Source: an uncultured Rickettsiales bacterium (GTDB taxonomy: Bacteria > Myxococcota_A > UBA796 > UBA9615). Taken from it: 64,000 nt of DNA. The number at the start of each line of letters is the position of its first letter. Position 1 is the first letter of the stretch. The position numbers and the translations under genes were made by a program. Below the pieces are notes generated by a model. The model was not told the origin of the DNA, did not search any database, and saw only the letters and a list, made by a program, of their open reading frames with translations. Location of the stretch: NCBI GenBank assembly GCA_964490445.1, contig CAZBDA010000010.1, positions 7,830-71,829 of the forward strand, read 5' to 3'. Shown here piece after piece: positions 1-64,000 of the stretch.

Positions 1-1431
1 GGTGCTGCGGCGGCCTGGAAGCTGAGCCAGAAAGGCCTGCGGGTCATCTGCCTCGAAGTCGGCGGTCACTTCACGGAGAAGGACTTCAGCCAGGACCTCG
101 GTGTCGCCAGTCGGCAACTGTATGTCGAGGATGGCCAGCGTCTGATGACTGGCAACCTGTTCATCCCGGTGGCGGGAGGGGAGTGCCTGGGCGGTTCCAC
201 GGTGGTGAACTCCGGGATCTGCTTTCGCATCCCGCGCTGGCGATTCGAGGAGTGGCGCGACCAGTGGGGCCTGGACTTTGCGTACGACGACTTGTTGCCC
301 TACCTGGTGAAGACCGAGGAAATCATCAAGGTCACCGACTCCAGCGCTGCAGTCTACGGTGGCAACAACGCGGCCTGCATCCAGGGGCTGGAACAACTGG
401 GTTGGTCTGGCGGGCCGATGCCGCGCAATGCGCCGGCCTGTGTTGGCTGCGGCGCCTGCAATACCGGCTGTCCTACTGGTGCCAAGTTGTCGGTGGCGCG
501 CACCTTCATTCCCGAGTCCCTGGAGATGGGTGCCCGGTTCATTACCGGAGCGCGGGCCGAGCGGGCCTACCTCTCGGGCACTCGGATCACCGGGGTGCAG
601 GCAACCTTGCTCGATCCCGCGACTGCCGAGCCTATCGGCAGCCTGCGGGTCAATGCGAAGGCCGTGGTCCTGGCGGCCAGCGCCATCCAGAGTCCCGGCT
701 TTCTGCTCTACAACGAACTGGGCAATGAGCATGTCGGGCAACATCTGAAGGTGCACCCAGCCAGCGGTACCATCGGCGTGAGCGACCGCGAGATCAGGGG
801 CTGGCAGGGCATCCCCCAGGGCTTCTATTGCGATGAGTTTCTGCGTGAAGAGCGCATGATGTTGGAGAGTTGGTGGGCGACTCCCGAGGTGTTCTTCGTC
901 AACTTCCCCTTCGGAGAGGAGGGGGCTCGCAGGATGATGAACTATTCGCGCATGACCGCGCTGGGCGGCATGATTGCCGACATCAGCGAGGGCACGATCC
1001 AGCCCCGCGGTCTGCCGGGCAAGGTGCGCATCAACTACGACCTGGTCGATGCCGATCGTATTCGCCTTCTCAAGGTCATCGAGCGTGCCGCCGAGTTGCT
1101 CTTTGCTGCAGGCATGGATGAGGTCTACGCGGGCGTCCGGGCGATGCCACCCTTGCAGTCGGTAGAGCAGGCGCGCGAGTTGCTGTCACCGGACCGAATC
1201 AAGGCGAAGCAGCTGATGTCCATTTACTCGAGCCACCCGCAAGGTTCGGTGCGCATGGGCGGTGATTCCAAGCGTTCGGCTGTGGACTGCAGCGGTGCCC
1301 TGTACGGCCACGATGGCCTGTACGTGATGGATGGTTCCATCTTCCCTGACGTCCTGGGTGTGAATCCCCAGGTAACGATTATGTCCCTGAGTATGATGCT
1401 CGCCGATCGACTGGCAGACCGCCTCTCGTAG
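1..1431 (+). CDS. GMC-family FAD-dependent oxidoreductase, 5'-truncated at window edge (frame 1 is open from nt 1; gene begins upstream)
   Basis: Frame-1 translation is open from position 1 (GAAWKLSQKGLRVICLEVGG...) and continues into the 428-aa ORF ending at 1431. GMC-like segments GGSTVVNSGICFR, ACVGCGACNTGCPTGAK and a C-terminal HPQGSVRMGG...YVMDGSIFP block are present. The N-terminal Rossmann/FAD region is outside the window. Confidence 0.6.
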   Translation, partial: GAAAAWKLSQKGLRVICLEVGGHFTEKDFSQDLGVASRQLYVEDGQRLMTGNLFIPVAGGECLGGSTVVNSGICFRIPRWRFEEWRDQWGLDFAYDDLLPYLVKTEEIIKVTDSSAAVYGGNNAACIQGLEQLGWSGGPMPRNAPACVGCGACNTGCPTGAKLSVARTFIPESLEMGARFITGARAERAYLSGTRITGVQATLLDPATAEPIGSLRVNAKAVVLAASAIQSPGFLLYNELGNEHVGQHLKVHPASGTIGVSDREIRGWQGIPQGFYCDEFLREERMMLESWWATPEVFFVNFPFGEEGARRMMNYSRMTALGGMIADISEGTIQPRGLPGKVRINYDLVDADRIRLLKVIERAAELLFAAGMDEVYAGVRAMPPLQSVEQARELLSPDRIKAKQLMSIYSSHPQGSVRMGGDSKRSAVDCSGALYGHDGLYVMDGSIFPDVLGVNPQVTIMSLSMMLADRLADRLS

Positions 1432-1447
1432 CGCTCCTGGGAGTCTC

Positions 1448-3007
1448 ATGACGACAGCCCCGCCCCTGATCGAGGATGGCTGCATCCGCGCCATCAATCC
1501 GCGTACTCTCGAAGTACTCGACAGCTTCCCGATGGCTCCCGTGGACTCGCTGCCAGCCGTCGTCGGTCGCTGCCGAGAGGCCCAGGCTCTCTGGGCGGCG
1601 CTGCCGGTGAAGCAGCGTGCCTCGGTGCTCAAGGGGGTGCTGAGCCGCACCGTCGAGCGCGCAGACATGCTCGCGGACGTAGTTCGACGCGATCACGGCA
1701 AGTCGACTGCCGAGGCCTACTTTTCCGAGGTGCTCGGCGTCGCTGAGGTGCTTCGCACCCATCTCAAGTACGACCGACGCTGGTTGAAGTCCTCTCGGGT
1801 CTCCCTGGATCCGCTCAGCTATCCAGGCAAGAGCGCCCGGGTCGAGTGGCGGCCGCGAGGCCTTGTTGGAGTCATTACGCCCTGGAACTACCCGCTGGCT
1901 CTGCCGATGCGCACCATCGTGCCGGCACTGGTTGCCGGCAACGGAGTTCTGTTCAAGCCGTCCGAACACAGCCTGTTATGCGGCCGAGAAATTGCTGGCC
2001 TGTTCGAGGGACTGGTGCCGGACGGTTTGCTGCAACTGTTGGTGGGAGACGGTGCCCTCGGAGCGGCGTTGGCCTCCTCGGCGCAAGTCGATGCCATCGT
2101 GTTTACCGGCTCCGTCGCCACCGGTCGTAGGGTCGCTGCAGCCGCGGCGCAGAATCTCGTGCCGGTCTCTTTGGAACTGGGTGGGAAGGACGCGGCCATC
2201 GTCTGCGCTGACGCAGATCTTGATCGGGCTGCCTCTGGGATTGTATGGGGTGCCTTCCACAACAGCGGTCAGAACTGCGCCGCCATCGAACGTCTGTACG
2301 TCGAGGACGTGGTCTACGATGAATTCCTCGACAAGCTGGTCGCCGAGACCCGCGCCTTGCGCACCGAGGGCGACCCGCACCTGTGCGAAGTGGGCCCTCT
2401 GTGCAACCAGAGCCAGTTCGACCTGGTCAATCGTCACCTGGAGGACGCGCTCGCACGCGGTGGCCGAGTTCTGTGTGGCGGCAGTTCGGGCGGTGCGGGA
2501 TGGGGGATTGAGCCGACCATCCTGGTCGACGTCCCCGACGACTCGCTGATCTGGAACCAGGAGACCTTCGGGCCCTTGCTGCCGGTGGCGCGGATACACT
2601 CGGTGTACGAGGCCGTAGAGGCCTGCAATGCCTCTCCTTTTGGGCTGAGCGCATCCGTGTGGGGTCGGGACTGCGGCCGTGCCGAGGCCGTCGCTCGCAG
2701 TTGTGAGGTTGGCATGTCCATGGTGAATAACCACAGCTTCATGGGCTCGGTTCCCAACTCGCCTTGGGTCGGCACTGGCGACAGTGGCTACGGAGTGACC
2801 GGCTCGGAGTTGGCCATGAAGTTCCTGGCGCGGCCGCAACTGGTCGTCGTGGATAAGAGCAAGGTCAAGGACATCTGGTGGTACCCGCTCAACGAGACGG
2901 CCCTGGCCATGGCGCGCACTGTGGTGCAGACGCTCGTGGCACCACTGGGTCGACGGCTATCTCTTACACTGCGCTTGTTGGGGCTGTTGGCGAAGCGCTG
3001 GGGCTAA
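1448..3007 (+). CDS. NAD(P)-dependent aldehyde dehydrogenase family protein
   Basis: 519-aa ORF with GGGAG 8 nt upstream of the ATG. Classic ALDH motifs: ITPWNYPLALP, VLFKPSEHS, FTGSVATGRRV, ELGGKDAAIV, NSGQNCAAIERLYV. Lies 16 nt after the GMC oxidoreductase. Confidence 0.85.
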   Translation: MTTAPPLIEDGCIRAINPRTLEVLDSFPMAPVDSLPAVVGRCREAQALWAALPVKQRASVLKGVLSRTVERADMLADVVRRDHGKSTAEAYFSEVLGVAEVLRTHLKYDRRWLKSSRVSLDPLSYPGKSARVEWRPRGLVGVITPWNYPLALPMRTIVPALVAGNGVLFKPSEHSLLCGREIAGLFEGLVPDGLLQLLVGDGALGAALASSAQVDAIVFTGSVATGRRVAAAAAQNLVPVSLELGGKDAAIVCADADLDRAASGIVWGAFHNSGQNCAAIERLYVEDVVYDEFLDKLVAETRALRTEGDPHLCEVGPLCNQSQFDLVNRHLEDALARGGRVLCGGSSGGAGWGIEPTILVDVPDDSLIWNQETFGPLLPVARIHSVYEAVEACNASPFGLSASVWGRDCGRAEAVARSCEVGMSMVNNHSFMGSVPNSPWVGTGDSGYGVTGSELAMKFLARPQLVVVDKSKVKDIWWYPLNETALAMARTVVQTLVAPLGRRLSLTLRLLGLLAKRWG

Positions 3008-3013
3008 GCCCGC

Positions 3014-3883
3014 TCAGTTCACGGTGAACTTTTCGGTGTGAATCACCTTGCCGTTGGGTGCCAGCACCTCGACCCGCCAGCTGCCCTTGCCGAAGGCTGG
3101 AACCACCGACCATGTGCGCCAGTGTGGTGACTTGACGGACAGCTTGATCGAAGCGATGACCTCTTCGCCGCGGTACCACTTGTGACGTACGTGAGTCGCA
3201 TGCCCATCGGGGTTGAGAATGGTGCTGAAAAGGTAGATCCGGGTGCCATCAGCGAAGGTGTCTGAGACGCCGATTGGCTTGCGGTTCTCGATCTTGGTGG
3301 CGAGCGCTGCAGGGCCGACGCTCAGGTTGTTGGTCTTTTCGACGGCGGGTGCTGCTGATGTCGGCTTTGGCTTGGCGGCAGGGGCTGTCGGCTTAGCCGC
3401 GGGGCTGGGCGAGGCGGGAGTGGACGAGCTCGTCGCGGGCGCTGCAGCTGCGCCAGTGGCTGCGGGCGCAGGCACTTTCGGCGGAGCCGCCGGTGTTGGC
3501 TTCGGTGCTGCCGTGGGAGGGGTGTACTCTGCGACCAGTTGATCATTGGCAGCGGTAGGACCGTCTGCGGCCGGTTCGATCGCTGCAGGCACCGGGGTGG
3601 TACTTTCTACTGCTTGCGGAGTAGCGGCTTCGGGGCTCTCGGGCTGCTGTTTCTTGATGATGTTGGAGACGCTGCCTGGACGCACCCACACTTCGCCCGG
3701 GTTGATTGGTTCCTGGGGGAAGGAGGCGAGCAGGTGGTTCGCGTCAGCTCCTTCTATGGGCGGCGGCGTGGGGGGCTCATCCTGGGCGAACTGCAGGTCG
3801 TTCGGATCGACCGAGTCGTCGCCGCAAGCAGCCAGCAGTGCAGATGCGAGGAGCAGAGTTTGAAAAGCGTGGCGTAACAGCAC
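3014..3883 (-). CDS. Lipoprotein with Pro/Ala-rich linker and C-terminal DUF2914-like domain
   Basis: Signal peptide plus lipobox (LLASALLAAC). Long PTPAAPPKVPAPAA low-complexity linker. C-terminus HVRHKWYRGEEV...SPHWRTWSVVPAFGKGSWRVEVLAPNGKVIHTEKFTV matches the DUF2914 H-x-W...WRTWS...W-V-V pattern from memory. Confidence 0.65.
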   Translation of the reverse strand: MLLRHAFQTLLLASALLAACGDDSVDPNDLQFAQDEPPTPPPIEGADANHLLASFPQEPINPGEVWVRPGSVSNIIKKQQPESPEAATPQAVESTTPVPAAIEPAADGPTAANDQLVAEYTPPTAAPKPTPAAPPKVPAPAATGAAAAPATSSSTPASPSPAAKPTAPAAKPKPTSAAPAVEKTNNLSVGPAALATKIENRKPIGVSDTFADGTRIYLFSTILNPDGHATHVRHKWYRGEEVIASIKLSVKSPHWRTWSVVPAFGKGSWRVEVLAPNGKVIHTEKFTVN

Positions 3884-4024
3884 TAAGAGGTAGCCCTTCC
3901 CACTGGCGGCCTGGGTCCTTTGTTCGTTACAGGATCGGGTTGACCGGTTCTGCAGTCGGCGGCTAGTTTGCCACGCCGACCGGAGCGGGGCACTGCTTGT
4001 CTCGCCTTCGGCGTGGAGATAGCC

Positions 4025-5029
4025 ATGTCATACGACGTTTTCGGTCTCGGAAATGCGCTGGTGGATGCACTGGTGGTAACGGATGATCTCGACCTTGTGC
4101 GGCGCCACGGACTGCAACGGGGCACGATGCATCTCGTGAATGACGAGCGCTGGCGAGCGGTCTACGGCGAGGTCCCCACCGCGGAGGTGCAATTGCATCC
4201 CGGCGGCTCCGGCGCCAATTCTGTGTCCACCGTGGCCCTGCTCGGTGGCAAGAGCACCTTTTGCGGGCTGGTGGGCTCCGACAAGCTCGGTAAGACCTAT
4301 GCCGATCGCCTGGCCCAGATCATGGGTACCCACCACCTGCGCAGCCGCGACGACATCGCGACGGGCAAGTGTCTGAGCATCATCTCCAGTGAGGATGCCG
4401 AGCGCACCATGCTGACGGACCTGGGCGGCGCCATGGAGTTGGGCCCACAGGAACTGCCGGTGGACGCTGTGGAGAAATCGACCTGGCTGCATCTCACCGG
4501 CTACCTGTTTACTGGCGGTCAAATGGGTGAGGCAGCGATGCTGGCACTGGACCGCGCGCTCCGCACCGGCACCCGAATCTCGTTCGATGTCGCCGATGCC
4601 TTCGTGATTCAGCACTTTCGCGACACCGTCGAGAAGGTGATTCGCGACTACGCCGATGTCGTGTTCATGAACGAAGAGGAGGCCAAGCTGCTGGCCGGAA
4701 CCGACGCCGCGGATGCGGTCCACAAGGTCGGAGAATGGGTCAATACAGCGGTCGTCAAGCTCGGCAAGCGAGGCAGCATCATCAAGAAGGGCGAGACCAT
4801 CATCCCCATCGAGGCCGTGAGTGTCCCCACCATTGACACCACGGGTGCCGGAGATGCCTATGCCGGTGGCTTCCTGTATGGACTGGCTCGTGGCTGGCAA
4901 CTCGAGGCCTGTGGACGCCTGGCATCTGCAGTGGCAGGCCTTACCGTGGCCCAGGTCGGAGGGGTTGTGCGCGACCAGGAACTGCTCTGCGAGGTACTCG
5001 CCAGTGTAAAGGCTGCGCCCGCCAGCTGA
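4025..5029 (+). CDS. PfkB-family carbohydrate/nucleoside kinase (adenosine kinase-like)
   Basis: MSYDVFGLGNALVD N-terminus, GGSGANSV, C-terminal DTTGAGDAYAGGFLYGL anion-hole motif. The table ORF starts 57 nt upstream (3968), but the family N-terminus fits the ATG at 4025. Confidence 0.75.
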   Translation: MSYDVFGLGNALVDALVVTDDLDLVRRHGLQRGTMHLVNDERWRAVYGEVPTAEVQLHPGGSGANSVSTVALLGGKSTFCGLVGSDKLGKTYADRLAQIMGTHHLRSRDDIATGKCLSIISSEDAERTMLTDLGGAMELGPQELPVDAVEKSTWLHLTGYLFTGGQMGEAAMLALDRALRTGTRISFDVADAFVIQHFRDTVEKVIRDYADVVFMNEEEAKLLAGTDAADAVHKVGEWVNTAVVKLGKRGSIIKKGETIIPIEAVSVPTIDTTGAGDAYAGGFLYGLARGWQLEACGRLASAVAGLTVAQVGGVVRDQELLCEVLASVKAAPAS

Positions 5030-5179
5030 TTGCCAGTCCCCTGGTTTCGTCGGCAGCAGGTAGGGCTTCCCAGGCGCGGCTCTGCTGGGCTTGGGCGCCG
5101 GTCATGACAGCCTGAAGCAGAAGCACAGTGGTTGGCCGCACAAGCACGGAAAGCGGCTCGCTGCAAAGGCCCCCAAGTA

Positions 5180-5211
5180 GAAACGGTCGGCCCCGTCGGG
5201 CCGACCGTTTC
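5180..5211 (-). terminator. Stem-loop GAAACGGTCGGCC-ccgtc-GGGCCGACCGTTTC (13-bp perfect stem) after mini-lipoprotein A
   Basis: Perfect inverted repeat about 40 nt past the stop, in the convergent gap with the PfkB gene. No clear U-tract. Confidence 0.5.
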
Positions 5212-5250
5212 GAAGTGGTTTCGCAGGCGAACCTGCGAGACGAGACTGCT

Positions 5251-5373
5251 TTACTCAGCGCTGTCGTCGTCGTCGCCGACAGAGGAGTCGTCGTCATCAC
5301 CGCCACAGGCGATCATGGTTACGGTAGTAGCAGCGAACATCAGTCCCAGCAAAATTGCGAGCATCTTCTTCAT
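5251..5373 (-). CDS. Mini acidic lipoprotein, 40 aa (copy A): MKKMLAILLGLMFAATTVTMIACGGDDDDSSVGDDDDSAE
   Basis: Below the 60-aa ORF-table cutoff; found by hand. GGAGA 7 nt upstream of the ATG. Signal peptide ends in a lipobox-like TMIAC. Mature part is about 17 aa of Gly/Asp. Paralogue of 7062..7190, followed by the same two 3' hairpins. Confidence 0.5.
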   Translation of the reverse strand: MKKMLAILLGLMFAATTVTMIACGGDDDDSSVGDDDDSAE

Positions 5374-5399
5374 GACAAATTCTCCTTGCGCAAGTTAAG

Positions 5400-5418
5400 G
5401 GGACCACAGATCGGTCCC
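5400..5418 (-). terminator. Hairpin GGGACC-acagatc-GGTCCC between HExxH gene stop and mini-lipoprotein A
   Basis: 6-bp GC stem inside the 112-nt gap (5374..5485). This is the most AT-rich spacer in the window. Confidence 0.3.
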
Positions 5419-5485
5419 ACCAGCCAAAACAAAGCAACCCCCGTGCCAGATCTCGAGAATTTTCTGGCAATTTTCAGAAAAGGGC

Positions 5486-6881
5486 TTAGCGCCAGCTGGC
5501 GAGCAGCGCGAGAAGCTTGTCGGGATCCTGGCTTCCAGGTGCAAGAATCGCATCAATGCGCTGCCCTCGACGGATCAGGGTGACCCGGGGGAGGCGCTCT
5601 CTGAGTAGCCTGGCGATGTGCCCTGCCTCTTCGGGATCCGACCACTGTGAGCACCAGACCACAATGAGAGAACCGGGCACGGCGCTGCCCGGTTTTGTTC
5701 CCCGGCGCGAGTAAACCGCGACACGATCGCCCTGCCACCCCCCCCCAAGGATGACATTTTTGTCGCGGTAGCTCGAGTCCCAAAGTCCGGCCGAAACGTC
5801 ACCAGCGGCTGGATCTCCGACCCCGGTAAAGACAACTCGGCTGAGTAGTCGGCCCAGGCTGCTGTGGTAAGTCAACTCAAAACCGGGCATGAAAGTGCCC
5901 GGTTTTGAGAAAGCGGCCTTGACTCCGCCTTGTTCCCAGAGTCGTGGGTCGATGACTTCGGCAGTGGTCCTCGGCGGTCTCTCGTACAGGTTCCTGCAGC
6001 CGGGGTCTTCAGGATGGTTGTCCCGGTAGCTGGCGATGAACGTGCTGCCAATGAGGTAGGGGAACAGCAATTGTGCCGCCAGTGCGGGCGGTGTTCCCCT
6101 GGGCAGCATCTGTGCGGCCAGGGAGCCATTGAGGCCGAGGTCGGAGAGTTGGCCTGCGTCGGGACCTCCCTCGCTCAAGACGCCACTACTCTCCAGCAGT
6201 TCGGCGATCTCGGGCGTTGACGCCAGTAGTTCGTCGAGGTTGACACCACCGCTACTCACCCGGTTCATCACGTCGTTGGCGTGACCCTCGAGGACAGCTT
6301 GTATGGCTGCGCCACGGTCCTCGTCCTCGGTGGCATCGGCAAGCCAGTCTTTGAGGTTCCAGACCTGGTCCTGCAAGGCGTGAACGAGCTCATGGCGGAC
6401 GACCGGTGCCTGGACCATGACAGGAATGTCGCGGACCAGAACCAGTGTTGCGGTGGCCGGGTCGTAGTAGCCCCCAGCCTGGCTGCCGTACAATTTCTCG
6501 ATCTCCGTGGCGAGGGACGCCTGCGGCTCGAGCAGCCCGAGGGCGCGCCACGCTGCCTCCATGGGCGCCAGGCGTGACGGGGGCAGTTGCTCGGCGATGG
6601 CTTTGCGGACGTGGGCGCGGGCCTCTGCTCTGCTGGCCAGTTGCGACCGGATGGCTCGCTTTGCTTTCATGCCGCTGAGCTTCTCCACGACCGGCAACTC
6701 CTGCTTTACCAGCGTGTCCGGGCTGAAGCTGCCAGCCGCGGGCTTCGAGAGACCCTGCAGCATGCGCATGAGTTCGTCGACGAGCTCGTCGGACTCCTGC
6801 TGAGCGTATGCCGGGGGTGCCCACAGCAGGAAAAGACACGAGACGGCGAGGAGCAATCGCTGAAGGCTGGCTGTGGGCACT
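5486..6881 (-). CDS. Secreted HExxH zinc-metallopeptidase-like protein (MA-clan-like)
   Basis: GTG at 6881 with GGAG upstream gives the signal peptide VPTASLQRLLLAVSCLFLLWAPPAYAQQ. The ATG at 6988 would add 35 non-signal residues. Motif YYDPATATLVLV...VVRHELVHALQDQ (HExxH) plus a downstream EGHAN acidic segment. C-terminal half has no recognised family. Confidence 0.55.
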
Positions 6882-7061
6882 GGCTGACTCCAGGGGAAGT
6901 GTAGCGTTCGGACGAAGGAGTTGTGCTGCGTGTCGTTCTGTATTAAAAACCCGGCGACGTTTTTTGGGGGGAGTCTTCCCCGGAGCACTTAGTATTGCTG
7001 CTGCTGACCTTGTCTCGCAGCTAAATCAGGGCCCCGCAAAGGCCCGGAATTGGAGTCAGAA

Positions 7062-7190
7062 ATGAAGAAGTCACTTGCTCTTCTCCTAGGATTGCTGTTT
7101 GCCGCTACGACGGTCACCATGGTCGCCTGTGGTGGCGATGATGACGACGACAGTGCCCATCACCACGACGACGACGACAGCGCCGAGTAA
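7062..7190 (+). CDS. Mini acidic lipoprotein, 42 aa (copy B): MKKSLALLLGLLFAATTVTMVACGGDDDDDSAHHHDDDDSAE
   Basis: GGAG 9 nt upstream. Same architecture as copy A with an extra HHH. Followed by a UUCG-tetraloop hairpin (7203..7220) and a terminator hairpin (7231..7258). Confidence 0.5.
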   Translation: MKKSLALLLGLLFAATTVTMVACGGDDDDDSAHHHDDDDSAE

Positions 7191-7230
7191 AGCAGTCGCG
7201 TCTCGCAGGTTCGCCTGCGAAACTATTTCG

Positions 7231-7258
7231 AGACGGCTGGCCCCAGGGTCAGCCGTCT
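7231..7258 (+). terminator. Stem-loop AGACGGCTG-gccccaggg-tCAGCCGTCT after mini-lipoprotein B
   Basis: 9-bp stem. Counterpart of the copy-A hairpin. Confidence 0.45.
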
Positions 7259-7400
7259 TCGCTTGGGTTCAGGAATCGAGCGAAGATAGATTTGCGCTCA
7301 GAGCTGGCCCGATCTATCTCGGGGGCACCCAAATTCACCTGATGAATGCCGCCCGCGCGTGCTAAGTTCAGCGCGATCCGCCCCTGAACTGGGACCTGCC

Positions 7401-10091
7401 ATGTCCGTTGTCCACAGACTCTTGCTGCTCTGTGTCCTCGCCGTTTTCGTGGTGGGCCCTGGCTGTTCCGAGGGCGAGGTGACGGCCATTCCGCAGCCCC
7501 CGCGGGACTGGTCCGCATCGGACTACATCCTCGCGGTCACTGCTTCTGCCGACGCGGTGGCGGCGGGCGTTCCGGTTACGTTCACCGCCACGCTTACGGC
7601 GCCTTCGGGCGACGACATCAGTGATGCCGTCGACTTTTCCTGGGAAATGAGCCCCTCGCTGGGCGTGCTCAACGACGGCAACGGCGTTTATCGGTTTACC
7701 AGCGCTGATAGCTACACCCTGTTCGTATCCGTCGAGGTGATGGGTGCGGTCCTGGTCGATGCCGCTTCGGTGTCGGTCAGCCCGGGGCCGGCGGCTTCCG
7801 TGGACCTGCAACTCTCGGTTCCAGTGGTTGATGCAGGCACGCCCGTGGGGCTGCTCTCGAAGATCTACGATGCCTGGGGCAACCGTCTCGAGGTGCAGGA
7901 CGGCGACGTCGTGTATTCCATTGCCCCGAGCGCGACCCTCAGCGGTGACCAGTTGACGGCAACGGTTGCCGGGTCCTACACCGTCACGTCAACGCTGGCC
8001 GATGGCTCGGCTTTTGACTCCGAGCCCCTCAGCGTGTTGCCTGCCGAGCCCGTTTCACTCGCAATCTCGCTGTCGTCGTATGACGTCGAGCGGGGCCAGG
8101 GCGTGGTGGTCGACACTGTGGTCCTCGATGCCTACGGCAACGACGTCGACTATCCCGTTGCAGTCAGCACCGACCCTGCGACTGGCACCGAGTCCTGGGC
8201 CGACTTCGTGCGCTTCCACGACGAGGGCATCTACATGGTCCACGCCGACATCACCGAGTACGGGCTGCACGCTGAGGATGGCCTGGTGGTGGTGGATTCC
8301 TCGGGCCCCTCGATTCGCGTTACTTATCCTCCGCGCGGTGCCGAGTTGGAGCGCAGCGTCGGTACGCTGGTCACCGTGACCGGCACGGTTTCCGATGCCC
8401 TTACCGGAGTGAGTAGTCTCGCGGTCAACGGGGACCCGGTGAGTCTGCAGGCCGGCGGCACGTTCAGCCACGACATCGTGGCTGAGTTCGGTCTGAACAC
8501 CATCGAGGTGGACGCAGTCGATGGTGACGGCAACTCCTCGGATCTGTTCCAGAGCTTCCTATGGGGTGACTACATCCCGCAAGGACAGGCCAACGAGGGG
8601 GCCGTCCTGGCGCGGCTCAACGACGGTGCAATTGATGCAATCGAGGGTCTGTTCGCGGGCATGCTGGACAGTACGACGCTCCAGAGCGCCATCGCCGGGC
8701 AGAGCCTCGGGAACATCAACGGTACCCCCGTGGTACTCAGCGGGGTCAGCGTCGGCAACCCGAGCATCGACCTGGAGACTTTTGCGGGCAATCCTGATGG
8801 ATACCTGGAGGTGTTTGCTGGCTTTTCTCCAGTCAGCATGCAGGCTTCGGTAACCCGGGTCTCCGTTCCCGGCTTCGGCTGGGCCGACCTGTATGCCGAC
8901 GCCAGCTTCTCGGTCAGCGTCTCGACCTTCGAGGCTATCTCGGACATTGCACTGTCCGTTGATTCCACCAACACGATCCGTGCTGAGGTCCTTGCCGGCA
9001 GCACCCTGGTGAACCTGCAGGGCGTCAGTGTCTCCAACGACAACTTCGACACGTATGTCGATTGGAACTGTGGCTCGTGTGGTTTCTTCAGCCCGGGTGG
9101 CTGCATCTGCCAGGCGGGTGAGGCTGTCGCGAATGCAGCGCTAGGCCTGCTCTCGAGCGTTCTGCAGTTCCTGTTGGACGCGGTGCTCAGTCTTGTCAGT
9201 GCGCTGTTCGGCTTCCTGGAGCCGCTGCTTGAAGGGGTGGTTGCTGATCTCCTCGAGGATGAACTCGGTCCCATCGTCGAGGACGCGCTTGCCGACCTGG
9301 AGATCGTGACTGACATTCCACTCATGGGCGTCGAGATCACCCTGGATGCTCTGCCTCAGGAGATCGAGATCGACGACGACGGCATGTTGATCGCGCTGGA
9401 GTCCGTGGTCACGGCGCCACTGGGGCCCTCGGCGCCGCTGACTCTGGGCGCGCTGTACAACATCGACTCGGTGTGGCCGACCTACCCCACAACGGACGAC
9501 CTGCACCTGAGCCTCGGTGACGGCCTGGTCAACCAGCTCCTGCACTCGGCCTGGCAGGGTGGGGCACTGGACATGTCGATGGATGCCGCCGAGCTGGGTC
9601 TCGACATGAGCCAACTCGACAGCATTCTGCCGCTGAGCCAGTTGCAACTCACGATGCGTCCCTTGCTTCCGCCGGTTGTGGGGCCTGGTCCTTCTGGCCA
9701 GATGGAACTCGCCATCGGCGATCTGCTGATTAACGTAACCGGTGATCCGGGCGGTGTTTCTGGCTTGATGATGCAGTTGGCGGTGACCGTGATCGCTGAC
9801 GCCGACTTCAGCTTCGACGCGAACAACGAGATCCAGTTCGCATTTGCCGATCCCATCCTCTACATGGACTTTGTGCACGCCGACCCCTGGGCGGTAAACG
9901 GAGAGCTTGCCGAGAATGTCATGGAATCGGTGGTCGACCTCCTCGTGCCGAGTCTGATCGATACGCTGGGCGGCCTTGGCGGCTTCGCCATGCCGTCTCT
10001 TGGGGGCTTTGGCATCACCAACTCGACCTTTGCACGCGAAGCGCCGCCAGCCGACTACCTGACTCTCAGCGGCGACGTCGTCCTGCAGTAG
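7401..10091 (+). CDS. Large surface lipoprotein with tandem Ig-like (BIG-type) domains and a C-terminal domain of unknown function
   Basis: Signal peptide MSVVHRLLLLCVLAVFVVGPGC. Repeated beta-rich modules (VPVTFTATLTAPSGDD..., TVTGTVSDALTGVSSLAVNGDPVSL...). C-terminal ~400 aa has a Cys cluster WNCGSCGFFSPGGCICQAGE followed by long amphipathic helices (LGLLSSVLQFLLDAVLSLVSALFGFLEPLLEG). Table ORF starts at 7359; ATG 7401 fits the signal peptide. Confidence 0.6.
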   Translation: MSVVHRLLLLCVLAVFVVGPGCSEGEVTAIPQPPRDWSASDYILAVTASADAVAAGVPVTFTATLTAPSGDDISDAVDFSWEMSPSLGVLNDGNGVYRFTSADSYTLFVSVEVMGAVLVDAASVSVSPGPAASVDLQLSVPVVDAGTPVGLLSKIYDAWGNRLEVQDGDVVYSIAPSATLSGDQLTATVAGSYTVTSTLADGSAFDSEPLSVLPAEPVSLAISLSSYDVERGQGVVVDTVVLDAYGNDVDYPVAVSTDPATGTESWADFVRFHDEGIYMVHADITEYGLHAEDGLVVVDSSGPSIRVTYPPRGAELERSVGTLVTVTGTVSDALTGVSSLAVNGDPVSLQAGGTFSHDIVAEFGLNTIEVDAVDGDGNSSDLFQSFLWGDYIPQGQANEGAVLARLNDGAIDAIEGLFAGMLDSTTLQSAIAGQSLGNINGTPVVLSGVSVGNPSIDLETFAGNPDGYLEVFAGFSPVSMQASVTRVSVPGFGWADLYADASFSVSVSTFEAISDIALSVDSTNTIRAEVLAGSTLVNLQGVSVSNDNFDTYVDWNCGSCGFFSPGGCICQAGEAVANAALGLLSSVLQFLLDAVLSLVSALFGFLEPLLEGVVADLLEDELGPIVEDALADLEIVTDIPLMGVEITLDALPQEIEIDDDGMLIALESVVTAPLGPSAPLTLGALYNIDSVWPTYPTTDDLHLSLGDGLVNQLLHSAWQGGALDMSMDAAELGLDMSQLDSILPLSQLQLTMRPLLPPVVGPGPSGQMELAIGDLLINVTGDPGGVSGLMMQLAVTVIADADFSFDANNEIQFAFADPILYMDFVHADPWAVNGELAENVMESVVDLLVPSLIDTLGGLGGFAMPSLGGFGITNSTFAREAPPADYLTLSGDVVLQ

Positions 10092-10124
10092 CATCTCGGG
10101 CCGCGCCGGGCGGCAGCGGTTCGG

Positions 10125-10850
10125 TCAGCCGAGCCTTTCCAGTCGTGCCATCAGCACCGAGTCGGTTTTTCGATACAACTCGTCGAGGGCCGCCTCGGCG
10201 GCGCTCGGATCACGAGTCGCGATCGCGTCGACCGTTCGTCCCCAGATCTCCAGGTACTCCGGGTGGACGTAGAGCAGGGCGGGGACCTTCTCCAGGCAGG
10301 CCTGGCTCAATCGGCTCAGGGTCGTGAACATCAGCTTGGCAACGACGCTGCAGGCTGCATCGACCATGGCGTTGTAGAGTTCGAGGTCGGTCTGTAGAGA
10401 CAGCAGCAGGTCTCCTTCATTGTCCCGCTGTCGCTCCAACAGGTCGCGCAACCTTCGGATCTGCCCCTCGTCGGCTCGTTTCGCGGCAAGCCCGGCGAGT
10501 TCCACTGCCATGCGGCGACGCATCTGCAGGACGTCATCGAGCATCTCGTTCCGCTCCGGGGCCGTAGCCACGCGAATCAGGTCCGGGAGCAGCGAGATAG
10601 AGCCTGTGTTTCGGAAGTCCGCGACCCGCACGCCGTCGCCCTGCCGTGCGACGACCAATCCTTGTGCTTCGAGTGAGCGGATGGCCTCTCGCAGAGTGTT
10701 GCGGTTGGTGCCGAAGCGAGGCGCCAGCTCTCGTTCCGGCGGCAATCGCTCTCCCACCTGGACTTCACCGCGCAGGATCGCTGTGCGTAACTGCTCGGCG
10801 ACGGATTCCGAGATTGCCTTTTTCTCAATGCGTTCGAGGTCCAATGGCAT
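10125..10850 (-). CDS. GntR-family transcriptional regulator, FadR/FCD subfamily
   Basis: N-terminal GntR winged HTH (ISESVAEQLRTAILRGEVQVGERLPPERELAPRFGTNRNTLREAIRSLEAQGLV). C-terminal all-helical FCD-like domain. Confidence 0.85.
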   Translation of the reverse strand: MPLDLERIEKKAISESVAEQLRTAILRGEVQVGERLPPERELAPRFGTNRNTLREAIRSLEAQGLVVARQGDGVRVADFRNTGSISLLPDLIRVATAPERNEMLDDVLQMRRRMAVELAGLAAKRADEGQIRRLRDLLERQRDNEGDLLLSLQTDLELYNAMVDAACSVVAKLMFTTLSRLSQACLEKVPALLYVHPEYLEIWGRTVDAIATRDPSAAEAALDELYRKTDSVLMARLERLG

Positions 10851-10894
10851 CGGACCATTGTATCGGGCCTGCGTCTGAGTATCATCCCGTCGCC

Positions 10895-11626
10895 ATGTAC
10901 AGTCTGCTTATAGCTCTTGCCGTCGGTTTTGTTGCCTACTTCGGCACCGCCATGGTCATGCCTAGCAACTACGCCATTCTGCCGGGACTGATCGGTAGCA
11001 TCGGCTGCTACGTGCTGCTCGCGCGGCGCCACTGGAAGATCGTCGAGGCGCTCATGGCCAAGGCCGGTGCCGAGGTCCAGCAGCAGCGGGTCGACCACGC
11101 GGTGCGCATGCTGGAGGACGGTTATCGCTACGGCAAGTGGGTGTTCCTTCTGCGCGGTCAACTCGACGGGCAGATCGGCGCGTTGCACTACATGCAGAAG
11201 AACTTCGACAAGGCTCTTCCCCTGCTGGAGAACAGCTCGTCTCGTCACTGGGTTGCCCAGGGAATGCTCGCCTCTTACTGGTTCCGGCATCACAAGCCGG
11301 AGCGGGCGATGAAGGTGCTCGAGAAGGCGATCACCATGAGCAAGAAGGAGCCGATGCTGTACGGAATGAAGGCTTGGATGAAGGTGAAGCTGAAGGATCG
11401 AGATGGCGCACGGGCGGTCCTGACTCGTGGGAAGAAGGTCCTCAAGGACAACACGGCCCTCAGCGATAGCCTGATCCGACTGCAAAATGGTGAGGACATG
11501 AAGATGGGCACCTTCGGCGAGGCCTGGTGGCAGTTCCACCTGGAGAAGCCCAGCCAGAAGATGCTGCTCAAGCTTTCCGGTCAGAGCCGCCGGGCCAAGG
11601 GCGCCAAGAAGTCCATGTATCGTTAG
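10895..11626 (+). CDS. Membrane protein, two N-terminal TM helices plus helical (TPR-like) soluble domain; function unknown
   Basis: MYSLLIALAVGFVAYFGTAMVMP...LIGSIGCYVLLA then Lys-rich helical repeats. Divergent from the GntR gene; the table ORF (10646) would overlap the GntR gene, so ATG 10895 was chosen. Confidence 0.5.
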   Translation: MYSLLIALAVGFVAYFGTAMVMPSNYAILPGLIGSIGCYVLLARRHWKIVEALMAKAGAEVQQQRVDHAVRMLEDGYRYGKWVFLLRGQLDGQIGALHYMQKNFDKALPLLENSSSRHWVAQGMLASYWFRHHKPERAMKVLEKAITMSKKEPMLYGMKAWMKVKLKDRDGARAVLTRGKKVLKDNTALSDSLIRLQNGEDMKMGTFGEAWWQFHLEKPSQKMLLKLSGQSRRAKGAKKSMYR

Positions 11627-11630
11627 GGCA

Positions 11631-13523
11631 GTGAGTTCGCCTACAGCCGCTCCTGAACGTCGTCGTGCGGCCGGTCCCCTGCGACTGGCGGCGGCGGGGT
11701 TGTTGCCTTTTGTGGTGTTGTTGCTTCCCGAGACCGCGGTCGATGCGGTCGGTGGCGATGCAACCGCGGGCAGGTCGGTTGGACCCGGCACCCTGCTACC
11801 GGCTCTGTTCGCAATTTCGCTGGCCTTCGCGACGACCCGCACGATCCTGCCGCTGATTGGCGGAGTCTGGCTCGGGGTATCCATGCTGCTCTGGCAGGAG
11901 GGTCTGCGCTGGAGCGCCCCCTTCGTCGGGGTGCTCGAGTCGTTCCGCACCTTCATTGTTGGTAGCTCCCTGTACCGCGGTGGGCCGAGCCTTCCTTCGT
12001 GTAGCTCCGACAGTTGGTGTGTTGCTGTCGCCCGGTCAGGCGGGGCGAAGCATCCCGAGCTGGCAGTGTGCGGAGACAACGGCGTCTGCGATCTGCTGCC
12101 GACGGGCCTGAGCTATGGCGCGCAGAGCTTCCAGTTGGCAGTGGTGGGTTTTGTCTTCGTGCTCATCGGCATGGTGGCCTTGGTGGTTCGCGCCGGTGGC
12201 ATCGCGGGAGTCGCCGATCGCTTCGTCGTGCTGGCTCGTTCGGCTCGTTCGACACGGATTGTTTCGTTCCTGCTCGGTCTGTGCGTGTTCTTCGATGACT
12301 ACGCCAACACGCTGATTGTCGGCGGAACAATGCGCCCCCTCACCGACCGGATGCGTATCTCGCGGGAAAAGCTGGCGTGGATCGTCGATTCCACCGCAGC
12401 CCCGGTCGCCGGCCTCTCGGTTCTGTCCACCTGGGTGGCCTTCGAGGTCAGCCAGTTCGCGCCGCAACTGGGAGTGATTGGTCTGGACGAGTCGGCCGGC
12501 TACTCGGTCTTCCTGCAGACCATCCCCTACCGGTTTTACTGCATTTTGAGCCTGTTCTTTGTTGCGGTGGTGTGCATCACTTCTCGTGACTTTGGTCCGA
12601 TGCTGGTCGCCGAGCAGCGAGCGCACCGGACCGGGGCGGTATTTCGCCCCGGAGCTCGCCCCATGTCGGCGGCGCAGACCGCCAACGCAGAGGCCAAGGA
12701 AGGCATCCCCCACAGGGCCAGTGTGGCGCTGGTACCGATCCTCGCGACCATCGGCTCGATCATCACCCTGTTCTGGCTCCAGGGAGAGGCCGGCCATGCA
12801 GAGCACAGCGCCGCCGGATTCGCCGGGGCCCATCTTCGCGAGGTGCTCGAAGGTGTCGAGGACAACACCTTTTTGCTGTTCCAGGGCAGCTGCATCGGGC
12901 TGGGCCTGGCCATGGTGATGGCCCTGGGCGGCAGGTTGCTGACTTTGCGCGAAGTGCTGGCTGCCGTCTTGTCCGGCAGCCGCACCCTGGGCATGGCCGT
13001 CGGCATTCTGTTTCTTGCCTGGGCCATGGCGGCGGTTTGCAAGGGACTCGGAACGGGTGACTACCTGAAAACCCTGGCACCGCACATCCCTGCCTTGCTG
13101 CTGCCCATCGGCTTGTTCCTGATTGCCTGCGTGATCTCGTTTGCTACCGGCTCGTCGTGGTCGACGATGGGGATCCTGCTGCCCATTGTCATCGACCTGG
13201 CCGCCACGGTCGGTGCCGCGACCGCCCTCGGCTCAATGGGAATGGTCATCATTGCCATCGGTGCCGTGTTGGATGGGTCGATCTTCGGCGACCACTGTTC
13301 ACCCCTATCGGATACCACCTTGTTGTCGTCGACTGCCGCGGGTAGTGATCACATGGATCACGTCAAGACCCAGGCTCCCTATGCGGTGGTGGTGATGCTC
13401 GCCGCGGTTCTGCTGGGCTACCTGCCAGTGGCCGCCGGGCTGTCCGTGTGGCTGTCGCTGCCGCTGGCAGTGATGGTGCTTCTTGCCGTAGTGGTTGCGT
13501 TTGGACGGCACCCTGAGGACTGA
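11631..13523 (+). CDS. NhaC-family Na+/H+ antiporter-like polytopic membrane transporter
   Basis: 630-aa multi-TM protein. The segment GSIFGDHCSPLSDTTLLSSTAAGSDHMDHVKTQAPY resembles the conserved GDHCSPISDTT block I recall from NhaC/MleN (PF03553). Begins 4 nt after the preceding gene. Confidence 0.6.
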   Translation: MSSPTAAPERRRAAGPLRLAAAGLLPFVVLLLPETAVDAVGGDATAGRSVGPGTLLPALFAISLAFATTRTILPLIGGVWLGVSMLLWQEGLRWSAPFVGVLESFRTFIVGSSLYRGGPSLPSCSSDSWCVAVARSGGAKHPELAVCGDNGVCDLLPTGLSYGAQSFQLAVVGFVFVLIGMVALVVRAGGIAGVADRFVVLARSARSTRIVSFLLGLCVFFDDYANTLIVGGTMRPLTDRMRISREKLAWIVDSTAAPVAGLSVLSTWVAFEVSQFAPQLGVIGLDESAGYSVFLQTIPYRFYCILSLFFVAVVCITSRDFGPMLVAEQRAHRTGAVFRPGARPMSAAQTANAEAKEGIPHRASVALVPILATIGSIITLFWLQGEAGHAEHSAAGFAGAHLREVLEGVEDNTFLLFQGSCIGLGLAMVMALGGRLLTLREVLAAVLSGSRTLGMAVGILFLAWAMAAVCKGLGTGDYLKTLAPHIPALLLPIGLFLIACVISFATGSSWSTMGILLPIVIDLAATVGAATALGSMGMVIIAIGAVLDGSIFGDHCSPLSDTTLLSSTAAGSDHMDHVKTQAPYAVVVMLAAVLLGYLPVAAGLSVWLSLPLAVMVLLAVVVAFGRHPED

Positions 13524-13601
13524 CTGCAGCGAGCCAAACGCACGAGGCTCAACTCACTCGGTCTGACCGCTGCGGTGACGAATCGAGTATTCTTCCGCAC
13601 C

Positions 13602-14579
13602 ATGCGAACTCTCGTGACCGGTGGTGCCGGTTTCATAGGCTCTCATCTCTGTGAACGCCTGCTGGCGGATGGCCACGAGGTCCTGTGTCTGGACAACTTC
13701 TTCACGGGGCGCCGCCAGAACATCGCCCACCTCCTACAGCACACCGATTTCGAATTGCTGCGACACGATGTGATTCAACCCGTGCTGGTCGAGGTCGACC
13801 GCATCTTCCACCTCGCCTGTCCCGCGTCGCCTGTGCACTACCAGTACAACCCGGTCAAGACCGTCAAGACCAACGTCATGGGCACGATCAACATGCTCGG
13901 CCTGGCGAAAAGGGTGCATGCTCGCATCCTCCATGCCTCGACCAGCGAGGTCTATGGCGACCCGGTCGAGCACCCACAGACCGAGAGCTACTGGGGCAAT
14001 GTCAATCCCATCGGTCCGCGCAGTTGCTACGACGAGGGCAAGCGCGTCGCCGAGACCCTTTGCTTTGACTACCACCGTCAGAACGACGTGGATATCCGCG
14101 TGGTGCGAATTTTCAATACCTACGGTCCGCGCATGCTCACCGATGATGGAAGGGTGGTGTCCAACTTCGTGGTCAGCGCGCTCCGGGGGCACGATGTCGA
14201 GATCTACGGCGATGGTTCGCAGACCCGCTCGTTCTGCTACGTGTCGGACCTGATCGAGGCGCTGCTGGGCATGATGGCCCAGGACAGCGACATCGGTCCG
14301 GTCAACCTGGGCAACCCCGGAGAGTTCACCATCACCCAGTTGGCCGAGTTGGTGATTGAGTTGGTGGGCAGCAGCAGCAAGGTGAGCTTCCGTGAACTCC
14401 CTCAGGATGATCCGACCAGGCGCAGGCCCGATATCAGCCGCGCCCGAGCGCTCTTGAACTGGGAGCCCACTACCGATCTTCGGGCGGGGCTGGTAAAGAC
14501 TATCGAGTATTTCGACGGGCTGTTGAGCACCGGCAATGAGCAGCGGATGAGCATGGCCAGCGTCGAGCACAAGGACTAG
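13602..14579 (+). CDS. UDP-glucuronate decarboxylase (UDP-xylose synthase), SDR family
   Basis: [21 protein letters not shown] Rossmann motif, YDEGKR catalytic YxxxK, very UXS-like core ([31 protein letters not shown]). Table ORF starts at GTG 13575. Confidence 0.85.
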
Positions 14580-14585
14580 GATTTC

Positions 14586-14603
14586 GCCCCGCCTGGGGCG
14601 GGG
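14586..14603 (+). terminator. GC stem-loop GCCCCGCC-tgg-GGCGGGG between the UDP-xylose synthase gene and ugd
   Basis: 7-8-bp GC stem 7 nt after the UDP-xylose synthase stop and 18 nt before the ugd GTG. Could be a terminator/attenuator or mRNA-processing site. Confidence 0.35.
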
Positions 14604-14621
14604 ATTCGCGGAGGCCGCACA

Positions 14622-15956
14622 GTGCAACTGACGATCGTAGGAACGGGCTATGTGGGCCTTGTCTCTGGGACATGCTTCGCCGAGACGGGCAACGACGTGG
14701 TGTGTCTCGATGTTGACGAGGGCAAGATCGAGCAGCTCAAGCGGGGCGAGTGCCCAATCTACGAGCCGGGCCTGGAGGACTTGCTGCTTCGCAACCTCGC
14801 TGCTGGCCGACTGACCTTCACCAGCGACAAGGCCGAAGCCTATGGCAATTCCGACTTCATCTTTATCTGCGTAGGGACGCCCAGCGATGAGCAGGGCCGT
14901 GCCGACCTGAAGTACGTGCTCAAGGTCGCCGAGGACATTGGCAGGGCACTCGAAGCACAGCCTCAAGCGGATCCCGACGGCCCCATCGTCGTGGTCAAGT
15001 CGACGGTGCCCGTGGGGACAAATGACAAGGTCCGCGAGGCGATCTCTGCGCTGACTTCGCGGCCCTTCGCGATGGCTTCGAACCCCGAGTTCCTGAAAGA
15101 GGGAGCCGCCCTCCACGACTTCTACAAACCGGACCGGGTGGTCGTGGGCTGCGACCAGGAACGCACTGGCTCGCAGTTGCGCCGCCTGTACGAGCCCTAC
15201 GTTCGCCAGGGTAACCCCATCCTGGTGATGGATATCCGTTCCGCAGAGATGGTGAAGTACGCCTCCAACGCGATGCTCGCGACCAAGATCAGCTTCATTA
15301 ACGAGATTGCCAGCCTGTGCGAAGCCTACGGCGCGGAGATCGGCATGGTCCGCAAGGGCATGTGCTCGGACAAGCGCATCGGCAACCAGTTCCTGTATCC
15401 GGGCCTCGGCTACGGCGGCTCTTGCTTCCCCAAGGACGTTCTGGCTTGCATTTCTATGGGTGATGACAGCGAAACTCCGGCACAGCTGTTGTCCGCTGTG
15501 CACCAGGTCAACCAGAACCAGCGACGTCGCTTTATCGCCAAGATCGACGAGCACTTCTCTTCGCAGGTGTCAGGGCGGCGTTTTGCAGTGTGGGGCCTGG
15601 CATTCAAGCCGCGCACCGACGACATGCGCGAGGCCCCGTCCATCGACGTGATCCGGTGGTTGCTCGCCCATGGTGCCAGCGTTGCTGCCTTCGACCCGGT
15701 GGCCCGAGAGCGGGCAACCGAGCACTTCGACGGCGACATCAGCTATTCAGACAACGACTTCGAGGCTCTGGACGGCGCCGACGCCCTGGTGATCTGCACT
15801 GAGTGGCCCGAGTTCCGCCGGCCTGACTTTGCGGAGATGCGTCGACGCATGACTGGCAACGTGATCTTCGACGGGCGCAATATCTATTCGCTGGAGATGA
15901 TGCGCGAGCACGGCTTCAGCTATTACTCAGTCGGCCGTCGCCCGCACCTCAGTTGA
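14622..15956 (+). CDS. ugd: UDP-glucose 6-dehydrogenase
   Basis: GTG start with GGAGG 9 nt upstream. GTGYVGLVSGTCFA NAD motif, GGSCFPKDV catalytic Cys region, C-terminal UDP-binding domain. Confidence 0.9.
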   Translation: MQLTIVGTGYVGLVSGTCFAETGNDVVCLDVDEGKIEQLKRGECPIYEPGLEDLLLRNLAAGRLTFTSDKAEAYGNSDFIFICVGTPSDEQGRADLKYVLKVAEDIGRALEAQPQADPDGPIVVVKSTVPVGTNDKVREAISALTSRPFAMASNPEFLKEGAALHDFYKPDRVVVGCDQERTGSQLRRLYEPYVRQGNPILVMDIRSAEMVKYASNAMLATKISFINEIASLCEAYGAEIGMVRKGMCSDKRIGNQFLYPGLGYGGSCFPKDVLACISMGDDSETPAQLLSAVHQVNQNQRRRFIAKIDEHFSSQVSGRRFAVWGLAFKPRTDDMREAPSIDVIRWLLAHGASVAAFDPVARERATEHFDGDISYSDNDFEALDGADALVICTEWPEFRRPDFAEMRRRMTGNVIFDGRNIYSLEMMREHGFSYYSVGRRPHLS

Positions 15957-15983
15957 GCACCGCCACCCGGCTGCCCAGCGCAG

Positions 15984-17375
15984 CTACATGAACTTGCGGG
16001 CGATCTTTGTCTTTCCCTCGGTGAACGGCGGGTAGGCCACGGCCGGATCGACCAGGGTGGAGCGGGACAGCACGCTCTTGCGATGTGAGTAGGTCTCGAA
16101 TCCGGTGCGTCCGTGGTAGGCGCCCATGCCGCTGGGGCCGACTCCACCAAAGGGCAGGTCGGGTGCCACCAGGTGCATCAAGGTCTCGTTGACGCAGGCA
16201 CCGCCGGAACTGGTGCGGCCGAGTACCGCCTGCTCGATTTTCTTATTTCCCGTGAAGACGTACAGGGCGAGGGGCTTCGGCCGTGCGTTCACAAAGGAGA
16301 TCGCTTCATCAGTCGATTGCACTGGAATGATGGGCAGAAGAGGGCCGAAGATCTCCTCGTTCATCAACTTGGAATCCAGGTCCACATCGGTCAGTAGAGT
16401 GGGCGCGATGTAACGCTGTTCGGCGTCGGTCTCGCCGCCGGCCACTACGGTGCCGCCGGACATGAGGCCTTTGATTCGCTCGAAGTGACGGTCATTGATG
16501 ATGCGGCCGATATCTTTGCTCTGGCTGGGGTCGTCACCGAAGAACCGCCTGATGGCCTTCTTGGCTTCGCCGACAAAGGTGTCCATCACGTCTCGCTGGA
16601 TGAGCACGTAGTCCGGGGCGACGCAGGTCTGTCCGGTGTTCCAGAACTTGCCCCGCACGATGCGACGGGCAGCGACCCCCAGCTTCGCGGAAGCATCGAC
16701 AATTGCGGGGCTCTTGCCACCGAGTTCGAGGGTCACCGGAGTCAAGTGCTGCGCAGCCGCGGTCATGACGATGCGTCCGACCGTAGCGCCACCGGTATAG
16801 AAGATGTGGTCGAACTGTTCCTTGAGCAGCGCCGTCGAGGTCTCGACGGCACCTTGGACCACCTTGATGCAGTCATTGTCGACATAGCGCGGCAGCAGAT
16901 CGGCGAGCGCCGCGGCGCTGGCGGAAGAGATCTCCGAGGGCTTGATCAGGACACAGTTGCCCGCCGAGATGGCTGCAGCGGGAGGTGCGAGGGCCAACTG
17001 GATGGGGTAGTTCCAGGCGCCCAGAACCAGGGCCACGCCCAGGGGCTCGCGGTGGATGTGGCAGTTTCCCGGTTGCAGGGCTGTGGGGGTGGGTACCCGT
17101 TCCGGCTTCATCCAACCGCGCAGGTGCTTCAGGGTGTGCCGGATCTCGTTGTCGATGAAGTTGGTCTCGCTGCTCCAGCCCTCGAAGTGTGAGCGGCCAA
17201 GGTCCTGGTGCATGGCTTCGCACAGGGCCTGCTCGTTCTCGCGCAGCATTCGGCGGATGCCCTCGAGCTGTTCTCGTCGCCACTCGTAACTACGGGTGCG
17301 CCCCGAGGCGAAGGCCTCGCGAAGCTCCTGCACGGTGGTGGAGACATCGGGCGCGGAAGTGGTGTCAGCGGACAT
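15984..17375 (-). CDS. Aldehyde dehydrogenase, class-3 (fatty aldehyde dehydrogenase-like)
   Basis: VLGAWNYPIQLAL, VLIKPSEIS, FYTGGATVGRIV, ELGGKSPAIV, NTGQTCVAPDYV. 463-aa length and motif spacing fit ALDH3. Confidence 0.85.
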   Translation of the reverse strand: MSADTTSAPDVSTTVQELREAFASGRTRSYEWRREQLEGIRRMLRENEQALCEAMHQDLGRSHFEGWSSETNFIDNEIRHTLKHLRGWMKPERVPTPTALQPGNCHIHREPLGVALVLGAWNYPIQLALAPPAAAISAGNCVLIKPSEISSASAAALADLLPRYVDNDCIKVVQGAVETSTALLKEQFDHIFYTGGATVGRIVMTAAAQHLTPVTLELGGKSPAIVDASAKLGVAARRIVRGKFWNTGQTCVAPDYVLIQRDVMDTFVGEAKKAIRRFFGDDPSQSKDIGRIINDRHFERIKGLMSGGTVVAGGETDAEQRYIAPTLLTDVDLDSKLMNEEIFGPLLPIIPVQSTDEAISFVNARPKPLALYVFTGNKKIEQAVLGRTSSGGACVNETLMHLVAPDLPFGGVGPSGMGAYHGRTGFETYSHRKSVLSRSTLVDPAVAYPPFTEGKTKIARKFM

Positions 17376-17488
17376 GTTGAGTTCCCTTCAGGGGCCGGAA
17401 AGTAACCGGAAGCCGAAGGATAATCACACGGTCCCGGTAGGCAAGCCAGAGTTTCGCTGCACTGGGTTTGCGAGCCTCGCTGGTCCCT

Positions 17489-18796
17489 TCAGAGAGATCG
17501 CAGGAACGCGATCAACCGGGAACGTTCCACTGCATTCAATTCCAGGCCCCAGGGGTGCCCTGGCTCCTCGCGGGAAGGGTCGAAGAGATCTTCGAGGCTG
17601 GAGACCGCACCGTGGTGGAAGTACGGTGCGGTCCGTCCGACCCCGCGCAGACTCGGGATCCGGTAGTAGCCGGTTGCGCGCACCGGGCTCTCGCCGGCTG
17701 CTGGGTCCGTTCCCAGGGTCTGTAGCGAGACCAGGGTGTCGGAGGTGAAGGTCGGCGCTGTGTGACAGGTGTTGCAGCCCTGTTGGTCGAAGATCAGCGC
17801 TCCGGCAGCGCTGTCCTCTGTGGCCTTGCTGTGGGGAGCTGGTGGGGGCAGCCCCCGCAGGTAGGCCGCGACTGCCCAGCTGAGGACTCGCGGGATGCGG
17901 AATCGCTCGCTACCCGCGGTGATGAAGAGCGTCTCGCAGCGGATCGCCAGGGTGACGGTGCCTCGATGGTGCCAGTTGGCGTTCTGTTGCAGGTAGGGCT
18001 GGTCGGCGATGCCTCCCATGTCGGGGATCGCGTACGGATTAAAGACATCGTCCAGCAGCAGGTCGACGCGGCCGGGTCCCAGGCGATGCAGGTCGGCGAT
18101 GGGGCTGTCCTCGTCCTCGGGAAGGGGCACGTCGGGGTCGTGGCCCAGCGCCAGCAGAAAGGCGCGGCCGATGTCCATCTGCTTGTTGGCAAGCGTCGCC
18201 GAAGCGAGCCCTTCATCGTCTCGGGAGAAGTGACATTGGCTACAGGCGGGCGCGACCCGCGCCGCACCGCTCTCGCTCTCGAAGACTCGTAGGCCCATCC
18301 ACCGGCCGTTGTCCTCGATGAAGCCAACCTCCGTCAGCGCGCCGGGCAAGCTGACGAGCGTCTCGTACAGGGGGTCCGGGCGCAGTGGATATTCCTCCAT
18401 GACCCGTCGTCCCAGGTCCTGCCAGCCGGCCTCGTTGTCGGGGAGTGTGGCGGGGGAGAGGCTGGTCATCTGATCGCGGTGCATCTCGAGGCCGAGGCCC
18501 TGCTGGAGCCTCTCGACGTCCTCTGAGGTCAGGGGGCGTGAGGGGAGGTCCCGTTCCGGCAGGTTGTCCCATCCGGCACCCTCGACAGCGTAGGAGCCGA
18601 GGCGACGTTCAGCGTAAAAGTTGTCGGTTGTGAGTAGATCTCGTTCGAGAATGGCGCGGCGGTACGTGCTATCGCCGATGTACAACTCGGCGCTGTCGGG
18701 CAGGGGGTCGGGCCCGGGGGCCGGACCGCAGCTGCTCGCTGCCAGGATCGGCAATAACAGCAGCAGCGCCAGGCGCGCGGCACGGGGGGGCGTCAT
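17489..18796 (-). CDS. Di-haem cytochrome c peroxidase / MauG-family lipoprotein
   Basis: Signal/lipobox [24 protein letters not shown]. Two CxxCH haem motifs (CSQCH, CNTCH) about 150 aa apart. Start ATG 18796 overlaps the upstream gene's TGA (ATGA). The table ORF to 18988 would run 190 nt into the upstream gene. Confidence 0.7.
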   Translation of the reverse strand: MTPPRAARLALLLLLPILAASSCGPAPGPDPLPDSAELYIGDSTYRRAILERDLLTTDNFYAERRLGSYAVEGAGWDNLPERDLPSRPLTSEDVERLQQGLGLEMHRDQMTSLSPATLPDNEAGWQDLGRRVMEEYPLRPDPLYETLVSLPGALTEVGFIEDNGRWMGLRVFESESGAARVAPACSQCHFSRDDEGLASATLANKQMDIGRAFLLALGHDPDVPLPEDEDSPIADLHRLGPGRVDLLLDDVFNPYAIPDMGGIADQPYLQQNANWHHRGTVTLAIRCETLFITAGSERFRIPRVLSWAVAAYLRGLPPPAPHSKATEDSAAGALIFDQQGCNTCHTAPTFTSDTLVSLQTLGTDPAAGESPVRATGYYRIPSLRGVGRTAPYFHHGAVSSLEDLFDPSREEPGHPWGLELNAVERSRLIAFLRSL

Positions 18797-21030
18797 CGCT
18801 GCCTCCGTCGACCGATGGGCAGGAGGACGAGCAGGGCTGCGCTGAAGCCGCTGCCCGAGCAGTCGTAGCTGAGCCCACAGCCGCCCTGGTAGCAGCCTGG
18901 CTGGAGAAGGTGGTAGGAGCCGTCGTCGGCGATTTCCTCGTCTCCGGCTTCCGGGCGGGGTCCACTGCCGTCGGGACAGCGGTAACACGGTGCGTTAGAG
19001 GCGTCGCAGTAGGTGTCAGTGTAGCCGTCGTCTTGGGGCAGCGCGGGCTGAATGGGCCAGGAGTCGTTGTCGCAGTCGACCAGGTCCGGGTAGCCGTCGC
19101 CGTCGCCCCGATCAGCGAAGACGTCATAGCTGAGACGCACTGACTGGCAGCTTCCGCCTGTTGCCCCGGGTGCCTGGCCAGACGCGGAGTCGAGCACGAA
19201 GAACTCCGTCTGCCAGGGCCAGGGTTGCCCCAGCGCGGCGATCAACTCAGCGCTCGGCAGCCAGTGGACCGCCTGGTCGATGGCGCAGGGCAGGTCCACC
19301 CACGGCAAGGCATCGCAGGCATCGGCTGCTGACGAAGGGCAGGTCTGTCGGAAGCGCTCACAGTCGTCCAGGTTGTCGACCTTCGCAGCCGGCAGGAAAC
19401 CAGCTTCTCCGAAGGTCGGTGATGGGCCGAGCAGGGAGCGTGTTGCGTCGCCGTCCTCGGCAAACCAGAGGACAGGACTCGGAGAGGCGTTCATCGTGGT
19501 CGTGATCGAGGCGGGAGCGTCGGCGAACAGCAGTAGGGGCTCTTTGGGCCTGGGCTCGGTAGAGGGAACGAACAGGTTCCGAGCGGCGATGAACTGGCTG
19601 CCCGGTTGTCCGCCTTCCATCAGAAGCAGACGCGCGCCGCCGTTGTCCGCGAAGGTGTTCTGCAGCAGTTGGATGTCGACGTCGCTTCTGGCCGTGTCCA
19701 GCCGGAGGATGGGGCCCTCGCCGATGCTGTTGCCCACCACGAAAGTGTGGCTCAGGCTCACTCCCACGCTGGTGGTCGAGTCGTTTGGAGGGAGGAAGTC
19801 GAACAGCACTCCGCTGGCGGCCTCAGCGGTCGCTGCGGGTGCCGGTCGGTGCGCGTAGGGCTCAAGTTGGTCTCGGCCCGCACAGGACGGCAGTCCCTCG
19901 CCTCCCTGTGCTCCCCACAGTGCCGACTGGGCGGGCTCAGGTTGTTCACCCAGCAAGGACAGCACGTGACGATTGCGTGACACCACCGAGTTGCTCAGCC
20001 AGTGCCCCATGACCGGCAACAGTTCGCCTTCGGGTCCGGTGTCGACCACCAGCGCGGGGAGCGGCGTGCGGACCAGGGGTACGCCGGTCGTGAGTACGTT
20101 GGCAGCCAGCAGCGACCGATCGATTCTCTTGATGGTGCCGACGAGTAGCGCGAGTTGGTCGTTCTCTGCACTGAGCCCGGTGCCGTCTACGAGGTTACCG
20201 AACACGACGCTACTGACCATGTCGAGGCCGCCCTCTCCGCCGGCGCGCAGCAACGCCAACCCGTCTGCGAGGCTGGCAGGACTGAAGTGGCATCCGACGA
20301 CTTCGCTACGCACCATGATCACCTCGGCGCCGGACTGCAGCGCCACACCCCGGCAGCCCACGATGTGGCTGTCGCGGAGGCTCAGGTGAATGGGCGAGCC
20401 GTCCAGGCCGCTGGCGATGGCGTAGCCCTGAGAGCCGATGATCTCGGTGTCCTCGATAACAAGACCCGTGCTGCCCGAGGCTTCGATGCCGGGTCCGGTG
20501 TGGGCACAGTCGCTCCCCTGGCGGAGGTCCATGCGTACGGCAATCCGGTCCTGGGTGAGGCCGAAGTCGTCGCCCGTCTGCCAGGAGATCAGGGGGCCGC
20601 CGGGATCGCTTCCGTCAGAGCACAGGGTCGTGTCGTCGGTCTCGAGAACCAGGCCGTTCGCGTAGTGGCCGAATTGCTGTTGCCGGACGCTGACCTGTTC
20701 GTGGTGGTAGCTAGGGCCAGTGACGCAGATCCTGGCCGTCGGGCGTAGGCCACTTGCCGTTTCGGGTAGCGCGGCAGTGGCCTCGAGGGCTGCGGCGATG
20801 GTCGGTAGCAGGCCCGCCGTCGGATCGCAGTCCTGGCCGCAGCCGGCTGTTACCGGGCTGCCGTCCGAGACCACGCACAGGTTGTGCTCCTGCCCCCGTG
20901 CTGCTGCGGGAAGACAGAGCAGCAGCGCAAGCGTGAGCAGCGCAGGTCCGGTGGGCTGTGAGGCTGTCGACAAGTGCTCCTGGCTCCCCTCGAATGCCAG
21001 AGTACCGCGTTCCTGCCAGCGAAGCGCCAT
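18793..21030 (-). CDS. Secreted right-handed parallel beta-helix repeat protein with MYXO-CTERM-type C-terminal sorting signal
   Basis: N-terminal signal ([18 protein letters not shown]). Gly/Ser/Asn-rich beta-helix-type repeats ([45 protein letters not shown]). C-terminus [34 protein letters not shown] is a Cys/Gly region, hydrophobic helix and Arg cluster. Start could be an internal TTG nearer the signal peptide. Confidence 0.6.
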
Positions 21031-21160
21031 GGCAGCTGCCCGGCGCTGCGGCCGGTCGATGTCTTGCCCCTCGTTGTCCCGCGGATTGCTCGAACAAAGC
21101 GCCCTGCTCGGCTCTCAGATGGCCGGCCTGTTCGTGCCCTGGAAGCCCTTCACGGTGGCT

Positions 21161-21198
21161 TTGAAACATCTCGTAACAAGGCGAAACACACCGGTTAC
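21161..21198 (+). promoter_or_regulatory. Conserved 38-nt element E1 ttgaaacatctcgtaacaaggcgaaacacaccggttac, 79 nt upstream of the TSP3/VWA lipoprotein gene
   Basis: 33/38 identical to the reverse complement of 27608..27645. Direct repeats TGAAACA/CGAAACA are 21 nt apart. Internal inverted repeat GTAAC...GTTAC. Confidence 0.45.
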
Positions 21199-21276
21199 AG
21201 CGATTGCGCGAAGTTGCTTGTCGACGAGGGAACCCACTCTCGATTGCAACCGGGTCGCAGCGATGCACCCAGAAAG

Positions 21277-23046
21277 ATGAATACGATGCTTACGACTCGA
21301 AAGACGACTTGGAGCTGTTTACTCATGGCTCTGGCTCTTACCGGCTGTGAACTGCTGCCGGGATCTTCCAGCGGAGATGCAGGGAGCGCCGGGAGCGACG
21401 GTAGCACCAGCGTAGAGGTGGACTGTGGTGATGACGACAGTGATTCCGGCACCGACGTGATCGACGAGGGGTCCGTGGACGACTCCGATTCCAGTTCCTC
21501 GGCTGATGATGATGATAGCGACCTCGACGAGGGCGGCTCTGAGGGTGATAGCGAGGACGAAGCCGACGAAGAGGATCCCGACACCGATACCGACGGTGAC
21601 GGCATCTCCGATGTCGTCGAGGGCGATGTCGACACCGATGGGGACGGTCACGAAGACTGGATGGACACCGACTCGGACAATGACGGCATCAGCGACGCGG
21701 ACGAAGGCACCATCGATACCGACGGCGACGGCGTCCCTGACTACGTCGACAGCGACTCGGACAACGACGGCATCAGCGACGCGGACGAAGGCGACGTCGA
21801 CAGTGACGGCGACGGCGACCCCGACTATGTCGATAGCGACTCCGACAATGATGGCTCCAGCGACCTGGTCGAAGAAGTCGTCGGAACTGACCCGACCGAC
21901 CCCACCGACAACCCCCCGGACAATGGCGACCAGGTCATCGATGTCACCTCTGAGACCACCGTCAGCACCGACCTCATTACCACCACGACCAACTACCAGC
22001 AGTTGGACGTCTGGTTCCTGATGGATCGGACCTGCTCGATGGGCCAGGAGATCCAGGCGATGGCCGGTGCCGTGGTCGACATCGTCGACTCCCTGACCTG
22101 CGAAGGCTCCGGTGAGAGTTGTGTCGAGGACGCCAGTTGTGAGACGGGCGAGGTGTGTGGTTGGCAAGACGAGTGCATCGAAGACCCCGCGCTCGTGGGT
22201 TGTGTGCCGAGCTTCTGGTCCGGTGCGGGCACCTACCAGGACGACGGCTATCCGATCACGAACCTGGCCTCGATGAGCAGCGACCCGTCACTGACGGCCA
22301 GCATGATCCCCACCTCGATTGCCGGTGGCTCGCAGGAGAACCTGTTCCAGGCAGCGGCCTGTGTGGCGAACCCGGCAGCTTGTGGCCCCGAGGTAACCCT
22401 GGACTGCGCCGCGTATGGAATCGGCTGCCCTGGCTACCGCAACGAGTCCGTGCGGGTGCTGGTGCAGATTACCGACGAAGACGACCAGTCCAGCCCCCAG
22501 AGCTACAATGCCGCCATGGCCGGTGCTGCGCTGCAGGCGCACAATATCGAGTACATCGGCATTGACTGCGACACCAACAGCATGGGCCTTGCCGACCTGC
22601 AGGCAGTTGCTACCGAAGCGGGCTCCCTCGACGCGAACGGCGCGCCGCTGGTGTTCTCGGGTGTCGGTACTGAGGTGGTACCTACTGTCACCCAGGCTAT
22701 CCAGACACTGGTCGAGGACGTACCCGTAGAGGTCACGGTGACCGCCACGGATCTGCCTGGCGATTCCGGGGACTCCCTGGTGTTCCTCGACTACCTCGAG
22801 GTGGTCAGCGGCGTACAGGGCTGCACGGCCTCTCCTTCGATAGACACTGATGGGGACGGCTTCGCCGAGACCTACACCAGCGTTCTGCCTGGTACGACCG
22901 TCTGTTGGAGTTTCAATGTCGACAACAGCACGGCAGTGACTCCTACCGACGAGGTGCAGACTTTCGACATGCTGCTGACGATCACGGGCAACAACGCCGT
23001 GCTCGATGAGTACACGGTCACCTTCGTGGTTGGTCCGGCAAGCTGA
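21277..23046 (+). CDS. Lipoprotein with thrombospondin type-3-like Ca-binding repeats and a C-terminal VWA-like domain
   Basis: Lipobox [10 protein letters not shown]. Asp-rich [22 protein letters not shown] repeats. VWA-like core [12 protein letters not shown] (MIDAS DxTxS), [21 protein letters not shown] with a Cys-rich insertion. Table ORF starts at 20974; ATG 21277 fits the signal peptide. Confidence 0.6.
21581..21866 (+). repeat. Intragenic tandem repeats (~84 nt, ~3.4 copies) encoding TSP3-like DxDxDGxxDxxE units
   Basis: Successive near-identical segments gacagcgactcggacaa(c/t)ga(c/t)ggcatcagcgacgcggacgaaggc... encode [15 protein letters not shown](T/D)(I/V)D(T/S)DGDG. Confidence 0.7.
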
Positions 23047-23182
23047 ATCCCAGGCGATTCAATCGAACGCAGAGGCACCCATGAGCCGGGGCCCCGGGAC
23101 ATCCCGGAGCCTCGGCTCTGTGCTTGGCTCGCCGTTGGCGAGCTGTTCGGTGGCGGTCGTCACGCCGGCGGCGGATTTCGTC

Positions 23183-26100
23183 TTAGGAATCGAGCAGTCG
23201 CAGTAGCAAGCGCAACTCCACCGACCTCTTGCTCAGTTGCTGTAGTTGCTCTGCCGTCAGCGAGTTGGCTACGGAGAATGCAGGGTCGAGTTGCTGTGCA
23301 ACGACCGTACACAAGGCCTGCTCGACCTCCCCCTGAGCTTCTGCGAGCTGACCTGCTTCTGTGAGGCTCTCCAGCGCTCCCCCTGGATCCGAGAGGCGCG
23401 CGCGTGTCACGGCAAGTACGCAAAGAGCCTGCAGGCGTGCCTGGATCTGAGTCTCTGCCGTCAGGACCTCCATTGCAGCAGCCAATTGTGCTGAGGCTTC
23501 TTCGGCTGCTCCCAGCTGCAGGTGCGCAACCGCAAGGCCAACCTGTGTAATTGCGCCTCCGACAGCCCATCCTGAAGCGGCCAGGCCCGCCCTCCCTGCT
23601 TCCAGGTGGCGGATCGCCCTGGGCGCATTGCCAAGGTCCAGGTGGATGCGGCCGAGGATCCCTTGTGTGTGCGCAGATGCCACCGCATCACCCAGCAGCA
23701 GCGCTCGACGAGTACTTTCCTCGACAAGACGCTCTGCCTCGTCATGGCGCCCGAGGATCAGCACCACCTCTGCGAGCAGGCCGAGGCAGGCATAGGTGCT
23801 TCGTGGGTTGTCGAAGGCCTCGTGGATCTCGATAGCTTCGCGTAGGAAGCCCTCGGCTTCCTGAGGCATTCCCAGGTTGCAGTGCAGCACTCCGAGCCTG
23901 CGCAGGCAGTTGCCTTTGCGCCTCTGTAGACCCGAGTCGCTGGCGATCTCGAGTGCATTGCGAGCGTGCTTCTCGGCTTCTTTCATTCGGCCCTGCCACT
24001 CCGCAAAGTGGCTCATGTGCTGGTGTGCCAGCAGTCGATCCAGGGGCCTTCCCTGCGTTCCCACGGTCAACAGTGCGGTGCGGACCTGCCCTTCCGCCTG
24101 GGTGATGTGTCCCATGGGAATGAGCAGGCCTCCTGCGCGGTACAGGGAAGCTCGGGCAAGGAGCAAGGGGCGTAGGGAGTCTCGGGCAAGGGACTCGAGC
24201 AACTCGATGTCGTGTTCGACTTCGGCGAGCATGCCCCCTACTCGTCTCCGCCACAGTGCCCGCGCATAGAGCAGGTCGATCTGAGTTTCTGGGTTCTGTC
24301 GGCCCGAGTGCTCGAGAACCGAGTTCAAGAGCCGGTCATAGACGCCGGGGGGGCCACGTTCTTGCAGGATCGGCTCCAGCACGAGGGCGATGCGCACGGC
24401 GACATCACTTTCCCGCAAGGAGCACTCGCTTTCGATCTTCAGCAGGTTGTCGATCTCGAGTTCCAACAGGCGAGTGGCTTGGAGGCCCCTGCTGCCATCC
24501 CGCGAAGCAGCCAGTCGTTCTGCTTCGACCAGGTAGTAGTCCCTGTGTCGCTGTTTCAGCGCCCCCAGGCTGGTGAGCTCCGCGAGGTGTTCTGATGCGA
24601 AGAGATAGATGCTTTCGAAGAATGTGAAGCGTCGTAGACCCGTGACGCCGGGGACCTCGACACAGCGCAGCAGCGACTTGTCGACAAGGCCCTGGAGCAG
24701 ATCGAGGACCAGCGCGTCGCCGTGCGGAAATTCGATGACGGCCTCGGCCGCTTCAGCAGAAAAGCCGCCGGAGAAGATGGTCGTTTGTGCCAGCACGTGC
24801 TTCTCCTCGACACGGAGAAGCTGCCAGGACCATTCAATGGCACCGCGAAGGGTGGTGGTGCGGTCCTTGTCGCTGGCTCGGTTGGCGCGGAGCAGTTCGA
24901 AACGCTGCGTCAGGCGCTGGCGGAGTTGTTGGGTGGACAACATTCGGATCCGTGCTGCAGCCAACTCGACTGCAAGGGGGATCCGGTCCAGTTCTTTGAC
25001 GACGGTTCGGATGTCGTCCATGCCCTGCTCGTCGGGCTGGAAGTCGTAGCGAAGCTCTCGCGCGCGTTCCATGAACAGTGCGACGGCCGGCTCCTCGTCC
25101 AGGGGCGCCAGTTCGTAGACCCTCTCGCCGGGTACGTTGAGCAGCGCCTGGGAAGTCACCAGGAAGCGGGCACCTGGCGCAGCTTGGAGCCATGCAGCGA
25201 CCACTTCGCCCGAGGACTCCACCAACTGCTCGAAGTTGTCCAGCAGGACGAGGCAGGGCCCTCGGTTGGCCAACTCGTCGCTGATGGCTTCGACGTCGTC
25301 ATCCGCGGTGGTGCTGGCCATCGCGATGCCGAGTCCCGCCGCGACTGCCCTGATCATGCCCTCCTTGTCACGGGCTGCCTGGAGGTCGCAGAACCACGAG
25401 GAGGCCTCGCCCAGTAGTGTAGGTGCCCGCTGTTCGGCGAAGACCCGCGCCAGCAGGGTCTTGCCCATGCCGCCGGGCCCGGTGAGCGTGACGAGTCGGG
25501 CCCCTGTCTCGAACAACTCCTGTAGAGCCGCCAGAGAACGCTCCCGGCCCTGGACAACGCGGCCATCGAGGGTGATGACCGAAAGCTCCTGGGTGGAATC
25601 CCCGCCGGTCGCAAGGCTCGCTGCGGGGGCCTCGGGAACGGCTGGGCTCGGAGCCACGGGCGGCTCCTCGTCGGATGGCGGCTCGAAGCGGTAGCCCTGG
25701 CCATGCACTGTCAGAATGAAGCGAGGCTCTGCCGGGTTGGGCTCGATCTTCTTGCGGAGCCGCCGAACCGCGACATCGACAGCCCGGGTTACGACTCGCC
25801 CGCGGATTCCCCAGACGTCCCGCATCAGTTGATCTCTGGTGATCACGCGCCCGGGGTTGGTGGCCAGGTATCTCAGCAGGCTGGCTTCGTTGGTAGTGAG
25901 GCCTTCGTGCTGCTCTCCCAGGTGCACCTCTTCTCTCGCGAGATCTACCTGGCAGTGGCCCAGGTCCAGCGTTTCCAGGGGAACGCGATTAATGGAGCTG
26001 CCGCCGAGCCGGTCCAGGGCATCGAGCAGCTCGCCACAGGATCCCAGGCGCTCCTGTTCGTTGGTCTTTCCCATCTGCCGCAACAGGTCTACGAGGCCAG

Positions 26101-26908
26101 CGGGTGCGCCCGCTTCTTCCAGCGCTGCTGGACTTGCCTGGCGTGCCCGCACCTCTCGACCCAGCAGCAGGGCCTCTCCGATGCGTGCCAACGAGTAGAT
26201 GTCGTCGTGAACGGTGCTTTGCAGCCTGTCGCTTTTCGTATTGGGAGCCAGGTAGGGCAGGTCCTCTTCAGCGATGGGCTCGGCGAGGGCTCCCAGCCGA
26301 CCAAAATCGAGCAGCTTCACGTCGTCCCGCTCGGTAATGAAGATGACCGACGGCTCCAGCAGACCGTGGCTGAGTCCCATTCCGTGCGCGTGCCCCAGTG
26401 CTTCCGCGAGGGTGCGGAAGATGCGTAGCACCCGGCGTACGCTGAGGATCTCGCTGCTGTCTGCGAGTCGTTCTCTGAGGCTGCGTCCCTGGACCAAATC
26501 GACGACCAGCGCGCACAGCTCGCCGTCTTCTATGAAGTCCAGGACGCGAACGATGTGCGGATGCCGCAGGCGGGCCAGCAGAGCTGCTTCCCGTCGCAAC
26601 TCCTCGCGAACCTCGTCGAGGTGGGTGAGGTGAGGATGGAGCACCTTGACGGCGGCTTGTAGGCCGGAAACGAATCGGTGCGTGCCCCGATAGACAGTGG
26701 TACGGGAGCCCACGCCGAGGACTTCTGAGAGTTCATATCCGCCGATTTGCTGTACCACTGTCAAACAGATAGCACGACATGCTGCCGCGGCACGATCCAC
26801 GGGAGCAGACAGCCGCATCTTGCCTGCGCCAAGTAGAGACGCCCGAATCGCGTGCGACTCGGGCGTCCCGCAAGGGGGGCGTTGCTCCAGCGGAGCTGCT
26901 GCTAGCAA
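23183..26908 (-). CDS. STAND-class regulator: degenerate Ser/Thr kinase (pseudokinase) domain + OmpR/PhoB-type winged-helix DNA-binding domain + NB-ARC P-loop NTPase + TPR repeats
   Basis: Kinase fold markers are present (G-loop GVGSRTT, AVKVL Lys, alphaC Glu, DFG in KLLDFG). The catalytic loop reads HGLLEPSV instead of HRDLKPEN, and APE becomes APN. Winged helix: EASLLRYLATNPGRVITRDQLMRDVWG...RAVDVAVRRLRKKIEPNP...ILTVHGQGYRF. NB-ARC: Walker A LTGPGGMGKT, Walker B LVLLDNFE, sensor-I-like FLVTSQ, GLPLA-like RIPLAVEL. TPR-like helical repeats follow to the C-terminus. Alternative start ATG 26821. Confidence 0.75.
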   Translation of the reverse strand: MLAAAPLEQRPPCGTPESHAIRASLLGAGKMRLSAPVDRAAAACRAICLTVVQQIGGYELSEVLGVGSRTTVYRGTHRFVSGLQAAVKVLHPHLTHLDEVREELRREAALLARLRHPHIVRVLDFIEDGELCALVVDLVQGRSLRERLADSSEILSVRRVLRIFRTLAEALGHAHGMGLSHGLLEPSVIFITERDDVKLLDFGRLGALAEPIAEEDLPYLAPNTKSDRLQSTVHDDIYSLARIGEALLLGREVRARQASPAALEEAGAPAGLVDLLRQMGKTNEQERLGSCGELLDALDRLGGSSINRVPLETLDLGHCQVDLAREEVHLGEQHEGLTTNEASLLRYLATNPGRVITRDQLMRDVWGIRGRVVTRAVDVAVRRLRKKIEPNPAEPRFILTVHGQGYRFEPPSDEEPPVAPSPAVPEAPAASLATGGDSTQELSVITLDGRVVQGRERSLAALQELFETGARLVTLTGPGGMGKTLLARVFAEQRAPTLLGEASSWFCDLQAARDKEGMIRAVAAGLGIAMASTTADDDVEAISDELANRGPCLVLLDNFEQLVESSGEVVAAWLQAAPGARFLVTSQALLNVPGERVYELAPLDEEPAVALFMERARELRYDFQPDEQGMDDIRTVVKELDRIPLAVELAAARIRMLSTQQLRQRLTQRFELLRANRASDKDRTTTLRGAIEWSWQLLRVEEKHVLAQTTIFSGGFSAEAAEAVIEFPHGDALVLDLLQGLVDKSLLRCVEVPGVTGLRRFTFFESIYLFASEHLAELTSLGALKQRHRDYYLVEAERLAASRDGSRGLQATRLLELEIDNLLKIESECSLRESDVAVRIALVLEPILQERGPPGVYDRLLNSVLEHSGRQNPETQIDLLYARALWRRRVGGMLAEVEHDIELLESLARDSLRPLLLARASLYRAGGLLIPMGHITQAEGQVRTALLTVGTQGRPLDRLLAHQHMSHFAEWQGRMKEAEKHARNALEIASDSGLQRRKGNCLRRLGVLHCNLGMPQEAEGFLREAIEIHEAFDNPRSTYACLGLLAEVVLILGRHDEAERLVEESTRRALLLGDAVASAHTQGILGRIHLDLGNAPRAIRHLEAGRAGLAASGWAVGGAITQVGLAVAHLQLGAAEEASAQLAAAMEVLTAETQIQARLQALCVLAVTRARLSDPGGALESLTEAGQLAEAQGEVEQALCTVVAQQLDPAFSVANSLTAEQLQQLSKRSVELRLLLRLLDS

Positions 26909-27513
26909 TCCCAGGTGACGGTAACCTGCTCGACTTCGCCGTCGCCGTTGAAGGTTGCCGAGACGTCGATGCAGCGAGCAAGGAAGCCGGCGATTGCCCA
27001 GGCAAGCGGGTGGCCTGCAGGCTCATCGCCCCACACCACGCCGCTGATCTCGAGGAACTCGACCAGAAGTAGGGGATTGGTGACTGCCGTTATTGCCGAG
27101 GAATAGTCGACAAGGGAGGTGACCAGCGCATCCTCGCGGGTCTGTTCGACGAGACCCTGATCGTCGAATACCACCAAGCCCGCGCTCGTTCCGGCATAGC
27201 CGACGATAAAGTTGCCGCGAGCGTCGTATACCGACAGCGAGCCGGCATGGGAGTCTCCCTCCAGTTCGACGATGAAGATCTCGTTGTCCGCGAGGATTGC
27301 GAAGCTGTCGGCAGCCTCGGGTTCGCGGTGATACCAGGCGAGTTGCAGGTTCACTTCGGGAGTCGTGGAGGTATTCTCGGGACGCTCGCTTGTTGCATTT
27401 CGGTCGTCTTGCTCGGGTGCCTGGCTCCTGGGTGTGGCGCCGGCAACAGAGAGCAGGCCACCGAGAATGAAGGTGGGGATTAGGGTAAGAATCGTCAGGG
27501 CCTTCGAGTTCAT
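26902..27513 (-). CDS. Secreted hypothetical protein (signal peptide), unknown function
   Basis: MNSKALTILTLIPTFILGGLLSVAGA signal peptide. No recognisable domain. Its stop lies about 1 nt before the STAND gene ATG, so they are probably co-transcribed. The conserved 38-nt element lies about 95 nt upstream. Confidence 0.45.
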   Translation of the reverse strand: MNSKALTILTLIPTFILGGLLSVAGATPRSQAPEQDDRNATSERPENTSTTPEVNLQLAWYHREPEAADSFAILADNEIFIVELEGDSHAGSLSVYDARGNFIVGYAGTSAGLVVFDDQGLVEQTREDALVTSLVDYSSAITAVTNPLLLVEFLEISGVVWGDEPAGHPLAWAIAGFLARCIDVSATFNGDGEVEQVTVTWDC

Positions 27514-27607
27514 CTTGTTCTCCTTGCCTTGAGTGCTGAGTCTCAGGGTCAGTTGTCGTTTTGGTCGTGGCCACTGCCATCGACTCCCGGAGCATTACCC
27601 ACGAGGA

Positions 27608-27645
27608 GTAACCAGGGTGTTTCGCCTTGTTACCGGGTGTTTCAA
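27608..27645 (-). promoter_or_regulatory. Conserved 38-nt element E2 (minus-strand ttgaaacacccggtaacaaggcgaaacaccctggttac), ~95 nt upstream of the secreted-protein/STAND-regulator operon
   Basis: Same orientation and similar distance to its downstream gene as E1. Out-of-frame table ORFs 20974..(+) and 27023..27802(-) share E-T-x-x-NKAKH-x-GYS, translated from this motif. Confidence 0.45.
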
Positions 27646-27689
27646 TGAGAGACTGCTCTACAAGGAACCATCCACAGAAGGACTTGCCG

Positions 27690-28148
27690 ATGGCAGGGGA
27701 ACGCAAGATCTGGGTCGATGCTGATGCCACTCCCCGTCCCGTGAAAGAGGTTCTCTTCCGGGCCGCCGAGCGTCGGGGCGTCGCTGTACTGCTTGTGGCC
27801 AATCGCTGGTTTCCGCATCCTCGGCACGCATTGGTCGGCTTCGTGCAGGTCGAGCAGGGACCCGACGAAGCTGACCACTACATCGCCGAGCATGCCGGGC
27901 CAGGTGACCTGGTAGTGACTGCCGACATTCCTCTCGCAGCCCGCGTGATTGCCAGTGGCGTAGCTGTCATTCAGCCGCACGGACGCGAACTCGACGCCGA
28001 AAGTATCGACGAAGCCCTGGCGCTGCGAGATTTCAAGGAGGCTTTGCGCGACTCAGGCACGATGACCGGTGGCCCGCCGCCGTTCAGCGCGAAGCACAAG
28101 CAGCGCTTCTCGAATGCATTGGACCGCTGGGTCAGCGCTCGTCGCTAG
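27690..28148 (+). CDS. YaiI/YqgE-like UPF0178 (DUF188) protein
   Basis: KIWVDADATPRPVKEVLFRAAERRGVAVLLVAN matches the KIWVDADACP...VKE start of the YaiI family from memory. ATG 27690 was chosen within the longer table ORF. Confidence 0.7.
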   Translation: MAGERKIWVDADATPRPVKEVLFRAAERRGVAVLLVANRWFPHPRHALVGFVQVEQGPDEADHYIAEHAGPGDLVVTADIPLAARVIASGVAVIQPHGRELDAESIDEALALRDFKEALRDSGTMTGGPPPFSAKHKQRFSNALDRWVSARR

Positions 28149-28197
28149 GCAGAGGACGTCTTGTTCGGAACCCGCCGGATGCCTTGACGGTGCGCCG

Positions 28198-29514
28198 CTA
28201 CAGGTTTGTTGAGGTGATATGCCAGGTGAGCACGTCGCCCTCGATGGCTCCGATGTCCTCAGGTTCGAGCATTGCTCGCTGAGTGTTCCAGCGGTAGCGA
28301 CGCAGCACCTTCTCCCGGTCGGACACTACATACAGCTCCGGCCTCCCATCTCCGTCGAGGTCGGCAGCGGTTGCGGCGTGCTCGTAGCCGCCCGAGTTGC
28401 TACCGAAGCCTCGCTGTTGCCACTGCTCGCCGTCTTCGCTGTCGAGCAGGAACAGTCCGATATTCATGGTGGTTGCGACCAGTTCGCGGCGTCCATCGCC
28501 GTCGAAGTCTGCGGCCAGCAAGACTCGGCACTGCCGGTCGGGGAACTCGGCGATGGTGTCGTGCCGGAAGTTGCCATCTGGCATCAAGCGGTGACGGCGA
28601 ATGGTCACCGGGCCCGTAGGCTTGCCTTCTTCATCGAGGGGTGCCTCCCAGACGCTGAACAGGCTGGCCTTCTGCTCGTCACCGAGAGGTGTTGCGAGGA
28701 TCTCCTTGGCGTGGGTGTCCTCGCGGCTCTCGACCACGGTTCGTCCGAAGCGCCCGTCCTGGTACCGGTACATGACGACGGCACCGGCCTGGGACTGGCC
28801 GAGACGGTTGCGAGCTGAGGGCGTGGCGAAGAACTCGACCCGTCCGTCTCCGTCGATGTCGCCGACTTCGATCTCGTGCACGAAGGTGCCGGGTGTGGAG
28901 TCGAGTTCGACGACTGAAGGATCCTGGCCCGGCCTGCTCTGCTCCAGTACGGCGATGACTCCCTGGTCGTGGGTGGCGAGGATGAACTCGTCTTCGCCGT
29001 CGTGGTCGACGTCGGCCTGTTCGAGGTCCCGTAGACGGTTGAACCTGCCGTCCCAGCGTCCCTCCCAGAGCGTTTCGTGCTGCCAGTTACCCGAGCGGAC
29101 CGTCCACCTGCGGAGCAGTGCCCTGCTGCCGCCCAGGGTGACCAGCGAGTCGCCCAGCGCGTGGCTGCCGTGGAACACATCGGAGTCGGGGTCGTCGAGC
29201 TGGTAGCTTTGCCAGCGGCCGTTCTCATCTCGCCAGATGGACAGGCGCGCCGGGCCGGCTGTGGTCTCTTTGCCCGTGCGCGTGAACACCGACTGGCTGA
29301 GGATGAGGGTCGGCCGGGCCCCGCCCTGGGGCGGAGCGGCCGACACGGCTGGGGCTGTCGGGTCCTGGTCGGCAGGAGCAGGACTGGGTTCCGACGGGAC
29401 AGTTGCATCTCGGCAGCCGGTCAGAGCGGTGACCACGGCGAGCAGAGCGACCAGTAGCAGTCGATCGTTGCACCGACTGCGCGCCTTGCTGTCCTGCCCG
29501 TTGGTTTCAGTCAC
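28198..29514 (-). CDS. Lipoprotein with FG-GAP/VCBS-like repeats (DxDGDG Ca-binding loops)
   Basis: Lipobox LLAVVTALTGC. Repeated ADFDGDGRRE, GDIDGDGRVE, ADLDGDGRPE, VDHDGEDE loops spaced about 50-60 aa apart. Confidence 0.6.
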   Translation of the reverse strand: MTETNGQDSKARSRCNDRLLLVALLAVVTALTGCRDATVPSEPSPAPADQDPTAPAVSAAPPQGGARPTLILSQSVFTRTGKETTAGPARLSIWRDENGRWQSYQLDDPDSDVFHGSHALGDSLVTLGGSRALLRRWTVRSGNWQHETLWEGRWDGRFNRLRDLEQADVDHDGEDEFILATHDQGVIAVLEQSRPGQDPSVVELDSTPGTFVHEIEVGDIDGDGRVEFFATPSARNRLGQSQAGAVVMYRYQDGRFGRTVVESREDTHAKEILATPLGDEQKASLFSVWEAPLDEEGKPTGPVTIRRHRLMPDGNFRHDTIAEFPDRQCRVLLAADFDGDGRRELVATTMNIGLFLLDSEDGEQWQQRGFGSNSGGYEHAATAADLDGDGRPELYVVSDREKVLRRYRWNTQRAMLEPEDIGAIEGDVLTWHITSTNL

Positions 29515-29523
29515 GCGCTCTCC

Positions 29524-30429
29524 TTACAGCCAGCCTGCGGATGACGCGCGCAGGGCAGCGATGAACGCGGGGGTGGTACCACAGCAGCCACCGACCATCG
29601 ACACGCCTGCCTGCAGGGCCGCTTGCTGGTCGCGGGCAAAGGCACCAGGGCTCGCGGGATAGCGCAGACCGTCCGGGGTCTCGCGCGGCTGGCCAGCGCA
29701 GGGCTGTAGGACCAGGGGAAGTTCGGTGGCCTCCAGTATCTGCCGACCGAGCCGAAGCATCTGCCCGGAGTCGAGGTTGCAGTTGCAGCCCACGGCGGTG
29801 GCGCCCGCCGCTCGCAGCCTCTGCAGGGCGAAATCGACGCGGTCGCCAGCCAGAGTACGGAAGCCGCTGTCGACTTCCGCGCAGGCTACTGAGGCAATGA
29901 CGGGCAGCCCTGTGGCCACCGCAGCCTGCACCGCAGCCTGCGCCTCGCCCAGATCACACATCGTCTCGATGGAGATCAAATCTGCACCCGCCTCGCGCAG
30001 CGCCGTCGCCTGTTCGGCAAACGTCTGCTCGGCGATGGACAATTCGCCGTCACCGCTCTGGGGCCAGAGCCCGGTAGGACCGATGTTGCCGGCCACCAGG
30101 ACCTCGCTGCCGGCGGCCTCCCGGGCCAGTCGTACCGCCAGCTCGTTCAGTTCCCGGCAGCGGCCGGCGAGTCGCTCGCTGGTTGCCAGGCGGGCGGGGT
30201 TGGCGCCGAAGGTGTGGGTCTGAATGATGTCGCTGCCGGCGGCAACGAAGGCGCGGTGGGTGGCGAGAATGCGTTCCGGATGATCGAGCAGCCACTCTTC
30301 AGGCTGTCGACCCGGCTCGAGGCCCATGGCGATGAGAGCCGAGCCCATCCCGCCGTCCAGGAGCAGTGGGCCGCCAGAGAACACCCTGCTAAGAACCCCG
30401 GTTCTTCTTTCCGACCCAGCGGAAGCCAT
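29524..30429 (-). CDS. Homocysteine S-methyltransferase (Hcy-binding domain) family protein
   Basis: LLLDGGMGSAL N-terminus, C-terminal GGCCGTTP zinc-binding hallmark. ATG 30429 overlaps the upstream epimerase gene by 41 nt. Alternative GTG start at 30384 lies just after that gene's stop. Confidence 0.75.
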   Translation of the reverse strand: MASAGSERRTGVLSRVFSGGPLLLDGGMGSALIAMGLEPGRQPEEWLLDHPERILATHRAFVAAGSDIIQTHTFGANPARLATSERLAGRCRELNELAVRLAREAAGSEVLVAGNIGPTGLWPQSGDGELSIAEQTFAEQATALREAGADLISIETMCDLGEAQAAVQAAVATGLPVIASVACAEVDSGFRTLAGDRVDFALQRLRAAGATAVGCNCNLDSGQMLRLGRQILEATELPLVLQPCAGQPRETPDGLRYPASPGAFARDQQAALQAGVSMVGGCCGTTPAFIAALRASSAGWL

Positions 30430-31321
30430 CCATGATTGCCACCTCGTCGTACTCGTACTGGAATCCGGTGGCTTCTCGGAAGGCCTTGCCGTCGATGACG
30501 ACCGGATGCTTGACGTGCTCGACCGCGCCGGCTGGGAGATTGGGAAAGCCGAAGCGTCCCAGCACGTGCCGATACAGCGGCTCGGGAATGGGGATGGGCT
30601 GACGGTTGGTACCGAAGCACAACTGGTTGAGCGGTACCGGCGGCGGGCCTTCAACGTTGAACACGCCGCGAAGCTTCTTTTCGAGGGCAAGTCGGATGGC
30701 CAACGCGGCATCGCGCTCATCGATGAACTGGAATAGCGGGTCGAAGCCGGCAACCGTGGGCACACGGTGGGCTGATAGGAAGCCGCCCAGGGTGCCGCGC
30801 GCCGAAGGGCCAAGGGTGTAAACGATGCGTAGCACCGAGGTGTTCAGCTTCGGCCAGCGCCACAGGGCAGCGCCGGCGAACAGGGCAGCCGCGACCAGGT
30901 CGGCGAGCTCGGGGAAGGTGGCTGCGCCGAGGGGGGGCTCGTCTTCGGTACGATATAGGGGGGCGTCTGGAGCCGCCCCGTAGACGGTGTGTCGGCCGAC
31001 GAACACCGCGCTCTTGACCTTGTAGTTGTGGCAGTGATCGAAGATGGACCGGGTGCCGCCCAGGTTGATGCGAAAGCGCTCGCCGGGGCTGGCAGTGAAG
31101 TGGGTGACCGTGGCCAGGTGGACCAGGCCGTCGGGCTTCCAGGTGCGGAACACGTCTTCGGCCGGGCGCTTGCGGACATCGGCCACGACCACCTCGACAC
31201 CTTCCGGCGCGTCGTTCCACGGGCGTCGGTCGATGCCCATGATCTTGTGGCCCCCGCGGAGCAGTTGAGTCGTGACGGCCTGGCCAAGGCCGCCGGTAAT
31301 TCCGGTGACGACGACCTTCAT
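30389..31321 (-). CDS. NAD-dependent epimerase/dehydratase family (extended SDR) protein
   Basis: MKVVVTGITGGLGQAV Rossmann motif. Length and layout fit an NAD(P)-dependent sugar epimerase/reductase. ATGA overlap with the upstream acyltransferase gene. Confidence 0.75.
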   Translation of the reverse strand: MKVVVTGITGGLGQAVTTQLLRGGHKIMGIDRRPWNDAPEGVEVVVADVRKRPAEDVFRTWKPDGLVHLATVTHFTASPGERFRINLGGTRSIFDHCHNYKVKSAVFVGRHTVYGAAPDAPLYRTEDEPPLGAATFPELADLVAAALFAGAALWRWPKLNTSVLRIVYTLGPSARGTLGGFLSAHRVPTVAGFDPLFQFIDERDAALAIRLALEKKLRGVFNVEGPPPVPLNQLCFGTNRQPIPIPEPLYRHVLGRFGFPNLPAGAVEHVKHPVVIDGKAFREATGFQYEYDEVAIMDGFRWVGKKNRGS

Positions 31322-32157
31322 TCGTCGATCCTCCCAGCCTGCTCTCGGAGCAGCCGCTCGCGGCGCGTGACGCGGCCCTCGGCGATCAACTCATCCACCC
31401 GTTCGCGAACCTCGGCAACGTAGTCCGCGATGGTCTCGTCGCTCTCCCGGCCATCGCCCTCGAAGTGCATTGGTTCGCCGTAATGAATGGAGCAGCGGAT
31501 GGGTAGTGGTACCGGCACGATGTGCGCAGGGACTGGCACGTAGGGAGCTCCCAGCAGTTGTGCGAGGGGCTTGATGTGCCAGAGGGTCGGGAAGGCTTCC
31601 TCGCCGCCGATGAACGAGAACGGAATGATGGGGCTGTTGGTCTGCAGGGCGATGCGCATGAAGCCGGTGCCGAAGCGCCTGGTCTGGTAGCGGTCTCGGT
31701 ACAGCTTGCCGATGCCGCGTACGCCTTCCGGGAACACCATGAGCAGCCGTTCATCCTGCAGCAGCCGAACCGCGTGCTGCGGTAGGCCGGGCAGTTGACC
31801 CATGCGGCTGAACATCGGCGAGACCATCGGCCAGTACTGGGCGAACTTCTCCACCATGCCGTGCAGCAGGCGCGGCGGCTCCATCTCGAAGAACACCGAG
31901 GCCAGGACCATTGCAGCATCGACAGGAATGCCGCCCGAGTGGTTGCCGATGACCATCGCGCGGCTGCTGGTCGGCAGGTTCTCGACACCGTGCACCTGGA
32001 CGCGGAAGTAGTGCCGGTAGGCAGGAGCGAGCACCGAGAATACGAAGCCGAGGTGATCCCTGGAGATACCGTAGGGGTCGAGCCCGTAGCGGTTGAAGGG
32101 CAGGGGCATCCGCTTGAGTCGGTCCTTTACCTCGGCGTCGGTCAGGTACTGCCACAT
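31318..32157 (-). CDS. Lysophospholipid (1-acyl-sn-glycerol-3-phosphate) acyltransferase, PlsC family
   Basis: HxxxxD acyltransferase motif in VIGNHSGGIPVD. FPEG motif in LMVFPEGVRG. PlsC-like length. Confidence 0.75.
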   Translation of the reverse strand: MWQYLTDAEVKDRLKRMPLPFNRYGLDPYGISRDHLGFVFSVLAPAYRHYFRVQVHGVENLPTSSRAMVIGNHSGGIPVDAAMVLASVFFEMEPPRLLHGMVEKFAQYWPMVSPMFSRMGQLPGLPQHAVRLLQDERLLMVFPEGVRGIGKLYRDRYQTRRFGTGFMRIALQTNSPIIPFSFIGGEEAFPTLWHIKPLAQLLGAPYVPVPAHIVPVPLPIRCSIHYGEPMHFEGDGRESDETIADYVAEVRERVDELIAEGRVTRRERLLREQAGRIDE

Positions 32158-32261
32158 CGCGATTCGGTTCCCCGGGTTGGCGGACTGGGCCCGCCTTGGC
32201 CGCGCGACCCCGGTGCAGGACGCTGCCAGGGTTCATTCTAGGGTAGCTTCCCCGCGCCCGC

Positions 32262-35200
32262 TCAGTTCTGGCTCGACGAGCGCAGGCCCTCGCCAAGCTC
32301 GCGAGACGAGTCGGACAGCCACTCCTGCAATTGCGAGCATGCCTCGTCCGCAAGTTCATGCTGAGCACGGCGATAGCACTTGCACCTGTCAGCCAGGAAG
32401 GGCTCCTGCCAGGGCACCCAGGGCTCGAACTCGGCAAAGGCATCGATGCATGGCCGTGGATCAGCGGTGGTCAGTGCGACCTGTAGCCGTACCTCCTTGC
32501 GAGCTTCCTCGAGTATGTGTGCCGCGAAGGGCTTGCTGAGGGCAGCGAACAGGGCCGGCGCGAGGCCAGGATCGCGGCGAGCCAGCAGCACCGACAGGTC
32601 CAGCGCCCGAGCCATGACGCTCGTGTCGACCCAGGGGTCGCTCCGGAACGCGACAAAGGCCCGCTCGAGTTCGGCTGCACCCTCTGCGCCACGGCCCAGG
32701 CGGGTGAACATTCGCGCCGAGATTGCGGCGGCCTCGACGGGCCGCCTGGCGTGCAGCGTCGGCAAGAGGTTTGCAGCCTGGGGGTCGGCCTGCTCTGCGA
32801 GACACTCCACGACCAGCAGCAGGTCGATGTCACTGCGAGGGGGCATGGATTGGCTGAACCACTCGTCGCAGGCCAGGGTCAGCTGCTCGGCAGCGAACGC
32901 GCGTCGGGACCGCGTCCGGGCTGCTTCGTCGGCCGGCAGTCCGCGCCGCAGGGGCGGGACTCCGCCGAGGGCGACGTCGCGCGCGGCGGCGAGGTCGCGG
33001 ACCAACTCCCAGTCAACACCTGTCAGGCCAGGTGGCAGGTGCTCACCGCGGTTCACTGCGAGCTTGCGCAGAGCCGGGATCGAGAACAGGCCAGTGCGTC
33101 CGGCGTTTCGTGCGAAGCCGAACTCGATGATCGGGCGGTCGTCGGTGTTGATCCAGGCACCCTCTTGCGCGGCGATCGAACGGGCAAAGCCGGCGTTGGC
33201 CAGGTAGGCGCTGTACAGCCCTTCCAAGCCCGACACCCCCCAGGTGTAGCGCATCCCTGCGTCGAAGGGGGGCTGTGCCAGGCGAGCAGCCAGTCGTTCG
33301 CGGTTGTGGTCGATAGGTTTCCGAGACGCGGTGAAGGCCATGTCCATGTGGTGCACCGTCCAGGTCTCTACCTCCGGGAACACCGAGGCTATCGTGGCGT
33401 AGGCAGTGCGTACCAACTCCGGGTCGACGTGGTAGCCCTGCAACCACTGCACGAAGATGCCGCCCTCTTCGAGGCGATGCTGCACGCCGTCGTAGAAGTC
33501 CTGGCTGAACAGGCTCGAGATCCCTGCGCGGTAGGGATTGGATGGCTCCGAGAAGATGATGTCGTAGCGCTGGTCCGAGGTGAGCAGGTGCTCGCGACCA
33601 TCTCCGATGATGACGTTGACCTTCGGATTGTCGGGTGCGTCGAAGTTTACCGCGCGGCAGGCTTCGGCCACCTCGAGGATGGCGGGCTCGATCTCCAACA
33701 CGTCTACCTGCTCGATTCCCTCGACCTGGGCCAGCCAGCCGGCGGTTGTACCGGTGCCGTGGCCGATGATCAGTGCCTTTTTGGGATTCGGATGCAAGGC
33801 GGCGGCCAGCAAGCCGGACATCACCGTGGTGGCGGCGTCCGCGCGCGCGCTGCTGTCCGACTTGCCGTTGACGATGAAGGTCCAGCCGTTGGTGTCGTCG
33901 AGGGCGACGCTGCTCTCGCGTCCGTCGGTCTCCCAGCGTAGCGAACGGTTGTGGGCATGGACGCTGTCCTTGAAGCCGGCCTGGTCTTCGAACGACGTGT
34001 CGAGCATGCCCAGGCCGATGGGACTGTGGCGCCAGAATGCGGTGGGGCCGGGTGCCGGCAGCAGGGCCAGCCCCACTGCGGCGAGCAGGATGGCAGCCAG
34101 GGGCTTGCCGTGGCGGTCACTGTCGCGCAAGGCCAGCAGCGACGCGATCCCGCCGAGTACCAGCAGTGCAAGCGCCGCGGCCCGCCACGCGCCTGGCGCC
34201 GAAAGCAGGGGGATGAGCCCGAAGCCGCCGACCACCGAGCCGAAAATGGCACCGGCTGTGTTCCAGGCATAGGTCTGACCCACTTCGCGGCCAATTCGCT
34301 CGTCGTCGTCGCCGAGAATCGCGATCAGCAGCGGGAACTGGTAGCCCGACACCAGTGCGGCTGGCAGCACGACGATACAGATCACCACGAGCCAGGCGAC
34401 CACCAGGCCGTCAAAGCCCAGGTCACGCAGCCCCAGCAGTACGCTGGCGAACATGGCGAGATGGTCTCCCAGCGAGAAGGGGACCAGCAGGAGGACAGCT
34501 TCCAATGAGCAGGTGGTGGCAAAGGCGGCCAGTCCCGGTCTGCGCCGGGTGCTGCCGCTTCCGTACAGCAATCCGCCCAGGCCCAGGCCCAACAGCGCGA
34601 TGGCGAGAATCAGACCGAAGGTGTAGGAGGAACCGCCCAGCAGGGGCGCCAGCATTCGGTACCAGACCAGTTCCATCAGCAGGAAGACGCCGCCGACTAT
34701 CGCCGCCGCAGGCAGGATGAAGGGGATGTTACGAGCTCCGCTGCCCCCCTTGTGAATGACATGGTCCTGTTTCTGAGCCGGGGGCGGCCGGTCGCCGCGT
34801 CGCCGGGCCAGGGCGAGCGCGAGGACCACGACGAGACCGTTGATCAAAGCAGCTATCCAGATCGAGGTCCGGATTCCCAGGTGCTCGAGGCTCCAGAGCG
34901 TCGTAACCAGTGCCCCGATGACCGCGCCCAGCGTGTTGGTTCCGTACAGAAGGCCGAGGTACCGCCGTCCGGTATCGCCGGCTTGCTCGGAGAGTTCAGA
35001 TGCAGCCTTCGCTACCGCCGGCAGCGTTCCACCCATGAGGAAGGTGGGCAGGCCGAGGACCACAGTGGAGAGGATGAGCCGCAGGACATTGCCGCCGAAG
35101 TCTCCCAGTTGGGCGCTGCCGCCGAGGCCCAGGTAGATGGACCGTACAGCGATCACCAGCAAGGGGCTTGCCGCTGCGGCCAGGGTGATCCCCAATTCGA

Positions 35201-35483
35201 GCTTCGCGTACAGCTCGATGGGGTTGCGGCTGCGGTCAGCGCGTCGGCCGAGAAGCAGGCTTCCGAAGCCCAGCCCGGCCATGAAGATTGCGACCACCGC
35301 GGCCTGTGATGCCGTGGAGGACCCAAACACCAGCCGCAGCAGGCGCAGCCAGGCTACCTGGTAGACCAGAGCACAGAAGCCCGAAGCAAACAGGAGCAGC
35401 GAGATCGGCAGGGTCGCGATGGGGGCGCCTGCCCGCGCAACGTCCGCGTCCCGGCCTACCGAGGCCGATTCAGATGCACTCAT
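32262..35483 (-). CDS. Fused MFS-like membrane domain / spermidine synthase-like (polyamine aminopropyltransferase) family protein
   Basis: About 450 aa of N-terminal TM helices. Central SpeE-like methyltransferase fold (ALIIGHGTGTTAGWL...VDVLEIEPAILEVA...VIIGDGREHLL...IIFSEPSNPYRAG). Long C-terminal helical region. Matches the 'fused MFS/spermidine synthase' architecture. Confidence 0.7.
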   Translation of the reverse strand: MSASESASVGRDADVARAGAPIATLPISLLLFASGFCALVYQVAWLRLLRLVFGSSTASQAAVVAIFMAGLGFGSLLLGRRADRSRNPIELYAKLELGITLAAAASPLLVIAVRSIYLGLGGSAQLGDFGGNVLRLILSTVVLGLPTFLMGGTLPAVAKAASELSEQAGDTGRRYLGLLYGTNTLGAVIGALVTTLWSLEHLGIRTSIWIAALINGLVVVLALALARRRGDRPPPAQKQDHVIHKGGSGARNIPFILPAAAIVGGVFLLMELVWYRMLAPLLGGSSYTFGLILAIALLGLGLGGLLYGSGSTRRRPGLAAFATTCSLEAVLLLVPFSLGDHLAMFASVLLGLRDLGFDGLVVAWLVVICIVVLPAALVSGYQFPLLIAILGDDDERIGREVGQTYAWNTAGAIFGSVVGGFGLIPLLSAPGAWRAAALALLVLGGIASLLALRDSDRHGKPLAAILLAAVGLALLPAPGPTAFWRHSPIGLGMLDTSFEDQAGFKDSVHAHNRSLRWETDGRESSVALDDTNGWTFIVNGKSDSSARADAATTVMSGLLAAALHPNPKKALIIGHGTGTTAGWLAQVEGIEQVDVLEIEPAILEVAEACRAVNFDAPDNPKVNVIIGDGREHLLTSDQRYDIIFSEPSNPYRAGISSLFSQDFYDGVQHRLEEGGIFVQWLQGYHVDPELVRTAYATIASVFPEVETWTVHHMDMAFTASRKPIDHNRERLAARLAQPPFDAGMRYTWGVSGLEGLYSAYLANAGFARSIAAQEGAWINTDDRPIIEFGFARNAGRTGLFSIPALRKLAVNRGEHLPPGLTGVDWELVRDLAAARDVALGGVPPLRRGLPADEAARTRSRRAFAAEQLTLACDEWFSQSMPPRSDIDLLLVVECLAEQADPQAANLLPTLHARRPVEAAAISARMFTRLGRGAEGAAELERAFVAFRSDPWVDTSVMARALDLSVLLARRDPGLAPALFAALSKPFAAHILEEARKEVRLQVALTTADPRPCIDAFAEFEPWVPWQEPFLADRCKCYRRAQHELADEACSQLQEWLSDSSRELGEGLRSSSQN

Positions 35484-35510
35484 AGAGGTCGCGTGCGGCT
35501 TGCTATGCGG

Positions 35511-36209
35511 TCAGTCGACCAGGTCGAGGACGTAGTCAATGTCGAACGGCCACAGGTCGTCATTGACGACATTCATCTCACGGTCGATGACTACATAGGT
35601 TGGAAAGCCGGTGACGACGTAGTCACCCTGGCTCAGGTTGGTATCGGCAGTTACCGGGTGCTCGAGACCGTACTCGTCGGCCCAGTCGTTGATGTCCGAG
35701 TTTGTCGGAGGGTCGCTGGCAAGGTTCTGTTGCATTGCCGCCAACATGATGACTTCCCCTTCGCCTCGTTCCCACAACTCCTGTCCGTGCGGCGCATTCG
35801 CCTGGCATGGACCGCACCACTGCGCGAACACGTCGAGGACCAGGACCTTGCCGTAGAATTGGTAGATGTCGAGTTCGTCTCCGTGCTGGTCGAGCAGGGT
35901 GGCATCGTGGGCGATGTCGCCGGTGCGATATCCGCTGCCTTCGAGGTCGTCCGGGACGGCGCAGGGCACTGCCTGCCACCAGGTGTTTTCGGGCCAGACG
36001 CGTGTCGTCAGGCCGTTGTCGACGCCCCCTACACAGTCGTTGTCGATGCCGTCGCAGATCTCGTCTGCCTCGGGGTTGATGTCTGCGTTGGAGTCATCGC
36101 AGTCGTCGCTCCGGTAGCCGAAGCCGTCGCCGTCTTCGTCGACCATGCAGCCGCCGAAGGCCAGCGACAGGGCGAGCAGGATCACGACGCTCAGGGGTTG
36201 ACTACGCAT
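35511..36209 (-). CDS. Lipoprotein: MopE-like Cys/Asp metal-binding motif fused to TlpA/ResA-like thioredoxin domain
   Basis: Lipobox ALSLAFGGC. DEDGDGFGYRSDDCDDSNADINPEADEICDGIDNDCVGGVDNG motif. Thioredoxin active site AQWCGPCQ. TlpA-like fold (YGKVLVLDVFAQWCGPC...GFPTYVVID). Confidence 0.7.
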   Translation of the reverse strand: MRSQPLSVVILLALSLAFGGCMVDEDGDGFGYRSDDCDDSNADINPEADEICDGIDNDCVGGVDNGLTTRVWPENTWWQAVPCAVPDDLEGSGYRTGDIAHDATLLDQHGDELDIYQFYGKVLVLDVFAQWCGPCQANAPHGQELWERGEGEVIMLAAMQQNLASDPPTNSDINDWADEYGLEHPVTADTNLSQGDYVVTGFPTYVVIDREMNVVNDDLWPFDIDYVLDLVD

Positions 36210-36342
36210 TGGCAGGGTCTCCAGGGAAGGCTCCAGTCGTTATTGCGGGGCCAGGTCGCGACGAGTGAAGGTCGACAATTCGGAAGAAGCGTAGACCAAC
36301 CCGGGCGGGGAGGCCAGTGAACTGTGGCGCGGCAATTGGGGG

Positions 36343-38001
36343 CTAGTGGTCACTCTCGAGGAGGCCGTGCTTGACCATCCAGGCCAGTAGGAACGACGCG
36401 CGCCACGGCGAGTGAGGGTAGATGGTCTCGGCCAGAGTTCTCTCCAGGTGGTCGAACTCCGTGGCTTCCGCCGTCAGCTGCAGAGCGCTCATCACGGCGT
36501 GGCCGTCGAAGATGTTGGTCAGCTCGGGATAGATGGGATAGGCATTTTCCTGCTGGCAGCAGGCGTCCGCCAGTGCGGATCGCTTTACGCGTCGTGCGCC
36601 GTTGCGAACGGTGGTGGGGTAGTGGCCGAAGACTTGCTGGAAGTCCATGATCAGCGGGTGCCTGCTGGCCGGCTGGCGGGTAAACGGACGCGTCGCCAGC
36701 CTGTTCCAGACGGTTTCGTACTGGGGGATCACCCGGCTCCAGTCATACAGTGTGCGCGCTCGGGCCCGCCCGGCTTCGCCCATCGTCCGTCTTCGCGGCT
36801 CATCCTGGTACAGCGAAGTCATCGCGTCGGCCAACTCGTTGAGGTCGACCTCGATGCTTTGTCCGAGGAACAGGTGCAATGGGCGCTGGTAAAGCAGCGG
36901 CCCCAGCTCGGAAACCCGCTCCATGTCGGCGTTCCAATGGGTGGCGACGCGGATGCCCACCTCGGCAGGAACGGTGTCCTTGTAGCCATTCAGGTCGGCG
37001 GCGACGATGGCCAGTCCGGCTGCCATCGCTTCGATCACGGTGATGCCGAAGGTCTCCTGGGGATTGTCCGACGGTGCGATGAACAGGTCGGCAGCAGAGA
37101 GCAGGCCAGCCTTCTCCTGTTCGGGGAAATCGACTCGCAGGGTTAACTGGTCGGCCAGTCCCAACCCCTGCGCCCAGAGTTCCAGCATTTCGGGGGTCTT
37201 GGTGCCCTGGCGAGCACCGGCAAGCAGAAGCCAGGGTGTGCGCCCGTCCGTTCCGACCGCCTCTTTGAAGCTGGCGAAGGCCGACAGGACCGGGAAGATG
37301 TCCATTTTGTCGAACTCGGTGAAGCGCGCCATGCTCAGCACCACGAAGGCGTCGTCCGGGATGCCGAGTTCGCGGCGCACTGCTGTGCCGTCGCCACCGT
37401 CGAGTTCATCGCAGGAGATGCCCAGGGGTACGACGGGCAGTTCCCACTGGGGCGCGGTCAGTGCCAGGCCCTCGCCGGCAAGCCCCTCCCGAACGCTGGT
37501 GAAACATCGCTCGAGCACCTCTTTGCCGGGCCCGCTGGAACAGAACACGGCATCGGTTGCGCTCGGCCGTGCCAGGCAGGTGTTCAGGTAGTTGGTCATC
37601 ATGTCGGGGTAGCTGAGTGAGTGGATCTGGCCGGTCACGGGAACGGCTTCGTTGGCGTAGCGATTCCGTAGGACGATCAGCGGCCCCATCTGCTCGGCGT
37701 GGGAGTTCTGGTGGATCACCGAGATCTCACCGCGGGAGAGGGCTTCGGGTAGATCCAGCAGGTTACGGACCACGATGCGATCGACGAGGTCGGACTCGTA
37801 GCCTTTGAGGAGGCCGCTCACGCCCTCGATGTCGGTGTTCTCGCCTACGAAGAAGCAGTAACGGTCGAAGCTCCCATAGCGAATCATCGCGCGCAGGAAG
37901 GAAGTGTTCGCGACCTTGCGGCCGACCAGGATGTCGTTCCCCTGGCCGGGTGCACTGACAAATGAACCGGGCCGGGCAAAGGCGGCGAGCGTGCGAGTCA
38001 C
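36343..38001 (-). CDS. Glycosyltransferase family 1 (GT4-like)
   Basis: C-terminal GT-B motif DLFIAPSDNPQETFGITVIEAMAAGLAIVAADLNGYKDTV (E-x7-E type). ATGA overlap with the rnd stop. Confidence 0.75.
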   Translation of the reverse strand: MTRTLAAFARPGSFVSAPGQGNDILVGRKVANTSFLRAMIRYGSFDRYCFFVGENTDIEGVSGLLKGYESDLVDRIVVRNLLDLPEALSRGEISVIHQNSHAEQMGPLIVLRNRYANEAVPVTGQIHSLSYPDMMTNYLNTCLARPSATDAVFCSSGPGKEVLERCFTSVREGLAGEGLALTAPQWELPVVPLGISCDELDGGDGTAVRRELGIPDDAFVVLSMARFTEFDKMDIFPVLSAFASFKEAVGTDGRTPWLLLAGARQGTKTPEMLELWAQGLGLADQLTLRVDFPEQEKAGLLSAADLFIAPSDNPQETFGITVIEAMAAGLAIVAADLNGYKDTVPAEVGIRVATHWNADMERVSELGPLLYQRPLHLFLGQSIEVDLNELADAMTSLYQDEPRRRTMGEAGRARARTLYDWSRVIPQYETVWNRLATRPFTRQPASRHPLIMDFQQVFGHYPTTVRNGARRVKRSALADACCQQENAYPIYPELTNIFDGHAVMSALQLTAEATEFDHLERTLAETIYPHSPWRASFLLAWMVKHGLLESDH

Positions 38002-39335
38002 TCGGCGGCCTCGGACGGCTTATCGGGGGTGGAGGAGGCGGTGCTGGCGCCGCTGCTGTCGGTCTGCCCTTCTCCCCTGCCTTTGCCACGGCCTCGTCGT
38101 CGTCGCCGCCGTTTCCCGCTCCCGGGCTCGCCTGCCTGCTCGGCCTTTGCCTTTCGGGCCGCCTTCCACGTGCTGACCTCTTCGACCAGTTCGTCGCCGA
38201 ACGCCTTGACCTGCCAGCGTCGGATCTCGACGATCCGCGATAGCTCCGACGCTTCTTTTGGTTGCAGCGCTGCGACGCCCTTGAGGACGGTGTTGTTGAC
38301 GATCATCCCGGGGCCGAGTTTCTCGTCTTCGGCCCGCTTGTTGCGCCACTGGCGCAGGTGGGCGAGCAGCGGCTCGTTGTCGCGGGTAAAGGGTGGCAGG
38401 TTGCTCTGTTCCTTCTTGGCGCGCGTCTTGGTCGGAGCGGGCGGCGGGCTCTTGTCGCTGGTTCCGGTGCGGACGGCGGCCAGCACTTCGCGGCAGTAAC
38501 GGCGCACCAGGTGATGGTTCTCGCCGAGGGCCTTCTGCATTGCAGCCTTGTCGGTAGGGGCGCATGCCGCCACCTTCAGACAGGAGTCGTTGGACCAGAC
38601 CTTGAAAGAGGGACGATTTCGTTCGTGGGCAAATTTGTCGCGCAGACTGCAGATGGCTCGAAGAACCCGCAACTGGTCTGCATCGAGCTTGCTCGCCCCC
38701 TTGATTCGGATGCAGTCGTCCGGTTGGTAGGCGCGGCCCGTCCACTCGCGCGACTCGAGCAGGGAGAACTCTTCCTCCAGCATCTCGGTACGGTCGCGCT
38801 CCCTGCCTTCGCTTGCCAACAACTTCATCAGTGTCGGCAGGTAGTGGGAGTCGAGTCGCGCGTAGTCGAGGTGTTCTTCCTTGAGGGGTCGTGATGACCA
38901 ATCGTGACGCTGGTACCTCTTGTTCAGTGTGACGCCGAAGTAGTTCTGTACCAGGTCGAACAGGCCGAACCGTTCGTGCCCTACGGCCTGGGCAGCGATC
39001 ATCGTGTCGAAGATGTTGCAGAATCGGAATCCGAAGTCGCGCTTCATGCTCACGATGTCGAAGTCTGCGCCATGGAAGATCTTGATGGTGTCGGGATTCT
39101 CCATTAGCGGCGCCAGTGGACTGAGATCGCGGACGGTCAGCGGATCGATGATGTAGTCGGGTCCGGTGTTGCCGGTGATTTGCACGAGGCAGCAGGACTC
39201 GCGGTAGGAGAACAACGAGTCGCTCTCGGTGTCGATGCCAAGTACGGTCGCCGACTCCAGTGCTGTCAGCACCTCGCCGAGCTCGGCGTCGCTGGTGATG
39301 TACCGGTAGCCGTGGTCGGCGACTTCGACTGTCAT
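37998..39335 (-). CDS. rnd: Ribonuclease D (DEDDy 3'-5' exonuclease + HRDC domains) with basic C-terminal tail
   Basis: LGIDTESDSLFSYRE (Exo I), KIFHGADFDIV (Exo II), HYLPTLMKLL (Exo III Y). HRDC-like LDADQLRVLRAICSLRDKFA. The first ~160 aa of the table ORF (to 39818) overlap cdd and are not coding. ATG 39335 overlaps the cdd TGA. Confidence 0.8.
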   Translation of the reverse strand: MTVEVADHGYRYITSDAELGEVLTALESATVLGIDTESDSLFSYRESCCLVQITGNTGPDYIIDPLTVRDLSPLAPLMENPDTIKIFHGADFDIVSMKRDFGFRFCNIFDTMIAAQAVGHERFGLFDLVQNYFGVTLNKRYQRHDWSSRPLKEEHLDYARLDSHYLPTLMKLLASEGRERDRTEMLEEEFSLLESREWTGRAYQPDDCIRIKGASKLDADQLRVLRAICSLRDKFAHERNRPSFKVWSNDSCLKVAACAPTDKAAMQKALGENHHLVRRYCREVLAAVRTGTSDKSPPPAPTKTRAKKEQSNLPPFTRDNEPLLAHLRQWRNKRAEDEKLGPGMIVNNTVLKGVAALQPKEASELSRIVEIRRWQVKAFGDELVEEVSTWKAARKAKAEQAGEPGSGKRRRRRRGRGKGRGEGQTDSSGASTASSTPDKPSEAAE

Positions 39336-39769
39336 TCTTCTGTCGGACTCTCGGCAGACTTTTCGGCTGCGGCCAGTTCGCGTGGGCCAAAGCCCCACGG
39401 CATGAGTTCCTGCACCGACGCCGTGCGCTGGTCGCCGTTCAGGTTGGCCATGAGGACCATTGCTTCGGACGCAAAGTCGACCATGAACTGTCGGCAGGCA
39501 CCACAGGGGCCTGGGGCATCCTGGGTGGCGCAAACCACTGCAACTTCGGAGATCTCGCGTTCGCCGCTGTGAATGGCGATGCACAGGGCGAGCCTCTCGG
39601 CGCAAATGGTCAGGCCGTAAGAAGAGCTCTCGACGTTTGAGCCGGTGTAGATCTTGCCCGATGCGCCTCGGACGGCAGCGCCAACCCGAAAGCGTGAGAA
39701 CGGCGCGTGCGACCGTGCCCGCGCCGTGATCGCTGCTTCGAGCAGTTCCTGCAGGCTCGCGTCGCTCAT
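39332..39769 (-). CDS. cdd: Cytidine deaminase
   Basis: CAERLALC and PCGACRQ zinc-binding motifs. ATG 39769 overlaps the punA stop (ATGA). Confidence 0.8.
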   Translation of the reverse strand: MSDASLQELLEAAITARARSHAPFSRFRVGAAVRGASGKIYTGSNVESSSYGLTICAERLALCIAIHSGEREISEVAVVCATQDAPGPCGACRQFMVDFASEAMVLMANLNGDQRTASVQELMPWGFGPRELAAAEKSAESPTEE

Positions 39770-40623
39770 GACTCGCCCCACCAGGACGGGCGGCTTGCGG
39801 CCAGGCAGCGGAGTACACTGACGAACCCGGCGGTTGCCTGCTGACCTGCTACAGCCACCTCTTCGTGGCTGAGTATCTGTTCCTCGCCACCGGTGCCCGC
39901 AGCGGCGTTGGAGATGAGCGAGATACCCGCTATGCGCGTGCCCATGTGGCGTCCCGCGATGGCCTCGAGAACGGTGCTCATGCCGACGACGTCGGCGCCG
40001 AGAGTAGCCATCATGCGGATCTCAGCAGGAGTCTCGTAGCTTGGGCCCAGTACTCCTACGTAGACCCCCTCCTTGACCGCAACTCCGGTGGTACGTCCGG
40101 CGGCGACAAGGGCCGCGGTGATCGACGGGTCCCAGGCGCGAGTGAGGTCGGGGAAGCGCGGTCCCAGGGCGCTGTTGTTGCGTCCCTGCAATGGATTTCG
40201 GCCCGTGAGGTTGATGTGGTCGGTGATCGCCATAAGGTCACCTACCCGGAGGCTCGGCGTGATGCCTCCTGCCGAGTTGGTGATGAGCACGGCCTCGGCT
40301 CCCGCACCGGCAAGGACTCGCATCCCGTGCACGGCTTCATCGGCGGTGTAGCCCTCGTACAGGTGGACGCGTCCCCGCAGAACGACCACGGTCATGCCAT
40401 CGAGGGCGCCAACGCAGATGCTGCCCGTGTGACCGGCAACCGATGGCAGTGCGAAGCCGGGGATCTCCGAGTAAGGAAGTTCGCGCAAGTCGTCGAGTTC
40501 GGTGGCCACGCCGCCGAGGCCAGAGCCCAGAATCAGGCCGAGGAACTCGCCGTTGGCGATTCGCTCGTCCCATTGACGAAGCGCTGTTATCGACTCGTTG
40601 ATGCTGTCCTCGACGTTGCTCAT
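39766..40623 (-). CDS. punA: Purine nucleoside phosphorylase (PNP-I family)
   Basis: GSGLGGVA phosphate loop, HLYEGY, VGMSTVLEAI, ISNAAAG. Typical trimeric-type PNP length. Confidence 0.85.
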   Translation of the reverse strand: MSNVEDSINESITALRQWDERIANGEFLGLILGSGLGGVATELDDLRELPYSEIPGFALPSVAGHTGSICVGALDGMTVVVLRGRVHLYEGYTADEAVHGMRVLAGAGAEAVLITNSAGGITPSLRVGDLMAITDHINLTGRNPLQGRNNSALGPRFPDLTRAWDPSITAALVAAGRTTGVAVKEGVYVGVLGPSYETPAEIRMMATLGADVVGMSTVLEAIAGRHMGTRIAGISLISNAAAGTGGEEQILSHEEVAVAGQQATAGFVSVLRCLAASRPSWWGES

Positions 40624-40653
40624 CTGCGTCCGTTCCCGGCTGGGGGGTGACCC

Positions 40654-42198
40654 TCAGCCCACAAGGGTTCCTGCGATGTTGGCAGTCAGAAATGCCGCGA
40701 GCGTGCCGGCGATCATTGCACGGAATCCCACCCGAGCGAGATCGCTGCGTCGATTTGGCGCGATTCCGCCAATTCCACCGAGTTGAATGCCGATGGATCC
40801 GAGGTTGGCAAAGCCGCAAAGAGCGTAGGTGACAATCACTGTGCTCCGATACGATAGCCCGGCAGCTGAATCGGCGAGTCGAAGGTAGGCGACGAACTCG
40901 TTGAGGATGGTCTTGATGCCGAGCAGCTCGCCGACGGCTGCGCACTCAGCAGCCGGAACCCCCATGGCCCAGGCCAGGGGCCAGAAGACATATCCGACCA
41001 GCACTTCGAGGGTCAGGTCCGGCAGGCCGACCAGGCCAGCCAGGGCGCCAATTCCACCGTTCAGCATCGCCACCAGGGCAAGGAAGGCGAGCAGCATTGC
41101 GGCGACGTTGAGCGCCAGCTTCATACCCTCGCCGGCGCCACGCGCCGCTGCGTCCAGGACGTTGATGTCGATCTTCTCGACGTGGATGGCGAGCTTGCCC
41201 TGGGTCTCGGGCACCTTCTCTTCGGGGAACATGATCTTCGCGACTACCAGGGCTGCGGGAGCGGACATGACTGAAGCCGCGATGAGGTGTCCGGCGATGT
41301 CGGGAAAGATGCCGCTGAGCATGCCGACATAGGCAGCCATAACCCCGCCTGCGACCGTCGCGAAGCCTCCGGTCATTACCGCGTTGAGTTCCGAGTCGGT
41401 CATCTTCTCGATGAAGGGTCGTACCACCAGTGGCGCCTCGGTCTGGCCGACAAAAATGTTGGCCGCCGCCGACAGGCTCTCGGCACCCGATGTCCCCATG
41501 GTCCGCAGCATTACGAATGCCATGCCGCGCACCAGAAGCTGCATGACTCCCAGGTGGTAGAGGATGGCCATCAACGCCGAGAAGAAGATGATGGTTGGCA
41601 GCACATTGAAGGCGAAAAACGCACCGGTCGATGCGACCATCTCCATGCCCTGCTCCGTTGCGGCTGGCGGAGGCTGCAGTTGCGCCATGGGGGCAGCCGG
41701 GTCGCGCAGCCCGACGGGTACCTGGTGGTCGACCAGCCCACCGAAGATGAAGCGCGATCCCTCGGTGGTGTAGCCGAGCAGCGTCATCACCAGGTCATTG
41801 AGTCTTGCGAACAGCCACTTGCCGGGCCCGGTCTTGAGTACCAGCAGCGCAAACAGGAACTGCAGGCCGAGACCCCAGCCGATGACTCGCCACGGGATCA
41901 CCCTGCGGTTGTTGGACATGGCCCAGGCGAGCAGGAGCAGCAGGGCGATCCCGAACAGGGACTGCAGGCGGGCCGTCAGCGGCACGGGCTCGCGGGTTTT
42001 TCCTTCGAGGGCGGAACTGAGGCCGGTGGCCGCGGAAGGCTCGGCTTCGACGACTGTTGCCGGTGTCTCGACGGCTGAACTGTCCTCGCCGGGCGGGGCG
42101 GGTGCTGCGCTGTCGTCTGCTTGAGCCGAGATCCATCCCGCGGAGAGCATGAGCAGGACGCCCAGGGCGAGGCCCGTGACGATGGGGTGCCGCATCAT
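40654..42198 (-). CDS. nupC: Concentrative nucleoside transporter, NupC/CNT family (with N-terminal signal-peptide-like extension)
   Basis: Core begins LQSLFGIALLLLLAWAMSNNRRVIPWRVIGWGLGLQFLFALLVLK, as recalled for the NupC N-terminus. The ATG at 42198 overlaps the deoA stop (ATGA) and adds 71 aa (signal peptide plus acidic Pro/Ala linker). Alternative GTG start at 41985. Confidence 0.8.
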   Translation of the reverse strand: MMRHPIVTGLALGVLLMLSAGWISAQADDSAAPAPPGEDSSAVETPATVVEAEPSAATGLSSALEGKTREPVPLTARLQSLFGIALLLLLAWAMSNNRRVIPWRVIGWGLGLQFLFALLVLKTGPGKWLFARLNDLVMTLLGYTTEGSRFIFGGLVDHQVPVGLRDPAAPMAQLQPPPAATEQGMEMVASTGAFFAFNVLPTIIFFSALMAILYHLGVMQLLVRGMAFVMLRTMGTSGAESLSAAANIFVGQTEAPLVVRPFIEKMTDSELNAVMTGGFATVAGGVMAAYVGMLSGIFPDIAGHLIAASVMSAPAALVVAKIMFPEEKVPETQGKLAIHVEKIDINVLDAAARGAGEGMKLALNVAAMLLAFLALVAMLNGGIGALAGLVGLPDLTLEVLVGYVFWPLAWAMGVPAAECAAVGELLGIKTILNEFVAYLRLADSAAGLSYRSTVIVTYALCGFANLGSIGIQLGGIGGIAPNRRSDLARVGFRAMIAGTLAAFLTANIAGTLVG

Positions 42199-43520
42199 GT
42201 CGAGGCTTCCACCCGGTCGATGAGCAGCAGCGGCGCTGCCACTGGCTCGGGGACAATGCGTAATGCCCGGTAGGCGATGCTTTCGGCCTTCTCGACACCG
42301 CGGCCAGCGCGGTGAAGCAGGCGAGCCCAGGGTTGTCCCGCCCGTACCTTTGCTCCTTGCTGCAGCTCCAGGTTGATTCCAACGCCCGGGTCGGGCGCGG
42401 CACCGTCGGAACCTCGGCCGCCGCCGAGTTCTGCAGCGGCCAGGCCGATGTCCAGGGCATCCAGAGCCTCGACCCAGCCGTCGCTTGGAGCGAGCAGCAC
42501 CTTCTCTTCGGTATCCGCGAGTCCTTCGAGGAGCCCGGGGTCGTCGACCGCTCGCGGGTCGCCACCCTGTGCTTCGACCATCTGCCGGAAGGTGTGCAGC
42601 GCGGTGCCGCTGTCGAGTGCGGCCTCGAGCCGTTGGCGCAGTCCGCTGACTTCTCGTTCGTGACCCGAGGCGAGGATCGCTGCTTCGCCGAGGTCCAGGA
42701 CCAGAGTCCGCAGGTCGGAAGGGCCGCCCCCGCGCAATGAGTCGATGCTCTCGCGTACTTCGTTGGCGTTGCCGACAGCCAGCCCCAACGGCGCCTCCAT
42801 GCGGGTGAGCAGGGCGGCCGTGCGTCGGTCAGCACCCTCGCCAATGGCCACCATGACCTCTGCGAGTTGGCGCGCATCGGCTTCGGTCTTCATGAACGCG
42901 CCGCGCCCGACCTTGACGTCGAGGATCAAGGTCGCCGCTCCTTCGGCCAGCTTCTTGCTGAGGATGGACGGAGCAATGTGGTCGATGCTGGGCACGGTCG
43001 CCGTGCGGGATCGAAGGTCATAGAGCGTGCGGTCCGCCGGTACCAGGTCGGCGGTCTGGCCGGTGATGACACAGCCGACGCTGGATACGACCTTGTTCAT
43101 CTCGGTGCTACTGAGGTCGGTACGGTAGCCGGGGATTGCCTCGAGCTTGTCGAGGGTGCCACCGGTGTGTCCGAGTCCGCGACCGGAGATCATCGGCACC
43201 GCGTAGCCCACAGCTGCCATCAGCGGTGCCCACACCAGCGAGACCTTGTCGCCGACGCCGCCGGTGCTGTGCTTGTCGATCGTCGGCCGGTCGAGGTGGT
43301 CCCAGCACAGGATCTCGCCGCTGTTCATCATCGCCAGGGCGTACCCGGTCCGTTCGGACTCGCTCATCCCACGCACGAAGATCGCCATCAACAGGGCCGC
43401 CAATTGTTCTTCGGTGGCGCTGCTGCTTGCGGCGGCGGCTACGAACTGGTGCAGTTCTGCTGGGCTTAACTCGCCCCCGTCGCGCTTCTTGGCGATGAGA
43501 TCGCGCAGGTCCGTCGGCAT
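42195..43520 (-). CDS. deoA: Thymidine/pyrimidine-nucleoside phosphorylase
   Basis: LRDLIAKKRDGGELS, HSTGGVGDKVSL, GRGLGHTGGTLDKLEAIPGY: hallmark motifs. Confidence 0.85.
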   Translation of the reverse strand: MPTDLRDLIAKKRDGGELSPAELHQFVAAAASSSATEEQLAALLMAIFVRGMSESERTGYALAMMNSGEILCWDHLDRPTIDKHSTGGVGDKVSLVWAPLMAAVGYAVPMISGRGLGHTGGTLDKLEAIPGYRTDLSSTEMNKVVSSVGCVITGQTADLVPADRTLYDLRSRTATVPSIDHIAPSILSKKLAEGAATLILDVKVGRGAFMKTEADARQLAEVMVAIGEGADRRTAALLTRMEAPLGLAVGNANEVRESIDSLRGGGPSDLRTLVLDLGEAAILASGHEREVSGLRQRLEAALDSGTALHTFRQMVEAQGGDPRAVDDPGLLEGLADTEEKVLLAPSDGWVEALDALDIGLAAAELGGGRGSDGAAPDPGVGINLELQQGAKVRAGQPWARLLHRAGRGVEKAESIAYRALRIVPEPVAAPLLLIDRVEAST

Positions 43521-43525
43521 GAAGT

Positions 43526-44377
43526 TCAGTAGTCGCCTGTGCCTTGACCGCCCGTGACTACAGCGACCGAGGACGACGCCCCGAGTCGGTCCGCACCGGC
43601 CTCGATCATCTCCCAGGCATCTTCGTGCGTGCGGACGCCGCCGCTGGCCTTGACCTGCATTCCGCTGCCACCGACCACCCGCTTCATCAGCCGGACGTCT
43701 TCTATGGTGGCGCCGCCGCCGCCGAAGCCGGTGCTCGTCTTGACGAAGGCGGCCTTCGCCTCACGGGAAAGGACGCAGGCAGCGACCTTCTCCTCGTCCG
43801 TGAGCTTGCTGGTCTCGAGGATGACCTTCAGCGGGTAGGGCTTGCTCGCTTCTACCGTCGTGATCAGGTCCTCGAGTACGGCCTCGTAGTCACCAGACTT
43901 GAGCGCGCCGATGTTGATGACGGTGTCAATTTCGCGGGCGCCCAGCTTGATGGCTTCCTGCGCTTCGAAGGCCTTGACCTGTGGCAGCGAGGCTCCCAGC
44001 GGGAAGCCGACCACGCAGATGGGTACGGTCTGGCTGCCGCGCAGCAGGTCGGCGCAGAGGGCAACGTTCGAAGAGTTGATGCAGACCGAGTAGAAGTTGT
44101 GGCGCTTCGCCTCTTCGCACAATCGCACCACCTGTTCGCGGGTCGCGTCGGGCTTGAGCAGGGTGTGGTCGATGCGTCGGGCAACGCGACTGTCGGAGCG
44201 GCCGGCAGCATGGATCAGCTGGGTGGGGACAAGAGTTGCGTTGCTGTTCCAACCGCCGCCGTATTGCACCTTGAACAGGGGGTCATCCCCCAGGGCTGGT
44301 GGCCGACCACCTCCGAGCCGCTCCCGAACCCGTGCCACCAGCAGGTCGACCAACTCGTCCATTTGCCTCGAATTCAT
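43526..44377 (-). CDS. deoC: Deoxyribose-phosphate aldolase (with ~55-aa N-terminal extension)
   Basis: IDHTLLKPDAT, VCVVGFPLGAS, Schiff-base region FVKTSTGF. 5 nt upstream of deoA. Confidence 0.8.
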   Translation of the reverse strand: MNSRQMDELVDLLVARVRERLGGGRPPALGDDPLFKVQYGGGWNSNATLVPTQLIHAAGRSDSRVARRIDHTLLKPDATREQVVRLCEEAKRHNFYSVCINSSNVALCADLLRGSQTVPICVVGFPLGASLPQVKAFEAQEAIKLGAREIDTVINIGALKSGDYEAVLEDLITTVEASKPYPLKVILETSKLTDEEKVAACVLSREAKAAFVKTSTGFGGGGATIEDVRLMKRVVGGSGMQVKASGGVRTHEDAWEMIEAGADRLGASSSVAVVTGGQGTGDY

Positions 44378-44437
44378 GCGCGCGAGACTAGCACGGGTCG
44401 TCGATCAGCGCCGTTTCTGGGGCCTTGTTGCAGGGGG

Positions 44438-45169
44438 CTACTCGTCGAAGCGGCTGCGCATGATTGTCCACAGGGCGGCAACGCCATCCTTCCAGGTGAT
44501 CTTCTTGCCTTCAGCGTAGTCGCGACCGGAGTAGGAGATCGGCACTTCGTAGACCCGACAGCGTCGCGACGCAATGCGTGCGGTGAACTCCGGCTCGAAG
44601 CCGAACCGGTCCTGGCGCAGTTGCATATCGCTGATGATCTCGCGCCGGAAAGCCTTGTAGCAGGTCTCCATGTCCGTGAGGTTGAGGCCGGTCAGCACGT
44701 TACTCAGCATCGTCAGGAACCGATTGGCAAGGTAGTGGTGGTAGTTCAGGACCCGGTGCGGTCCGCCCAGGAATCGGCTGCCGTAGACCACGTCGGCTCG
44801 ACCATCGAGCAGTGGTTCGAGCAGCTTGCCGTAGTCCCGCGGGTCGTACTCGAGGTCGGCGTCCTGGATGAGGATGATGTCGCCGGTTGCGGCGCGAAAA
44901 CCAGTTCGAAGTGCTGCTCCCTTGCCCTGGTTGAACTCGTGCAGCAGCACCTGGACCTGTGGATGTTGCTCGGCGAGCCCGGCAATGAGCTCGCGGCTGC
45001 CGTCGGTACTGCCGTCGTCGATGAGCAGCACCTCCATGCGGTAGTCCTGTGCCAACACGCGACTCACCAACTCGGCGACGAAGTCCCGCTCGTTGAAGAC
45101 CGGAATGACGACACTCAGCAGAGGCGGGCTGTCCTTGCCGGTTGTGGTCTTGCTTCGGGCTTTGGCCAT
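44438..45169 (-). CDS. Glycosyltransferase family 2 (polyprenol-phosphate sugar transferase-like)
   Basis: LLSVVIPVFNE, LIDDGSTDGS, IILIQDADLEYDP (DxD). ATG 45169 shares 1 nt with the TusA-like gene's TGA. The table ORF's 100-aa Arg-rich N-terminus is not coding. Confidence 0.75.
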   Translation of the reverse strand: MAKARSKTTTGKDSPPLLSVVIPVFNERDFVAELVSRVLAQDYRMEVLLIDDGSTDGSRELIAGLAEQHPQVQVLLHEFNQGKGAALRTGFRAATGDIILIQDADLEYDPRDYGKLLEPLLDGRADVVYGSRFLGGPHRVLNYHHYLANRFLTMLSNVLTGLNLTDMETCYKAFRREIISDMQLRQDRFGFEPEFTARIASRRCRVYEVPISYSGRDYAEGKKITWKDGVAALWTIMRSRFDE

Positions 45170-45432
45170 CAGCGAAGCCTTCGGATGCGGGTGGTGAAGA
45201 CCCCATCGCTGGTGTTGATTTCCAACAATTCCTGCCGGTTGGCGCTGCACCAATCTTCGAGGTCGCCCTCGACGCCGGGGTCGTCCGCGACCACCGTCAG
45301 CACCTCGCCGAGGCCCACCTTGCGGATGGCGCGGCCCGTCTTGATGATAGGAACCGGGCACAGCAGGCCCAGGCAGTCGAGCTGCCAGCGGCCGTCGTCG
45401 GTTCGGGACAGGGGCAGGGGAGTGGGGGGCAT
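45169..45432 (-). CDS. TusA/SirA-like sulfurtransferase family small protein
   Basis: 87 aa with a CPxP motif in DCLGLLCPVPIIKTG. ATG 45432 chosen within a longer table ORF. Confidence 0.6.
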   Translation of the reverse strand: MPPTPLPLSRTDDGRWQLDCLGLLCPVPIIKTGRAIRKVGLGEVLTVVADDPGVEGDLEDWCSANRQELLEINTSDGVFTTRIRRLR

Positions 45433-45499
45433 CGCGGCCACTGTAACAGCCCGCCGCCCCGGCCGAACAGGTCGCCAAGCGGAACGACGCTGGTCTACG

Positions 45500-47395
45500 A
45501 TGCGCTGCATGTGGATTGTTCGTTGCATCGTGCCCGCTCTGCTGGCGGTCCTACTGGTGGCAGGCTGTCGCGATGACCGAGGGCCGGGAGACGGGTCTCT
45601 GCTGGACGCTGTGCTGGTCGCCGAGCCCGGGGAAGCGATTCTGGGCGAGATCGTGCGGTTCGACGCCGGAGGTTCGCAGGACCTCTCGGGGATCGAAGGG
45701 CGTTTCTCGGACAGCTCGTTCACCGAGTACCGATTCGACTTTGGCGATGGAGTCGCCAGCACCGTCGAGCTGTACTACGTGGACCATGTGTATGCCGCCA
45801 TCGGCGAGTACACGGCAACGCTGACGGTGGTCGCGGGCGAGTCCGAGGCGAGTGCGACGGTCCAGGTTGTGGTCAGCGCGCCGCCGCCGGTGATCGTGGC
45901 GGTTGATGTCTCGGGCGATGAGGTGGCCGTCATTGGCGAGTGGATTGCTCTGCACGGGCGTGGCTTCCGCGAGGACAACCTGCCCGAGGTCAGCTTCTCT
46001 GGTGTTCTTGCCACCAATCTCTCCTACGCCAGCGAGTACGAGATCCTGGTGCAGGTGCCTCCGACCACCGCTTCGGGATGGAACGACCTGCAGGTCGATT
46101 TCCCCCAGGATGACGAGGGGGACGCCGATTTCGAGATCTGGGTAGCTCGCTACGCCCTGGCGACGGATGCCTGGCGTGGTGCTGTCTACGTGGTGGAGTT
46201 CGGACAGGCCGACCAGTATTGGCCACGCAGCCAGAGCCTCGAGGTGGACAATGCGGCAGTGGTACGAATGTCGTCCGATGGGGCCTTTGCGATGGTTGGC
46301 GACGCTCGCTACCAGGCGACGCTCAGCCCGTCGGTGACTGTCGTTGACCTGACCGCGGACTGGCAGCCGGTAGTGGTCGCCGAGCTAAGCGACCTGGGGG
46401 TTGGTCCCTTGTTCGACATCTCGATTGCTCGCGACCGAAATCGTGCCGTTGTCAGTGACGCTGCCGGTTTTGTCGTCCTTGACTTGAGTGATCCCACCAA
46501 CCCCACGCAACTCGGCGACCGCGAGGTCTACGCCTTTGCCAACATGGCGCCGACCGCACTGGCGCTCAGTGCCGATGGCTCGCGGTTGGCTGTACTCTCG
46601 ACTTTCGCGCAGCGGCTGAGGTTCTACTCGATCACGCCGACCGGGCCCATCTACGAGACCTGGTCGGTGGATGTGGGCCCAGGCACGCAGGACCTGTCTC
46701 TGGCCAGTGACGGTTCGTTGGTGGTGCTGGGCGGTGGCGGTGAGGGGGCCATACCGCCGGACTTCTCGCTCGACAATACGACCCTGACCCTGGTCGACAT
46801 CGACGCGACGCCGCCGACGAACGTGCACGGCGACGGTATCTTCCTGGGACTCGATGGCAGCGCGCCGATCCCCATCGACCTGGCGATGGGGAAATCGGGG
46901 CGGGCCTATGTCTCGACGCTCGACTCCAACTTCTCGGACATTCTCGATGCTTTCGGCAGCATCGCCGCCAACCCGGTGGATGTGAGTTCCTGGTGGAGCC
47001 TCGTGGAGTCGTTGTCAGGCCAGGGCTTCGGCTCGGTGCTGCCGGTGGATGGCGTCTACGAGGGCCAGTTGTTGGTAGGCGATGGACTGTTCAGTGCCTT
47101 TGGCTTCCAGGCGGGGGTCGACGTTCGTCCCGATGAGCACCTGTACGTGTCGACAGTCATTGGCCTGGGATGGACCCTCGAGGTGCTCACTGGCGACAAC
47201 CTCGCCTACTTGAGCCTGGACCTCGACTACGGTGTCGGTGTGGGCAACCTGGTCACTGGCGAGGTCGAGGTGTTTCCCATGTACTCGGAGCCCATCGTCT
47301 CGTACATCGACTTCCAGTTGAACTATGACCTGGGCCCGTTGACAGCGCTGCTGCTACCGCCGTACGCCTTTGGTGAGGTGGCCGTTCAGCCGTAA
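45500..47395 (+). CDS. Lipoprotein with PKD/IPT-like beta-sandwich domains and beta-propeller-like repeats; function unknown
   Basis: Signal/lipobox MRCMWIVRCIVPALLAVLLVAGC. PKD-like FDAGGSQD...YRFDFGDG. Repeated LAVLS/VVLGGGG-type blades. Only the last third of the 1283-aa table ORF is coding; upstream is antisense to deoC/GT2. Confidence 0.55.
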   Translation: MRCMWIVRCIVPALLAVLLVAGCRDDRGPGDGSLLDAVLVAEPGEAILGEIVRFDAGGSQDLSGIEGRFSDSSFTEYRFDFGDGVASTVELYYVDHVYAAIGEYTATLTVVAGESEASATVQVVVSAPPPVIVAVDVSGDEVAVIGEWIALHGRGFREDNLPEVSFSGVLATNLSYASEYEILVQVPPTTASGWNDLQVDFPQDDEGDADFEIWVARYALATDAWRGAVYVVEFGQADQYWPRSQSLEVDNAAVVRMSSDGAFAMVGDARYQATLSPSVTVVDLTADWQPVVVAELSDLGVGPLFDISIARDRNRAVVSDAAGFVVLDLSDPTNPTQLGDREVYAFANMAPTALALSADGSRLAVLSTFAQRLRFYSITPTGPIYETWSVDVGPGTQDLSLASDGSLVVLGGGGEGAIPPDFSLDNTTLTLVDIDATPPTNVHGDGIFLGLDGSAPIPIDLAMGKSGRAYVSTLDSNFSDILDAFGSIAANPVDVSSWWSLVESLSGQGFGSVLPVDGVYEGQLLVGDGLFSAFGFQAGVDVRPDEHLYVSTVIGLGWTLEVLTGDNLAYLSLDLDYGVGVGNLVTGEVEVFPMYSEPIVSYIDFQLNYDLGPLTALLLPPYAFGEVAVQP

Positions 47396-47424
47396 GTGCT
47401 CGTCGGCTCGCTCCTGCAGTCGCT

Positions 47425-47859
47425 CTAGTCCCCATCGGCGCTTGCGACATAGGGTGCCAGGAACTCGCGGAAGTTCTGTGGCAAATCGCACGGCGCGAAC
47501 TGCTGGAGATCAATGACACCGAGGACCATCTTCGCTTCGGCGCGAACCTCTGGGTCGTCGCCCTGCCCGAGTCGGAAGCGGAAGGTCACAGAGCGGTGTC
47601 CTATCCGAATGACGTCGATGGACATGCGAACCTGTTCGCCGAAGCGGAAGGGCTTGCGAAAGGAGCTCTCGATGTTCACGAGCGGGAATCCCAGGTTGTC
47701 GCGGTCGAGGATGTCGGCGTAGCTGCAGTCGGCTGCCTCGGTCCAGAAGTCCTCGAAGGCCCGGTGCATGCGGTCAAAGAGGGCGGGGTAGTACATCACG
47801 CCGGCATGATCGATCTCGCCGAAGCGGACCTCGTAGTGTTTGACGAAGCTGCGGCTCAT
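47425..47859 (-). CDS. Hotdog-fold acyl-CoA thioesterase (4HBT/YbgC-like)
   Basis: 144 aa. EIDHAGVMYYPALFDRMHRAFEDF resembles 4HBT-family active-site helix. ATGA overlap with the upstream dehydrogenase. Confidence 0.7.
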   Translation of the reverse strand: MSRSFVKHYEVRFGEIDHAGVMYYPALFDRMHRAFEDFWTEAADCSYADILDRDNLGFPLVNIESSFRKPFRFGEQVRMSIDVIRIGHRSVTFRFRLGQGDDPEVRAEAKMVLGVIDLQQFAPCDLPQNFREFLAPYVASADGD

Positions 47860-48896
47860 GTCTCCTCCAGTTGATCCGGGATGAGCACCACTTTGCCCAG
47901 GACGCCACGGTCTTCGATGAGCTGGTGCGCCTCAGCGGCTCGGCTAAGTGGCAGGATCCGGTCGACCACCGGCCGAATCGCCCCCGTGCGAGCGGCTTCG
48001 AGTGCAGCGTCCAGATCGCTGTGGTTGCCCATGGTCGAGCCAATGATGGACAGCTGTCGGAAGAAGATGTGCCGCAGGTCCTCAATGGGATCATGGCCCG
48101 TGGTGGCGCCACAGGTGAGGATCCGACCGCCAGCGCGGGTCAGGCGCAGGCTTTGGTTCCAGGTGGCTTTGCCGACGCAGTCGATGGTGACATCGACGCC
48201 CTTCTTGTCGGTGGCGGCGCGTACCTGTCTGGGCCAGTCCTCAGCACGGGAATTGATCAGCACATCTGCTCCCAGTTCCCTGCACAGGGCCAGCTTCTCG
48301 TCGCTGGACGCGGTGGCGATCACCCGGCAGCCGCGGTACTTGGCTACCTGCACGCACATGGAACCGACGCCCCCCGAGGCGCCGAGGACAAGCACGCTCT
48401 CGCCGGCCTGGAGATTGCCGCGCGAAACACACATCCGCCACGAGGTAAGCGCAACCAGTGGGAAGGCTGCGGCCTGCGCGAAGCTCCAGTCACTCGGCAT
48501 CGCTGCGCACTGTTCCGTAGCGACGACGAGCCTCGTGCAATAGGTGCCGTCGCCACTCTCACCGAGCAGTTGGTAGCCCCGGCACAGCGTGCTCTCCCCC
48601 TGTGCGCAGCGCTCGCAGGAACCGCAGGCACGTCCGGGGTTCAGCAGGACTCGGGCGCCAAGGGCCGGCTCGCTGACTCCCGGTCCGTGGCCGATGACCA
48701 CGCCAGCTGCGTCGGCACCGGGGATGCGCGGTGGGGTCACGCCGGGGAGTTCGCGTCTCACCCATATGTCGAGGTGGTTGACCGCCGCGGCGCGCACATC
48801 CAGCAGGACCTGGCCCGGTCCCGGCTGTGGATCCGGCAACTCGTCGAGTTGCAGTACGCCGGGAGGGCCCTGCTCGTGGAACCTGATGGCTTGCAC
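47856..48896 (-). CDS. Zinc-type medium-chain dehydrogenase/reductase (quinone oxidoreductase-like)
   Basis: GVVIGHGPGVS, CGSCERCAQGESTLC (structural-zinc Cys cluster), VLVLGASGGVGSMCVQ NAD(P) Rossmann. Confidence 0.8.
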   Translation of the reverse strand: MQAIRFHEQGPPGVLQLDELPDPQPGPGQVLLDVRAAAVNHLDIWVRRELPGVTPPRIPGADAAGVVIGHGPGVSEPALGARVLLNPGRACGSCERCAQGESTLCRGYQLLGESGDGTYCTRLVVATEQCAAMPSDWSFAQAAAFPLVALTSWRMCVSRGNLQAGESVLVLGASGGVGSMCVQVAKYRGCRVIATASSDEKLALCRELGADVLINSRAEDWPRQVRAATDKKGVDVTIDCVGKATWNQSLRLTRAGGRILTCGATTGHDPIEDLRHIFFRQLSIIGSTMGNHSDLDAALEAARTGAIRPVVDRILPLSRAAEAHQLIEDRGVLGKVVLIPDQLEET

Positions 48897-48984
48897 GGCG
48901 CGGATCCTACCAGTTGATGCAGGAAGGGGCAGGCGCTAGCCCTGTGGCTGGTGCTGCCGCGGAAGCTCCGCTAGCTTGCCGGTG

Positions 48985-50031
48985 ATGTTTCCCGCCACCC
49001 GTTACCAGGGCAGCAAGCGCAAGCTGGTGCCCTGGATCTTGAGTTGCCTTGCTGGCCTGGAGTTCGACTCGGCGGTCGACCTGTTTGGCGGCACCGCTGC
49101 GGTCTCTTACGCACTCAAAGAGCAGGGCAAGCGCGTCCTGTACAACGACTACCTGCGCTTCAACCACCAGCTGGGGCTGGCACTCATCGAGAACCAGGAG
49201 ACGCGGGTAGACGACGAACTTCTCGAGCGGATTCTGGCAGCCGGTGAGCTGGAAGCAGAAGGTGCGGTTGCGACGGATTTCGTTGCGCGGACCTTCCAGG
49301 GTGTCTACTTCACCGACGAGGAAAACCGTTGGCTTGACCGGGTCGTGCCGGCGATTGCCGCAGTACATGATCGCTTTCAGCGAGCCATCTTGTGGAGTGC
49401 GCTCAGCCAGGCTGCGCTTATCAAGCGGCCCTACAACCTGTTCCATCGCGCCAACCTGGACATGCGCCAACGCAAGGTGCAGCGAAGCTTCGGCAACAAG
49501 GTCACCTGGGATCGGCCCTTCCCCGTCTACCTGCGGCGTTTCGTGGCTGAGTTCAACGCGGCAGTGTTCGACTCGGGTAGGCCGTGTACGAGTTCCTGTG
49601 CCGACGCGGGTGAAGTGGCGTGTGAGGCCGACCTCGTGTACCTGGATCCGCCTTACACCAACGGTCGCGGAGGCAGTGTCGACTACCACGGCTTCTACCA
49701 TTTCCTCGAAGGTCTTCTGGACTACGATAATTGGTCCGACCAATTAGACAGAAGCCGACGGCACAAGCCTTTGCGGCGACGCCGCAACCCGTGGAACCGC
49801 CGCGGCGGGATCGCAGCTGCATTCGAGTCTGTGTTCGCCCGCTTCGAGTCTGTGCCCCTGCTGGTCGTTTCGTACCGGGCCGATGGGCTGCCCGGAGTCG
49901 CTGAGATCGAGTCGATGCTGCAGCGAACTGGCAGGCAGGTTCGTATCGAGACAGCCGCTGACTACAAGTACGCGCTGAGTGGCAAGGTTGCAGGAGAAGT
50001 CCTGCTCATCGCTACTCTTGCCGCCAGTTGA
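48985..50031 (+). CDS. Dam-like (D12-class, alpha-type) N6-adenine DNA methyltransferase, no adjacent restriction enzyme
   Basis: YQGSKRKLVPWI (compare Dam WAGGKYPLL), DLFGGTAAV (motif I FxGxG), VYLDPPY (motif IV). Possible starts: TTG 48976, GTG 48982, ATG 48985. Confidence 0.7.
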   Translation: MFPATRYQGSKRKLVPWILSCLAGLEFDSAVDLFGGTAAVSYALKEQGKRVLYNDYLRFNHQLGLALIENQETRVDDELLERILAAGELEAEGAVATDFVARTFQGVYFTDEENRWLDRVVPAIAAVHDRFQRAILWSALSQAALIKRPYNLFHRANLDMRQRKVQRSFGNKVTWDRPFPVYLRRFVAEFNAAVFDSGRPCTSSCADAGEVACEADLVYLDPPYTNGRGGSVDYHGFYHFLEGLLDYDNWSDQLDRSRRHKPLRRRRNPWNRRGGIAAAFESVFARFESVPLLVVSYRADGLPGVAEIESMLQRTGRQVRIETAADYKYALSGKVAGEVLLIATLAAS

Positions 50032-50098
50032 CGAGCGCGGGGCGACTGTTCAGAGCCGGGTTCCGAAGCACTCGAGCTGTAATTCCGGCTAAGATGAG

Positions 50099-50587
50099 TT
50101 GGTGTTTCAGATCTGCCGTGCGACCTCCATCAAGAATCCCGGCTTCCTCCCCCTGTTGAGCCAGTTCTTGATCGAATCGTCTCGTCCCCTGCCGACGGCT
50201 GCGGATCTCGAGCGCCTGGACGACGCCATACGCCAGGGTCAGGTGCGCTTCTACATGGCATTGGAAGCCGACGAGCGGGTCATGGGGGTCGTGTCCCTGA
50301 CGCTGGGATTCTCGACCATGCGCATGCAGCCCTTTGCGCTGCTCGCCGACCTGTACGTGCATCCCGGTCATCGTGGTCGTGGTGCCGCCTCTGCCCTGCT
50401 GCTCGCCGCCATGGATGCGGCTCACGAACTGCGTTGCGGCTTTCTTACCACCGAGACGGCCGGTGGCATGGAGGGCATTTTTCAGCGCTATGGCTGGCAG
50501 CAGACCACTGACGTCCTGGCCGTTGAGATCGACCCGGATGCGGCTCCGCCGAGCCTGACGATTACCGGAGATCTGGTCTTCGACTGA
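50099..50587 (+). CDS. GNAT-family N-acetyltransferase
   Basis: HPGHRGRGAASALLLAAMDAAHELRCGF is an acetyl-CoA-binding motif-A-like R/Q-x-x-G-x-G/A. 162 aa. TTG/GTG start. Confidence 0.7.
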   Translation: MVFQICRATSIKNPGFLPLLSQFLIESSRPLPTAADLERLDDAIRQGQVRFYMALEADERVMGVVSLTLGFSTMRMQPFALLADLYVHPGHRGRGAASALLLAAMDAAHELRCGFLTTETAGGMEGIFQRYGWQQTTDVLAVEIDPDAAPPSLTITGDLVFD

Positions 50588-50591
50588 GGCG

Positions 50592-51848
50592 CTACTTCTT
50601 CGCCTGTACCTGTGGCCGGCGATAGTTGTCGGCGACGTTCGGGCCTGCCATGCAGCCGTCGGGTGTTGCCTCGCGGCCCTCGTAGCCAGACTCCCAGTCC
50701 CACGAGAAGTGCATGTGGTGCTGGTGGAAGGGCCAGCCGTCGCCGTAGGCCATCGCGCCGGTGAAGAAGTACGACCGTGCGGCGTCGTCGATCTTGCCGT
50801 CGTCGCGCATCTCGTTGGCGGCCTCTTGCAGGGCATCGGCGATTCGGGGGTCGACGCCAATGACCCGCAGGTGCTGGCTTTCGGCGAGCTTGCTCATGAA
50901 GAACACGGTGCGCTCGGCATCGAGGATGTCCGGGTCGTCAGTGCAGAAGTAGCCGTCTTCGGGGCAGACGGAACGACCGAGATTGTCTTCGCCAGTCTGA
51001 AAGTAGGCGATGTCGATGTCGTTGCCCTGGACGTGCGTGCCCTCGGGGTGGCGGAGCTGGTTCTCCATGCGGCCTGGAGTGTCGCCGTCGTCCTCGCTCA
51101 TATCGAGCAGGCCGAGGGGCTTCGTATCGGGGTAGGCGGCGCGGGTAGCGGCGGCGGCATAACGCACCAGGTACATCACCTCGCGGCGAAGGTTGCTGTA
51201 GGCAGCCCAGTGAGACACGAGGTAGCCGTCGTCCTCGTTGTTCGCCTGCGGGAACTGCATGATGCGATTGCAGGGGCCGCTCTCGTCGTCGGGGTCCTCG
51301 TCCTCGTAGGCATCGTCACAGTCACGTGTCTCGTGGAACTTGGAGCGACGGATTTCGATGTCATAGTCGGCAGCGGCGCTGCTGTAGCCCTTGACCAGGA
51401 GGAAATGCGACTCTGGCTGGTCGGTGGGGTTGAACCAGGCGAGCCGCTCCCGCGCCTGCTCAGTGGCCGCCCACCAGATCTCTTCGCCGTTCTCGTCGAC
51501 TTCCCACAGGTCGAGGTCGCTGGAGTCGTTGAAATTGTTGCCTGAGCCGTCGATGAAGATCTCGACGCTCAGCCACTTCCCGGGGTCGACGTCGACTCGG
51601 TAGTAGTCGCGGTCACCGGCGCAGAGTTGTACGTTCGCGTAAAACTGGCGATTCTGGCCGATCAGTCCCGCAGCATCTTCGAGTTCATCGTTGAGTTCAT
51701 CGTCGCAGTCGTTGATGAAGTCAGGCAGGGCCGGCAGCGTGCTGGTTTCGTCGCTGTCGGTCTGGTCGTCGTCCGCGCTGCGGTCGGTGCAAGCAGCAAG
51801 GCTCAAGAGCAGGCTCAGCCAGAGGACGCGAAAGGCAATGGTATCCAT
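50592..51848 (-). CDS. Lipoprotein with N-terminal PPC (pre-peptidase C-terminal)-like domain; function unknown
   Basis: ATG 51848 (GGAGA upstream) gives MDTIAFRVLWLSLLLSLAAC. YYRVDVDPGKWLSVEIFIDGSG...DLDLWEVDENGEEIWWA resembles a PPC beta-sandwich. Acidic, His-rich C-terminus (HQHHMHFSWDWE). Confidence 0.5.
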   Translation of the reverse strand: MDTIAFRVLWLSLLLSLAACTDRSADDDQTDSDETSTLPALPDFINDCDDELNDELEDAAGLIGQNRQFYANVQLCAGDRDYYRVDVDPGKWLSVEIFIDGSGNNFNDSSDLDLWEVDENGEEIWWAATEQARERLAWFNPTDQPESHFLLVKGYSSAAADYDIEIRRSKFHETRDCDDAYEDEDPDDESGPCNRIMQFPQANNEDDGYLVSHWAAYSNLRREVMYLVRYAAAATRAAYPDTKPLGLLDMSEDDGDTPGRMENQLRHPEGTHVQGNDIDIAYFQTGEDNLGRSVCPEDGYFCTDDPDILDAERTVFFMSKLAESQHLRVIGVDPRIADALQEAANEMRDDGKIDDAARSYFFTGAMAYGDGWPFHQHHMHFSWDWESGYEGREATPDGCMAGPNVADNYRRPQVQAKK

Positions 51849-51940
51849 GTTCCAGTCTCCGAAGGCGCAGTCCACTCGCGCCGGGCGACCGGCTTCTAGC
51901 AGTTGCGGGAGGGGTGAACAAGGATGTTCTGGGAGGGGCG

Positions 51941-52411
51941 CTACAGTCGCTCGACCAGGGCTCCGGAGGTCTGCCGGAGCCTCCCGCTCAGCACTCGTGC
52001 CAGCTTCCAGAGGAGCACGTTGGCAAGATCGGGCTGCTCCCGACACAATTGTTTGAGGGAGTCCTGGGTGAGGACCATCAGCTTGGAGTCTTGCGCCGCG
52101 ACGATGGTCGCCGAACGGGGCTGGCTGTCAATGACCGCAATTTCTCCAAAGGCCTTGCCTGGTCCGATGTGAACCAACTCTTTGAGGCTCTTGTCAGCGT
52201 CCTCTTTGAGGACCGTGACCTGCCCCGTGACCACCACGCACATGTACGGCGGCCGGTCGTGCTCGCGAAACACGGTGCCTTTAGCGCGGAGCTGCAGCGC
52301 CTGCATGTAGGACGCCAGTGACAGCAATTGCTGCCAACTGAAATCGTGGGACCACGGAGTCCCGTCGAGCATTTCCGCCTTGTCCTGGCTGGACGCGGCG
52401 ATAGGGGTCAT
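51941..52411 (-). CDS. Standalone cyclic-nucleotide-binding (CAP-effector) domain protein
   Basis: GPGKAFGEIAVIDSQPRSATIVA phosphate-binding cassette. No HTH. ATG 52411 chosen; upstream table residues are Arg-rich junk. Confidence 0.65.
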   Translation of the reverse strand: MTPIAASSQDKAEMLDGTPWSHDFSWQQLLSLASYMQALQLRAKGTVFREHDRPPYMCVVVTGQVTVLKEDADKSLKELVHIGPGKAFGEIAVIDSQPRSATIVAAQDSKLMVLTQDSLKQLCREQPDLANVLLWKLARVLSGRLRQTSGALVERL

Positions 52412-52464
52412 GTCGGTAGCGCCGAGTCCGCTACTCCCCGAAATGTGCAATGGAACGGCCTTTG

Positions 52465-52662
52465 TCAGCCAACCGCGCAGGCCATGTCGCTGCCGCAGCA
52501 CATTGGCGACTTGATCTTTCCGCAGCCGTCCGGGCACCGGGCTACGTGCACTTCCGCGCCGTCCGGCTTGGTCAGGACGCCATGCTCGAGGGCTTTGCCG
52601 CATTTGCCGCAAGTCATCCCCTTCACGCTCATGCCGCACTTGTCACAACTGTAGTCGCTCAT
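52465..52662 (-). CDS. Cys-rich small protein (65 aa, 11 Cys), probable metal-binding
   Basis: AAGGAATAG RBS 3 nt upstream. CDKC...CGKC...CPDGC...CC...C arrangement. 53 nt upstream of, and co-directional with, the cNMP-binding protein gene. Confidence 0.5.
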   Translation of the reverse strand: MSDYSCDKCGMSVKGMTCGKCGKALEHGVLTKPDGAEVHVARCPDGCGKIKSPMCCGSDMACAVG

Positions 52663-52837
52663 CGTCTATTCCTTTCGGGAAGCTGTTGGAGAGAGGCTGG
52701 CATCGTGTTCACTTCTCGACGCAATGATATTCAGGAGCCAGCAAGGCTAACACGGGAAGTCTCTCCGATGTCACCACAAGCCCGCGCGGGGCTGCTCCGC
52801 TATGCTTCGTTCACACGGGCATAAAAGGAGGTGCGTC

Positions 52838-54487
52838 TTGGAGGTCGCCGGGTCCTCGCAGCAGCTCGGGTTCGAGAGTACGGACCGCCTGCTCGAGCGC
52901 ATTCTGTTGGAGGCGAAGGAGTTGTGCCGTGCGGACGGTGGCACCGTCTACGTGCGCACTCGGGACAACAGCCTGCGCTACTCGATTCTTCGCAACGACA
53001 CCATGGATCTGGCCCAGGGCGGCACCACCGGGGTCGAGGTCACGATTCCGCCGATCCCCCTGCTTGACGAGGAGGGGGTCGCCAACCTCAGCAACGTCGC
53101 GACTGTCGCTGCCAACCTGCTCATCTCGGTGAATGTGCGCGATGCCTACACTGCTCGGGGGTACGACTTCAGCGGTGCGCGCGCTTTTGACGAGGCCAAC
53201 GACTACCGCACCATGTCGGTTCTGACCATCCCGCTGGTCAACGACCACGCCGCGCTCATCGGCGTGCTTCAGCTCATCAATGCGCGCAGCGAAGAGGGCG
53301 AGGTGACCCTGTTCAGCATCGAGCAGCAGCGGGCCGTCGAAGCGATGTCGCGGCAGGCCTCTGTTGCGCTGGACAACCAGTTGCTCCATGAACAGCAAAA
53401 GGCCCTGCTCGAGTCATTCATCAGGATGATCGCCTCGGCCATCGACGCCAAGTCCCCCTACACCGGCGGGCACTGCGAGCGTGTGCCAATTCTCCTGGAG
53501 ATGCTCGCGAAGGCAGCGGTCGCTAGCAGCGAGGGCCCGCTGGCAGACTTCGACCTTGACGAAGACGAGTGGTACGAGCTTCGGATTGCAGCCTGGTTGC
53601 ATGACTGCGGCAAGGTCATCACGCCAGTCCACGTAATGGACAAGGCGACCAAGCTCGAGACCATCTGGGATCGCCTGGCCATGGTCCGAACCCGCATCGA
53701 GCTTCTGAAGCGCGACCAGTTACTGGCTGCGGTGGGCGAGGGCGCAAGCCTCGCCGAAGCCGAACAGCAGGTGCGCCCGCAACACGAGGAACTCGATGAA
53801 GTCCTGGCTTTCATCACCGGGGTCAACGAAGGCGCCGAGTTCCTGTCCGATGAGAACAAGGCGCGCCTGGTCGAGTGCAGCCGTTTCACTTTCATGGAGG
53901 GGGGCGAGCGTCGCCCACTGCTCGATGCCGAAGAGCTGGCCAACCTGTGCATCTCGCGGGGCACTCTGACCCAGGACGAGCGGGTCATCATCAATGGCCA
54001 CATGGTGCACACCATCCAGATGCTCGAGTCGTTGCCCTTTCCCAATCACATGGCCCGAGTCCCTGAGTATGCGGGGGGCCACCACGAGAAGATGGATGGC
54101 AGTGGCTATCCGAAGGGCCTGTATGCCGGCGACATGTCGCTACCGGCACGGATGCTTGCCATCGCCGACGTGTTCGAGGCGCTGACCGCTATGGATCGGC
54201 CCTACAAGAAGCCGAAGACACTCAGCGAGGCGATGCGCATCATGGGCTTCATGAAGAAGGACAGTCACCTGGATCCCATGTTGATGGACCTGTTCGTGAC
54301 CTCGGGTGTGTACCGGGAATACGCGCGGCGCTACCTGCCAGAAGAACTGATCGACGAGGTCGACGAGCAAGCACTGCTGTCGATTCAGCCGGGTGACCTC
54401 GAACTACCTCCCGAGGATGAGCGAGCGGCCGGTCGCGAGGGCTTTCTTCCCGAGTACCACGACCTGCTTCGGTCCTCTTCCGACTAG
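52838..54487 (+). CDS. GAF-domain HD-GYP phosphodiesterase (c-di-GMP signalling)
   Basis: Perfect AAGGAGG SD 6 nt before TTG 52838. HD motif IAAWLHDCGK. HHEKMDGSGYP (HD-GYP signature). N-terminal GAF fold. Confidence 0.8.
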   Translation: MEVAGSSQQLGFESTDRLLERILLEAKELCRADGGTVYVRTRDNSLRYSILRNDTMDLAQGGTTGVEVTIPPIPLLDEEGVANLSNVATVAANLLISVNVRDAYTARGYDFSGARAFDEANDYRTMSVLTIPLVNDHAALIGVLQLINARSEEGEVTLFSIEQQRAVEAMSRQASVALDNQLLHEQQKALLESFIRMIASAIDAKSPYTGGHCERVPILLEMLAKAAVASSEGPLADFDLDEDEWYELRIAAWLHDCGKVITPVHVMDKATKLETIWDRLAMVRTRIELLKRDQLLAAVGEGASLAEAEQQVRPQHEELDEVLAFITGVNEGAEFLSDENKARLVECSRFTFMEGGERRPLLDAEELANLCISRGTLTQDERVIINGHMVHTIQMLESLPFPNHMARVPEYAGGHHEKMDGSGYPKGLYAGDMSLPARMLAIADVFEALTAMDRPYKKPKTLSEAMRIMGFMKKDSHLDPMLMDLFVTSGVYREYARRYLPEELIDEVDEQALLSIQPGDLELPPEDERAAGREGFLPEYHDLLRSSSD

Positions 54488-55239
54488 TCGACGGTCGGTT
54501 CGTCGTCGTCCTCGACGTGCCCCTCATCCGGGAGTGCCAGGCCCGAGTTGGCTCGGTACGCGCCGGCCGCCATGCGCATCTCGTCATAGGCTGCCAGCCA
54601 GGCAAGTTGCGATACCGGACCGGTCACCAGCAAGCCTACGCAGCAGGTCATCGCGCCGAGCAGGTTCAGGCCTGCGGTGGCGAAGCCGAGGATCAGGAGG
54701 TCCATCTTGTGGCCAGCGGTGAGAGCCCAGGCTGCCTTGATTGCCGCGAAGGGTCCCAGGTCCTCCTCCATTACCAGCACGAATACCGGCCACAGAGCCA
54801 GGGCGGCAATGACTCCGGGCACGATGAAAAGAAGCATGTGAACCGAGACGATCAGGATGTAGAGCAGAAAGGTGAGGAACAGTGTCAGGAGCTTCGAGAA
54901 CCCCTTGAACACGTCGCCAAAAGTCACCGACTCGTCGCCACGCAGATGGCGCAGCATCGCCAGGTCGAAGCCGCCGCGGATGGGACCCGCTACGACCATG
55001 ACCACCAGGGCAAATGACAGCAAAAGCAGGATCAGCAGAGCCAGGAACAGCCAGGCCGCGGCTCCCATGCTGCCGAGGGCGACCTTGTCGGTAACTCCGC
55101 CGCCGCCGCTGCCGCCGCCACTGCCGCCGAGCAGCAAGAAGGTGAGCCACAGGCCCATGCACAGCCACGGCCGCCGCGTGAAGGCCGCCCAGGCCCGTTC
55201 GAGCAGGTGGGGAGGCTGGAGATTGGCGGGTGCCGGCAT
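54484..55239 (-). CDS. Polytopic membrane protein with Gly-rich loop (DUF975-like); function unknown
   Basis: 251 aa from ATG 55239. Four or five TM helices. GGSGGGSGGGG loop. Its stop overlaps the HD-GYP gene stop inside the palindrome CGACTAGTCG. Confidence 0.5.
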   Translation of the reverse strand: MPAPANLQPPHLLERAWAAFTRRPWLCMGLWLTFLLLGGSGGGSGGGGVTDKVALGSMGAAAWLFLALLILLLLSFALVVMVVAGPIRGGFDLAMLRHLRGDESVTFGDVFKGFSKLLTLFLTFLLYILIVSVHMLLFIVPGVIAALALWPVFVLVMEEDLGPFAAIKAAWALTAGHKMDLLILGFATAGLNLLGAMTCCVGLLVTGPVSQLAWLAAYDEMRMAAGAYRANSGLALPDEGHVEDDDEPTVD

Positions 55240-55393
55240 GCTGAAAGCCCTTCTTCCACTGCAGGCAGCGGGAATTCGGAGCGCGAAGCATATCGGAGAT
55301 GATGTCGAGACGTCAGGCGGAGTAGCAGCGGGAACAGGAAACCGTTGCCGAGGGCTGGTGTGTTGAGATCTGCACTGGCTACACTCAGCTTCG

Positions 55394-55762
55394 ATGAAAC
55401 CTGACGAGGCAGCAACGATTCTGCGCGACAGCCAGACAGTGCCGGTCATGGAGGGCTCCCTCTCCGACATCAAGGAGGTACACGGGCTCTGCCTGCAGCG
55501 AGGGCTGCCGGCGGCCATCGTGCGACCCCCACGTAGGGGGGGCGGATGAGGCACCAAGGTAGTGCTCCTGGTGCGGGAGCAGGACAGAGGGTGGCTTGGG
55601 GAGTTGCTGGAGGACCGTTGGAACCGGCTCATGCAGTGGGAGGGCAGGCCTGCCGAGGTGGCCCGCTCGGGCAGCGGTGAGTTCCCCGCCTGTCCGGCTT
55701 GCGGTACCGCCGCCGAGTTGGTTGGTGGTGCCTGCAGTGACTGCGGTTTGCAGTTGGCCTAG
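55394..55762 (+). other. Two same-frame small ORFs (51 aa + 66 aa) separated by a single in-frame TGA; second ends in a CPxCG...CxxCG zinc-ribbon
   Basis: ATG 55394 runs to TGA 55547..55549. The same frame continues (GTK) into the GTG 55562..55762 ORF. A 7-G homopolymer precedes the TGA. May be a pseudogene, two genes, or recoding. Confidence 0.2.
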
Positions 55763-55786
55763 CCTTTTGCCCGGGGGTCGGAACTG

Positions 55787-56431
55787 ATGGCGGGGCCGAT
55801 CGATACGCTCCTGTTCGACCTCGATGGCACCCTGCTGGACTCCGTGGAACTGATCATGGCGGCCTATCGGCACACGATGCAAAGCTGTCTTGGCAGCGTG
55901 CCGGCCGATGAACTCTGGCTTGCGGGCCTGGGCACGCCCCTGACGCGGCAACTCGAGGACTTCGCCCGAGACGCAGAGCAGCACGAGGAGATGAGAGTCG
56001 CTTTCCGCGAGTACAGCAACCTCCACCACGACTCGATGGTGAGCGCCTACGATGGGGTCGCTGCGTTGCTCGGGGAACTCCAGGACCGTGGCATGAAGCT
56101 GGCGCTGGTCACCAGCAAACATCGTGTCAGTAGCCTGCGTGCCTTCCGAGTGGTGGGACTGGAAGGGATCTTCGAGGTGCTGGTCTGTGCCGATGATGTC
56201 GAGCGACACAAGCCGGACCCGCTGCCGGTAACGCGCGCCCTTGCACAGTTGGGCAGTGACGGACGGAGGACGATCTTTGTCGGCGACTCGCCCCACGACA
56301 TGGTCGCTGGCCGCGCGGCGGGAGTGCGTACGGCCGCCGCTTGTTGGGGCCCCTTCAGTGCCGCGCAACTGCAGCCTACCGCGCCCGACTACTGGCTCCA
56401 GCGACCCGCCGACCTGCTGGAACTCCTGTGA
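55787..56431 (+). CDS. HAD-superfamily phosphatase (phosphoglycolate phosphatase-like, subfamily IA)
   Basis: LLFDLDGTLLDS (motif I), LVTSK (II), K...FVGDSPHDM (III/IV). Confidence 0.75.
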   Translation: MAGPIDTLLFDLDGTLLDSVELIMAAYRHTMQSCLGSVPADELWLAGLGTPLTRQLEDFARDAEQHEEMRVAFREYSNLHHDSMVSAYDGVAALLGELQDRGMKLALVTSKHRVSSLRAFRVVGLEGIFEVLVCADDVERHKPDPLPVTRALAQLGSDGRRTIFVGDSPHDMVAGRAAGVRTAAACWGPFSAAQLQPTAPDYWLQRPADLLELL

Positions 56432-58287
56432 ACCCGGGTAAGCCGAAGGGGCGAACATGGCTGCCCTACCTCTGGTCGCTGTTGGTCGGTGGGGTGGTGG
56501 TCACGGCGGTGCTGCTGCGCCTGGCTGGCCGGGGACTCCAGTCCTACGGCTCTGACGGGGCGCAGTACATCGAGCACACCGCGAGGTTGCGGTTGCTCAA
56601 GATGTGGCAGCAGGTGGGCGATAGTTCAGCCTGGCGCTTCCTGTTCGACGCCGACGCTGCGTTCCCTCCGTTCATGCACCTGTTCACTCTGCCGGCGGGC
56701 GCGTGGGTCGGGCATACCGCCGGCGATGCGACCGCCCTGTCTGTGGCCTGGCTCGTCGTCCTGGCATTGGCGACCGGTTGGATCGCAACTCGCCTGTCGA
56801 ACTCTCCGGCCGTGGCGGCTGCCGCCATCGGCGGGATCGTGTTGGTGCCGGCGCTGCACGGCTATGCCACCCGTTACTACTATGACCTGCCGTCGGTCGC
56901 CCTGTGCTGGTTGGCGGCGGCGGTCGTGCTGGCAGGGCGAGACCGGTGGCCGCTGCGGGCAGCAGCCCTGGCGACGCTCACGTTCGTGGCTGCGGTGCTG
57001 ACCAAGTGGGCGACTCTCTCGTTCGGCGTACCGCTGCTGCTTGCGGCGTTGGTGGTCTCCCCGAGTCAGCGTGCGTTGAACGACAAGCGGCCGTCGGAGG
57101 CGCTGCTACTCAACTGGCGCAGCCGGGTCATGGTCTGCAGCCTATGCGTGGTGGGGTCGGTAGTGATGCTCAGCGGCTACCTGCAGATGAGCGGTGCGGA
57201 GAATTCACTTCAGTCCATGAGCGCCACAGCGTTCGGCGCCGCCGACAACCCGGACATGGGCGACGTGCCCGGTGAGTCGAGGGGCGCCCTGGTTGAAGCC
57301 CTGTCCGCGGCAACCAGTCGCGCCGAGCAGCGCAGCAACGAACTGACGGTTGCACACCTGGTTTTCTATCCAATGCGCCTGGTGACCTCGGTGTTCTCGC
57401 CGGCGCTGAGTCTTGTGCTGCTGCCCCTGCTGTTCGCCTGGCTGGCATGGAGCCGTCTTGGCTGGCTCCTGGTCGGGCTGCTGCTGGTTGGCTACGGCGG
57501 CTTCCTGCTGCTGGTGATGCCCGTGCTCGACGACCGCTTCCTGGTGGCGCTGGTGCCCGCGCTGGTCCTGGCTGCGACCTTTGGCTGGGCGGAGCTGTCC
57601 GAGCGACGTCGACAGTACTTTGCCATCGCTGTCGTTGCAGTCGGCCTGTTGGTGCTCGGGGACTTCCACTTTGGAAGCCCGTCGCTGCTCAACCGGGAGG
57701 TGACGCTCTCTCATCCGCATCTTCCGGACGTCCCTCCCACGTCGGTGCGCGGGTTGGGAGCTTCCGGTTCGGTGGAACAGCGCGGCTGGGGTAGAGCGGA
57801 CCGCCAACTGGCTGCGAGTACGCCGTGGCGGGAGGCGCTGTGGCAGGTGGTCCGCGAACAACAACCGCGTTATCTCGGTGTGCCGGGCCAGAGCGAGCTC
57901 ATCGATCCGTGGGGGGACCTCGAGTGGTGGCGCTACCGGGGTCTGCTCGACCAGGTGAGCGGTCCCCGTACGGGTCCCGAGGTCATCGCCATCTGTCCTC
58001 CTCCCGGCCTGGCCGACTATGAGCCCGAGGAGCCCGACCTCGTCGTGCAACTGGTGGCTCCCGGCAGCAAGGCGCAGCCACCCAGTTGCCTGAGCCCTGC
58101 AGATTGGCAACTCGCGGCGTCGGTGGCAGACCCCGAGGGCACAAAAGAGGCCTCGTTCTGGCGCCGCAGGCCCTCTGCGGCTGCTCCGTCTGCGCCGCCG
58201 CCGACCCCTGCAACGGGTCCACCAGGTATCGAGGAGCTGCAGGCTGAGCCGCCGCCTGGCGACGTGCTGCCGGTGGAGCCCATCTAG
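56428..58287 (+). CDS. Polytopic membrane protein, GT-C-fold glycosyltransferase-like (ArnT/PMT-like); tentative
   Basis: GTG 56428 overlaps the HAD TGA (GTGA). More than 10 TM helices in the first 400 aa, with an early periplasmic loop rich in D/Y (SDGAQYIEH). Pro-rich soluble C-terminus. Confidence 0.5.
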   Translation: MNPGKPKGRTWLPYLWSLLVGGVVVTAVLLRLAGRGLQSYGSDGAQYIEHTARLRLLKMWQQVGDSSAWRFLFDADAAFPPFMHLFTLPAGAWVGHTAGDATALSVAWLVVLALATGWIATRLSNSPAVAAAAIGGIVLVPALHGYATRYYYDLPSVALCWLAAAVVLAGRDRWPLRAAALATLTFVAAVLTKWATLSFGVPLLLAALVVSPSQRALNDKRPSEALLLNWRSRVMVCSLCVVGSVVMLSGYLQMSGAENSLQSMSATAFGAADNPDMGDVPGESRGALVEALSAATSRAEQRSNELTVAHLVFYPMRLVTSVFSPALSLVLLPLLFAWLAWSRLGWLLVGLLLVGYGGFLLLVMPVLDDRFLVALVPALVLAATFGWAELSERRRQYFAIAVVAVGLLVLGDFHFGSPSLLNREVTLSHPHLPDVPPTSVRGLGASGSVEQRGWGRADRQLAASTPWREALWQVVREQQPRYLGVPGQSELIDPWGDLEWWRYRGLLDQVSGPRTGPEVIAICPPPGLADYEPEEPDLVVQLVAPGSKAQPPSCLSPADWQLAASVADPEGTKEASFWRRRPSAAAPSAPPPTPATGPPGIEELQAEPPPGDVLPVEPI

Positions 58288-58481
58288 CCCGAGCCCGACT
58301 GTCAGGCCCCCGTCCCGTTGCCGAGTTGTGACGAAGTTGCGACGAACTGTGGCGGACGTGTTGTTTTTCTCCACACAGGCCGCATTGGCCTCTCCCAGGG
58401 CTGTGGCTCGTGGTACCTGGGACCTGGCTGGACAAACCACTACACCCAGGTGGTTCATTGCGGCCACAGCCAGGAGAATCA

Positions 58482-60128
58482 ATGTCATCCGATCGAATTG
58501 CGGCTCGTCACTCCTTCCCGGTGCTTCTTGCAGGACTACTGCTGGCCACCACTACTCTGCTCGGAGCGTGCGCCCAGGACTTTTCCGGCGCCCCCGACGT
58601 TCCCTCCCAGGACCCCACCAACTCTGCTGTCCCGGGGGATGCCGACTTCCAGGCGCCGGTGGTCGTGCTGCTCGAAGACGAGAATTGCTTCGAGTCGATG
58701 GAGTTCGTCGGCGCGGGCCGCGACGAGATGGTGTTCCACTTCAGTTGTGATCCCCGCAGCATCGACCTCGAGCCGGGCGACGTGGTCGTCGGTGTCTATG
58801 ACGGCGGCTACCTTGCCAGGGTCACCGAGATCGAGTTCGGCAGTGACTTCCTCCAGCTGGTCACCGAGTTCATTCCCCTGGCCGAGGCGATCGGCGACGC
58901 TGAGTTCTCCGTAGACGTCGACGAAGCCGGCAGCCGCGGGATGATCGACCTGTCGGGCAAGACGCTGTACAGCTCGGACCTCCACGGTGTCCACATCGAG
59001 GCAGGCTTCCGCCGCGGCTATCTCAGCCTGCGCCCTGAGACTCACTTCGACGCCGCGATGCAGTGGGGCAAGCTGCGCCGTTTTGATGCCATCGTCGGGG
59101 TACGGGCGGACGCTGACTTCGAGCTGTACGTGGCGGCCTCGGGCGCGCACCAGGTCGACCAGGAGATCCCCCTCGAGGAGATCAGCATTCCGTTCGCGTT
59201 CATCGTCGAGGGCATTCCCGTCGCGGGTCGGCTGCAACTCGAAGTGTTTGCGCACCTGGTCTCTCAGACCACCGGCTACGTCGACATGAGCCTGGGCTCT
59301 TACCAGGGCCACTGGAATTGGCAGATGGGCGGCCAGTACCGCGAAGACTCGGGTTGGCAGGGCGTCTGGAACAAGAACTGGCAGTCCGAGTTGGAAGGTG
59401 TCCAGGTGGTCGGCGATGCCGGTTGGCGGGGGCGCGTCGAGTTTTCTGTCCGTCCGTCGGTGAAGTTCTACGAGACGGTGACGGTTTCGGGTCTGGGTGC
59501 GGCGTACCTGCGCGCCAACGCCGATCCGGGCTGCGATGGAATGGACTGGTCCCTCCGCGACGGGATCCGCGCCGAGATGGCGCTGTCGGTACGCTGGCTC
59601 GACCGCTTCATTCCGGACATGCCGCTGACCGTGCCGATGGGAATGACCGAGAACGTAGTGGTCGAGAACACGATCCCCTGGCCGGGCGATCTGCCCAGCG
59701 CGCTGATTCCCGGATGCGGGGGCAGTCTTCCGTGGAGCGGTGAATCCAATTTGCAGCCGCAGACCTTGTCCTGTGGCGACACGGTCTCGGGCAACACCGC
59801 CGACTCTGGGTTCGCCACCCAGGAACTGAATGCCTACTCGTGCAACATTGGCAACTACGAGGCGCCAGAGATGGTGTACGCCTGGACGGCCCCCAGCACC
59901 GGCGAGGTGACCTTGCGACTGGTCGACGCCACGCCTACCGCTGTCAACCATGACCTGTTTGCCCTCGAGGGCAACGCTACGCTGTCACCGAGCCAACTGC
60001 AGGGCACCTGCGTCGGCACCGGCATGAATTCCCTGGTTTTCGAAGCCCAGGCCGGCCAGACCTACCTGCTGGTAGTCGATGGCTACCACGAGGATGCCGG
60101 CCCCTACCAGGTGCACCTGGAGTGCTGA
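58482..60128 (+). CDS. Lipoprotein with C-terminal PPC/P-domain-like beta-sandwich; function unknown
   Basis: GGAGA RBS. MSSDRIAARHSFPVLLAGLLLATTTLLGAC. C-terminal module (YSCNIGNYEAPEMVYAWTAP...TYLLVVDGYHEDAGPYQVHLEC) resembles pre-peptidase C-terminal domains. Confidence 0.5.
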   Translation: MSSDRIAARHSFPVLLAGLLLATTTLLGACAQDFSGAPDVPSQDPTNSAVPGDADFQAPVVVLLEDENCFESMEFVGAGRDEMVFHFSCDPRSIDLEPGDVVVGVYDGGYLARVTEIEFGSDFLQLVTEFIPLAEAIGDAEFSVDVDEAGSRGMIDLSGKTLYSSDLHGVHIEAGFRRGYLSLRPETHFDAAMQWGKLRRFDAIVGVRADADFELYVAASGAHQVDQEIPLEEISIPFAFIVEGIPVAGRLQLEVFAHLVSQTTGYVDMSLGSYQGHWNWQMGGQYREDSGWQGVWNKNWQSELEGVQVVGDAGWRGRVEFSVRPSVKFYETVTVSGLGAAYLRANADPGCDGMDWSLRDGIRAEMALSVRWLDRFIPDMPLTVPMGMTENVVVENTIPWPGDLPSALIPGCGGSLPWSGESNLQPQTLSCGDTVSGNTADSGFATQELNAYSCNIGNYEAPEMVYAWTAPSTGEVTLRLVDATPTAVNHDLFALEGNATLSPSQLQGTCVGTGMNSLVFEAQAGQTYLLVVDGYHEDAGPYQVHLEC

Positions 60129-60135
60129 GAGAGGC

Positions 60136-61992
60136 TCAAGGCGCGCAGTTGCCGTTGTCGCTACTGCCGTCGCCTTCCAGCAGCGGGTAGTAGCAGCCCG
60201 GCAGGGGAGGCGAGAACTCCTCGACGCATCCCGAAGGCCATGACACCTGTAGCTCCTCGAGAGCGGTGGCGGCGGCCAGCCCGAAGTGGAGCTTCTTGGT
60301 ACGTCCCGAGTGCACAGAGGTCGAGCCGGCGACCACCTGGGCTACCTGCGCTATCCCGTTCGCGACGATGCGTACTTCGGCGCCGATGGCGTCCCGGTTG
60401 GACCGCGTGCCCTCCAGCAGGAAGCCGATCCAGCTACCTGCACCCTCGCAGCGGTTGCGATACAGATCCGGCTGACCATCGAGGTTCTGCACGATCAGGT
60501 CCATGCAGCCATCGAGGTCATAGTCGAGCACGGTTGCCCCTTCGCTGGTTCCCAGGCGAGTGTCGACCCCCGAGTTCGGCGCCGTAGCGAAACTGCCGCC
60601 CTCGTTGCGCAGCATGACGTTGGCGGCCGGAACCAGTGAACTCGGGTCGAAGGGCTGGATCTGGCTGCCGAAGGCTGTGAACAGGTCGAGCCAGCCGTCG
60701 TTGTCGATGTCGACGAACTCGGTACCCCAGCTGGTGGTCCGATTGCTGGTGTTGCCCGTGCGGGCCGAGCTCGCCAGCGTCACGTCGATGTAGCTTCCAT
60801 CGCCCTGGCTCTGCAGCAGGACCTCACCGCCGCCATCGGCCAGGTTGGTGATGTAGAGGTCCTGGTCGCCGTCCCGGTCGTAGTCGCCCACCGCCGTGCC
60901 CATGGCGAAGATGGCCAGTCCGCAACCGCAGTCGTCGGTGATCCGAGTGAACCGCCAGCCACCGTTGCCGTCGGAACCATCGTTTCGGTACAGCTGGTTT
61001 GGCTGCACCAGGTGCCCTTCGTCGTTGACGACGTACAGATCCGGGTCGCCGTCGTGGTCGACATCGAGCCAACTGGCCATGAAACCCATGCCCGCCGCTG
61101 AGGGCTCCGGCAGATACTGGCTCACATCCGTGAAGGTGCCGTCGCCGTTGTTGTGGAACAGCGAATCCGGGTAGCCCTCGAGATCCTGGCCCTCGTCCTC
61201 GCCTGCCGGAGCCGAAACCTGGTCGGGCCGGTGGTTGACGACCAGCAGATCCACCAGGCCGTCGCCGTCATAGTCGGCCACCGCCGGGGCCATGCTGCGC
61301 ACCCACAACTCGGTGAGGCCGGCGAACTCGCTGACATCAGTGAACTGGCCGTCGTCGTTGCGAAGCAGCTTGTTGGGATTGTCGCCAGTGACGAACAGGT
61401 CCGGGTCGCCGTCGTTGTCGTAGTCGGCAAAGGTTGCGCCGATATCGACATTGGAGGGGCCCGAGTTGATGTCGCCGAGAAATCCGAGCGGCAGACCCCG
61501 GTCCTCGGCCTCTTCGGTGAACACTCCGTGGCCCTGGTTGACGTACATGCGGTTCTGCACTGCCCCCATCACCATGATGTTGCCGATCACGAACAGGTCG
61601 TCGAGTCCGTCGCCGTTGATGTCACCCACAGCGACGCCGTTGCCGCCCAGGCCTACTTCCTCCCGATCGGTCTCGAACAGTCCTGCGGATTGGGTCATCC
61701 ACTCGAAGCGTCCCAGTGGGGGACTACTCGGGTCGACGTTCGGCACGCAGCCGCCGATCGCATTGGAACATGCCGGGGCTCCGTCGCAGTCCGGATCGTT
61801 GCAGTCGAACAGACCGTCGAGATCGTTGTCGGCGGCATCTGCGCACTCGCCGGGGTCGTCTCCTTCGAAGGCCAGCTCAGTGCAGCCCTGCAGCGCCAGC
61901 GCAGTGCACAGCAGCAGCAGCGGGAGTGGCAGCGCCGGTTGCCTGTTCAGGGCCAATGCCCGGCGCTCGCAGTGGGGGTAGAAGAAGTCCAC
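60136..61992 (-). CDS. CRTAC1-like lipoprotein: MopE-like metal-binding motif + FG-GAP repeats + ASPIC/UnbV domain
   Basis: Lipobox LALQGC. CADAADNDLDGLFDCNDPDCDG. Repeated GDINGDGLDDLF, ADYDNDGDPDLF, ADYDGDGLVDLL, LDVDHDGDPDLY. C-terminal IGAEVRIVANGIAQVAQVVAGSTSVHSG is UnbV/ASPIC-like. Confidence 0.65.
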   Translation of the reverse strand: MDFFYPHCERRALALNRQPALPLPLLLLCTALALQGCTELAFEGDDPGECADAADNDLDGLFDCNDPDCDGAPACSNAIGGCVPNVDPSSPPLGRFEWMTQSAGLFETDREEVGLGGNGVAVGDINGDGLDDLFVIGNIMVMGAVQNRMYVNQGHGVFTEEAEDRGLPLGFLGDINSGPSNVDIGATFADYDNDGDPDLFVTGDNPNKLLRNDDGQFTDVSEFAGLTELWVRSMAPAVADYDGDGLVDLLVVNHRPDQVSAPAGEDEGQDLEGYPDSLFHNNGDGTFTDVSQYLPEPSAAGMGFMASWLDVDHDGDPDLYVVNDEGHLVQPNQLYRNDGSDGNGGWRFTRITDDCGCGLAIFAMGTAVGDYDRDGDQDLYITNLADGGGEVLLQSQGDGSYIDVTLASSARTGNTSNRTTSWGTEFVDIDNDGWLDLFTAFGSQIQPFDPSSLVPAANVMLRNEGGSFATAPNSGVDTRLGTSEGATVLDYDLDGCMDLIVQNLDGQPDLYRNRCEGAGSWIGFLLEGTRSNRDAIGAEVRIVANGIAQVAQVVAGSTSVHSGRTKKLHFGLAAATALEELQVSWPSGCVEEFSPPLPGCYYPLLEGDGSSDNGNCAP

Positions 61993-62076
61993 GAAGTCCC
62001 AGTATAGGCGGACGAGGAGCTCGCTGAGAGGGGCAGCCGGTGGCCCGGTGCCCGGGCACAGTAGCTTCCGTCACTG

Positions 62077-64000
62077 CTAGCGGAAGACGTACTCCGCGTA
62101 GCCATCAGCGTTGTTGATCCCTGGCGCCGTGGCCTGATCGCTGTCCATACCATCGTAGTACGACGATCCGCCGCCGGCGGGTGCATTCGAGATGCTGCCG
62201 GCGCCGCCTCCGTACCAGCCGCCTCCGCCACCTCCCTCGTCGTTGTCCTGGACGTTGTTGCCGCCGGCTCCGAACGAGCCATTTGCGGAAGAGGTGTTCG
62301 TGGTTGTTCCGCCTGCGGTCTGGCTGCCTCCAAAGCCTCGACCGCTGGGACTTCCAGAAGTACTTCCATCGCCGCCGTTGAGGCCACCGCCAGCTCCGCC
62401 AGGGGAATTACAGCTCGCGTTTCCGCAGCCGCCTCCACCTCCGGCCACCAGGATCCTGGAGTTCAGGTCTCCCAGAGTGGTGCGAAGGTCAGTGCCTCCT
62501 CCCCCGCCGGAGCCGCCGCGTGTGCCACGGCCTCCTCCATTGAAGCCGCCGCTCTGGGTGTTGGGAGGACCCTGATCTTCTACTCCGCCCGCATCGCCCT
62601 GGCCGCCGACGTACAGGTGCAACGTAGTCTCCGGGGGGAAGGTCCTGGCGCCGCTGGCGCGGCCTCCGAGGCCGCCATTGGTGTTGATTCCGGTACCGCC
62701 GGCTGCACCGTGCAGTGTGAACAGGTACTCAGCGGTGCTGTTGACCGTCGAAAAGCTGTGCTCGCTGCCGGTGTGTTCCACGCGGAATGGACTGGCCACG
62801 GACTGGTAGGTCCAGCCTCCACCCGTCATGTCACAGAACACCTGGAAGGCGTTATTGGTGTCGCCGTCGTCGTCAGTGTCGATCCAATAGGTTCCGTCTC
62901 CCGAACCGGGGAACTGCGCCAGGATTGTGCCGCAGGTGATGCCGGCATTGGCCTGGCTGATGCCGTCGCGACAGTTGGCAAAGCAGCTGGGGTCGAGGTC
63001 GTTGCCATCGGTACCGCCGCTGAGCTCTGCCGCCGAGTCGTGTCCGTCGCCGGCCTGGTCGAAGTCGCGGGCTCCGCTGCAGTCCAGGTCGATGCCGTCG
63101 TACCAGATCTCCACTGCGCCGGGATTGATGGCCGTGTCGTTGTCGTTGCAGTCGCCGGAATTGTTGATGAAGCCGGTGGTTGCGCTGCAGGCTGCGATGG
63201 AGTTGCCCAGGTCGCCGAAGCCGTCGCCGTCGCTATCGGCGTAGAAAGTGGTGGCATTGATCGCGCCCTCGTCGACGGAGCTGTCACAGTCGTTGTCTTC
63301 GCCGTCGCAGACTTCCAGTGCGCCGGGGTTCTCGGTGGGGTCGGCGCCATCGCAGTCGTTGCCGTTGGCGCTGTAGCCGGTTGGTTGGAAGCAGGCTGCC
63401 TGGGGGGTGCCGGGGTCTCCGTAGCCATCGCCGTCGCCGTCGAGGAAGAAGGTGGTCGAGACACCCTCGTCGACCTGGCCGTTGCAGTCGTTGTCGGCGT
63501 CGTCGCAGACCTCGGTGCCGCCGGGGAAGGCGGTCGCGTGGAGGGCGTGGCACTGCCGTGCGTGGAAGATGTAGCCGGGCGGCGGCGTGCAGGCCAGCTG
63601 ACTGCCCACCGGGCTGCCGAAGCCGTCGCCGTCGAAGTCGGCGAACCAGTTGGTGGGTGCCGCGCTGCCTTCGTCGACGCTGCCGTCGCAGTTGTTGTCG
63701 GCTTCATCACAGATCTCGGGTGCGCCCGGGTAGGCACTTGGATTCAGGTCGTCGCAGTCATCGTCGGTTACGACGTAGCCCAGCGGCTGGCTGCAGGCCG
63801 GCAGGATCGGCTGCGTGCGCCCGTAGCCGTCGCCGTCGGCATCGAAGTACCAGTTGGTCTCGCCGGTGGCACCGCTCTCGTCGACCTGCCCGTCGCAGTC
63901 ATTGTCGAGCCCGTCGCAGGTCTCAAGCGCAGCAGTGTTGAGGGCTGAGTTGTTGTCGTCGCAGTCCTCGCAGGCGGCGAGACCGTCGCCGTCGACGTCC
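62077..64000 (-). CDS. Secreted protein with tandem MopE-like 'putative metal-binding motif' repeats and Gly-rich C-terminal region; 5' end lies beyond window
   Basis: The minus-strand frame stays open from 64000 down past the table start at 63609. At least five ~55-aa repeats of [CDxxDNDCDGxVDEG...FYxDxDGDGYG...C]. C-terminus GGGGGTDL...GGGGGCGNASC. Confidence 0.55.
   Translation of the reverse strand, partial: DVDGDGLAACEDCDDNNSALNTAALETCDGLDNDCDGQVDESGATGETNWYFDADGDGYGRTQPILPACSQPLGYVVTDDDCDDLNPSAYPGAPEICDEADNNCDGSVDEGSAAPTNWFADFDGDGFGSPVGSQLACTPPPGYIFHARQCHALHATAFPGGTEVCDDADNDCNGQVDEGVSTTFFLDGDGDGYGDPGTPQAACFQPTGYSANGNDCDGADPTENPGALEVCDGEDNDCDSSVDEGAINATTFYADSDGDGFGDLGNSIAACSATTGFINNSGDCNDNDTAINPGAVEIWYDGIDLDCSGARDFDQAGDGHDSAAELSGGTDGNDLDPSCFANCRDGISQANAGITCGTILAQFPGSGDGTYWIDTDDDGDTNNAFQVFCDMTGGGWTYQSVASPFRVEHTGSEHSFSTVNSTAEYLFTLHGAAGGTGINTNGGLGGRASGARTFPPETTLHLYVGGQGDAGGVEDQGPPNTQSGGFNGGGRGTRGGSGGGGGTDLRTTLGDLNSRILVAGGGGGCGNASCNSPGGAGGGLNGGDGSTSGSPSGRGFGGSQTAGGTTTNTSSANGSFGAGGNNVQDNDEGGGGGGWYGGGAGSISNAPAGGGSSYYDGMDSDQATAPGINNADGYAEYVFR

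What the first reader, a model, noticed from the sequence alone, without database searches (positions are those of the whole stretch)
5180..7258. Inverted paralogous mini-lipoprotein genes (40/42 aa, poly-Asp +/- His3) bracketing a secreted HExxH metallopeptidase gene, with conserved 3' UUCG-hairpin + terminator
Two unannotatable-by-length ORFs with good RBSs encode a signal peptide ending in a lipobox-like TM(I/V)AC followed only by GGDDDD(D)S...DDDDSAE. Copy B carries HHH. The mature products would be ~17-19-residue lipid-anchored, strongly acidic peptides, plausibly Ca2+/Zn2+-binding. The coding regions have diverged mainly at synonymous positions, and copy A uses AT-richer codons. The ~55 nt after the stop stay nearly identical. 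That region folds into a UUCG-tetraloop hairpin (TCGCAGG-uucg-CCTGCGA) plus a terminator hairpin. This suggests selection on an RNA element. Copy B is divergent upstream of the HExxH protein gene (5486..6881). Copy A lies immediately downstream on the same strand, after a small hairpin. The arrangement hints at a functional link to the metallopeptidase, such as metal delivery, inhibition or a propeptide-like role.
Basis: seen in the sequence. Interest (0 to 1): 0.6.

Follow-up and report, generated by a model that had tools for sequence, protein, structure and literature searches.

The report
Tiny poly-aspartate lipoproteins, sigma-54 controlled
The two 40- and 42-codon genes are real and belong to an undescribed family of about 20-residue, strongly acidic membrane-anchored peptides found in marine bacteria and their viruses; the neighbouring protease is a frequent but optional companion, and the peptides' function is still only inferred.

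Summary
Two inverted mini-genes (5251-5373 minus strand, 7062-7190 plus strand) encode a signal peptide, a lipobox Cys and two DDDDS(A/S) blocks. They flank a secreted HExxH zincin gene (5486-6880 minus strand). Each is followed by a small hairpin and a strong terminator-like hairpin.

New findings:
- The genes are under purifying selection (pN/pS about 0.0-0.2).
- They belong to a family with at least 118 distinct mature peptides, of the form C-x(2-5)-[DDDDSA-x(0-4)]2-5. The median mature length is 20 aa and the median net charge is -9. No Pfam, NCBIfam, PHROG or literature match was found.
- About 30 members lie in one marine phage lineage, between gp32 and UvsX.
- Copy A has its own perfect sigma-54 promoter (5434-5448). 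It is the only exact match in 64 kb and is conserved upstream of the A-type gene in six other lineages.
- The paralogues are homogenised by gene conversion.
- The 3' hairpins are kept through compensatory changes.
- The zincin is adjacent in many lineages. It is absent from two lineages that keep the minis, from a third unrelated locus and from the phage loci.

Best reading: regulated, lipid-tethered polyanions that bind cations or metals at the envelope. This is inferred, not shown. The taxon is unknown.

The parts
5251..5373 (-). Mini-lipoprotein gene A (A-type paralogue), 40 aa. It has a signal peptide, the lipobox TMIA|C, and a mature part CGG-DDDDSS-VG-DDDDSA-E.
   Evidence: Called as a gene on 11 metagenome contigs. 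pN/pS is 0.02-0.11 against orthologues and the paralogue. It is a member of the family in alignment A5.
5434..5448 (-). Sigma-54 (-24/-12) promoter TGGCACGGGGGTTGC for mini gene A, ending 61 nt upstream of its ATG.
   Evidence: It is the only exact TGGCAC-N5-TTGC match in the window, with 0.16 expected by chance. The same element sits at the same position upstream of the A-type mini in L091, L093, L179, L181, L241 and L243, and nowhere else in those loci.
5381..5418 (-). 5' UTR of mini gene A. It holds the hairpin GGGACC...GGTCCC (5400-5418) and the conserved block CTTGCGCAAGGAGA (5381-5394; palindrome TTGCGCAA plus Shine-Dalgarno).
   Evidence: In alignment A7, CTTGCGCAAGGAGA is kept in 6 of 7 lineages. 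The hairpin is seen in the close clade.
5221..5238 (-). 3' hairpin 1 of copy A (TCGCAGG-UUCG-CCUGCGA).
   Evidence: There are compensatory changes in L091 and loop variants UACG and UUUG. Analogous hairpins with other sequences occur in L179 and L181.
5180..5211 (-). 3' hairpin 2 of copy A: a 14-bp G+C-rich terminator-like stem with an A-tract on one side and a T-tract on the other. It lies between the convergent mini A and pfkB genes.
   Evidence: covarying pairs. It was not flagged by the consensus scan.
5486..6880 (-). Secreted zincin-like metallopeptidase (DUF8575 / PF26686), 464 aa. HELVH lies at 6380-6394, with an invariant downstream E in the EGHA motif.
   Evidence: R162-H-E-L-x-H and E198-G-H-A are conserved. 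The AF2 model has pLDDT 83. The best PDB fold match is 3cmn, followed by anthrax lethal factor and IrrE/PprI.
7062..7190 (+). Mini-lipoprotein gene B (His-bearing paralogue), 42 aa. Its mature part is CGG-DDDDDSA-HHH-DDDDSA-E.
   Evidence: Orthologues are P0001/L006, L091_B and L093_B.
7203..7220 (+). 3' hairpin 1 of copy B, identical to that of copy A.
7230..7260 (+). 3' hairpin 2 of copy B (terminator-like). Its stem differs from that of copy A by compensatory changes.
7401..10091 (+). Context only: an 896-aa putative lipoprotein with a Glucodextran_B/PKD/Ig-like domain. In every syntenic locus examined it lies on the B side of the cassette, next to the GntR gene.

Best explanation
SHOWN:
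- The two ORFs are real, translated paralogous genes of an undescribed family of mini-lipoproteins.
- Each encodes a lipoprotein-type signal peptide and then only about 17-19 residues: Cys, a 2-residue linker, and two DDDDS(A/S) units, with HHH between them in copy B.
- Copy A is an independent unit: a sigma-54 promoter, a roughly 50-nt leader, the ORF, a small stable hairpin and a terminator-like hairpin.
- Copy B has a different promoter region and the same 3' module.
- The coding and 3' parts of the inverted paralogues exchange sequence by gene conversion.

INFERRED:
- After Lgt/LspA processing, the product is a lipid-anchored peptide with a net charge of about -9. It is tethered to a membrane of the cell envelope and probably made in quantity, because the message is short and hairpin-protected.
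- It acts as a tethered polyanion that binds cations. The Asp4 blocks would bind Ca2+/Mg2+ or trace metals. The His and Met variants, like copy B, would add Zn/Ni/Cu-type coordination.
- This would buffer or deliver metal, or set the local surface charge, for envelope proteins such as the adjacent secreted zincin.
- The A-type supply would be switched on by an enhancer-binding protein through sigma-54.
- Phages carry their own versions to impose the same envelope change on infected cells.
For: Coding status:
- pN/pS is 0.00-0.16. L091 A against B shows 7 synonymous and 0 nonsynonymous differences. Both AGC and TCC codons are used for the conserved Ser.

Family:
- 19 hits by exhaustive HMMER and 246 by profile search.
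- 118 distinct mature peptides. 204 of 263 D-runs are exactly D4.
- Ser follows 252 of 263 runs (Thr follows 5). Ala comes next in 225 of 263.
- The last run is followed by 2-4 residues in 108 of 118 peptides. The median net charge is -9.

Lipoprotein signal:
- K/R n-region, hydrophobic core and [LVITMF][AGVTI][GAS]C across the family.
- Weak NCBIfam matches fall only on lipoprotein N-termini.

Sigma-54 promoter:
-.

3' hairpins:
- z is about -5 to -6. 9 of 24 pairs carry double changes. The same layout occurs in L179 and L181 with unrelated sequence.

Gene conversion:
-.

Metal hints:
- HxH or Hx3H lies between the Asp blocks in winB, P0001, P0132, P0146, P0213, P0216 and P0228.
- About 30% of peptides contain His, and 33 of 112 end in Met.
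- At least 17 of 32 zincin orthologues on contigs of 5 kb or more share a contig with a mini.

Phage copies:
-.

Literature:
- Sigma-54 regulons are reported to centre on the cell exterior (PMC3162934, found; abstract only).
Against: - No experiment or expression data were available. Lipidation, location (inner membrane, outer membrane or surface) and any metal binding are untested.
- The invariant Ser and small-residue Ala after each Asp4 block are not explained by simple charge or chelation. They suggest a recognition or modification site.
- The mature peptide has no K or R, so standard proteomics would miss it. Absence of reports is therefore uninformative.
- The zincin is dispensable for the minis (L179, L243, L245, phages), and the minis for the zincin (L094). 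This argues against a dedicated metal-delivery pair.
- No enhancer-binding protein or rpoN gene lies in the window.
- The taxon is unknown.
Confidence: 0.4

Rival explanations
1. Modification carriers. Each DDDDSA unit is a sequon whose Ser is O-glycosylated, phosphorylated or otherwise esterified. The product would be a lipid-anchored glyco- or phospho-peptide that decorates the envelope, and phages would exploit or remodel it.
For: Ser is near-invariant after each Asp run (252 of 263), and the only common replacement is Thr (5). The next residue is restricted to A, S, G or T. The motif behaves as a portable module: it also occurs after TM anchors and at the C-termini of larger phage lipoproteins. 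From my own knowledge, D-S-A formally fits the Bacteroidota O-glycosylation sequon D-(S/T)-(A/I/L/V/M/T).
Against: Four Asp residues are conserved, where that sequon needs only one. The third position is never I, L, V or M in 263 repeats, and S or G, which lie outside that sequon, occur 34 times. No glycosyltransferase or kinase is a conserved neighbour. Nothing indicates a Bacteroidota origin: the window is 64% GC, carries MopE-motif and FG-GAP proteins and a Ser/Thr-kinase fusion, and the distant zincin relatives are mostly Gemmatimonadota.
Confidence: 0.15
2. Peptidase partners. The peptides are substrates, trans-acting pro-peptide-like inhibitors, or membrane docking sites for the adjacent DUF8575 zincin.
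For: The mini/zincin/mini arrangement is kept from 100% down to 44% zincin identity (window, L091, L093, L181; L241 has A only). At least 17 of 32 orthologues share a contig with a mini. The zincin has several invariant Arg residues, including the one directly before HExxH.
Against: The two are decoupled in both directions. L179/L180 and L243/L244 keep two or three minis in the same synteny block with no zincin remnant. L245 and about 30 phage loci have minis but no zincin. L094 has the zincin but no minis. 160 loci of distant DUF8575 relatives have none. All co-occurring cases may be one vertically inherited locus. Copy A has its own promoter.
Confidence: 0.15
3. Surface-charge or exclusion device. 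The acidic stretch after the lipid-modified Cys works like a lipoprotein export signal and puts a dense negative brush on the cell surface or on vesicles. This would alter adsorption of phages, cationic peptides or particles. Phage copies would serve superinfection exclusion.
For: Acidic residues close to Cys+1 drive surface exposure of lipoproteins in Bacteroidota (PMC5080379; PMC6222051). Phage-encoded copies sit among early and replication genes. From my own knowledge, small phage lipoproteins are known exclusion factors (T5 Llp, Cor).
Against: The defined signal is C-X-K-(D/E)2-X with a required K or Q. The minis have no K or Q, and their Asp block starts at +3 to +8. The second Asp block and the SA residues are unexplained. 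The export pathway is known only in Bacteroidota.
Confidence: 0.12
4. The RNA is the functional product. A short sigma-54-driven transcript with stable hairpins acts as a regulatory RNA, and the ORF is incidental or secondary (a dual-function RNA).
For: A sigma-54 promoter drives a transcript of about 250 nt with two conserved hairpins. From my own knowledge, sigma-54-driven sRNAs exist (Qrr).
Against: There is strong purifying selection on the protein sequence, with saturating synonymous change. The peptide motif is conserved across unrelated nucleotide sequences, including phages of 42-50% GC. The hairpin sequences are not conserved between distant lineages. There is no Rfam match.
Confidence: 0.05

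Closest known systems
Small bacterial lipoproteins processed by Lgt/LspA (Braun lipoprotein Lpp; entericidins EcnA/EcnB, 41-48 aa precursors)
   Same: The precursor is tiny, with a classical n-region, h-region and lipobox ending in Cys. The message is short and highly structured, with strong 3' hairpins. The genes come in paralogous pairs.
   Different: There is no sequence similarity: no NCBIfam or Pfam family reaches its cut-off. The mature part is not a helix or coiled coil but a stereotyped Asp4-Ser-Ala repeat with a net charge of about -9. Control is by sigma-54. Phage-borne homologues exist.
His/Asp/Glu-rich metal-binding loops and periplasmic metal buffers (ZnuA loop, ZinT N-terminus, sigma-54/ZraR-controlled ZraP). 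This comparison rests on my own knowledge.
   Same: Short, disordered, acidic stretches that may contain His and face the periplasm. One paralogue carries HHH, HxH or Hx3H. The gene sits next to a zinc enzyme. Control is by sigma-54, as for zraP.
   Different: The product is free-standing, lipid-anchored and only about 20 residues long. Most members have no His at all. Metal binding is untested.
Bacteroidota lipoprotein export signal (LES), PMC5080379
   Same: A cluster of acidic residues within a few positions of the lipidated Cys.
   Different: The LES is C-X-K-(D/E)2-X and sits at the start of a folded cargo protein. Here there is no K or Q and no cargo, there is a second or further Asp block, and Ser-Ala is invariant. 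There is no evidence that the organism is a Bacteroidota member.
Eukaryotic poly-Asp mineral- or Ca-binding sequences (osteopontin poly-D, Asprich, calsequestrin tail). This comparison rests on my own knowledge.
   Same: Runs of Asp acting as low-affinity, high-capacity cation or mineral binders.
   Different: These are unrelated proteins, not lipidated and much longer. They are an analogy only.
Phage-encoded small lipoproteins (T5 Llp, Cor, o-spanins such as Rz1). This comparison rests on my own knowledge.
   Same: Phage genes encode 40-70-aa lipoprotein precursors that act on the host envelope.
   Different: There is no similarity and no PHROG hit. The genes lie between gp32 and UvsX rather than in a lysis cassette. 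The mature part is poly-Asp rather than folded or Pro-rich.

Membership tests
Bacterial lipoprotein precursors (Lgt/LspA substrates; PROSITE PS51257-type signal) | A positively charged n-region followed by an uncharged hydrophobic core of about 7-22 residues. | tested here: met
   MKK followed by 19 uncharged residues in both copies. The same pattern is seen in all 21 aligned members and in the wider list.
Bacterial lipoprotein precursors (Lgt/LspA substrates; PROSITE PS51257-type signal) | A lipobox [LVI..][ASTVI..][GAS]-C with Cys at about position 15-35. | tested here: met
   The window copies have TMIA-C and TMVA-C with Cys23. The -1 Ala and -2 Ile/Val are canonical; the -3 Met is permitted but atypical. 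Most family members have the classical LAGC, LTGC, SVGC or FTGC.
Bacterial lipoprotein precursors (Lgt/LspA substrates; PROSITE PS51257-type signal) | Actual diacylglyceryl modification and cleavage by signal peptidase II. | not testable with these tools
   This needs labelling or globomycin experiments.
Sigma-54-dependent promoter | -24 GG and -12 GC elements spaced GG-N10-GC, with the consensus TGGCAC-N5-TTGC. | tested here: met
   CTGGCACGGGGGTTGCT at 5434-5448(-) is the only exact match in 64 kb. The element is invariant in position and sequence in 7 lineages.
Sigma-54-dependent promoter | Dependence on RpoN and an enhancer-binding protein with an upstream activator site. | not tested
   No Sigma54_activat-domain protein or rpoN gene was found among the window ORFs scanned. 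No activator site was searched for.
Intrinsic (Rho-independent) terminator | A G+C-rich stem-loop directly followed by a U-run. | tested here: inconclusive
   The 14-bp G+C-rich stems have z of about -5 and covarying pairs. The tail is only UUUCUACUU or UCUUCGCUU, and the consensus scan did not call either site.
Zincin / gluzincin metallopeptidase (the neighbouring gene) | An HExxH motif plus a downstream Glu ligand, conserved across homologues. | tested here: met
   H163, E164 and H167 are invariant. E198 and G199 of the EGHA motif are invariant, and H200 is nearly invariant, in 42 orthologues.
Zincin / gluzincin metallopeptidase (the neighbouring gene) | A zincin-like fold. | tested here: inconclusive
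NCBIfam NF038145 Hvo_1808 family surface protein / Pfam DUF6782 | A score above the curated cut-off. | tested here: not met
   93.5 bits against a cut-off of 200. DUF6782 scores 17.5 bits against 27. Orthologues carry precomputed PF26686 (DUF8575) hits, marked weak or faint in the loci where a mark is given.
Bacteroidota lipoprotein export signal | C-X-K-(D/E)2-X, with K or Q required and position +2 to +6 critical (PMC5080379). | tested here: not met
   There is no K or Q between Cys and the Asp block in the window copies or in the family. The +2 residue is P, S or G, and the linker is 2-5 residues.
Bacteroidota general O-glycosylation sequon (my own knowledge: D-(S/T)-(A/I/L/V/M/T)) | A three-residue motif with a hydrophobic or Thr third position. 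| tested here: inconclusive
   DSA fits formally. However, across 263 repeats the third position is A 225, S 19, G 15, T 3 and never I, L, V or M. Glycosylation itself is not testable here.
Transcription-attenuation leader peptide | A short ORF rich in one amino acid, followed by alternative hairpins upstream of the regulated operon. | tested here: not met
   Copy A is followed by a convergent gene (pfkB), not an operon. The ORF encodes a conserved secretion signal. No alternative anti-terminator pairing was predicted.
Known RNA families (Rfam 15) | A match at or near the gathering score. | tested here: not met
   Only two chance-level matches (E 3.7 and 5) fall in 4800-7600.

The most novel reading that the evidence does not exclude
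DDDDSA-repeat mini-lipoproteins form a widespread, previously unseen class of about 20-residue lipid-anchored polyanionic peptides in marine bacteria. The cell deploys them on demand through sigma-54 to control envelope cation or trace-metal availability, or surface charge. Marine phages have captured them to reprogramme the host envelope, for example for exclusion or metal supply. The strictly conserved Asp4-Ser-Ala unit would then be a new short functional motif: a metal site or a modification site.
Probability: 0.3. Interest if true: 0.75.

Novelty: new variant of a known kind. Interest (0 to 1): 0.62.

Why it matters
Genes this short are usually discarded, and the mature product has no Lys or Arg, so trypsin-based proteomics cannot see it. 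The family nevertheless has more than a hundred distinct members, is under strong purifying selection, carries a conserved sigma-54 switch, and has been picked up by a lineage of large marine phages. If the peptides buffer or present metals, or set surface charge, they would be a cheap and abundant envelope component that is missing from current models of marine bacterial surfaces and of phage-host interplay. The Asp4-Ser-Ala unit is a simple synthetic target for metal-binding or modification assays. The locus is also a clean natural example of concerted evolution between inverted paralogues that keep different promoters.

Tried and rejected
- Word-indexed protein search with copy B alone found one homologue. 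The family emerged only with the exhaustive HMMER profile and a family-profile search.
They returned only 25-38%-identical, mostly Gemmatimonadota or soil relatives, none with minis. They served as a negative control but spent both scans.
- The viral scan with the family alignment used only the signal-peptide pattern and confirmed nothing. Direct degenerate DNA patterns for the double repeat worked.
- Rfam gave nothing.
- PHROGs gave nothing for the phage minis, their neighbours or the zincin. The only hit was a weak match (E 0.0039) of window copy B to an unannotated family.
- A PDB sequence search with the zincin profile gave only chance hits.
- Cultured-phage searches gave no mini homologue. 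The nearest UvsX is about 32% identical, so the phage host is unknown.
- Taxon look-ups by exact protein returned no names. The Myxococcota-like impression (MopE motif, FG-GAP/ASPIC, Ser/Thr kinase fused to OmpR and TPR domains, sigma-54 use, 64% GC) is a guess.
- Attenuator or leader-peptide reading: rejected. Copy A is followed by a convergent gene.
- Dispersed-repeat reading of the 3' block: rejected.
- Invertible-segment reading of the 2-kb inverted repeat: considered. The orientation is the same in all loci seen and no recombinase is nearby, so it was not pursued.
- The literature had no hit for 'DDDDSA' or 'DUF8575'.
Full report
OBSERVATION.

Copy A (5251-5373, minus strand, 40 aa) and copy B (7062-7190, plus strand, 42 aa) each encode MKK, an uncharged hydrophobic stretch, TM(I/V)A-Cys23 and then an acidic tail. 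The tail of A is GGDDDDSSVGDDDDSAE. The tail of B is GGDDDDDSAHHHDDDDSAE.

Between the two copies, on the minus strand, lies a 464-aa gene (5486-6880). It has a type-I signal peptide (AYA-QQ) and HELVH.

The 24-nt block GTCTCGCAGGTTCGCCTGCGAAAC follows both stop codons. It occurs only at these two places in 64 kb, where 0 are expected. The first 75 coding nt are 75% identical, with 12 of 19 differences at third codon positions. The first 46 nt after the stop are 91% identical.

Each 3' region folds into a 7-bp hairpin with a UUCG loop plus a 14-bp G+C-rich hairpin, with z = -5.1 and -5.8 against shuffles.

Two minor points fail. Copy A is not AT-richer at third positions (GC3 is 68% in A and 65% in B). 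The consensus terminator scan does not call either second hairpin, because the T-run is weak.

THE ORFS ARE GENES.

The same two proteins are called on 11 marine metagenome contigs. Orthologous loci have the same synteny: GntR, a roughly 900-aa Glucodextran_B-domain protein, mini B, the zincin, mini A, then a convergent pfkB.
- These loci were recovered at 75% (L091), 70% (L093) and 44% (L181) zincin identity.
- A 502-bp contig (L006) holds a B orthologue.
- Over the 25 codons that align without gaps, pN/pS is 0.00-0.2 while pS reaches 0.4-0.8. L091 A against B shows 7 synonymous and 0 nonsynonymous differences.
- The conserved Ser is encoded by both AGC and TCC.

Selection therefore acts on the protein.

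A LARGE UNDESCRIBED FAMILY.

An exhaustive HMMER profile search and a family-profile search returned 19 and 246 proteins. After trimming, 118 distinct mature peptides share one plan:
- Cys, then a 2-5-residue linker (the +2 residue is usually P, S or G).
- 2 to 5 units of Asp3-7 (exactly Asp4 in 204 of 263).
- Each run is followed by Ser (252 of 263; Thr 5) and then a small residue (Ala 225, Ser 19, Gly 15).
- The units are separated by 0-4 residues, and the last one ends 0-2 residues before the C-terminus.
- The median mature length is 20 aa and the median net charge is -9.

The double motif is absent from about 950 kb of control DNA in six frames, and from the rest of the window. Pfam, NCBIfam and PHROGs have no model for it; the weak NCBIfam hits cover only lipoprotein N-termini. 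The literature library has no occurrence of 'DDDDSA'.

ALSO IN PHAGES.

One member, P0219 (61 aa, four repeats), lies on 118-138-kb contigs. These carry gp32, a UvsX/RecA-like recombinase, DnaB, ribonucleotide reductase and a family-A DNA polymerase.

Degenerate DNA patterns for two repeats found about 60 IMG/VR contigs.
- About 30 carry 47-71-aa lipoprotein precursors (MIARTNR...FTGCP..., MFKRVN...GGCPSAE..., MLKTNR...IGCQTS...) at a fixed position between gp32 and UvsX.
- Elsewhere the motif sits after TM anchors in proteins of about 55-80 aa, or at the C-terminal end of roughly 355-aa phage lipoproteins.
- No cultured phage has it, and the nearest UvsX is about 32% identical.

The Asp4-Ser-Ala unit thus behaves as a portable module that mostly faces the extracytoplasmic side.

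TRANSCRIPTION SIGNALS.

Upstream of copy A, CTGGCACGGGGGTTGCT (5434-5448, minus strand) matches the sigma-54 -24/-12 consensus perfectly. It is the only exact TGGCAC-N5-TTGC in the window (0.16 expected).

The element is invariant, at the same distance upstream of the A-type mini, in L091, L093, L179, L181, L241 and L243. It occurs nowhere else in those loci.

The leader also keeps CTTGCGCAAGGAGA (a palindrome plus Shine-Dalgarno) in 6 of 7 lineages.

So copy A is not merely downstream of the zincin gene. It is a separate unit that would depend on an enhancer-binding protein. B-type copies have different upstream sequence and no sigma-54 box. No enhancer-binding protein or rpoN gene lies in the window.

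THE 3' MODULE.

In the close clade both hairpins are supported by covariation:
- 9 of 24 pairs carry double changes, for example G-C to A-U in hairpin 1 of L091_A, and TCGGCC/GGCCGA against CTGGCC/GGTCAG in hairpin 2.
- The loop varies among UUCG, UACG and UUUG.
- In the distant loci L179 and L181 the nucleotide sequence is unrelated, yet a small hairpin right after the stop and a strong second hairpin are again present.

The structure is therefore selected. The simplest role is a stabilising hairpin plus a terminator. Hairpin 2 of copy A sits between convergent genes and has an A-tract on one side and a T-tract on the other, so it could terminate in both directions.

The A/B near-identity in the window also reflects gene conversion:
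- Within each genome, A and B share coding and 3' idiosyncrasies that their orthologues lack. L091 A and B are almost identical peptides. L093 A and B share the UACG hairpin. L179 a and b share both hairpins.
- The 5' regions stay A-type or B-type.

RELATION TO THE ZINCIN.

The enzyme has invariant R-HExxH and a downstream E-G-H-A motif, and a confident AF2 model (pLDDT 83). Its best PDB fold match is an uncharacterised 'putative hydrolase' (3cmn). Anthrax lethal factor and IrrE/PprI follow at weak scores. It scores below the NCBIfam and Pfam cut-offs here, while orthologues carry precomputed DUF8575 hits.

Adjacency with the minis recurs: four loci show mini/zincin/mini and L241 has the zincin with the A copy only. 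By equality of contig lengths, at least 17 of 32 orthologues on contigs of 5 kb or more share a contig with a mini. Equal contig length is indirect evidence of a shared contig, not of adjacency.

The coupling is nevertheless not obligatory:
- L179/L180 and L243/L244 keep two or three minis at the same chromosomal position, with only 0.5-0.8 kb of non-coding DNA between the divergent pair and no zincin remnant.
- L241 has the A copy only.
- L245 has a single His-type mini after an Rnf/Nqr operon.
- The phage loci have no zincin.
- A 66%-identical zincin (L094) has no minis.
- All positive cases may be one vertically inherited locus.

The sigma-54-driven A-type gene next to pfkB is the constant element.

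MECHANISM.

Shown: real genes, a lipoprotein-type signal, a stereotyped polyanionic product, sigma-54 and hairpin signals, concerted evolution, and presence in phages.

Inferred: the lipidated 17-19-residue peptide is tethered in the envelope and binds cations through its Asp4 blocks. Circumstantial support comes from several observations:
- HxH or Hx3H insertions sit exactly between the blocks in a recurrent paralogue type (copy B here, which lies next to the 896-aa gene).
- His occurs at mature position 3 in one subclade.
- About 30% of peptides contain His, and 33 of 112 end in Met.
- The frequent neighbour is a zinc enzyme.
- Sigma-54 regulons are reported to be biased towards the cell exterior (PMC3162934, abstract only).

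The invariant Ser-Ala is not explained by chelation and keeps a modification-site reading alive. The Bacteroidota O-glycosylation sequon fits only formally, because the third position is never I, L, V or M. The Bacteroidota lipoprotein export signal is not matched, because it requires K or Q. I put the cation-binding tether at about 0.4 and the rivals at 0.05-0.15 each.

NOVELTY.

Small lipoproteins, sigma-54 promoters and zincins are all known kinds of feature. What is new is the family itself:
- a lipoprotein whose mature part is nothing but Asp4-Ser-Ala repeats;
- its conserved sigma-54 control;
- its concerted evolution as an inverted pair;
- its presence in a marine phage lineage.

The source organism could not be named. 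Its gene content suggests, but does not prove, a Myxococcota-like marine diderm.

Noticed in passing
window 7324-7380 (+), upstream of the 896-aa gene (ATG at 7401): A conserved block, GGGGCAC-N5-TTCACCTG ... GCGCGTGCTAAGTT, is shared with L006, L091, L093 and L243. It resembles a sigma-54 box with a degenerate -12 element (TTCA instead of TTGC), or another promoter type.
   Followed up: partly
window 5381-5394 (-) and the equivalent sites in L091, L093, L179, L181 and L243: The palindrome TTGCGCAA directly abuts the Shine-Dalgarno sequence of A-type minis (CTTGCGCAAGGAGA) and is kept in 6 of 7 lineages. It may be a protein- or RNA-binding site controlling translation.
   Followed up: partly
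L243 4050-5421 and L244: This locus has three mini genes: A-type, B-type and a third His-rich copy (CPAADDDDDEHNHDEHDDDDSAM) just upstream of the 868-aa gene. There is no zincin. The His-type therefore appears to be a distinct third paralogue class.
   Followed up: partly
L181 9969-10123: Another ORF starts with a type-I-like signal peptide followed directly by DDDDSASDDDDSAE and then continues into a larger protein. The motif is therefore also used at the N-terminus of ordinary secreted proteins in this clade.
   Followed up: no
L094 (zincin ortholog, 66% identity): This zincin has no minis. It is flanked by two proteins with the Cu-binding_MopE 'putative metal-binding motif', an ECF sigma factor and an Flp-type pilin.
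   Followed up: no
IMG/VR loci L191, L226, L236, L217, L231; and L182, L194, L205, L219, L237: Phage lipoproteins of about 355 aa contain a vWA-like segment (IDIVWLIDRSGSM), and C-terminal tails ending ...GDDDDSAGDDDDSAGS were seen in L217 and L231. A separate set of 78-86-aa TM-anchored phage proteins carries ADDDDSAGDDDDSAK.
   Followed up: no
L176-L178 and about 27 IMG/VR loci: An uncultured marine phage lineage (42-50% GC; contigs up to 138 kb, or 257 kb in L220) has conserved gene order: gp32, an Hc1-like protein, a 165-aa ORF, a 75-aa ORF, the mini-lipoprotein, a 51-aa ORF, then UvsX. It also has a tubulin/FtsZ-like gene and a MazG-like gene. The nearest cultured UvsX is about 32% identical.
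   Followed up: partly
family subclade, e.g. L179 4331-4453 and 5001-5123: The mature peptides start C-(S/N/D/H)-H, so His sits at position 3. This would form an ATCUN-like Cu/Ni site only if the N-terminal amine were left free (not N-acylated).
   Followed up: no
window 23183-26908 (-): A 1240-aa fusion combines a Ser/Thr protein kinase, an OmpR-type DNA-binding domain and an AfsR-like TPR region. Together with the MopE-motif (62077-63609) and FG-GAP/ASPIC (60136-61992) proteins, it gives the contig a Myxococcota-like flavour.
   Followed up: no

Follow-up and report, generated by a model that had tools for sequence, protein, structure and literature searches.

A gene for a STAND-type regulator is flanked, in the 64-kb stretch of DNA analysed here (the window), by two closely similar 38-nt elements, which raises the question of whether these are the binding sites of that regulator, as a sequence-only reading of the locus had proposed, or signals of another kind. 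Re-comparison of the elements, E1 (21161-21198, plus strand; TTGAAACATCTCGTAACAAGGCGAAACACACCGGTTAC) and E2 (27608-27645, minus strand; TTGAAACACCCGGTAACAAGGCGAAACACCCTGGTTAC), found 33/38 positions identical, in agreement with that reading, and pairwise alignment of both window copies showed that the likeness ends by ~40 nt. A search with a degenerate pattern (up to three mismatches, 100 shuffles as control) matched E1 and E2 only in the 64 kb, while none was expected from the shuffles. As had also been described, each copy lies upstream of, and is oriented with, a secreted-protein gene, the measured gaps being 78 nt from the 3′ end of E1 to the lipoprotein ATG at 21277 and 94 nt from that of E2 to the ATG of a 203-aa protein gene at 27513. 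Both are located in divergent intergenic regions, with 44 nt from the start of E2 to the DUF188 start codon and 131 nt from the start of E1 to that of a 745-aa gene; these divergent neighbours are not kept in other loci. The motif was not scattered over many non-promoter places in the manner of a generic repeat: as the 64 kb contain two copies and each orthologous contig one, a dispersed (REP/MITE-like) repeat was ruled out for the window and the orthologous contigs.

Sequence comparison resolved the motif core into three direct heptamers, TG(A/T)AACA, which start at motif positions 3, 13 and 23 in exact 10-bp phase. The two direct repeats recognized earlier are real, but they had been placed 21 bp apart; TGAAACA and CGAAACA start 20 bp apart and (C/G)GTAACA lies exactly midway, so that the core is counted as three repeats in 10-bp steps. 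The proposed GTAAC/GTTAC inverted repeat was not sustained, as its GTAAC arm is the middle direct repeat and GTTAC, at position 34, is a fourth element with partial conservation. In E1, the core and its proposed half-sites for a winged helix-turn-helix (wHTH) domain span 21162..21188 (+), with TGAAACA at 21162-21168, CGTAACA at 21172-21178 and CGAAACA at 21182-21188, all kept in the metagenomic locus L080, and the fourth element (21194..21198, +), which is partly conserved across the family, follows repeat 3 by 11 bp. The E2 core spans 27618..27644 (-), with TGAAACA at 27644-27638, GGTAACA at 27634-27628 and CGAAACA at 27624-27618, and its GTTAC is at 27608..27612 (-).

The conserved unit is larger than the motif: a module of ~65 nt comprises the repeats, a weak fourth GTT(A/T)C, a -10-like hexamer and a GTCGA box. 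Each of 11 copies from 9 lineages has three G(A/T)AACA repeats spaced exactly 10 bp apart, and in alignment A2 the invariant columns were TG-AACA, G-AAC(A) and G-A-C for repeats 1, 2 and 3, respectively; the fourth element is missing from L023 and L029. The hexamer, 21 bp downstream of repeat 3, has the form NAnnnT, its positions 2 and 6 being the invariant A71 and T75, and G82, C84 and G85 of the GTCGA box are likewise invariant. By conservation in this alignment, the hexamer is GAAGTT (21210-21215, +) and the box is at 21220-21224 (+) in E1, and they are AATGCT (27596-27591, -) and 27584-27580 (-) in E2. From conservation only, we infer the -10 role of the hexamers and the start sites, which are predicted at ~21220-21223 (+) for E1 and ~27584 (-) for E2. 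The hexamers match TATAAT weakly (3-4/6), columns 46-53, where a -35 element is expected, resemble TTGACA in no copy of the alignment, and a standard sigma-70 promoter scan of 20800-28200 found none, as would suit a promoter that depends on an activator. Most copies have a hairpin after the GTCGA box, with z from +0.3 to -2.7; that of E2 (GTCGATGGCAGTGGCCACGAC; 27584-27564, -) is weakly supported at z -2.0. E2-type copies, and these only, also conserve an AGAGCAG box ~10 nt upstream of repeat 1 (27653..27659, -; A2 columns 7-13). A sigma-54 reading of the GTCGATGGCA box was rejected by eye, there being no TTGC at the -12 spacing.

To what extent the module accompanies the regulator could be seen from its relatives, the comparison that the sequence-only reading had suggested. 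A module copy adjoins the regulator gene, within ~350 nt, in 9/9 orthologues (P0001-P0009; 41-100% identity), and in every case the gene that it faces is small and encodes a signal-peptide protein. In L020, L022, L023, L025, L029, L040 and L117, an E2-type module stands upstream of the orthologous small gene; L026 and L028 have the module, but its position and partner gene differ. The presence of the ~65-nt module beside every relative of the regulator found makes E1 and E2 most likely the binding sites of the regulator. No module was found beside the gene of P0013, a distant homologue that is kinase-less and has the helix VDSAV instead of VDVAV. E1-type module and TSP3 lipoprotein gene are conserved together on L080, a contig on which no regulator gene was detected; homology between the window E1 region and L080 sets in precisely with repeat 1 and continues at ~87% down to the ATG, while the upstream sequence is unrelated. 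Over ~850 kb of fetched DNA, a 72-nt profile scored true copies at 52-69 bits versus at most 24 bits for everything else.

Scans of two wider collections, neither of which holds the source genome, gave few true relatives. The 15 matches to GAAACAN4GTAACAN3CGAAACA in a genome collection were chance hits or 10-bp tandem arrays, a single Micropepsaceae MAG accounting for 7, and the module was shared by none of them. Among the 84 loci from a metagenome collection, the only true relatives were L040, L060, L080 and L111, most others being tandem arrays or unrelated families. A high-GC 'TGAAACAatATGTAACA' family had no consistent downstream gene, and one of its copies precedes a LacI-type regulator. 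Arrays of G(A/T)AACA type in 10-bp phase occur in unrelated lineages.

The regulator gene (23183..26758, minus strand, with a GTG start at 26758) encodes 1191 aa, and according to Pfam, PDB sequence matches, the gene caller and alignment A5, the protein is laid out as a kinase-like domain, an OmpR/PhoB-type wHTH, a STAND ATPase with the Walker A motif GPGGMGKT, and TPR repeats. The wHTH, which lies at about residues 255-365 and was already recognized in the sequence-only reading, was confirmed as PF00486 Trans_reg_C (E = 2.2e-25), and its best PDB sequence matches were MtrA (1e-17), RstA, PhoB and OmpR (7e-14). In alignment A5, the recognition helix RAVDVAVRRLRxK and the wing are invariant, although elsewhere the protein falls to 41% identity; the Walker A motif is also invariant among the orthologues. 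Further Pfam matches to AAA_22, AAA_16, NACHT, NB-ARC and TPR_12 cover the ATPase and sensor domains. The N-terminal kinase-like domain was not part of the sequence-only reading, and its Pfam match spans only profile positions 1-198 of 263. In 7/7 aligned orthologues, the catalytic loop reads H-G-x-L-x-P-S/A/H-x instead of HRDLKPxN, by which the catalytic Asp and Asn are lost, while the VAVK Lys and DFG are kept; judged from these residues, the domain is probably an inactive pseudokinase. Pfam found neither a receiver domain (Response_reg, PF00072) nor a LuxR-type HTH (GerE, PF00196) in the regulator, and a BTAD (PF03704) was found neither in it at E <= 0.01 nor in the precomputed domains of P0001-P0009. 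Many more distant homologues of the regulator do carry the GerE HTH (PF00196).

Regarding the genes that the modules face, the one behind E1 (21277..23046, +) encodes a lipoprotein with the lipobox LALTG|C and an acidic TSP3-repeat region; it had been called a TSP3/VWA lipoprotein, of which the TSP3 repeat holds (Pfam TSP3_bac) and the VWA does not, the repeat being all that Pfam finds. Its orthologue behind the E1-type module of L080 is 88% identical. The gene behind E2 (26902..27513, -) encodes the 203-aa protein, which has a signal peptide and a C-terminal WDC, matched no Pfam family, is from a rarely found family with 18 representatives among 1.84 billion, and gave an unusable structure prediction (pLDDT 44). 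Homology of this family with the small proteins of L026 and L028 was not supported, given an hhalign probability of 3% and their being missed by exhaustive search. Since these proteins are not demonstrably homologous, the conserved target is a class of gene and not one orthologue.

Taken together, E1 and E2 are probably upstream activator sites within conserved promoter modules, bound by the wHTH of the neighbouring regulator. The earlier proposal of an operator shared by a small regulon of the adjacent wHTH regulator is thereby partly supported, by comparison, through the 9/9 orthologues, the absence of the module beside P0013, the invariant helix and L080; the repeat geometry is corrected, and the operon headed by the 203-aa gene is in doubt (see below). 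What is observed is the motif with its geometry and conservation, as well as the fact that it strictly co-occurs with the regulator family. If transcription starts at the GTCGA box, the repeats would be centred near -57, -47 and -37. By analogy with MalT, AfsR and PimR, the protein may multimerise once ATP is bound and its TPR and/or kinase-like domains sense a signal; its wHTHs would then bind the repeats head-to-tail, and the bound multimer would recruit RNA polymerase to a promoter without a -35 hexamer, switching on the genes of the 203-aa secreted protein and the TSP3 lipoprotein. Three strong half-sites, an odd number, do not fit a simple dimer.

The same regulator might instead act as a repressor or dual regulator, or the promoter might lie elsewhere so that the bound repeats block RNA polymerase. 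Repression through three direct repeats does exist in the OmpR/PhoB family, as for ArcA at icdA (PMC4173790), the start sites at the modules are predicted ones, and both window modules lie in the divergent intergenic regions described above, at 44 nt from DUF188 and 131 nt from the 745-aa gene. But the repeats are upstream of, and not over, the sole conserved -10-like element, the lack of a -35 is typical of activator-dependent promoters, and the divergent neighbours vary among other loci, all of which makes repression unlikely. It is a little less likely still that a different DNA-binding protein, such as an OmpR-family response regulator of a two-component system, recognizes the module and that adjacency merely reflects co-regulation of the locus. 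The 10-bp-phased G(A/T)AACA repeats are generic OmpR-like half-sites, with arrays also in unrelated lineages, and the view of the source genome is one of a 64-kb window. Against this, the STAND regulator is the sole DNA-binding gene conserved beside the module in nine lineages, the other neighbours being different; neither the called genes (~6-53.5 kb of the window) nor the long ORFs scanned at both ends included a second Trans_reg_C protein; and the wHTH helix stays invariant in a protein that diverges to 41% identity.

Two alternatives offered in the sequence-only reading, a promoter for an ECF-type (alternative) sigma factor and an RNA element of the 5′-UTR, are both disfavoured. The former would take GAAAC or GTAAC as its -35 and CGT or GTT further downstream as its -10; GTAAC-N16-GTT in E1 and E2 does resemble the generally known GGAAC-N16/17-GTT promoters, and TGAAAC some ECF -35 boxes. 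The would-be -10, however, is not conserved, L029 and L023 having GGC or GCC in place of GTT, and free variation is seen 16-17 nt past repeat 3. A sigma -35 moreover needs no three phased invariant copies, and no Sigma70_r2/r4 gene was present among the annotated genes of the window or the orthologous loci, so we regard an ECF promoter as very improbable. Equally improbable is a structured 5′-leader RNA, riboswitch-like or protein-binding, in place of a DNA operator. Such a leader would accord with the conservation between E1 and L080 extending past the repeats as far as the start codon, with the hairpin after the GTCGA box in most copies, and with a 7-bp stem that L020 and L022 can form around GTAAC. 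Nevertheless, no Rfam match reached the gathering threshold, and the RNAalifold energy was -0.53 kcal/mol and its covariation term positive (+0.45), the sole pairs over the repeats being those of the invariant GTAAC/GTTAC. Single-sequence folds were no better than shuffles (z -0.23 for E2, +0.34 for L023), and the 44 nt between repeat 1 of E2 and the divergent start codon leave little room for a promoter upstream.

The 203-aa gene had been taken to head the operon of the regulator, and autoregulation had been suggested. In the gap between the two genes lies a terminator-like GC-rich hairpin (26836..26869, -; -29.1 kcal/mol, z -4.1), and equivalent hairpins with other stem sequences were found in six other loci (z -3.6 to -5.0 over the seven). 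Comparison of the gap sequences further revealed a -10-like TGCTAT on the minus strand, 10 nt upstream of the regulator start. With a conserved terminator-like hairpin and then a separate -10-like element of its own before the regulator, both the operon and the autoregulation are doubtful.

For the reading of E1 and E2 as activator sites of the regulator, what is gained is a concrete candidate DNA target of this regulator architecture, three 10-bp-phased TG(A/T)AACA half-sites, and a minimal two-member candidate regulon in uncultured marine bacteria, consisting of the rare secreted protein and the TSP3 lipoprotein. A literature search found no description of a probable pseudokinase, response-regulator-type wHTH, STAND ATPase and TPR combined in this way. 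It becomes possible to ask how OmpR-type domains would be positioned by a STAND multimer when the direct repeats are odd in number, and what role the fused pseudokinase has. Most likely, the gene switch as such is rather ordinary, while the regulator it is attached to is unusual and undescribed. More tentatively, and we consider this doubtful, the kinase-like/wHTH/STAND/TPR proteins might be a family of signal-integrating one-component activators, so far undescribed, from uncultured marine bacteria annotated Deltaproteobacteria, each hard-wired to a portable ~65-nt cassette (three phased half-sites, -10, GTCGA start and hairpin) placed before unrelated secreted-protein genes, with the rare secreted WDC protein as an obligate partner, for example a feedback signal or an extracytoplasmic co-sensor.

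No new principle is involved, phased direct-repeat operators for wHTH-ATPase activators being well known (PimR, AfsR, OmpR, MalT). AfsR of Streptomyces binds direct repeats at its target promoter; it contains a BTAD, lacks a kinase domain and is phosphorylated by the separate kinase AfsK, whereas the regulator here carries a fused kinase-like domain without the catalytic Asp and Asn. Both join wHTH, STAND ATPase (NB-ARC in AfsR) and TPR in one polypeptide (domain order per PMC5930380). The SARP/AfsR class has its ATPase and TPR C-terminal to the wHTH, as found here, but its 11-bp heptamer periodicity differs from the 10 bp of the module. PimR, a SARP-LAL protein of Streptomyces natalensis, likewise has a wHTH fused to a large ATPase module; its operator at pimM, in a neighbouring target promoter, is made of three directly repeated heptamers separated by short spacers and is conserved across orthologous clusters, and its secondary operator has 10-bp units (PMC5930380). 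It differs in its SARP N-terminus (wHTH and BTAD), its main periodicity of 11 bp, its heptamer CGGCAAG and its actinobacterial origin, while the regulator here has no BTAD, a response-regulator-type wHTH, TG(A/T)AACA at 10 bp and an N-terminal kinase-like domain. The mechanism proposed above resembles that of the E. coli STAND activator MalT, in which inducer- and ATP-dependent multimerisation leads to cooperative binding to repeated boxes and RNA polymerase recruitment (PMC4381067); MalT, however, has a C-terminal LuxR-type HTH and another box sequence, in contrast to the internal OmpR-type wHTH here.

On the DNA side, OmpR at ompC/ompF of E. coli has a closely similar half-site, 10-bp units and the same binding-domain family, although OmpR, a two-component response regulator, has a receiver domain and the regulator here, a one-component STAND protein, has none. 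Operators of OmpR/PhoB type are built from at least two direct half-sites of 6-7 bp that recur at 10-11 bp, as do the three repeats here at 10 bp, and a Trans_reg_C gene is adjacent in 9/9 lineages. Members of that family bind tandem direct repeats head-to-tail, three-repeat sites being common for ArcA (PMC4173790), and the half-site here resembles predicted OmpR boxes, including GTAACAAGTTGTAACAGGTG (PMC9861516). The sequence TGAAACATCT, which forms repeat 1 of E1, also occurs twice in the E. coli ompC upstream region.

Both copies of the 38-nt motif, E1 (21161-21198, plus strand) and E2 (27608-27645, minus strand), were recovered at the coordinates first proposed for them with the expected identity of 33/38, and in a degenerate search allowing up to three mismatches they were the sole copies in the 64-kb window, with 0 expected in 100 shuffles. 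The likeness is real and clearly non-random, and it ends within ~40 nt in the pairwise alignment of the two. From their 3′ ends, 78 nt lead to the ATG of the lipoprotein gene behind E1 and 94 nt to that of the 203-aa gene behind E2. The direct repeats TGAAACA and CGAAACA, described in the sequence-only reading as 21 bp apart, are actually spaced by 20 bp, and a third direct repeat, (C/G)GTAACA, sits exactly halfway between them; G(A/T)AACA thus recurs in the core at positions 3, 13 and 23, and GTTAC comes after it as a fourth element at position 34. The supposed GTAAC/GTTAC inverted repeat combines that fourth element with the middle direct repeat.

The DNA stems from a marine metagenome lineage that was missing from the genome and metagenome collections scanned for the motif. 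By homology search, eight further orthologues (P0002-P0009, 41-73% identity) of the regulator encoded between E1 and E2 were obtained, one of them from a MAG labelled Deltaproteobacteria, and when all of their contigs were examined, a motif copy was found adjoining the regulator gene on every one. In seven lineages (the window and loci L020, L025, L022, L040/L117, L023 and L029), the motif lies ~90-95 nt upstream of the orthologous ~200-aa gene found ahead of the regulator. In locus L028 it stands 2 nt past the regulator stop codon, before a different small signal-peptide protein gene, and in L026 a divergent homologue of the latter gene has a motif variant upstream; relatedness of these small proteins to the ~200-aa family was unsupported (hhalign probability 3%; no recovery in an exhaustive profile search). 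A more distant wHTH-STAND-TPR homologue, which lacks the kinase domain and has a different recognition helix, has no copy. The metagenome scan additionally yielded an E1-type copy before an 88%-identical TSP3 lipoprotein orthologue on the 8-kb contig L080, on which no regulator gene was detected; homology between this copy and E1 starts exactly at repeat 1 and continues at ~87% through to the start codon, whereas the sequence upstream of repeat 1 is unrelated. In L022 (1621-3350), L040 and L117, the motif comes straight after two genes, a co-directional MbnB_TglH_ChrH (DUF692) gene and a partner whose TGA stop forms the first bases of repeat 1.

Alignment of 11 copies revealed a conserved unit, here called the module, that exceeds 38 nt. 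Invariant in the three repeats are TG-AACA, G-AACA and G-A-C; beyond them, so are the fourth element's G, the pair A71/T75 and three bases of a GTCGA box (G82, C84 and G85). In a hexamer 21 bp past repeat 3 (AATGCT, AATTCT, AATTAT, CACTCT, GAAGTT or GAGATT), this pair occupies positions 2 and 6, the two that are most conserved in the sigma-70 −10 box; a TTGACA-like sequence is absent at the expected −35 place. If transcription begins at about the GTCGA box, the repeat centres fall at ~−57, −47 and −37, and we infer that the layout would be that of an activator-dependent (class II-like) promoter. The GTCGA box, just past the −10-like hexamer, opens a hairpin (27564-27584, minus strand; 21220-21245, plus strand) whose 3′ arm shifts register between lineages and whose stability is only weakly better than that of shuffles (z +0.3 to −2.7); it could be a 5′-terminal mRNA stem-loop. 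An AGAGCAG box ~10 nt before repeat 1 (27653-27659, minus strand) is kept in all E2-type copies, even inside the upstream coding region (L022, L040), and is missing from E1-type copies, L026 and L028. When a 72-nt module profile was run over ~850 kb of fetched DNA, true copies scored 52-69 bits and all else ≤24 bits, with no third copy in the window (next match 9.9 bits, E = 0.55).

The regulator (ORF 23183-26908, minus strand; 1191 aa from GTG 26758 according to gene finders) matched in Pfam a protein kinase (E = 3e-22, profile positions 1-198 of 263 only), Trans_reg_C (E = 2e-25), AAA_22, AAA_16, NACHT, NB-ARC and TPR repeats, and it stands outside the SARP, LAL/MalT and two-component families, as Pfam detected no BTAD, LuxR-type HTH or receiver domain, respectively. 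By sequence, its winged helix is nearest to classical response-regulator effector domains (MtrA, 1e-17; RstA; PhoB; OmpR, 7e-14), and the recognition helix RAVDVAVRRLRxK and wing ILTVHGxGYR are invariant among seven aligned orthologues of 41%-100% overall identity. Across the N-terminal ~250 aa, all seven retain the VAVK lysine and DFG motif but carry the catalytic loop H-G-x-L-x-P in place of HRDLKPxN, lacking the HRD aspartate and the Asn; the kinase domain is therefore probably a pseudokinase for sensing or scaffolding.

Of the TSP3/VWA lipoprotein assignment for the gene behind E1 (21277-23046, plus strand), the TSP3 part held, TSP3_bac being the only Pfam match. The 203-aa gene (27513-26902, minus strand) encodes a signal-peptide protein whose family is very rare, at 18 cluster representatives in 1.84 billion, and shares an LSLYD-xG-xIVGY core and a C-terminal WDC. 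The protein itself was modelled poorly by AlphaFold (pLDDT 44), as chiefly beta-strand. The 203-aa gene had been proposed to head an autoregulated regulator operon, a view that needs correction. Between it and the regulator, a strong GC-rich, terminator-like hairpin (26836-26869, minus strand, −29 kcal/mol) recurs in all seven E2-type loci with stem sequences that differ by locus (z −3.6 to −5.0; 0/60 shuffles equally stable), several with T-rich tails, and 10 nt ahead of the conserved regulator GTG start stands a −10-like T(A/G)NTAT (window 26759-26790, minus strand). Hence the 203-aa gene looks to be transcribed as a unit by itself, and the regulator is probably served by a promoter of its own; the position of the −10-like sequence suggests a near-leaderless regulator transcript. 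Autoregulation through E2 would need read-through past the hairpin. Divergent from E1 is a gene for a 745-aa protein without Pfam match, followed by a RoxA-like cytochrome c, and Cu-binding MopE motif proteins recur in the window and around three orthologous loci (L020, L022, L026); these genes (17489-21030, 35511-36209 and 62077-63609, all minus strand) hint that the surroundings of these regulators have a copper or redox theme.

Judged from sequence, the best-supported explanation, and a moderately probable one, is that E1 and E2 form an operator, common to the two flanking genes, on which the adjacent wHTH regulator acts; this part of the original proposal stands, without its repeat geometry and autoregulated operon. 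Binding by another regulator is a less probable reading; the STAND regulator is the sole DNA-binding gene conserved beside the module. A structured 5′-UTR RNA was not borne out, with no Rfam match, a consensus fold of −0.53 kcal/mol with a positive covariation term, and single-sequence folds of E2 and L023 no better than shuffles. As for an ECF-sigma promoter, the candidate −10 (16-17 nt past repeat 2 or repeat 3) is not conserved, GTT being replaced by GGC/GCC in L029/L023, and no sigma-70-family gene occurs among the annotated genes of the window or orthologous contigs. Nor does the motif look like a dispersed repeat: it occurs just twice in 64 kb and once on each orthologous contig.

An operator for this regulator would have close parallels. 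The half-site and phase of the module match OmpR sites: the decamer TGAAACATCT occurs twice upstream of E. coli ompC, as verified in 5,372 genomes, and also forms repeat 1 of E1, and predicted OmpR boxes include GTAACAAGTTGTAACAGGTG (PMC9861516). OmpR/PhoB domains bind head-to-tail to tandem direct repeats, three-repeat sites being common for ArcA (PMC4173790). The wHTH-ATPase regulator PimR binds an operator of three heptameric direct repeats in the promoter of a neighbouring target gene; orthologous clusters conserve this operator, and a secondary one is built of 10-bp units (PMC5930380). STAND multimerisation of MalT leads to cooperative binding to repeated boxes (PMC4381067). By analogy, the present system may work like OmpR, ArcA, PimR and MalT. 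As a kind of element it is ordinary; what lends it moderate interest is how the regulator is built and how closely the module is paired with a secreted protein family that is very rare.

Other elements came up in the scans. The Micropepsaceae MAG DALYLR01 (L003, L004, L007-L010, L015) carries seven CGTAACA/CGAAACA arrays at 10-bp phase, several sharing the flank gccaaaaaaggaacgtaaca; these resemble the termini of a repeated mobile element and have no relation to the module. A separate conserved element, TGAAACAatATGTAACAnnnTGAAAC ... gatacgacgatgaaagca ... gggctgtcaat, occurs in L001, L056, L059, L063, L086 and L091 (GC 0.65-0.71), on one contig labelled Actinomycetota and in one copy with a LacI-type regulator gene behind it. 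Finally, the near-identical stretch caatgtaacacgaaTGAAACAGCTTGTAACAATCTGAAACagatttgtagcgtagag on ~12 contigs (L032, L033, L039, L043, L047, L067, L075-L077, L094, L109; GC ~0.44) represents a further conserved element and shares the triple-repeat geometry of the module.

What the first reader, a model, noticed from the sequence alone, without database searches (positions are those of the whole stretch)
23183..26908. Pseudokinase fused to OmpR-type winged helix, NB-ARC ATPase and TPR: a STAND transcription-factor architecture
The N-terminal ~270 aa have every structural landmark of a Hanks-type Ser/Thr kinase (G-loop, VAIK Lys, alphaC Glu, DFG, APE-like segment). The catalytic loop HRDLKPEN is replaced by HGLLEPSV, so the catalytic Asp, the Lys and the Asn are all lost. 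The APE motif reads APN. I infer a dead kinase kept as a scaffold or sensor. It is followed directly by a canonical OmpR/PhoB trans_reg_C winged helix (LLRYLATNPGRVITRDQL...VDVAVRRLRKKIE...GQGYRF). There is no BTAD domain between them. Next comes an NB-ARC module (Walker A GPGGMGKT, hhhhDN Walker B, TSQ sensor, RIPLAVEL ~ GLPLA). About 600 aa of TPR-like repeats finish the protein. AfsR/SARP regulators share the wHTH + NB-ARC + TPR part. An N-terminal pseudokinase in that position is something I have not seen described. The gene sits in a probable operon with a small secreted protein and is flanked by genes carrying a shared upstream motif (next finding).
Basis: partly seen in the sequence, partly recalled or inferred. 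Interest (0 to 1): 0.7.

Follow-up and report, generated by a model that had tools for sequence, protein, structure and literature searches.

The report
Dead-kinase STAND transcription factor with operator
A 1,191-residue bacterial regulator joins a catalytically dead protein-kinase domain to a DNA-binding domain, an ATP-driven switch and a repeat sensor; it always sits beside secreted-protein genes that carry a conserved three-repeat DNA site it probably binds, which makes it a rare but directly testable variant of a known regulator class.

Summary
Window 23183-26758 (-) encodes Hanks-type kinase fold, OmpR/PhoB winged helix, NB-ARC-like NOD and arm/TPR, in that order.

The catalytic loop reads HGLLEPSV. 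The HRD Asp, the loop Lys and the loop Asn are lost; the beta3 Lys, alphaC Glu and DFG remain. All 11 family members lack the HRD Asp, and the deepest clade also lost the Lys and the DFG Asp. By contrast, 181 of 182 kinase domains from relatives without this fusion keep the Asp.

The fusion is rare. Only three representatives among 1.84 billion proteins match across both domains, all from marine metagenomes or MAGs labelled Deltaproteobacteria.

New here: a 38-nt site, three direct G(A/T)AACA hexamers 10 bp apart plus an inverted copy. It lies about 90-130 nt upstream of the adjacent small secreted-protein gene and of a TSP3-repeat lipoprotein gene. It recurs next to the regulator in every family locus and nowhere in 880 kb of control loci.

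Best reading: a STAND transcription factor whose ancestral kinase output was replaced by DNA binding, with the dead kinase kept as a structural or regulatory module. It is a new variant of a known kind (AfsR, MalT, PknK-like STANDs). The pseudokinase's role and the inducing signal are unknown.

The parts
23183..26758 (-). Regulator gene (1191 aa plus stop): pseudokinase, wHTH, NOD, arm/TPR. No transmembrane segment.
   Evidence: ORF; 100% identical 1191-aa JGI gene call P0001; homologues start at the same place; maximum Kyte-Doolittle 19-mer 1.38
26003..26758 (-). Pseudokinase domain (residues 1-252), complete Hanks-type fold
   Evidence: Pfam Pkinase E 3e-22; AF2 model pLDDT 90.6 with all kinase secondary-structure elements; best PDB match M. 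tuberculosis PknI at 31% identity, then PknB and PknA
26345..26368 (-). Degenerate catalytic loop HGLLEPSV in place of HRDLKPxN (Asp to Leu, Lys to Glu, Asn to Val)
   Evidence: the same position reads HGQ, HGR, HGE or HGA in all other family members
25679..25975 (-). OmpR/PhoB-type winged helix (residues 262-360); recognition helix VDVAVRRLRKK at 25748-25780
   Evidence: Pfam Trans_reg_C E 2e-25; PDB hits YycF, MtrA, PhoB and OmpR at E 1e-14; best-conserved domain across clades at 58-63%
24584..25573 (-). NOD (NBD-HD-WHD; residues 396-725): Walker A GPGGMGKT 25457-25480, Walker B LLDNFEQ 25226-25246, sensor-I position VTSQ 25148-25159, IPLAVEL (GxP-like) 24962-24982
   Evidence: AAA_22, AAA_16 and weak NB-ARC; AF2 pLDDT 94; Foldseek hits to NRC3, CED-4, Apaf-1 and ZAR1; motif coordinates
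23186..24583 (-). Arm plus TPR sensor region (residues 726-1191)
   Evidence: TPR_12 x3 and other TPR models; TPR_MalT in orthologues; most divergent region between clades at 28-40%
26902..27513 (-). Small secreted protein gene (203 aa; signal peptide; two conserved Cys; ends WDC). No known family. Conserved neighbour of the regulator.
   Evidence: Orthologues 34-55% identical lie next to the regulator in L004, L007, L012, L095 and L102; no Pfam or NCBIfam hit
27608..27645 (-). Operator-like site 1: TTGAAACAcccgGTAACAaggcGAAACAccctgGTTAC, 95-132 nt upstream of the small gene's ATG
   Evidence: conserved at the same position in all family loci
21161..21198 (+). Operator-like site 2: TTGAAACAtctcGTAACAaggcGAAACAcaccgGTTAC, 88-125 nt upstream of the lipoprotein gene's ATG
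21286..23046 (+). TSP3-repeat lipoprotein gene (586 aa; lipobox LTGC; acidic Ca-binding repeats; C-terminal domain with DxTxS). Second candidate target.
   Evidence: an orthologue (70% identical C-terminal domain) is the divergent neighbour of the clade-3 regulator, with a hexamer array between them

Best explanation
The gene encodes a cytoplasmic STAND-type transcription factor.

Shown:
- The domains are an intact kinase fold without catalytic-loop residues, an OmpR/PhoB winged helix, an NB-ARC-like NOD with intact Walker A and B, and an arm/TPR region.
- The fusion forms a small, old family of three clades. In all of them the kinase is degenerate.
- Every family locus carries, next to the regulator, an array of three direct G(A/T)AACA hexamers at 10-bp spacing, usually followed by an inverted copy. 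The array lies about 100-130 nt upstream of a secreted-protein gene.

Inferred:
- A ligand or protein sensed by the TPR region releases autoinhibition. The NOD exchanges ADP for ATP and multimerises, as in MalT and AfsR.
- Multimerisation brings several winged helices together. They occupy the phased hexamers, which lie over or just upstream of the -35 region, and activate transcription. In the window the targets would be the small secreted protein gene, probably with read-through into the regulator itself, and the TSP3-repeat lipoprotein gene.
- In evolution the protein descends from the widespread kinase-NOD-TPR proteins, in which the kinase is the output. After a winged helix was inserted between kinase and NOD, the output became DNA binding and catalysis was lost.
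- The kinase fold was retained under purifying selection for a non-catalytic job. The most likely job is an oligomerisation or autoinhibition scaffold that positions the closely tethered winged helix. Because the deepest clade has also lost the ATP-site Lys and DFG Asp, nucleotide binding is unlikely to be the conserved function.
For: Architecture.

Dead catalytic loop as a family trait. All 11 wHTH-bearing members lack the HRD Asp and the loop Asn (one, P0009, has Asp at the Asn position). 181 of the other 182 kinase domains keep the Asp, including the closest outside relative P0010 (HRDLKPDN).

Clade 3 (P0246) is 41% identical over its full length and has K to T, HGA and DFG to GFG.

Purifying selection on the pseudokinase: 41-48% identity to clade 2, where arm/TPR is 28-33%; more than 60 invariant positions.

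Chimeric origin:
- The kinase is closest to P0010.
- The NOD is closest to kinase-NOD-TPR proteins (45%).
- The wHTH is closest to wHTH-NOD-TPR proteins (51-54%).

Rarity: only 3 single-stretch kinase+wHTH matches among 1.84 billion representatives, and 2 of 185,579 GTDB species genomes.

Operator:
- Two copies in the window against 0 expected.
- The strict pattern hits only family loci among 95 loci.
- It is conserved in position and orientation in L004, L095, L007, L012, L102, L009 and L011, with invariant hexamers and variable spacers.
- There are no hits in 880 kb of non-family loci, nor in the loci of the active paralogue (L131) or of a kinase-less wHTH-NOD-TPR relative (L132).
- Clade 3 has GTTACA-N4-GCGACA-N4-GCGACA together with an Arg to Gly change in the recognition helix.

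Precedent for direct repeats at one helical turn overlapping the -35, bound by an OmpR-type domain of a NOD-TPR regulator: AfsR (PMC10936776). STAND activation scheme: PMC4381067 and PMC6468293.
Against: No experiment exists, and no transcription start site is known. A sigma-70 consensus scan found no promoter.

Binding of this protein to the hexamers is inferred from linkage and from the repeat geometry only. Another OmpR-family regulator or an ECF-type promoter (AAC-rich -35) could use the site.

The small secreted neighbours of clades 1 and 2 are not detectably homologous (hhalign probability 1.9%). The 'same target' argument therefore rests on position and the shared operator.

In L012 the small gene is convergent with the regulator, so an operon is not obligatory.

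The scaffold role of the pseudokinase is a guess:
- The N-terminal model gives no confident kinase-wHTH orientation (pTM 0.72, linker pLDDT below 50).
- In the window's protein the Lys, alphaC Glu and DFG Asp are all retained, so nucleotide binding in this clade is not excluded.
- The sensor-I Arg of the NOD is Gln here, with unknown effect on the ATP cycle.
Confidence: 0.62

Rival explanations
1. The pseudokinase is a docking or heterodimerisation module for an active paralogous kinase. A kinase-NOD-TPR paralogue or another Hanks kinase pairs with it (kinase/pseudokinase dimer) or phosphorylates the regulator. The transcription factor would then be controlled by Ser/Thr phosphorylation, much as AfsK controls AfsR, but with the recognition module built in. 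This is compatible with the transcription-factor model and differs only in what the dead kinase does.
For: P0010 is the closest outside relative of the pseudokinase (36-37% identity, intact HRDLKPDN/DFG/APE). It is encoded in the same MAG (GCA_002724675.1) as family member P0005. AfsR is phosphorylated by AfsK, AfsL and PkaG, and this changes its ATPase activity and oligomerisation (PMC10936776). The most strongly conserved stretch of the pseudokinase is alphaC-beta4 (LARLRHPxIxRVLDFxExG). In my recollection this is a region used for kinase dimerisation in PknB and RAF/KSR.
Against: No kinase gene is linked to the family loci. Co-occurrence of an active paralogue was seen in one MAG only. No conserved Ser/Thr acceptor was identified. 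No interaction data exist.
Confidence: 0.2
2. The kinase-like domain is still an enzyme or a nucleotide sensor. It either phosphorylates by a non-canonical mechanism or binds ATP/ADP as an allosteric input to the STAND switch.
For: In the window's protein the beta3 Lys, alphaC Glu and DFG Asp are retained. In clade 2 the HRD-Asp position is Glu, and P0009 has Asp at the Asn position. From my own knowledge, several 'pseudokinases' have turned out to be active or nucleotide-binding (CASK, SelO and SidJ-type chemistry).
Against: The residues replacing the catalytic Asp (L, Q, R, E, A), the Lys (E, A, S, T, D) and the Asn (V, G, T, A, D, K) are not conserved, so there is no conserved substitute chemistry. 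Clade 3 has lost the Lys and the DFG Asp as well. Clade 2 has lost the alphaC Glu. The activation segment is short and its APE is degenerate. The closest solved relative, PknI, was described as adopting an 'inactive, pseudokinase-like conformation' (title of Lisa et al. 2017, seen in the reference list of PMC9512850).
Confidence: 0.1
3. The hexamer array is not this protein's operator. It would be the site of another regulator or part of an ECF-sigma promoter, and the regulator's true targets lie elsewhere.
For: No binding data exist. AAC-containing -35 boxes are typical of ECF promoters (own knowledge). A second conserved element, GTCGATGGC-N4-GCCACGAC, lies about 25 nt downstream, showing that more than one factor may act here.
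Against: The array is found only at family loci and always within about 150 nt of a gene flanking the regulator, whatever the gene order or orientation. Three direct repeats at 10-bp phasing are the classic geometry for OmpR/PhoB-type domains. The spacing from any hexamer to the GTCG element (23-33 nt) does not fit a -35/-10 pair. The hexamer sequence changes in the one clade whose recognition helix changes.
Confidence: 0.12
4. It is an anti-phage STAND (Avs/bNACHT-like) immune sensor in which the dead kinase is an integrated decoy.
For: It has a STAND NTPase core. The PADLOC library gives kinase-domain hits to PD-T4-6, MkoA, Mad6 and PglW. Plant NLRs use pseudokinase partners (for example ZED1/ZAR1, PMC6634424).
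Against: The PADLOC hits cover only the generic kinase fold (residues 3-260), not the NOD. There is no nuclease, protease, TIR or other killing effector; the output domain is a well-conserved winged helix with a linked operator. The neighbours are secreted or surface proteins, not defence genes. The family is single-copy with stable synteny rather than sitting in a variable island.
Confidence: 0.04

Closest known systems
AfsR ('large' SARP) of Streptomyces coelicolor
   Same: It combines an OmpR-type DNA-binding domain, a NOD, an arm and a TPR in one polypeptide. It binds direct repeats spaced by one helical turn that overlap the -35. It is controlled by the ATP state of the NOD and has a functional link to Hanks-type kinases (PMC10936776).
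   Different: AfsR has a BTAD after the wHTH, which is absent here. AfsR has no kinase-like domain; its kinases act in trans. The sequence relation is weak (NCBIfam AfsR model 43.9 bits against a cut-off of 1430, TPR region only). The wHTH here is closer to response-regulator types (YycF, MtrA, PhoB). The lineage also differs: marine 'Deltaproteobacteria' MAGs against Actinobacteria.
Kinase-NOD-TPR STAND proteins (the PknK type of M. tuberculosis; very common in Chloroflexota, Myxococcota, Planctomycetota and Actinobacteria)
   Same: They have an N-terminal Hanks kinase, then a NOD, then a TPR. They hold the closest relatives of this protein's kinase and NOD modules (P0010, P0018, P0022). PknK is listed among STANDs in PMC4381067.
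   Different: Their kinases keep HRD..N and DFG and are the output domain. They have no winged helix between kinase and NOD. Some carry a C-terminal LuxR-type HTH instead.
BTAD-less wHTH-NOD-TPR regulators (e.g. P0011-P0016, about 990 aa, uncharacterised)
   Same: They have the same wHTH (48-54% identical), NOD (about 39%) and TPR layout, from similar environmental 'Deltaproteobacteria'.
   Different: They have no N-terminal kinase-like domain. The locus examined (L132) has no hexamer array.
MalT of E. coli
   Same: It is a STAND transcription factor. Inducer plus ATP drive multimerisation and cooperative binding to repeated sites (PMC4381067, PMC6468293, PMC10427625).
   Different: Its DNA-binding domain is a C-terminal LuxR-type HTH. 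Its sensor is SUPR rather than classical TPR, and it has no kinase-like domain.
M. tuberculosis PknI kinase domain
   Same: It is the closest solved structure by sequence and by fold (31% identity, E 1e-17). It also has a short activation segment and an atypical G-loop, and was described as 'inactive, pseudokinase-like' (Lisa et al. 2017 title).
   Different: PknI retains HRD and is a membrane-anchored stand-alone kinase. It is not fused to DNA-binding or NOD modules.
P0358 (wHTH-kinase-NOD-TPR, 1315 aa) and P0363 (kinase-REC-wHTH, 547 aa), uncharacterised database proteins
   Same: They are the only other Hanks-kinase/OmpR-wHTH fusions among the top 150 hits of the exhaustive search. P0358 also has a NOD and TPR.
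   Different: The domain order differs. Their kinases keep the catalytic Asp and Asn (HLDLKPGN, HRDLKPAN) and DFG.

Membership tests
Catalytically competent Hanks-type Ser/Thr kinase | Catalytic-loop Asp (HRD) and Asn (HRDxxxxN) | tested here: not met
   HGLLEPSV aligns to HRDVNPAN and HRDLKPxN: Asp to Leu, Asn to Val
Catalytically competent Hanks-type Ser/Thr kinase | beta3 Lys, alphaC Glu, DFG Asp (ATP/Mg site) | tested here: met
   K38, E56 and D151-F-G are present in the window's protein. They are lost in clade 3, and the Glu is lost in clade 2.
Protein-kinase fold (Pfam Pkinase) | Profile match above the gathering score and a bilobal fold | tested here: met
   79.6 bits against a cut-off of 31.7; AF2 pLDDT 90.6; PknI, PknB and PknA are the top structural hits
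OmpR/PhoB winged-helix DNA-binding domain (Trans_reg_C) | Profile match above the gathering score; beta-sheet, three helices and a wing | tested here: met
   89 bits against a cut-off of 26.2; PDB hits to YycF, MtrA, PhoB and OmpR; predicted secondary structure matches
OmpR/PhoB winged-helix DNA-binding domain (Trans_reg_C) | Binds phased direct repeats | not testable with these tools
   A candidate site with three direct hexamers at 10-bp spacing is linked to every family locus, but binding was not measured.
STAND NTPase, NB-ARC/AP-ATPase type NOD | Walker A (GxxGxGKT) and Walker B (hhhhD) | tested here: met
   GPGGMGKT and LVLLDNFEQ; G, K, T and D are invariant in 100 aligned relatives
STAND NTPase, NB-ARC/AP-ATPase type NOD | NBD-HD-WHD three-subdomain fold | tested here: met
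   AF2 pLDDT 94, pTM 0.90; Foldseek hits to NRC3, CED-4, Apaf-1 and ZAR1, E 1e-12 to 1e-10, about 360 aligned columns
STAND NTPase, NB-ARC/AP-ATPase type NOD | Pfam NB-ARC profile above the gathering score | tested here: not met
   18.3 bits against a cut-off of 23.5. The sequence is nearer to AAA_22/AAA_16 and the bacterial MalT/AfsR-like NODs.
STAND NTPase, NB-ARC/AP-ATPase type NOD | ATP-dependent oligomerisation | not testable with these tools
   Requires biochemistry.
SARP (Streptomyces antibiotic regulatory protein) family | OmpR-type wHTH followed by a BTAD domain | tested here: not met
   No PF03704 hit at E<=1. Only about 35 Pro/Ala-rich residues separate the wHTH and the NOD. It is therefore not filed as a SARP.
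TPR-sensor STAND (MalT/AfsR/PH0952-like layout) | C-terminal TPR or TPR-like repeats after an arm | tested here: met
   TPR_12 64.6 bits against a cut-off of 30.1, three stretches; TPR_MalT in orthologues
Known anti-phage defence STANDs (PADLOC models) | Match of the NOD/sensor to an Avs or other defence model, or a linked killing effector | tested here: not met
   Only kinase-domain matches (residues 3-260); no effector domain

The most novel reading that the evidence does not exclude
The dead kinase is not a mere relic. It would be the input or checkpoint of the switch, in one of two ways:
- an integrated pseudokinase that pairs with an active kinase-NOD-TPR paralogue of the same genome to form mixed oligomers;
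- a bait whose modification or binding by a partner licenses the NOD.

One STAND hub would then couple Ser/Thr-kinase signalling directly to transcription of secreted or surface proteins. This would be a bacterial counterpart of the kinase/pseudokinase-NLR pairs of plants, but wired to gene expression instead of cell death.
Probability: 0.12. Interest if true: 0.75.

Novelty: new variant of a known kind. Interest (0 to 1): 0.5.

Why it matters
STAND proteins are modular switches whose N-terminal 'effector' domain decides the output. This family looks like a caught-in-the-act case of output replacement. A kinase-output STAND acquired a DNA-binding domain, lost catalysis, and yet kept the kinase fold through three diverging clades. 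That makes it a clean natural system for asking what a bacterial pseudokinase does when it cannot phosphorylate.

The linked, conserved operator and two candidate target genes make the question directly testable by EMSA, reporters and domain deletions, without first having to find the regulon.

The finding also adds a BTAD-less, non-actinobacterial relative to the AfsR/MalT class of STAND transcription factors. It points to a small set of orphan secreted proteins as the regulated output in uncultured marine bacteria.

Its reach is limited. The family is tiny and its hosts are uncultured, the signal is unknown, and nothing here overturns how STAND regulators are thought to work.

Tried and rejected
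- **Remote homology between the two kinds of small secreted neighbour** (about 200 aa ending WDC, against 164/187 aa). hhalign gave probability 1.9%, so it is not supported.
- **Family assignment of the small proteins and the lipoprotein C-terminal domain.** Pfam and NCBIfam gave nothing.
- **Structure prediction of the small protein** with its four orthologues. The job went to the N-terminal region instead.
- **A degenerate wHTH remnant in the active paralogue P0010**, suggested by the MAFFT alignment. There was no Trans_reg_C among the 25 best families shown (of 40 at E<=5) and no BLAST match. I dropped the idea.
- **Sigma-70 promoter and terminator scan.** It found no promoter, and terminators were at chance level.
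- **Rfam on 20900-27800.** No RNA family matched.
- **PADLOC.** Only generic kinase-fold hits.
- **Metagenome scan with the hexamer pattern to find distal regulon members.** Of 34 hits, 30 were unrelated 10-bp satellite arrays in low-GC contigs. The 4 real ones were further family loci. No extra targets were found.
- **ECF-promoter reading of the motif.** The spacing to the conserved GTCG element is 23-33 nt and does not fit.
- **Literature searches** for a described kinase/pseudokinase-wHTH-STAND fusion found nothing relevant. The two survey papers most likely to mention it (Perez et al. 2008, Kwon et al. 2019) are not held, so 'undescribed' is not proven.
- **Taxonomy beyond the MAG labels** could not be resolved.

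Full report

The window has one long ORF at 23183-26908 on the minus strand. Coordinates below are those of the 1211-aa version starting at ATG 26818.

| Pfam model | Residues | Score |
|---|---|---|
| Pkinase | 28-225 | E 3e-22, above cut-off |
| Trans_reg_C | 306-378 | E 2e-25, above cut-off |
| AAA_22 / AAA_16 / NACHT / NB-ARC | 422-665 | NB-ARC 18.3 bits, cut-off 23.5 |
| TPR_12 (three stretches) | about 930-1150 | 64.6 bits, cut-off 30.1 |

No BTAD domain appears even at E<=1. NCBIfam gives only partial matches to PASTA kinases, to OmpR-family response regulators and, weakly in the TPR region, to AfsR.

All homologues begin 4-9 residues before the IGGYEL strand, and an independent JGI gene call of the identical protein is 1191 aa. 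The start is therefore GTG 26758 (or TTG 26764). From here on, residue numbers refer to the 1191-aa protein. It has no transmembrane segment.

**2. The kinase domain is a pseudokinase, and this is a family trait.**

The alignment to solved kinases puts HGLLEPSV opposite PknI HRDVNPAN. Three residues are therefore replaced:

- the catalytic Asp is Leu;
- the loop Lys is Glu;
- the Mg-binding Asn is Val.

The beta3 Lys (K38), alphaC Glu and DFG Asp remain. The third G-loop Gly is Thr and 'APE' reads APN.

An AlphaFold2 model of residues 1-385 is confident (mean pLDDT 90.6). It shows every element of the bilobal fold, with a short activation segment. Its nearest solved structures are M. tuberculosis PknI (31% identity), PknB and PknA. 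PknI is itself the kinase described as having an 'inactive, pseudokinase-like conformation' (Lisa et al. 2017; title seen).

The same loop reads HGQ, HGR, HGE or HGA in every other protein with this architecture. In contrast, 181 of the 182 other kinase domains keep the Asp, including all kinase-NOD-TPR relatives. The residues that replace Asp, Lys and Asn vary between members, so no shifted or substitute catalytic residue is conserved.

The most divergent member, P0246, is 41% identical over its full length. It has additionally lost the beta3 Lys (Thr) and the DFG Asp (GFG). Clade 2 has lost the alphaC Glu. The fold, not the ATP site, is what is conserved.

The domain is nevertheless under constraint. 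It is 41-48% identical between clades 1 and 2, where the arm/TPR region is 28-33%. It has more than 60 invariant positions, densest in alphaC-beta4.

**3. The other modules.**

*Winged helix.* It is of the response-regulator type; the best PDB matches are YycF, MtrA, PhoB and OmpR at about 1e-14. It is the best-conserved part of the protein, 58-63% identical across clades. Only about 10 residues separate it from the last kinase helix. That linker is the one low-confidence stretch of the model, and pTM is 0.72, so the relative orientation of the two domains is not predicted.

*NOD.* The sub-threshold NB-ARC call was tested by structure. With a 100-sequence alignment, residues 386-800 fold with pLDDT 94 and pTM 0.90. 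The best PDB matches are plant NRC3, CED-4, Apaf-1 and ZAR1 (E 1e-12 to 1e-10, about 360 aligned columns, TM about 0.6), followed by Orc/Cdc6. So the core is a genuine NBD-HD-WHD NOD. Walker A (GPGGMGKT) and Walker B (LLDNFEQ) are intact. The sensor-I Arg of nearly all relatives is Gln here (VTSQ).

*Arm/TPR.* This region covers about 465 residues, not about 600.

**4. How rare is it, and where does it come from?**

- In the 5.8-billion-protein collection, only nine clusters (P0001-P0009, 41-100% identical) combine Pkinase and Trans_reg_C with the NOD and TPR. The next hits have either the kinase or the winged helix, never both.
- A search with the kinase+wHTH half alone added only one fragment, P0121.
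- An exhaustive profile search of 1.84 billion representatives found just three proteins matching across both domains in one stretch: P0003, P0121 and the new deep clade P0246.
- Two other arrangements surfaced. P0358 is wHTH-kinase-NOD-TPR and P0363 is kinase-REC-wHTH. Both have intact-looking catalytic loops.
- Among 185,579 GTDB species genomes, only two MAGs carry the full architecture: 'Deltaproteobacteria bacterium' UBA6601 and Tara Red Sea RS363. A third NCBI MAG carries P0004.
- All sources are marine metagenomes. I could not confirm the Myxococcota assignment.

Module by module:

| Module | Closest outside relative | Identity |
|---|---|---|
| Kinase | P0010, an active kinase-NOD-TPR protein | 37% |
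| NOD | kinase-NOD-TPR proteins | 45% |
| Winged helix | BTAD-less wHTH-NOD-TPR proteins | 51-54% |

The simplest history is a kinase-output STAND that acquired a winged helix between kinase and NOD and then lost catalysis. P0010 is encoded in the same MAG as family member P0005, so an active paralogue can coexist with the pseudokinase version.

**5. Surroundings: a conserved operator-like site and conserved secreted-protein neighbours.**

*Small secreted neighbour.* Immediately upstream on the same strand lies a 203-aa ORF (26902-27513). It has a signal peptide, two conserved Cys, a C-terminal WDC and no known family.

- Orthologues 34-55% identical sit directly upstream of the regulator in L004, L007, L095 and L102. 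In UBA6601 (L012) the orthologue is convergent downstream.
- In clade 2 a different small secreted protein (164/187 aa) is adjacent: divergent in L009, downstream in L011. I could not show it to be homologous to the first kind.

*The motif in the window.* A repeat search found a 38-nt sequence present twice in the window, 87% identical:

- 27645-27608 (-), 95-132 nt upstream of the small gene's ATG;
- 21161-21198 (+), 88-125 nt upstream of the ATG of a TSP3-repeat lipoprotein gene.

The lipoprotein gene's true start is probably 21286, which gives a lipobox LTGC. A 28-nt core of the motif matches exactly at both places, against 0.00 expected.

The site is TTGAAACA-N4-GTAACA-N4-GAAACA-N5-GTTAC. 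That is three direct G(A/T)AACA hexamers at 10-bp spacing, followed by an inverted copy.

*The motif in other loci.*

- The strict three-hexamer pattern occurs in 10 of 95 loci held at that point. All 10 are family loci, and every hit is upstream of the small gene or the lipoprotein gene.
- With one substitution allowed, it is also present at the equivalent position in L007, L012, L009 and L011. This includes the clade whose secreted neighbour is different.
- In the alignment the hexamers are invariant while the spacers vary. This is the signature of a protein-binding site rather than of recent common descent.
- A scan of JGI metagenomes returned four further genuine copies, all at family loci; the other 30 hits were unrelated satellite DNA.
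- The pattern is absent from 880 kb of non-family loci, including the loci of the active paralogue (L131) and of a kinase-less wHTH-NOD-TPR relative (L132).

*Clade 3.* In L096 the divergent neighbour of the regulator is the orthologue of the window's TSP3 lipoprotein (70% identical C-terminal domain). The intergenic region carries GTTACA-N4-GCGACA-N4-GCGACA, oriented towards it. This is also the only clade with an Arg to Gly change in the recognition helix (VAVRRL to IAVGRL). That is a single, suggestive case of co-variation.

**6. Most likely mechanism.**

*Shown:* the architecture, the family-wide catalytic degeneration, the intact NOD motifs and fold, and the strict linkage of regulator, hexamer array and secreted-protein gene.

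*Inferred, by analogy with MalT and AfsR (PMC4381067, PMC6468293, PMC10936776):*

- In the resting state the TPR/arm holds the NOD closed.
- An unknown inducer opens it. ATP replaces ADP and the protein multimerises.
- The clustered winged helices occupy the phased hexamers over or just upstream of the -35 and recruit RNA polymerase.

AfsR gives the closest precedent. Its OmpR-type domain binds 11-bp direct repeats overlapping the -35, and its NOD state modulates activity.

In the window the outputs would be the small secreted protein and the TSP3-repeat lipoprotein. The regulator lies 143 nt downstream of the small gene, with no terminator signal above chance expectation between them. Positive autoregulation by read-through is therefore plausible but unproven.

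The pseudokinase is most simply a retained effector-domain scaffold. It may provide oligomer contacts or hold the closely tethered winged helix in an off state. I rate this part of the model at no better than even odds.

**7. Rivals.**

- *Docking site for an active kinase.* The dead kinase may pair with an active paralogue; one coexists in at least one MAG, and AfsR is regulated by AfsK in trans. This is compatible with the transcription-factor model (about 0.2).
- *Residual enzyme or nucleotide sensor.* The window's protein keeps Lys, Glu and DFG. However, the family does not conserve any substitute chemistry, and clade 3 lost the ATP site (about 0.1).
- *The hexamers belong to another factor.* This is possible but hard to square with the exclusive linkage and the clade-3 co-variation (about 0.12).
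- *Anti-phage STAND with a decoy kinase.* PADLOC matches only the generic kinase fold. There is no killing effector and the context is not a defence island (about 0.04).

**8. Comparison with what is known, and novelty.**

- It works like a STAND transcription factor of the AfsR/MalT kind.
- It is not a SARP, because the BTAD was tested and is absent.
- It is not a competent Hanks kinase, because the catalytic Asp and Asn were tested and are absent.
- It is a member of the OmpR-type wHTH and NOD-TPR STAND superfamilies.
- N-terminal kinases on STAND cores are common (PknK type). Many also carry a C-terminal LuxR HTH, and one database protein has wHTH-kinase-NOD-TPR with an intact kinase (P0358).

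What is new is the specific arrangement (pseudokinase-wHTH-NOD-TPR), the consistent loss of catalysis that accompanies it, and the linked operator and targets.

My literature searches found no description of it.

I class it as a new variant of a known kind and of moderate interest (0.5). It is a neat, testable example of effector replacement and pseudokinase retention in a bacterial STAND. It occurs in a tiny family from uncultured marine bacteria, and its signal is unknown.

Noticed in passing
window 27564-27584 (-), and the equivalent positions in L004, L007, L009, L011, L012 and L095: A second conserved element, GTCGATGGC-N4-GCCACGAC (a near-palindrome), lies about 25 nt downstream of the hexamer array. 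GTCG is invariant in all eight aligned upstream regions. It could be another operator, the start-site region or a 5'-UTR element. The two arms do not covary as an RNA stem would, and no Rfam family matched.
   Followed up: partly
window 21286-23046 (+); L096 4036-5784 (-): The TSP3-repeat protein is a lipoprotein (lipobox LTGC). Its start was mis-called by both the ORF list (GTG 20974) and the JGI call (542 aa). Its C-terminal 370-aa domain has no family hit but carries a DxTxS motif ([13 protein letters not shown]) reminiscent of a vWA MIDAS site. The domain is 70% identical to that of the neighbour of the clade-3 regulator.
   Followed up: partly
L095 1621-2520; L004 8723-13246; L009 15833-18215: Copper-related genes recur near family loci. 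An MbnB/TglH/ChrH (DUF692) gene lies two genes upstream of the small secreted gene in L095. MopE-type copper-binding proteins lie in L004 and L009, and a Cu2 monooxygenase lies in L009. A link between the regulator and copper is possible but untested.
   Followed up: no
window 25148-25159 (-), residues 534-537: The sensor-I Arg of the NOD (LVTSR in nearly all relatives and in clade 3) is Gln (VTSQ) in clades 1 and 2. This might slow ATP hydrolysis.
   Followed up: no
L131 6001-9471 (PBPL01000104.1) and L008/L013 (PBPL01000155.1), both in GCA_002724675.1: P0010, an active-looking kinase-NOD-TPR paralogue and the closest outside relative of the pseudokinase, is in the same MAG as family member P0005.
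   Followed up: partly
window 21031-21285: Operator-like site 2 lies in a divergent intergenic region. The 745-aa gene on the other side (18793-21030, -; no family hit) starts 131 nt from the site and could also be controlled from it.
   Followed up: no
L097-L130 (for example L105 and L111; contigs Ga01050xx): Long arrays of a 10-bp satellite (ACACTGCAAC) occur in low-GC metagenome contigs. They matched the hexamer pattern by chance and are unrelated to this family.
   Followed up: no
L011 223-681: An ORF upstream of the clade-2 regulator P0008 is made almost entirely of a GIAAR pentapeptide (15-nt) tandem repeat. It is probably not a real gene.
   Followed up: no
window 26773-26789 (-): A short hairpin followed by a T-rich run lies between the non-conserved ATG 26818 and the likely start GTG 26758 of the regulator. 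The scan found terminator-like sites only at chance frequency, so its meaning is unclear.
   Followed up: no
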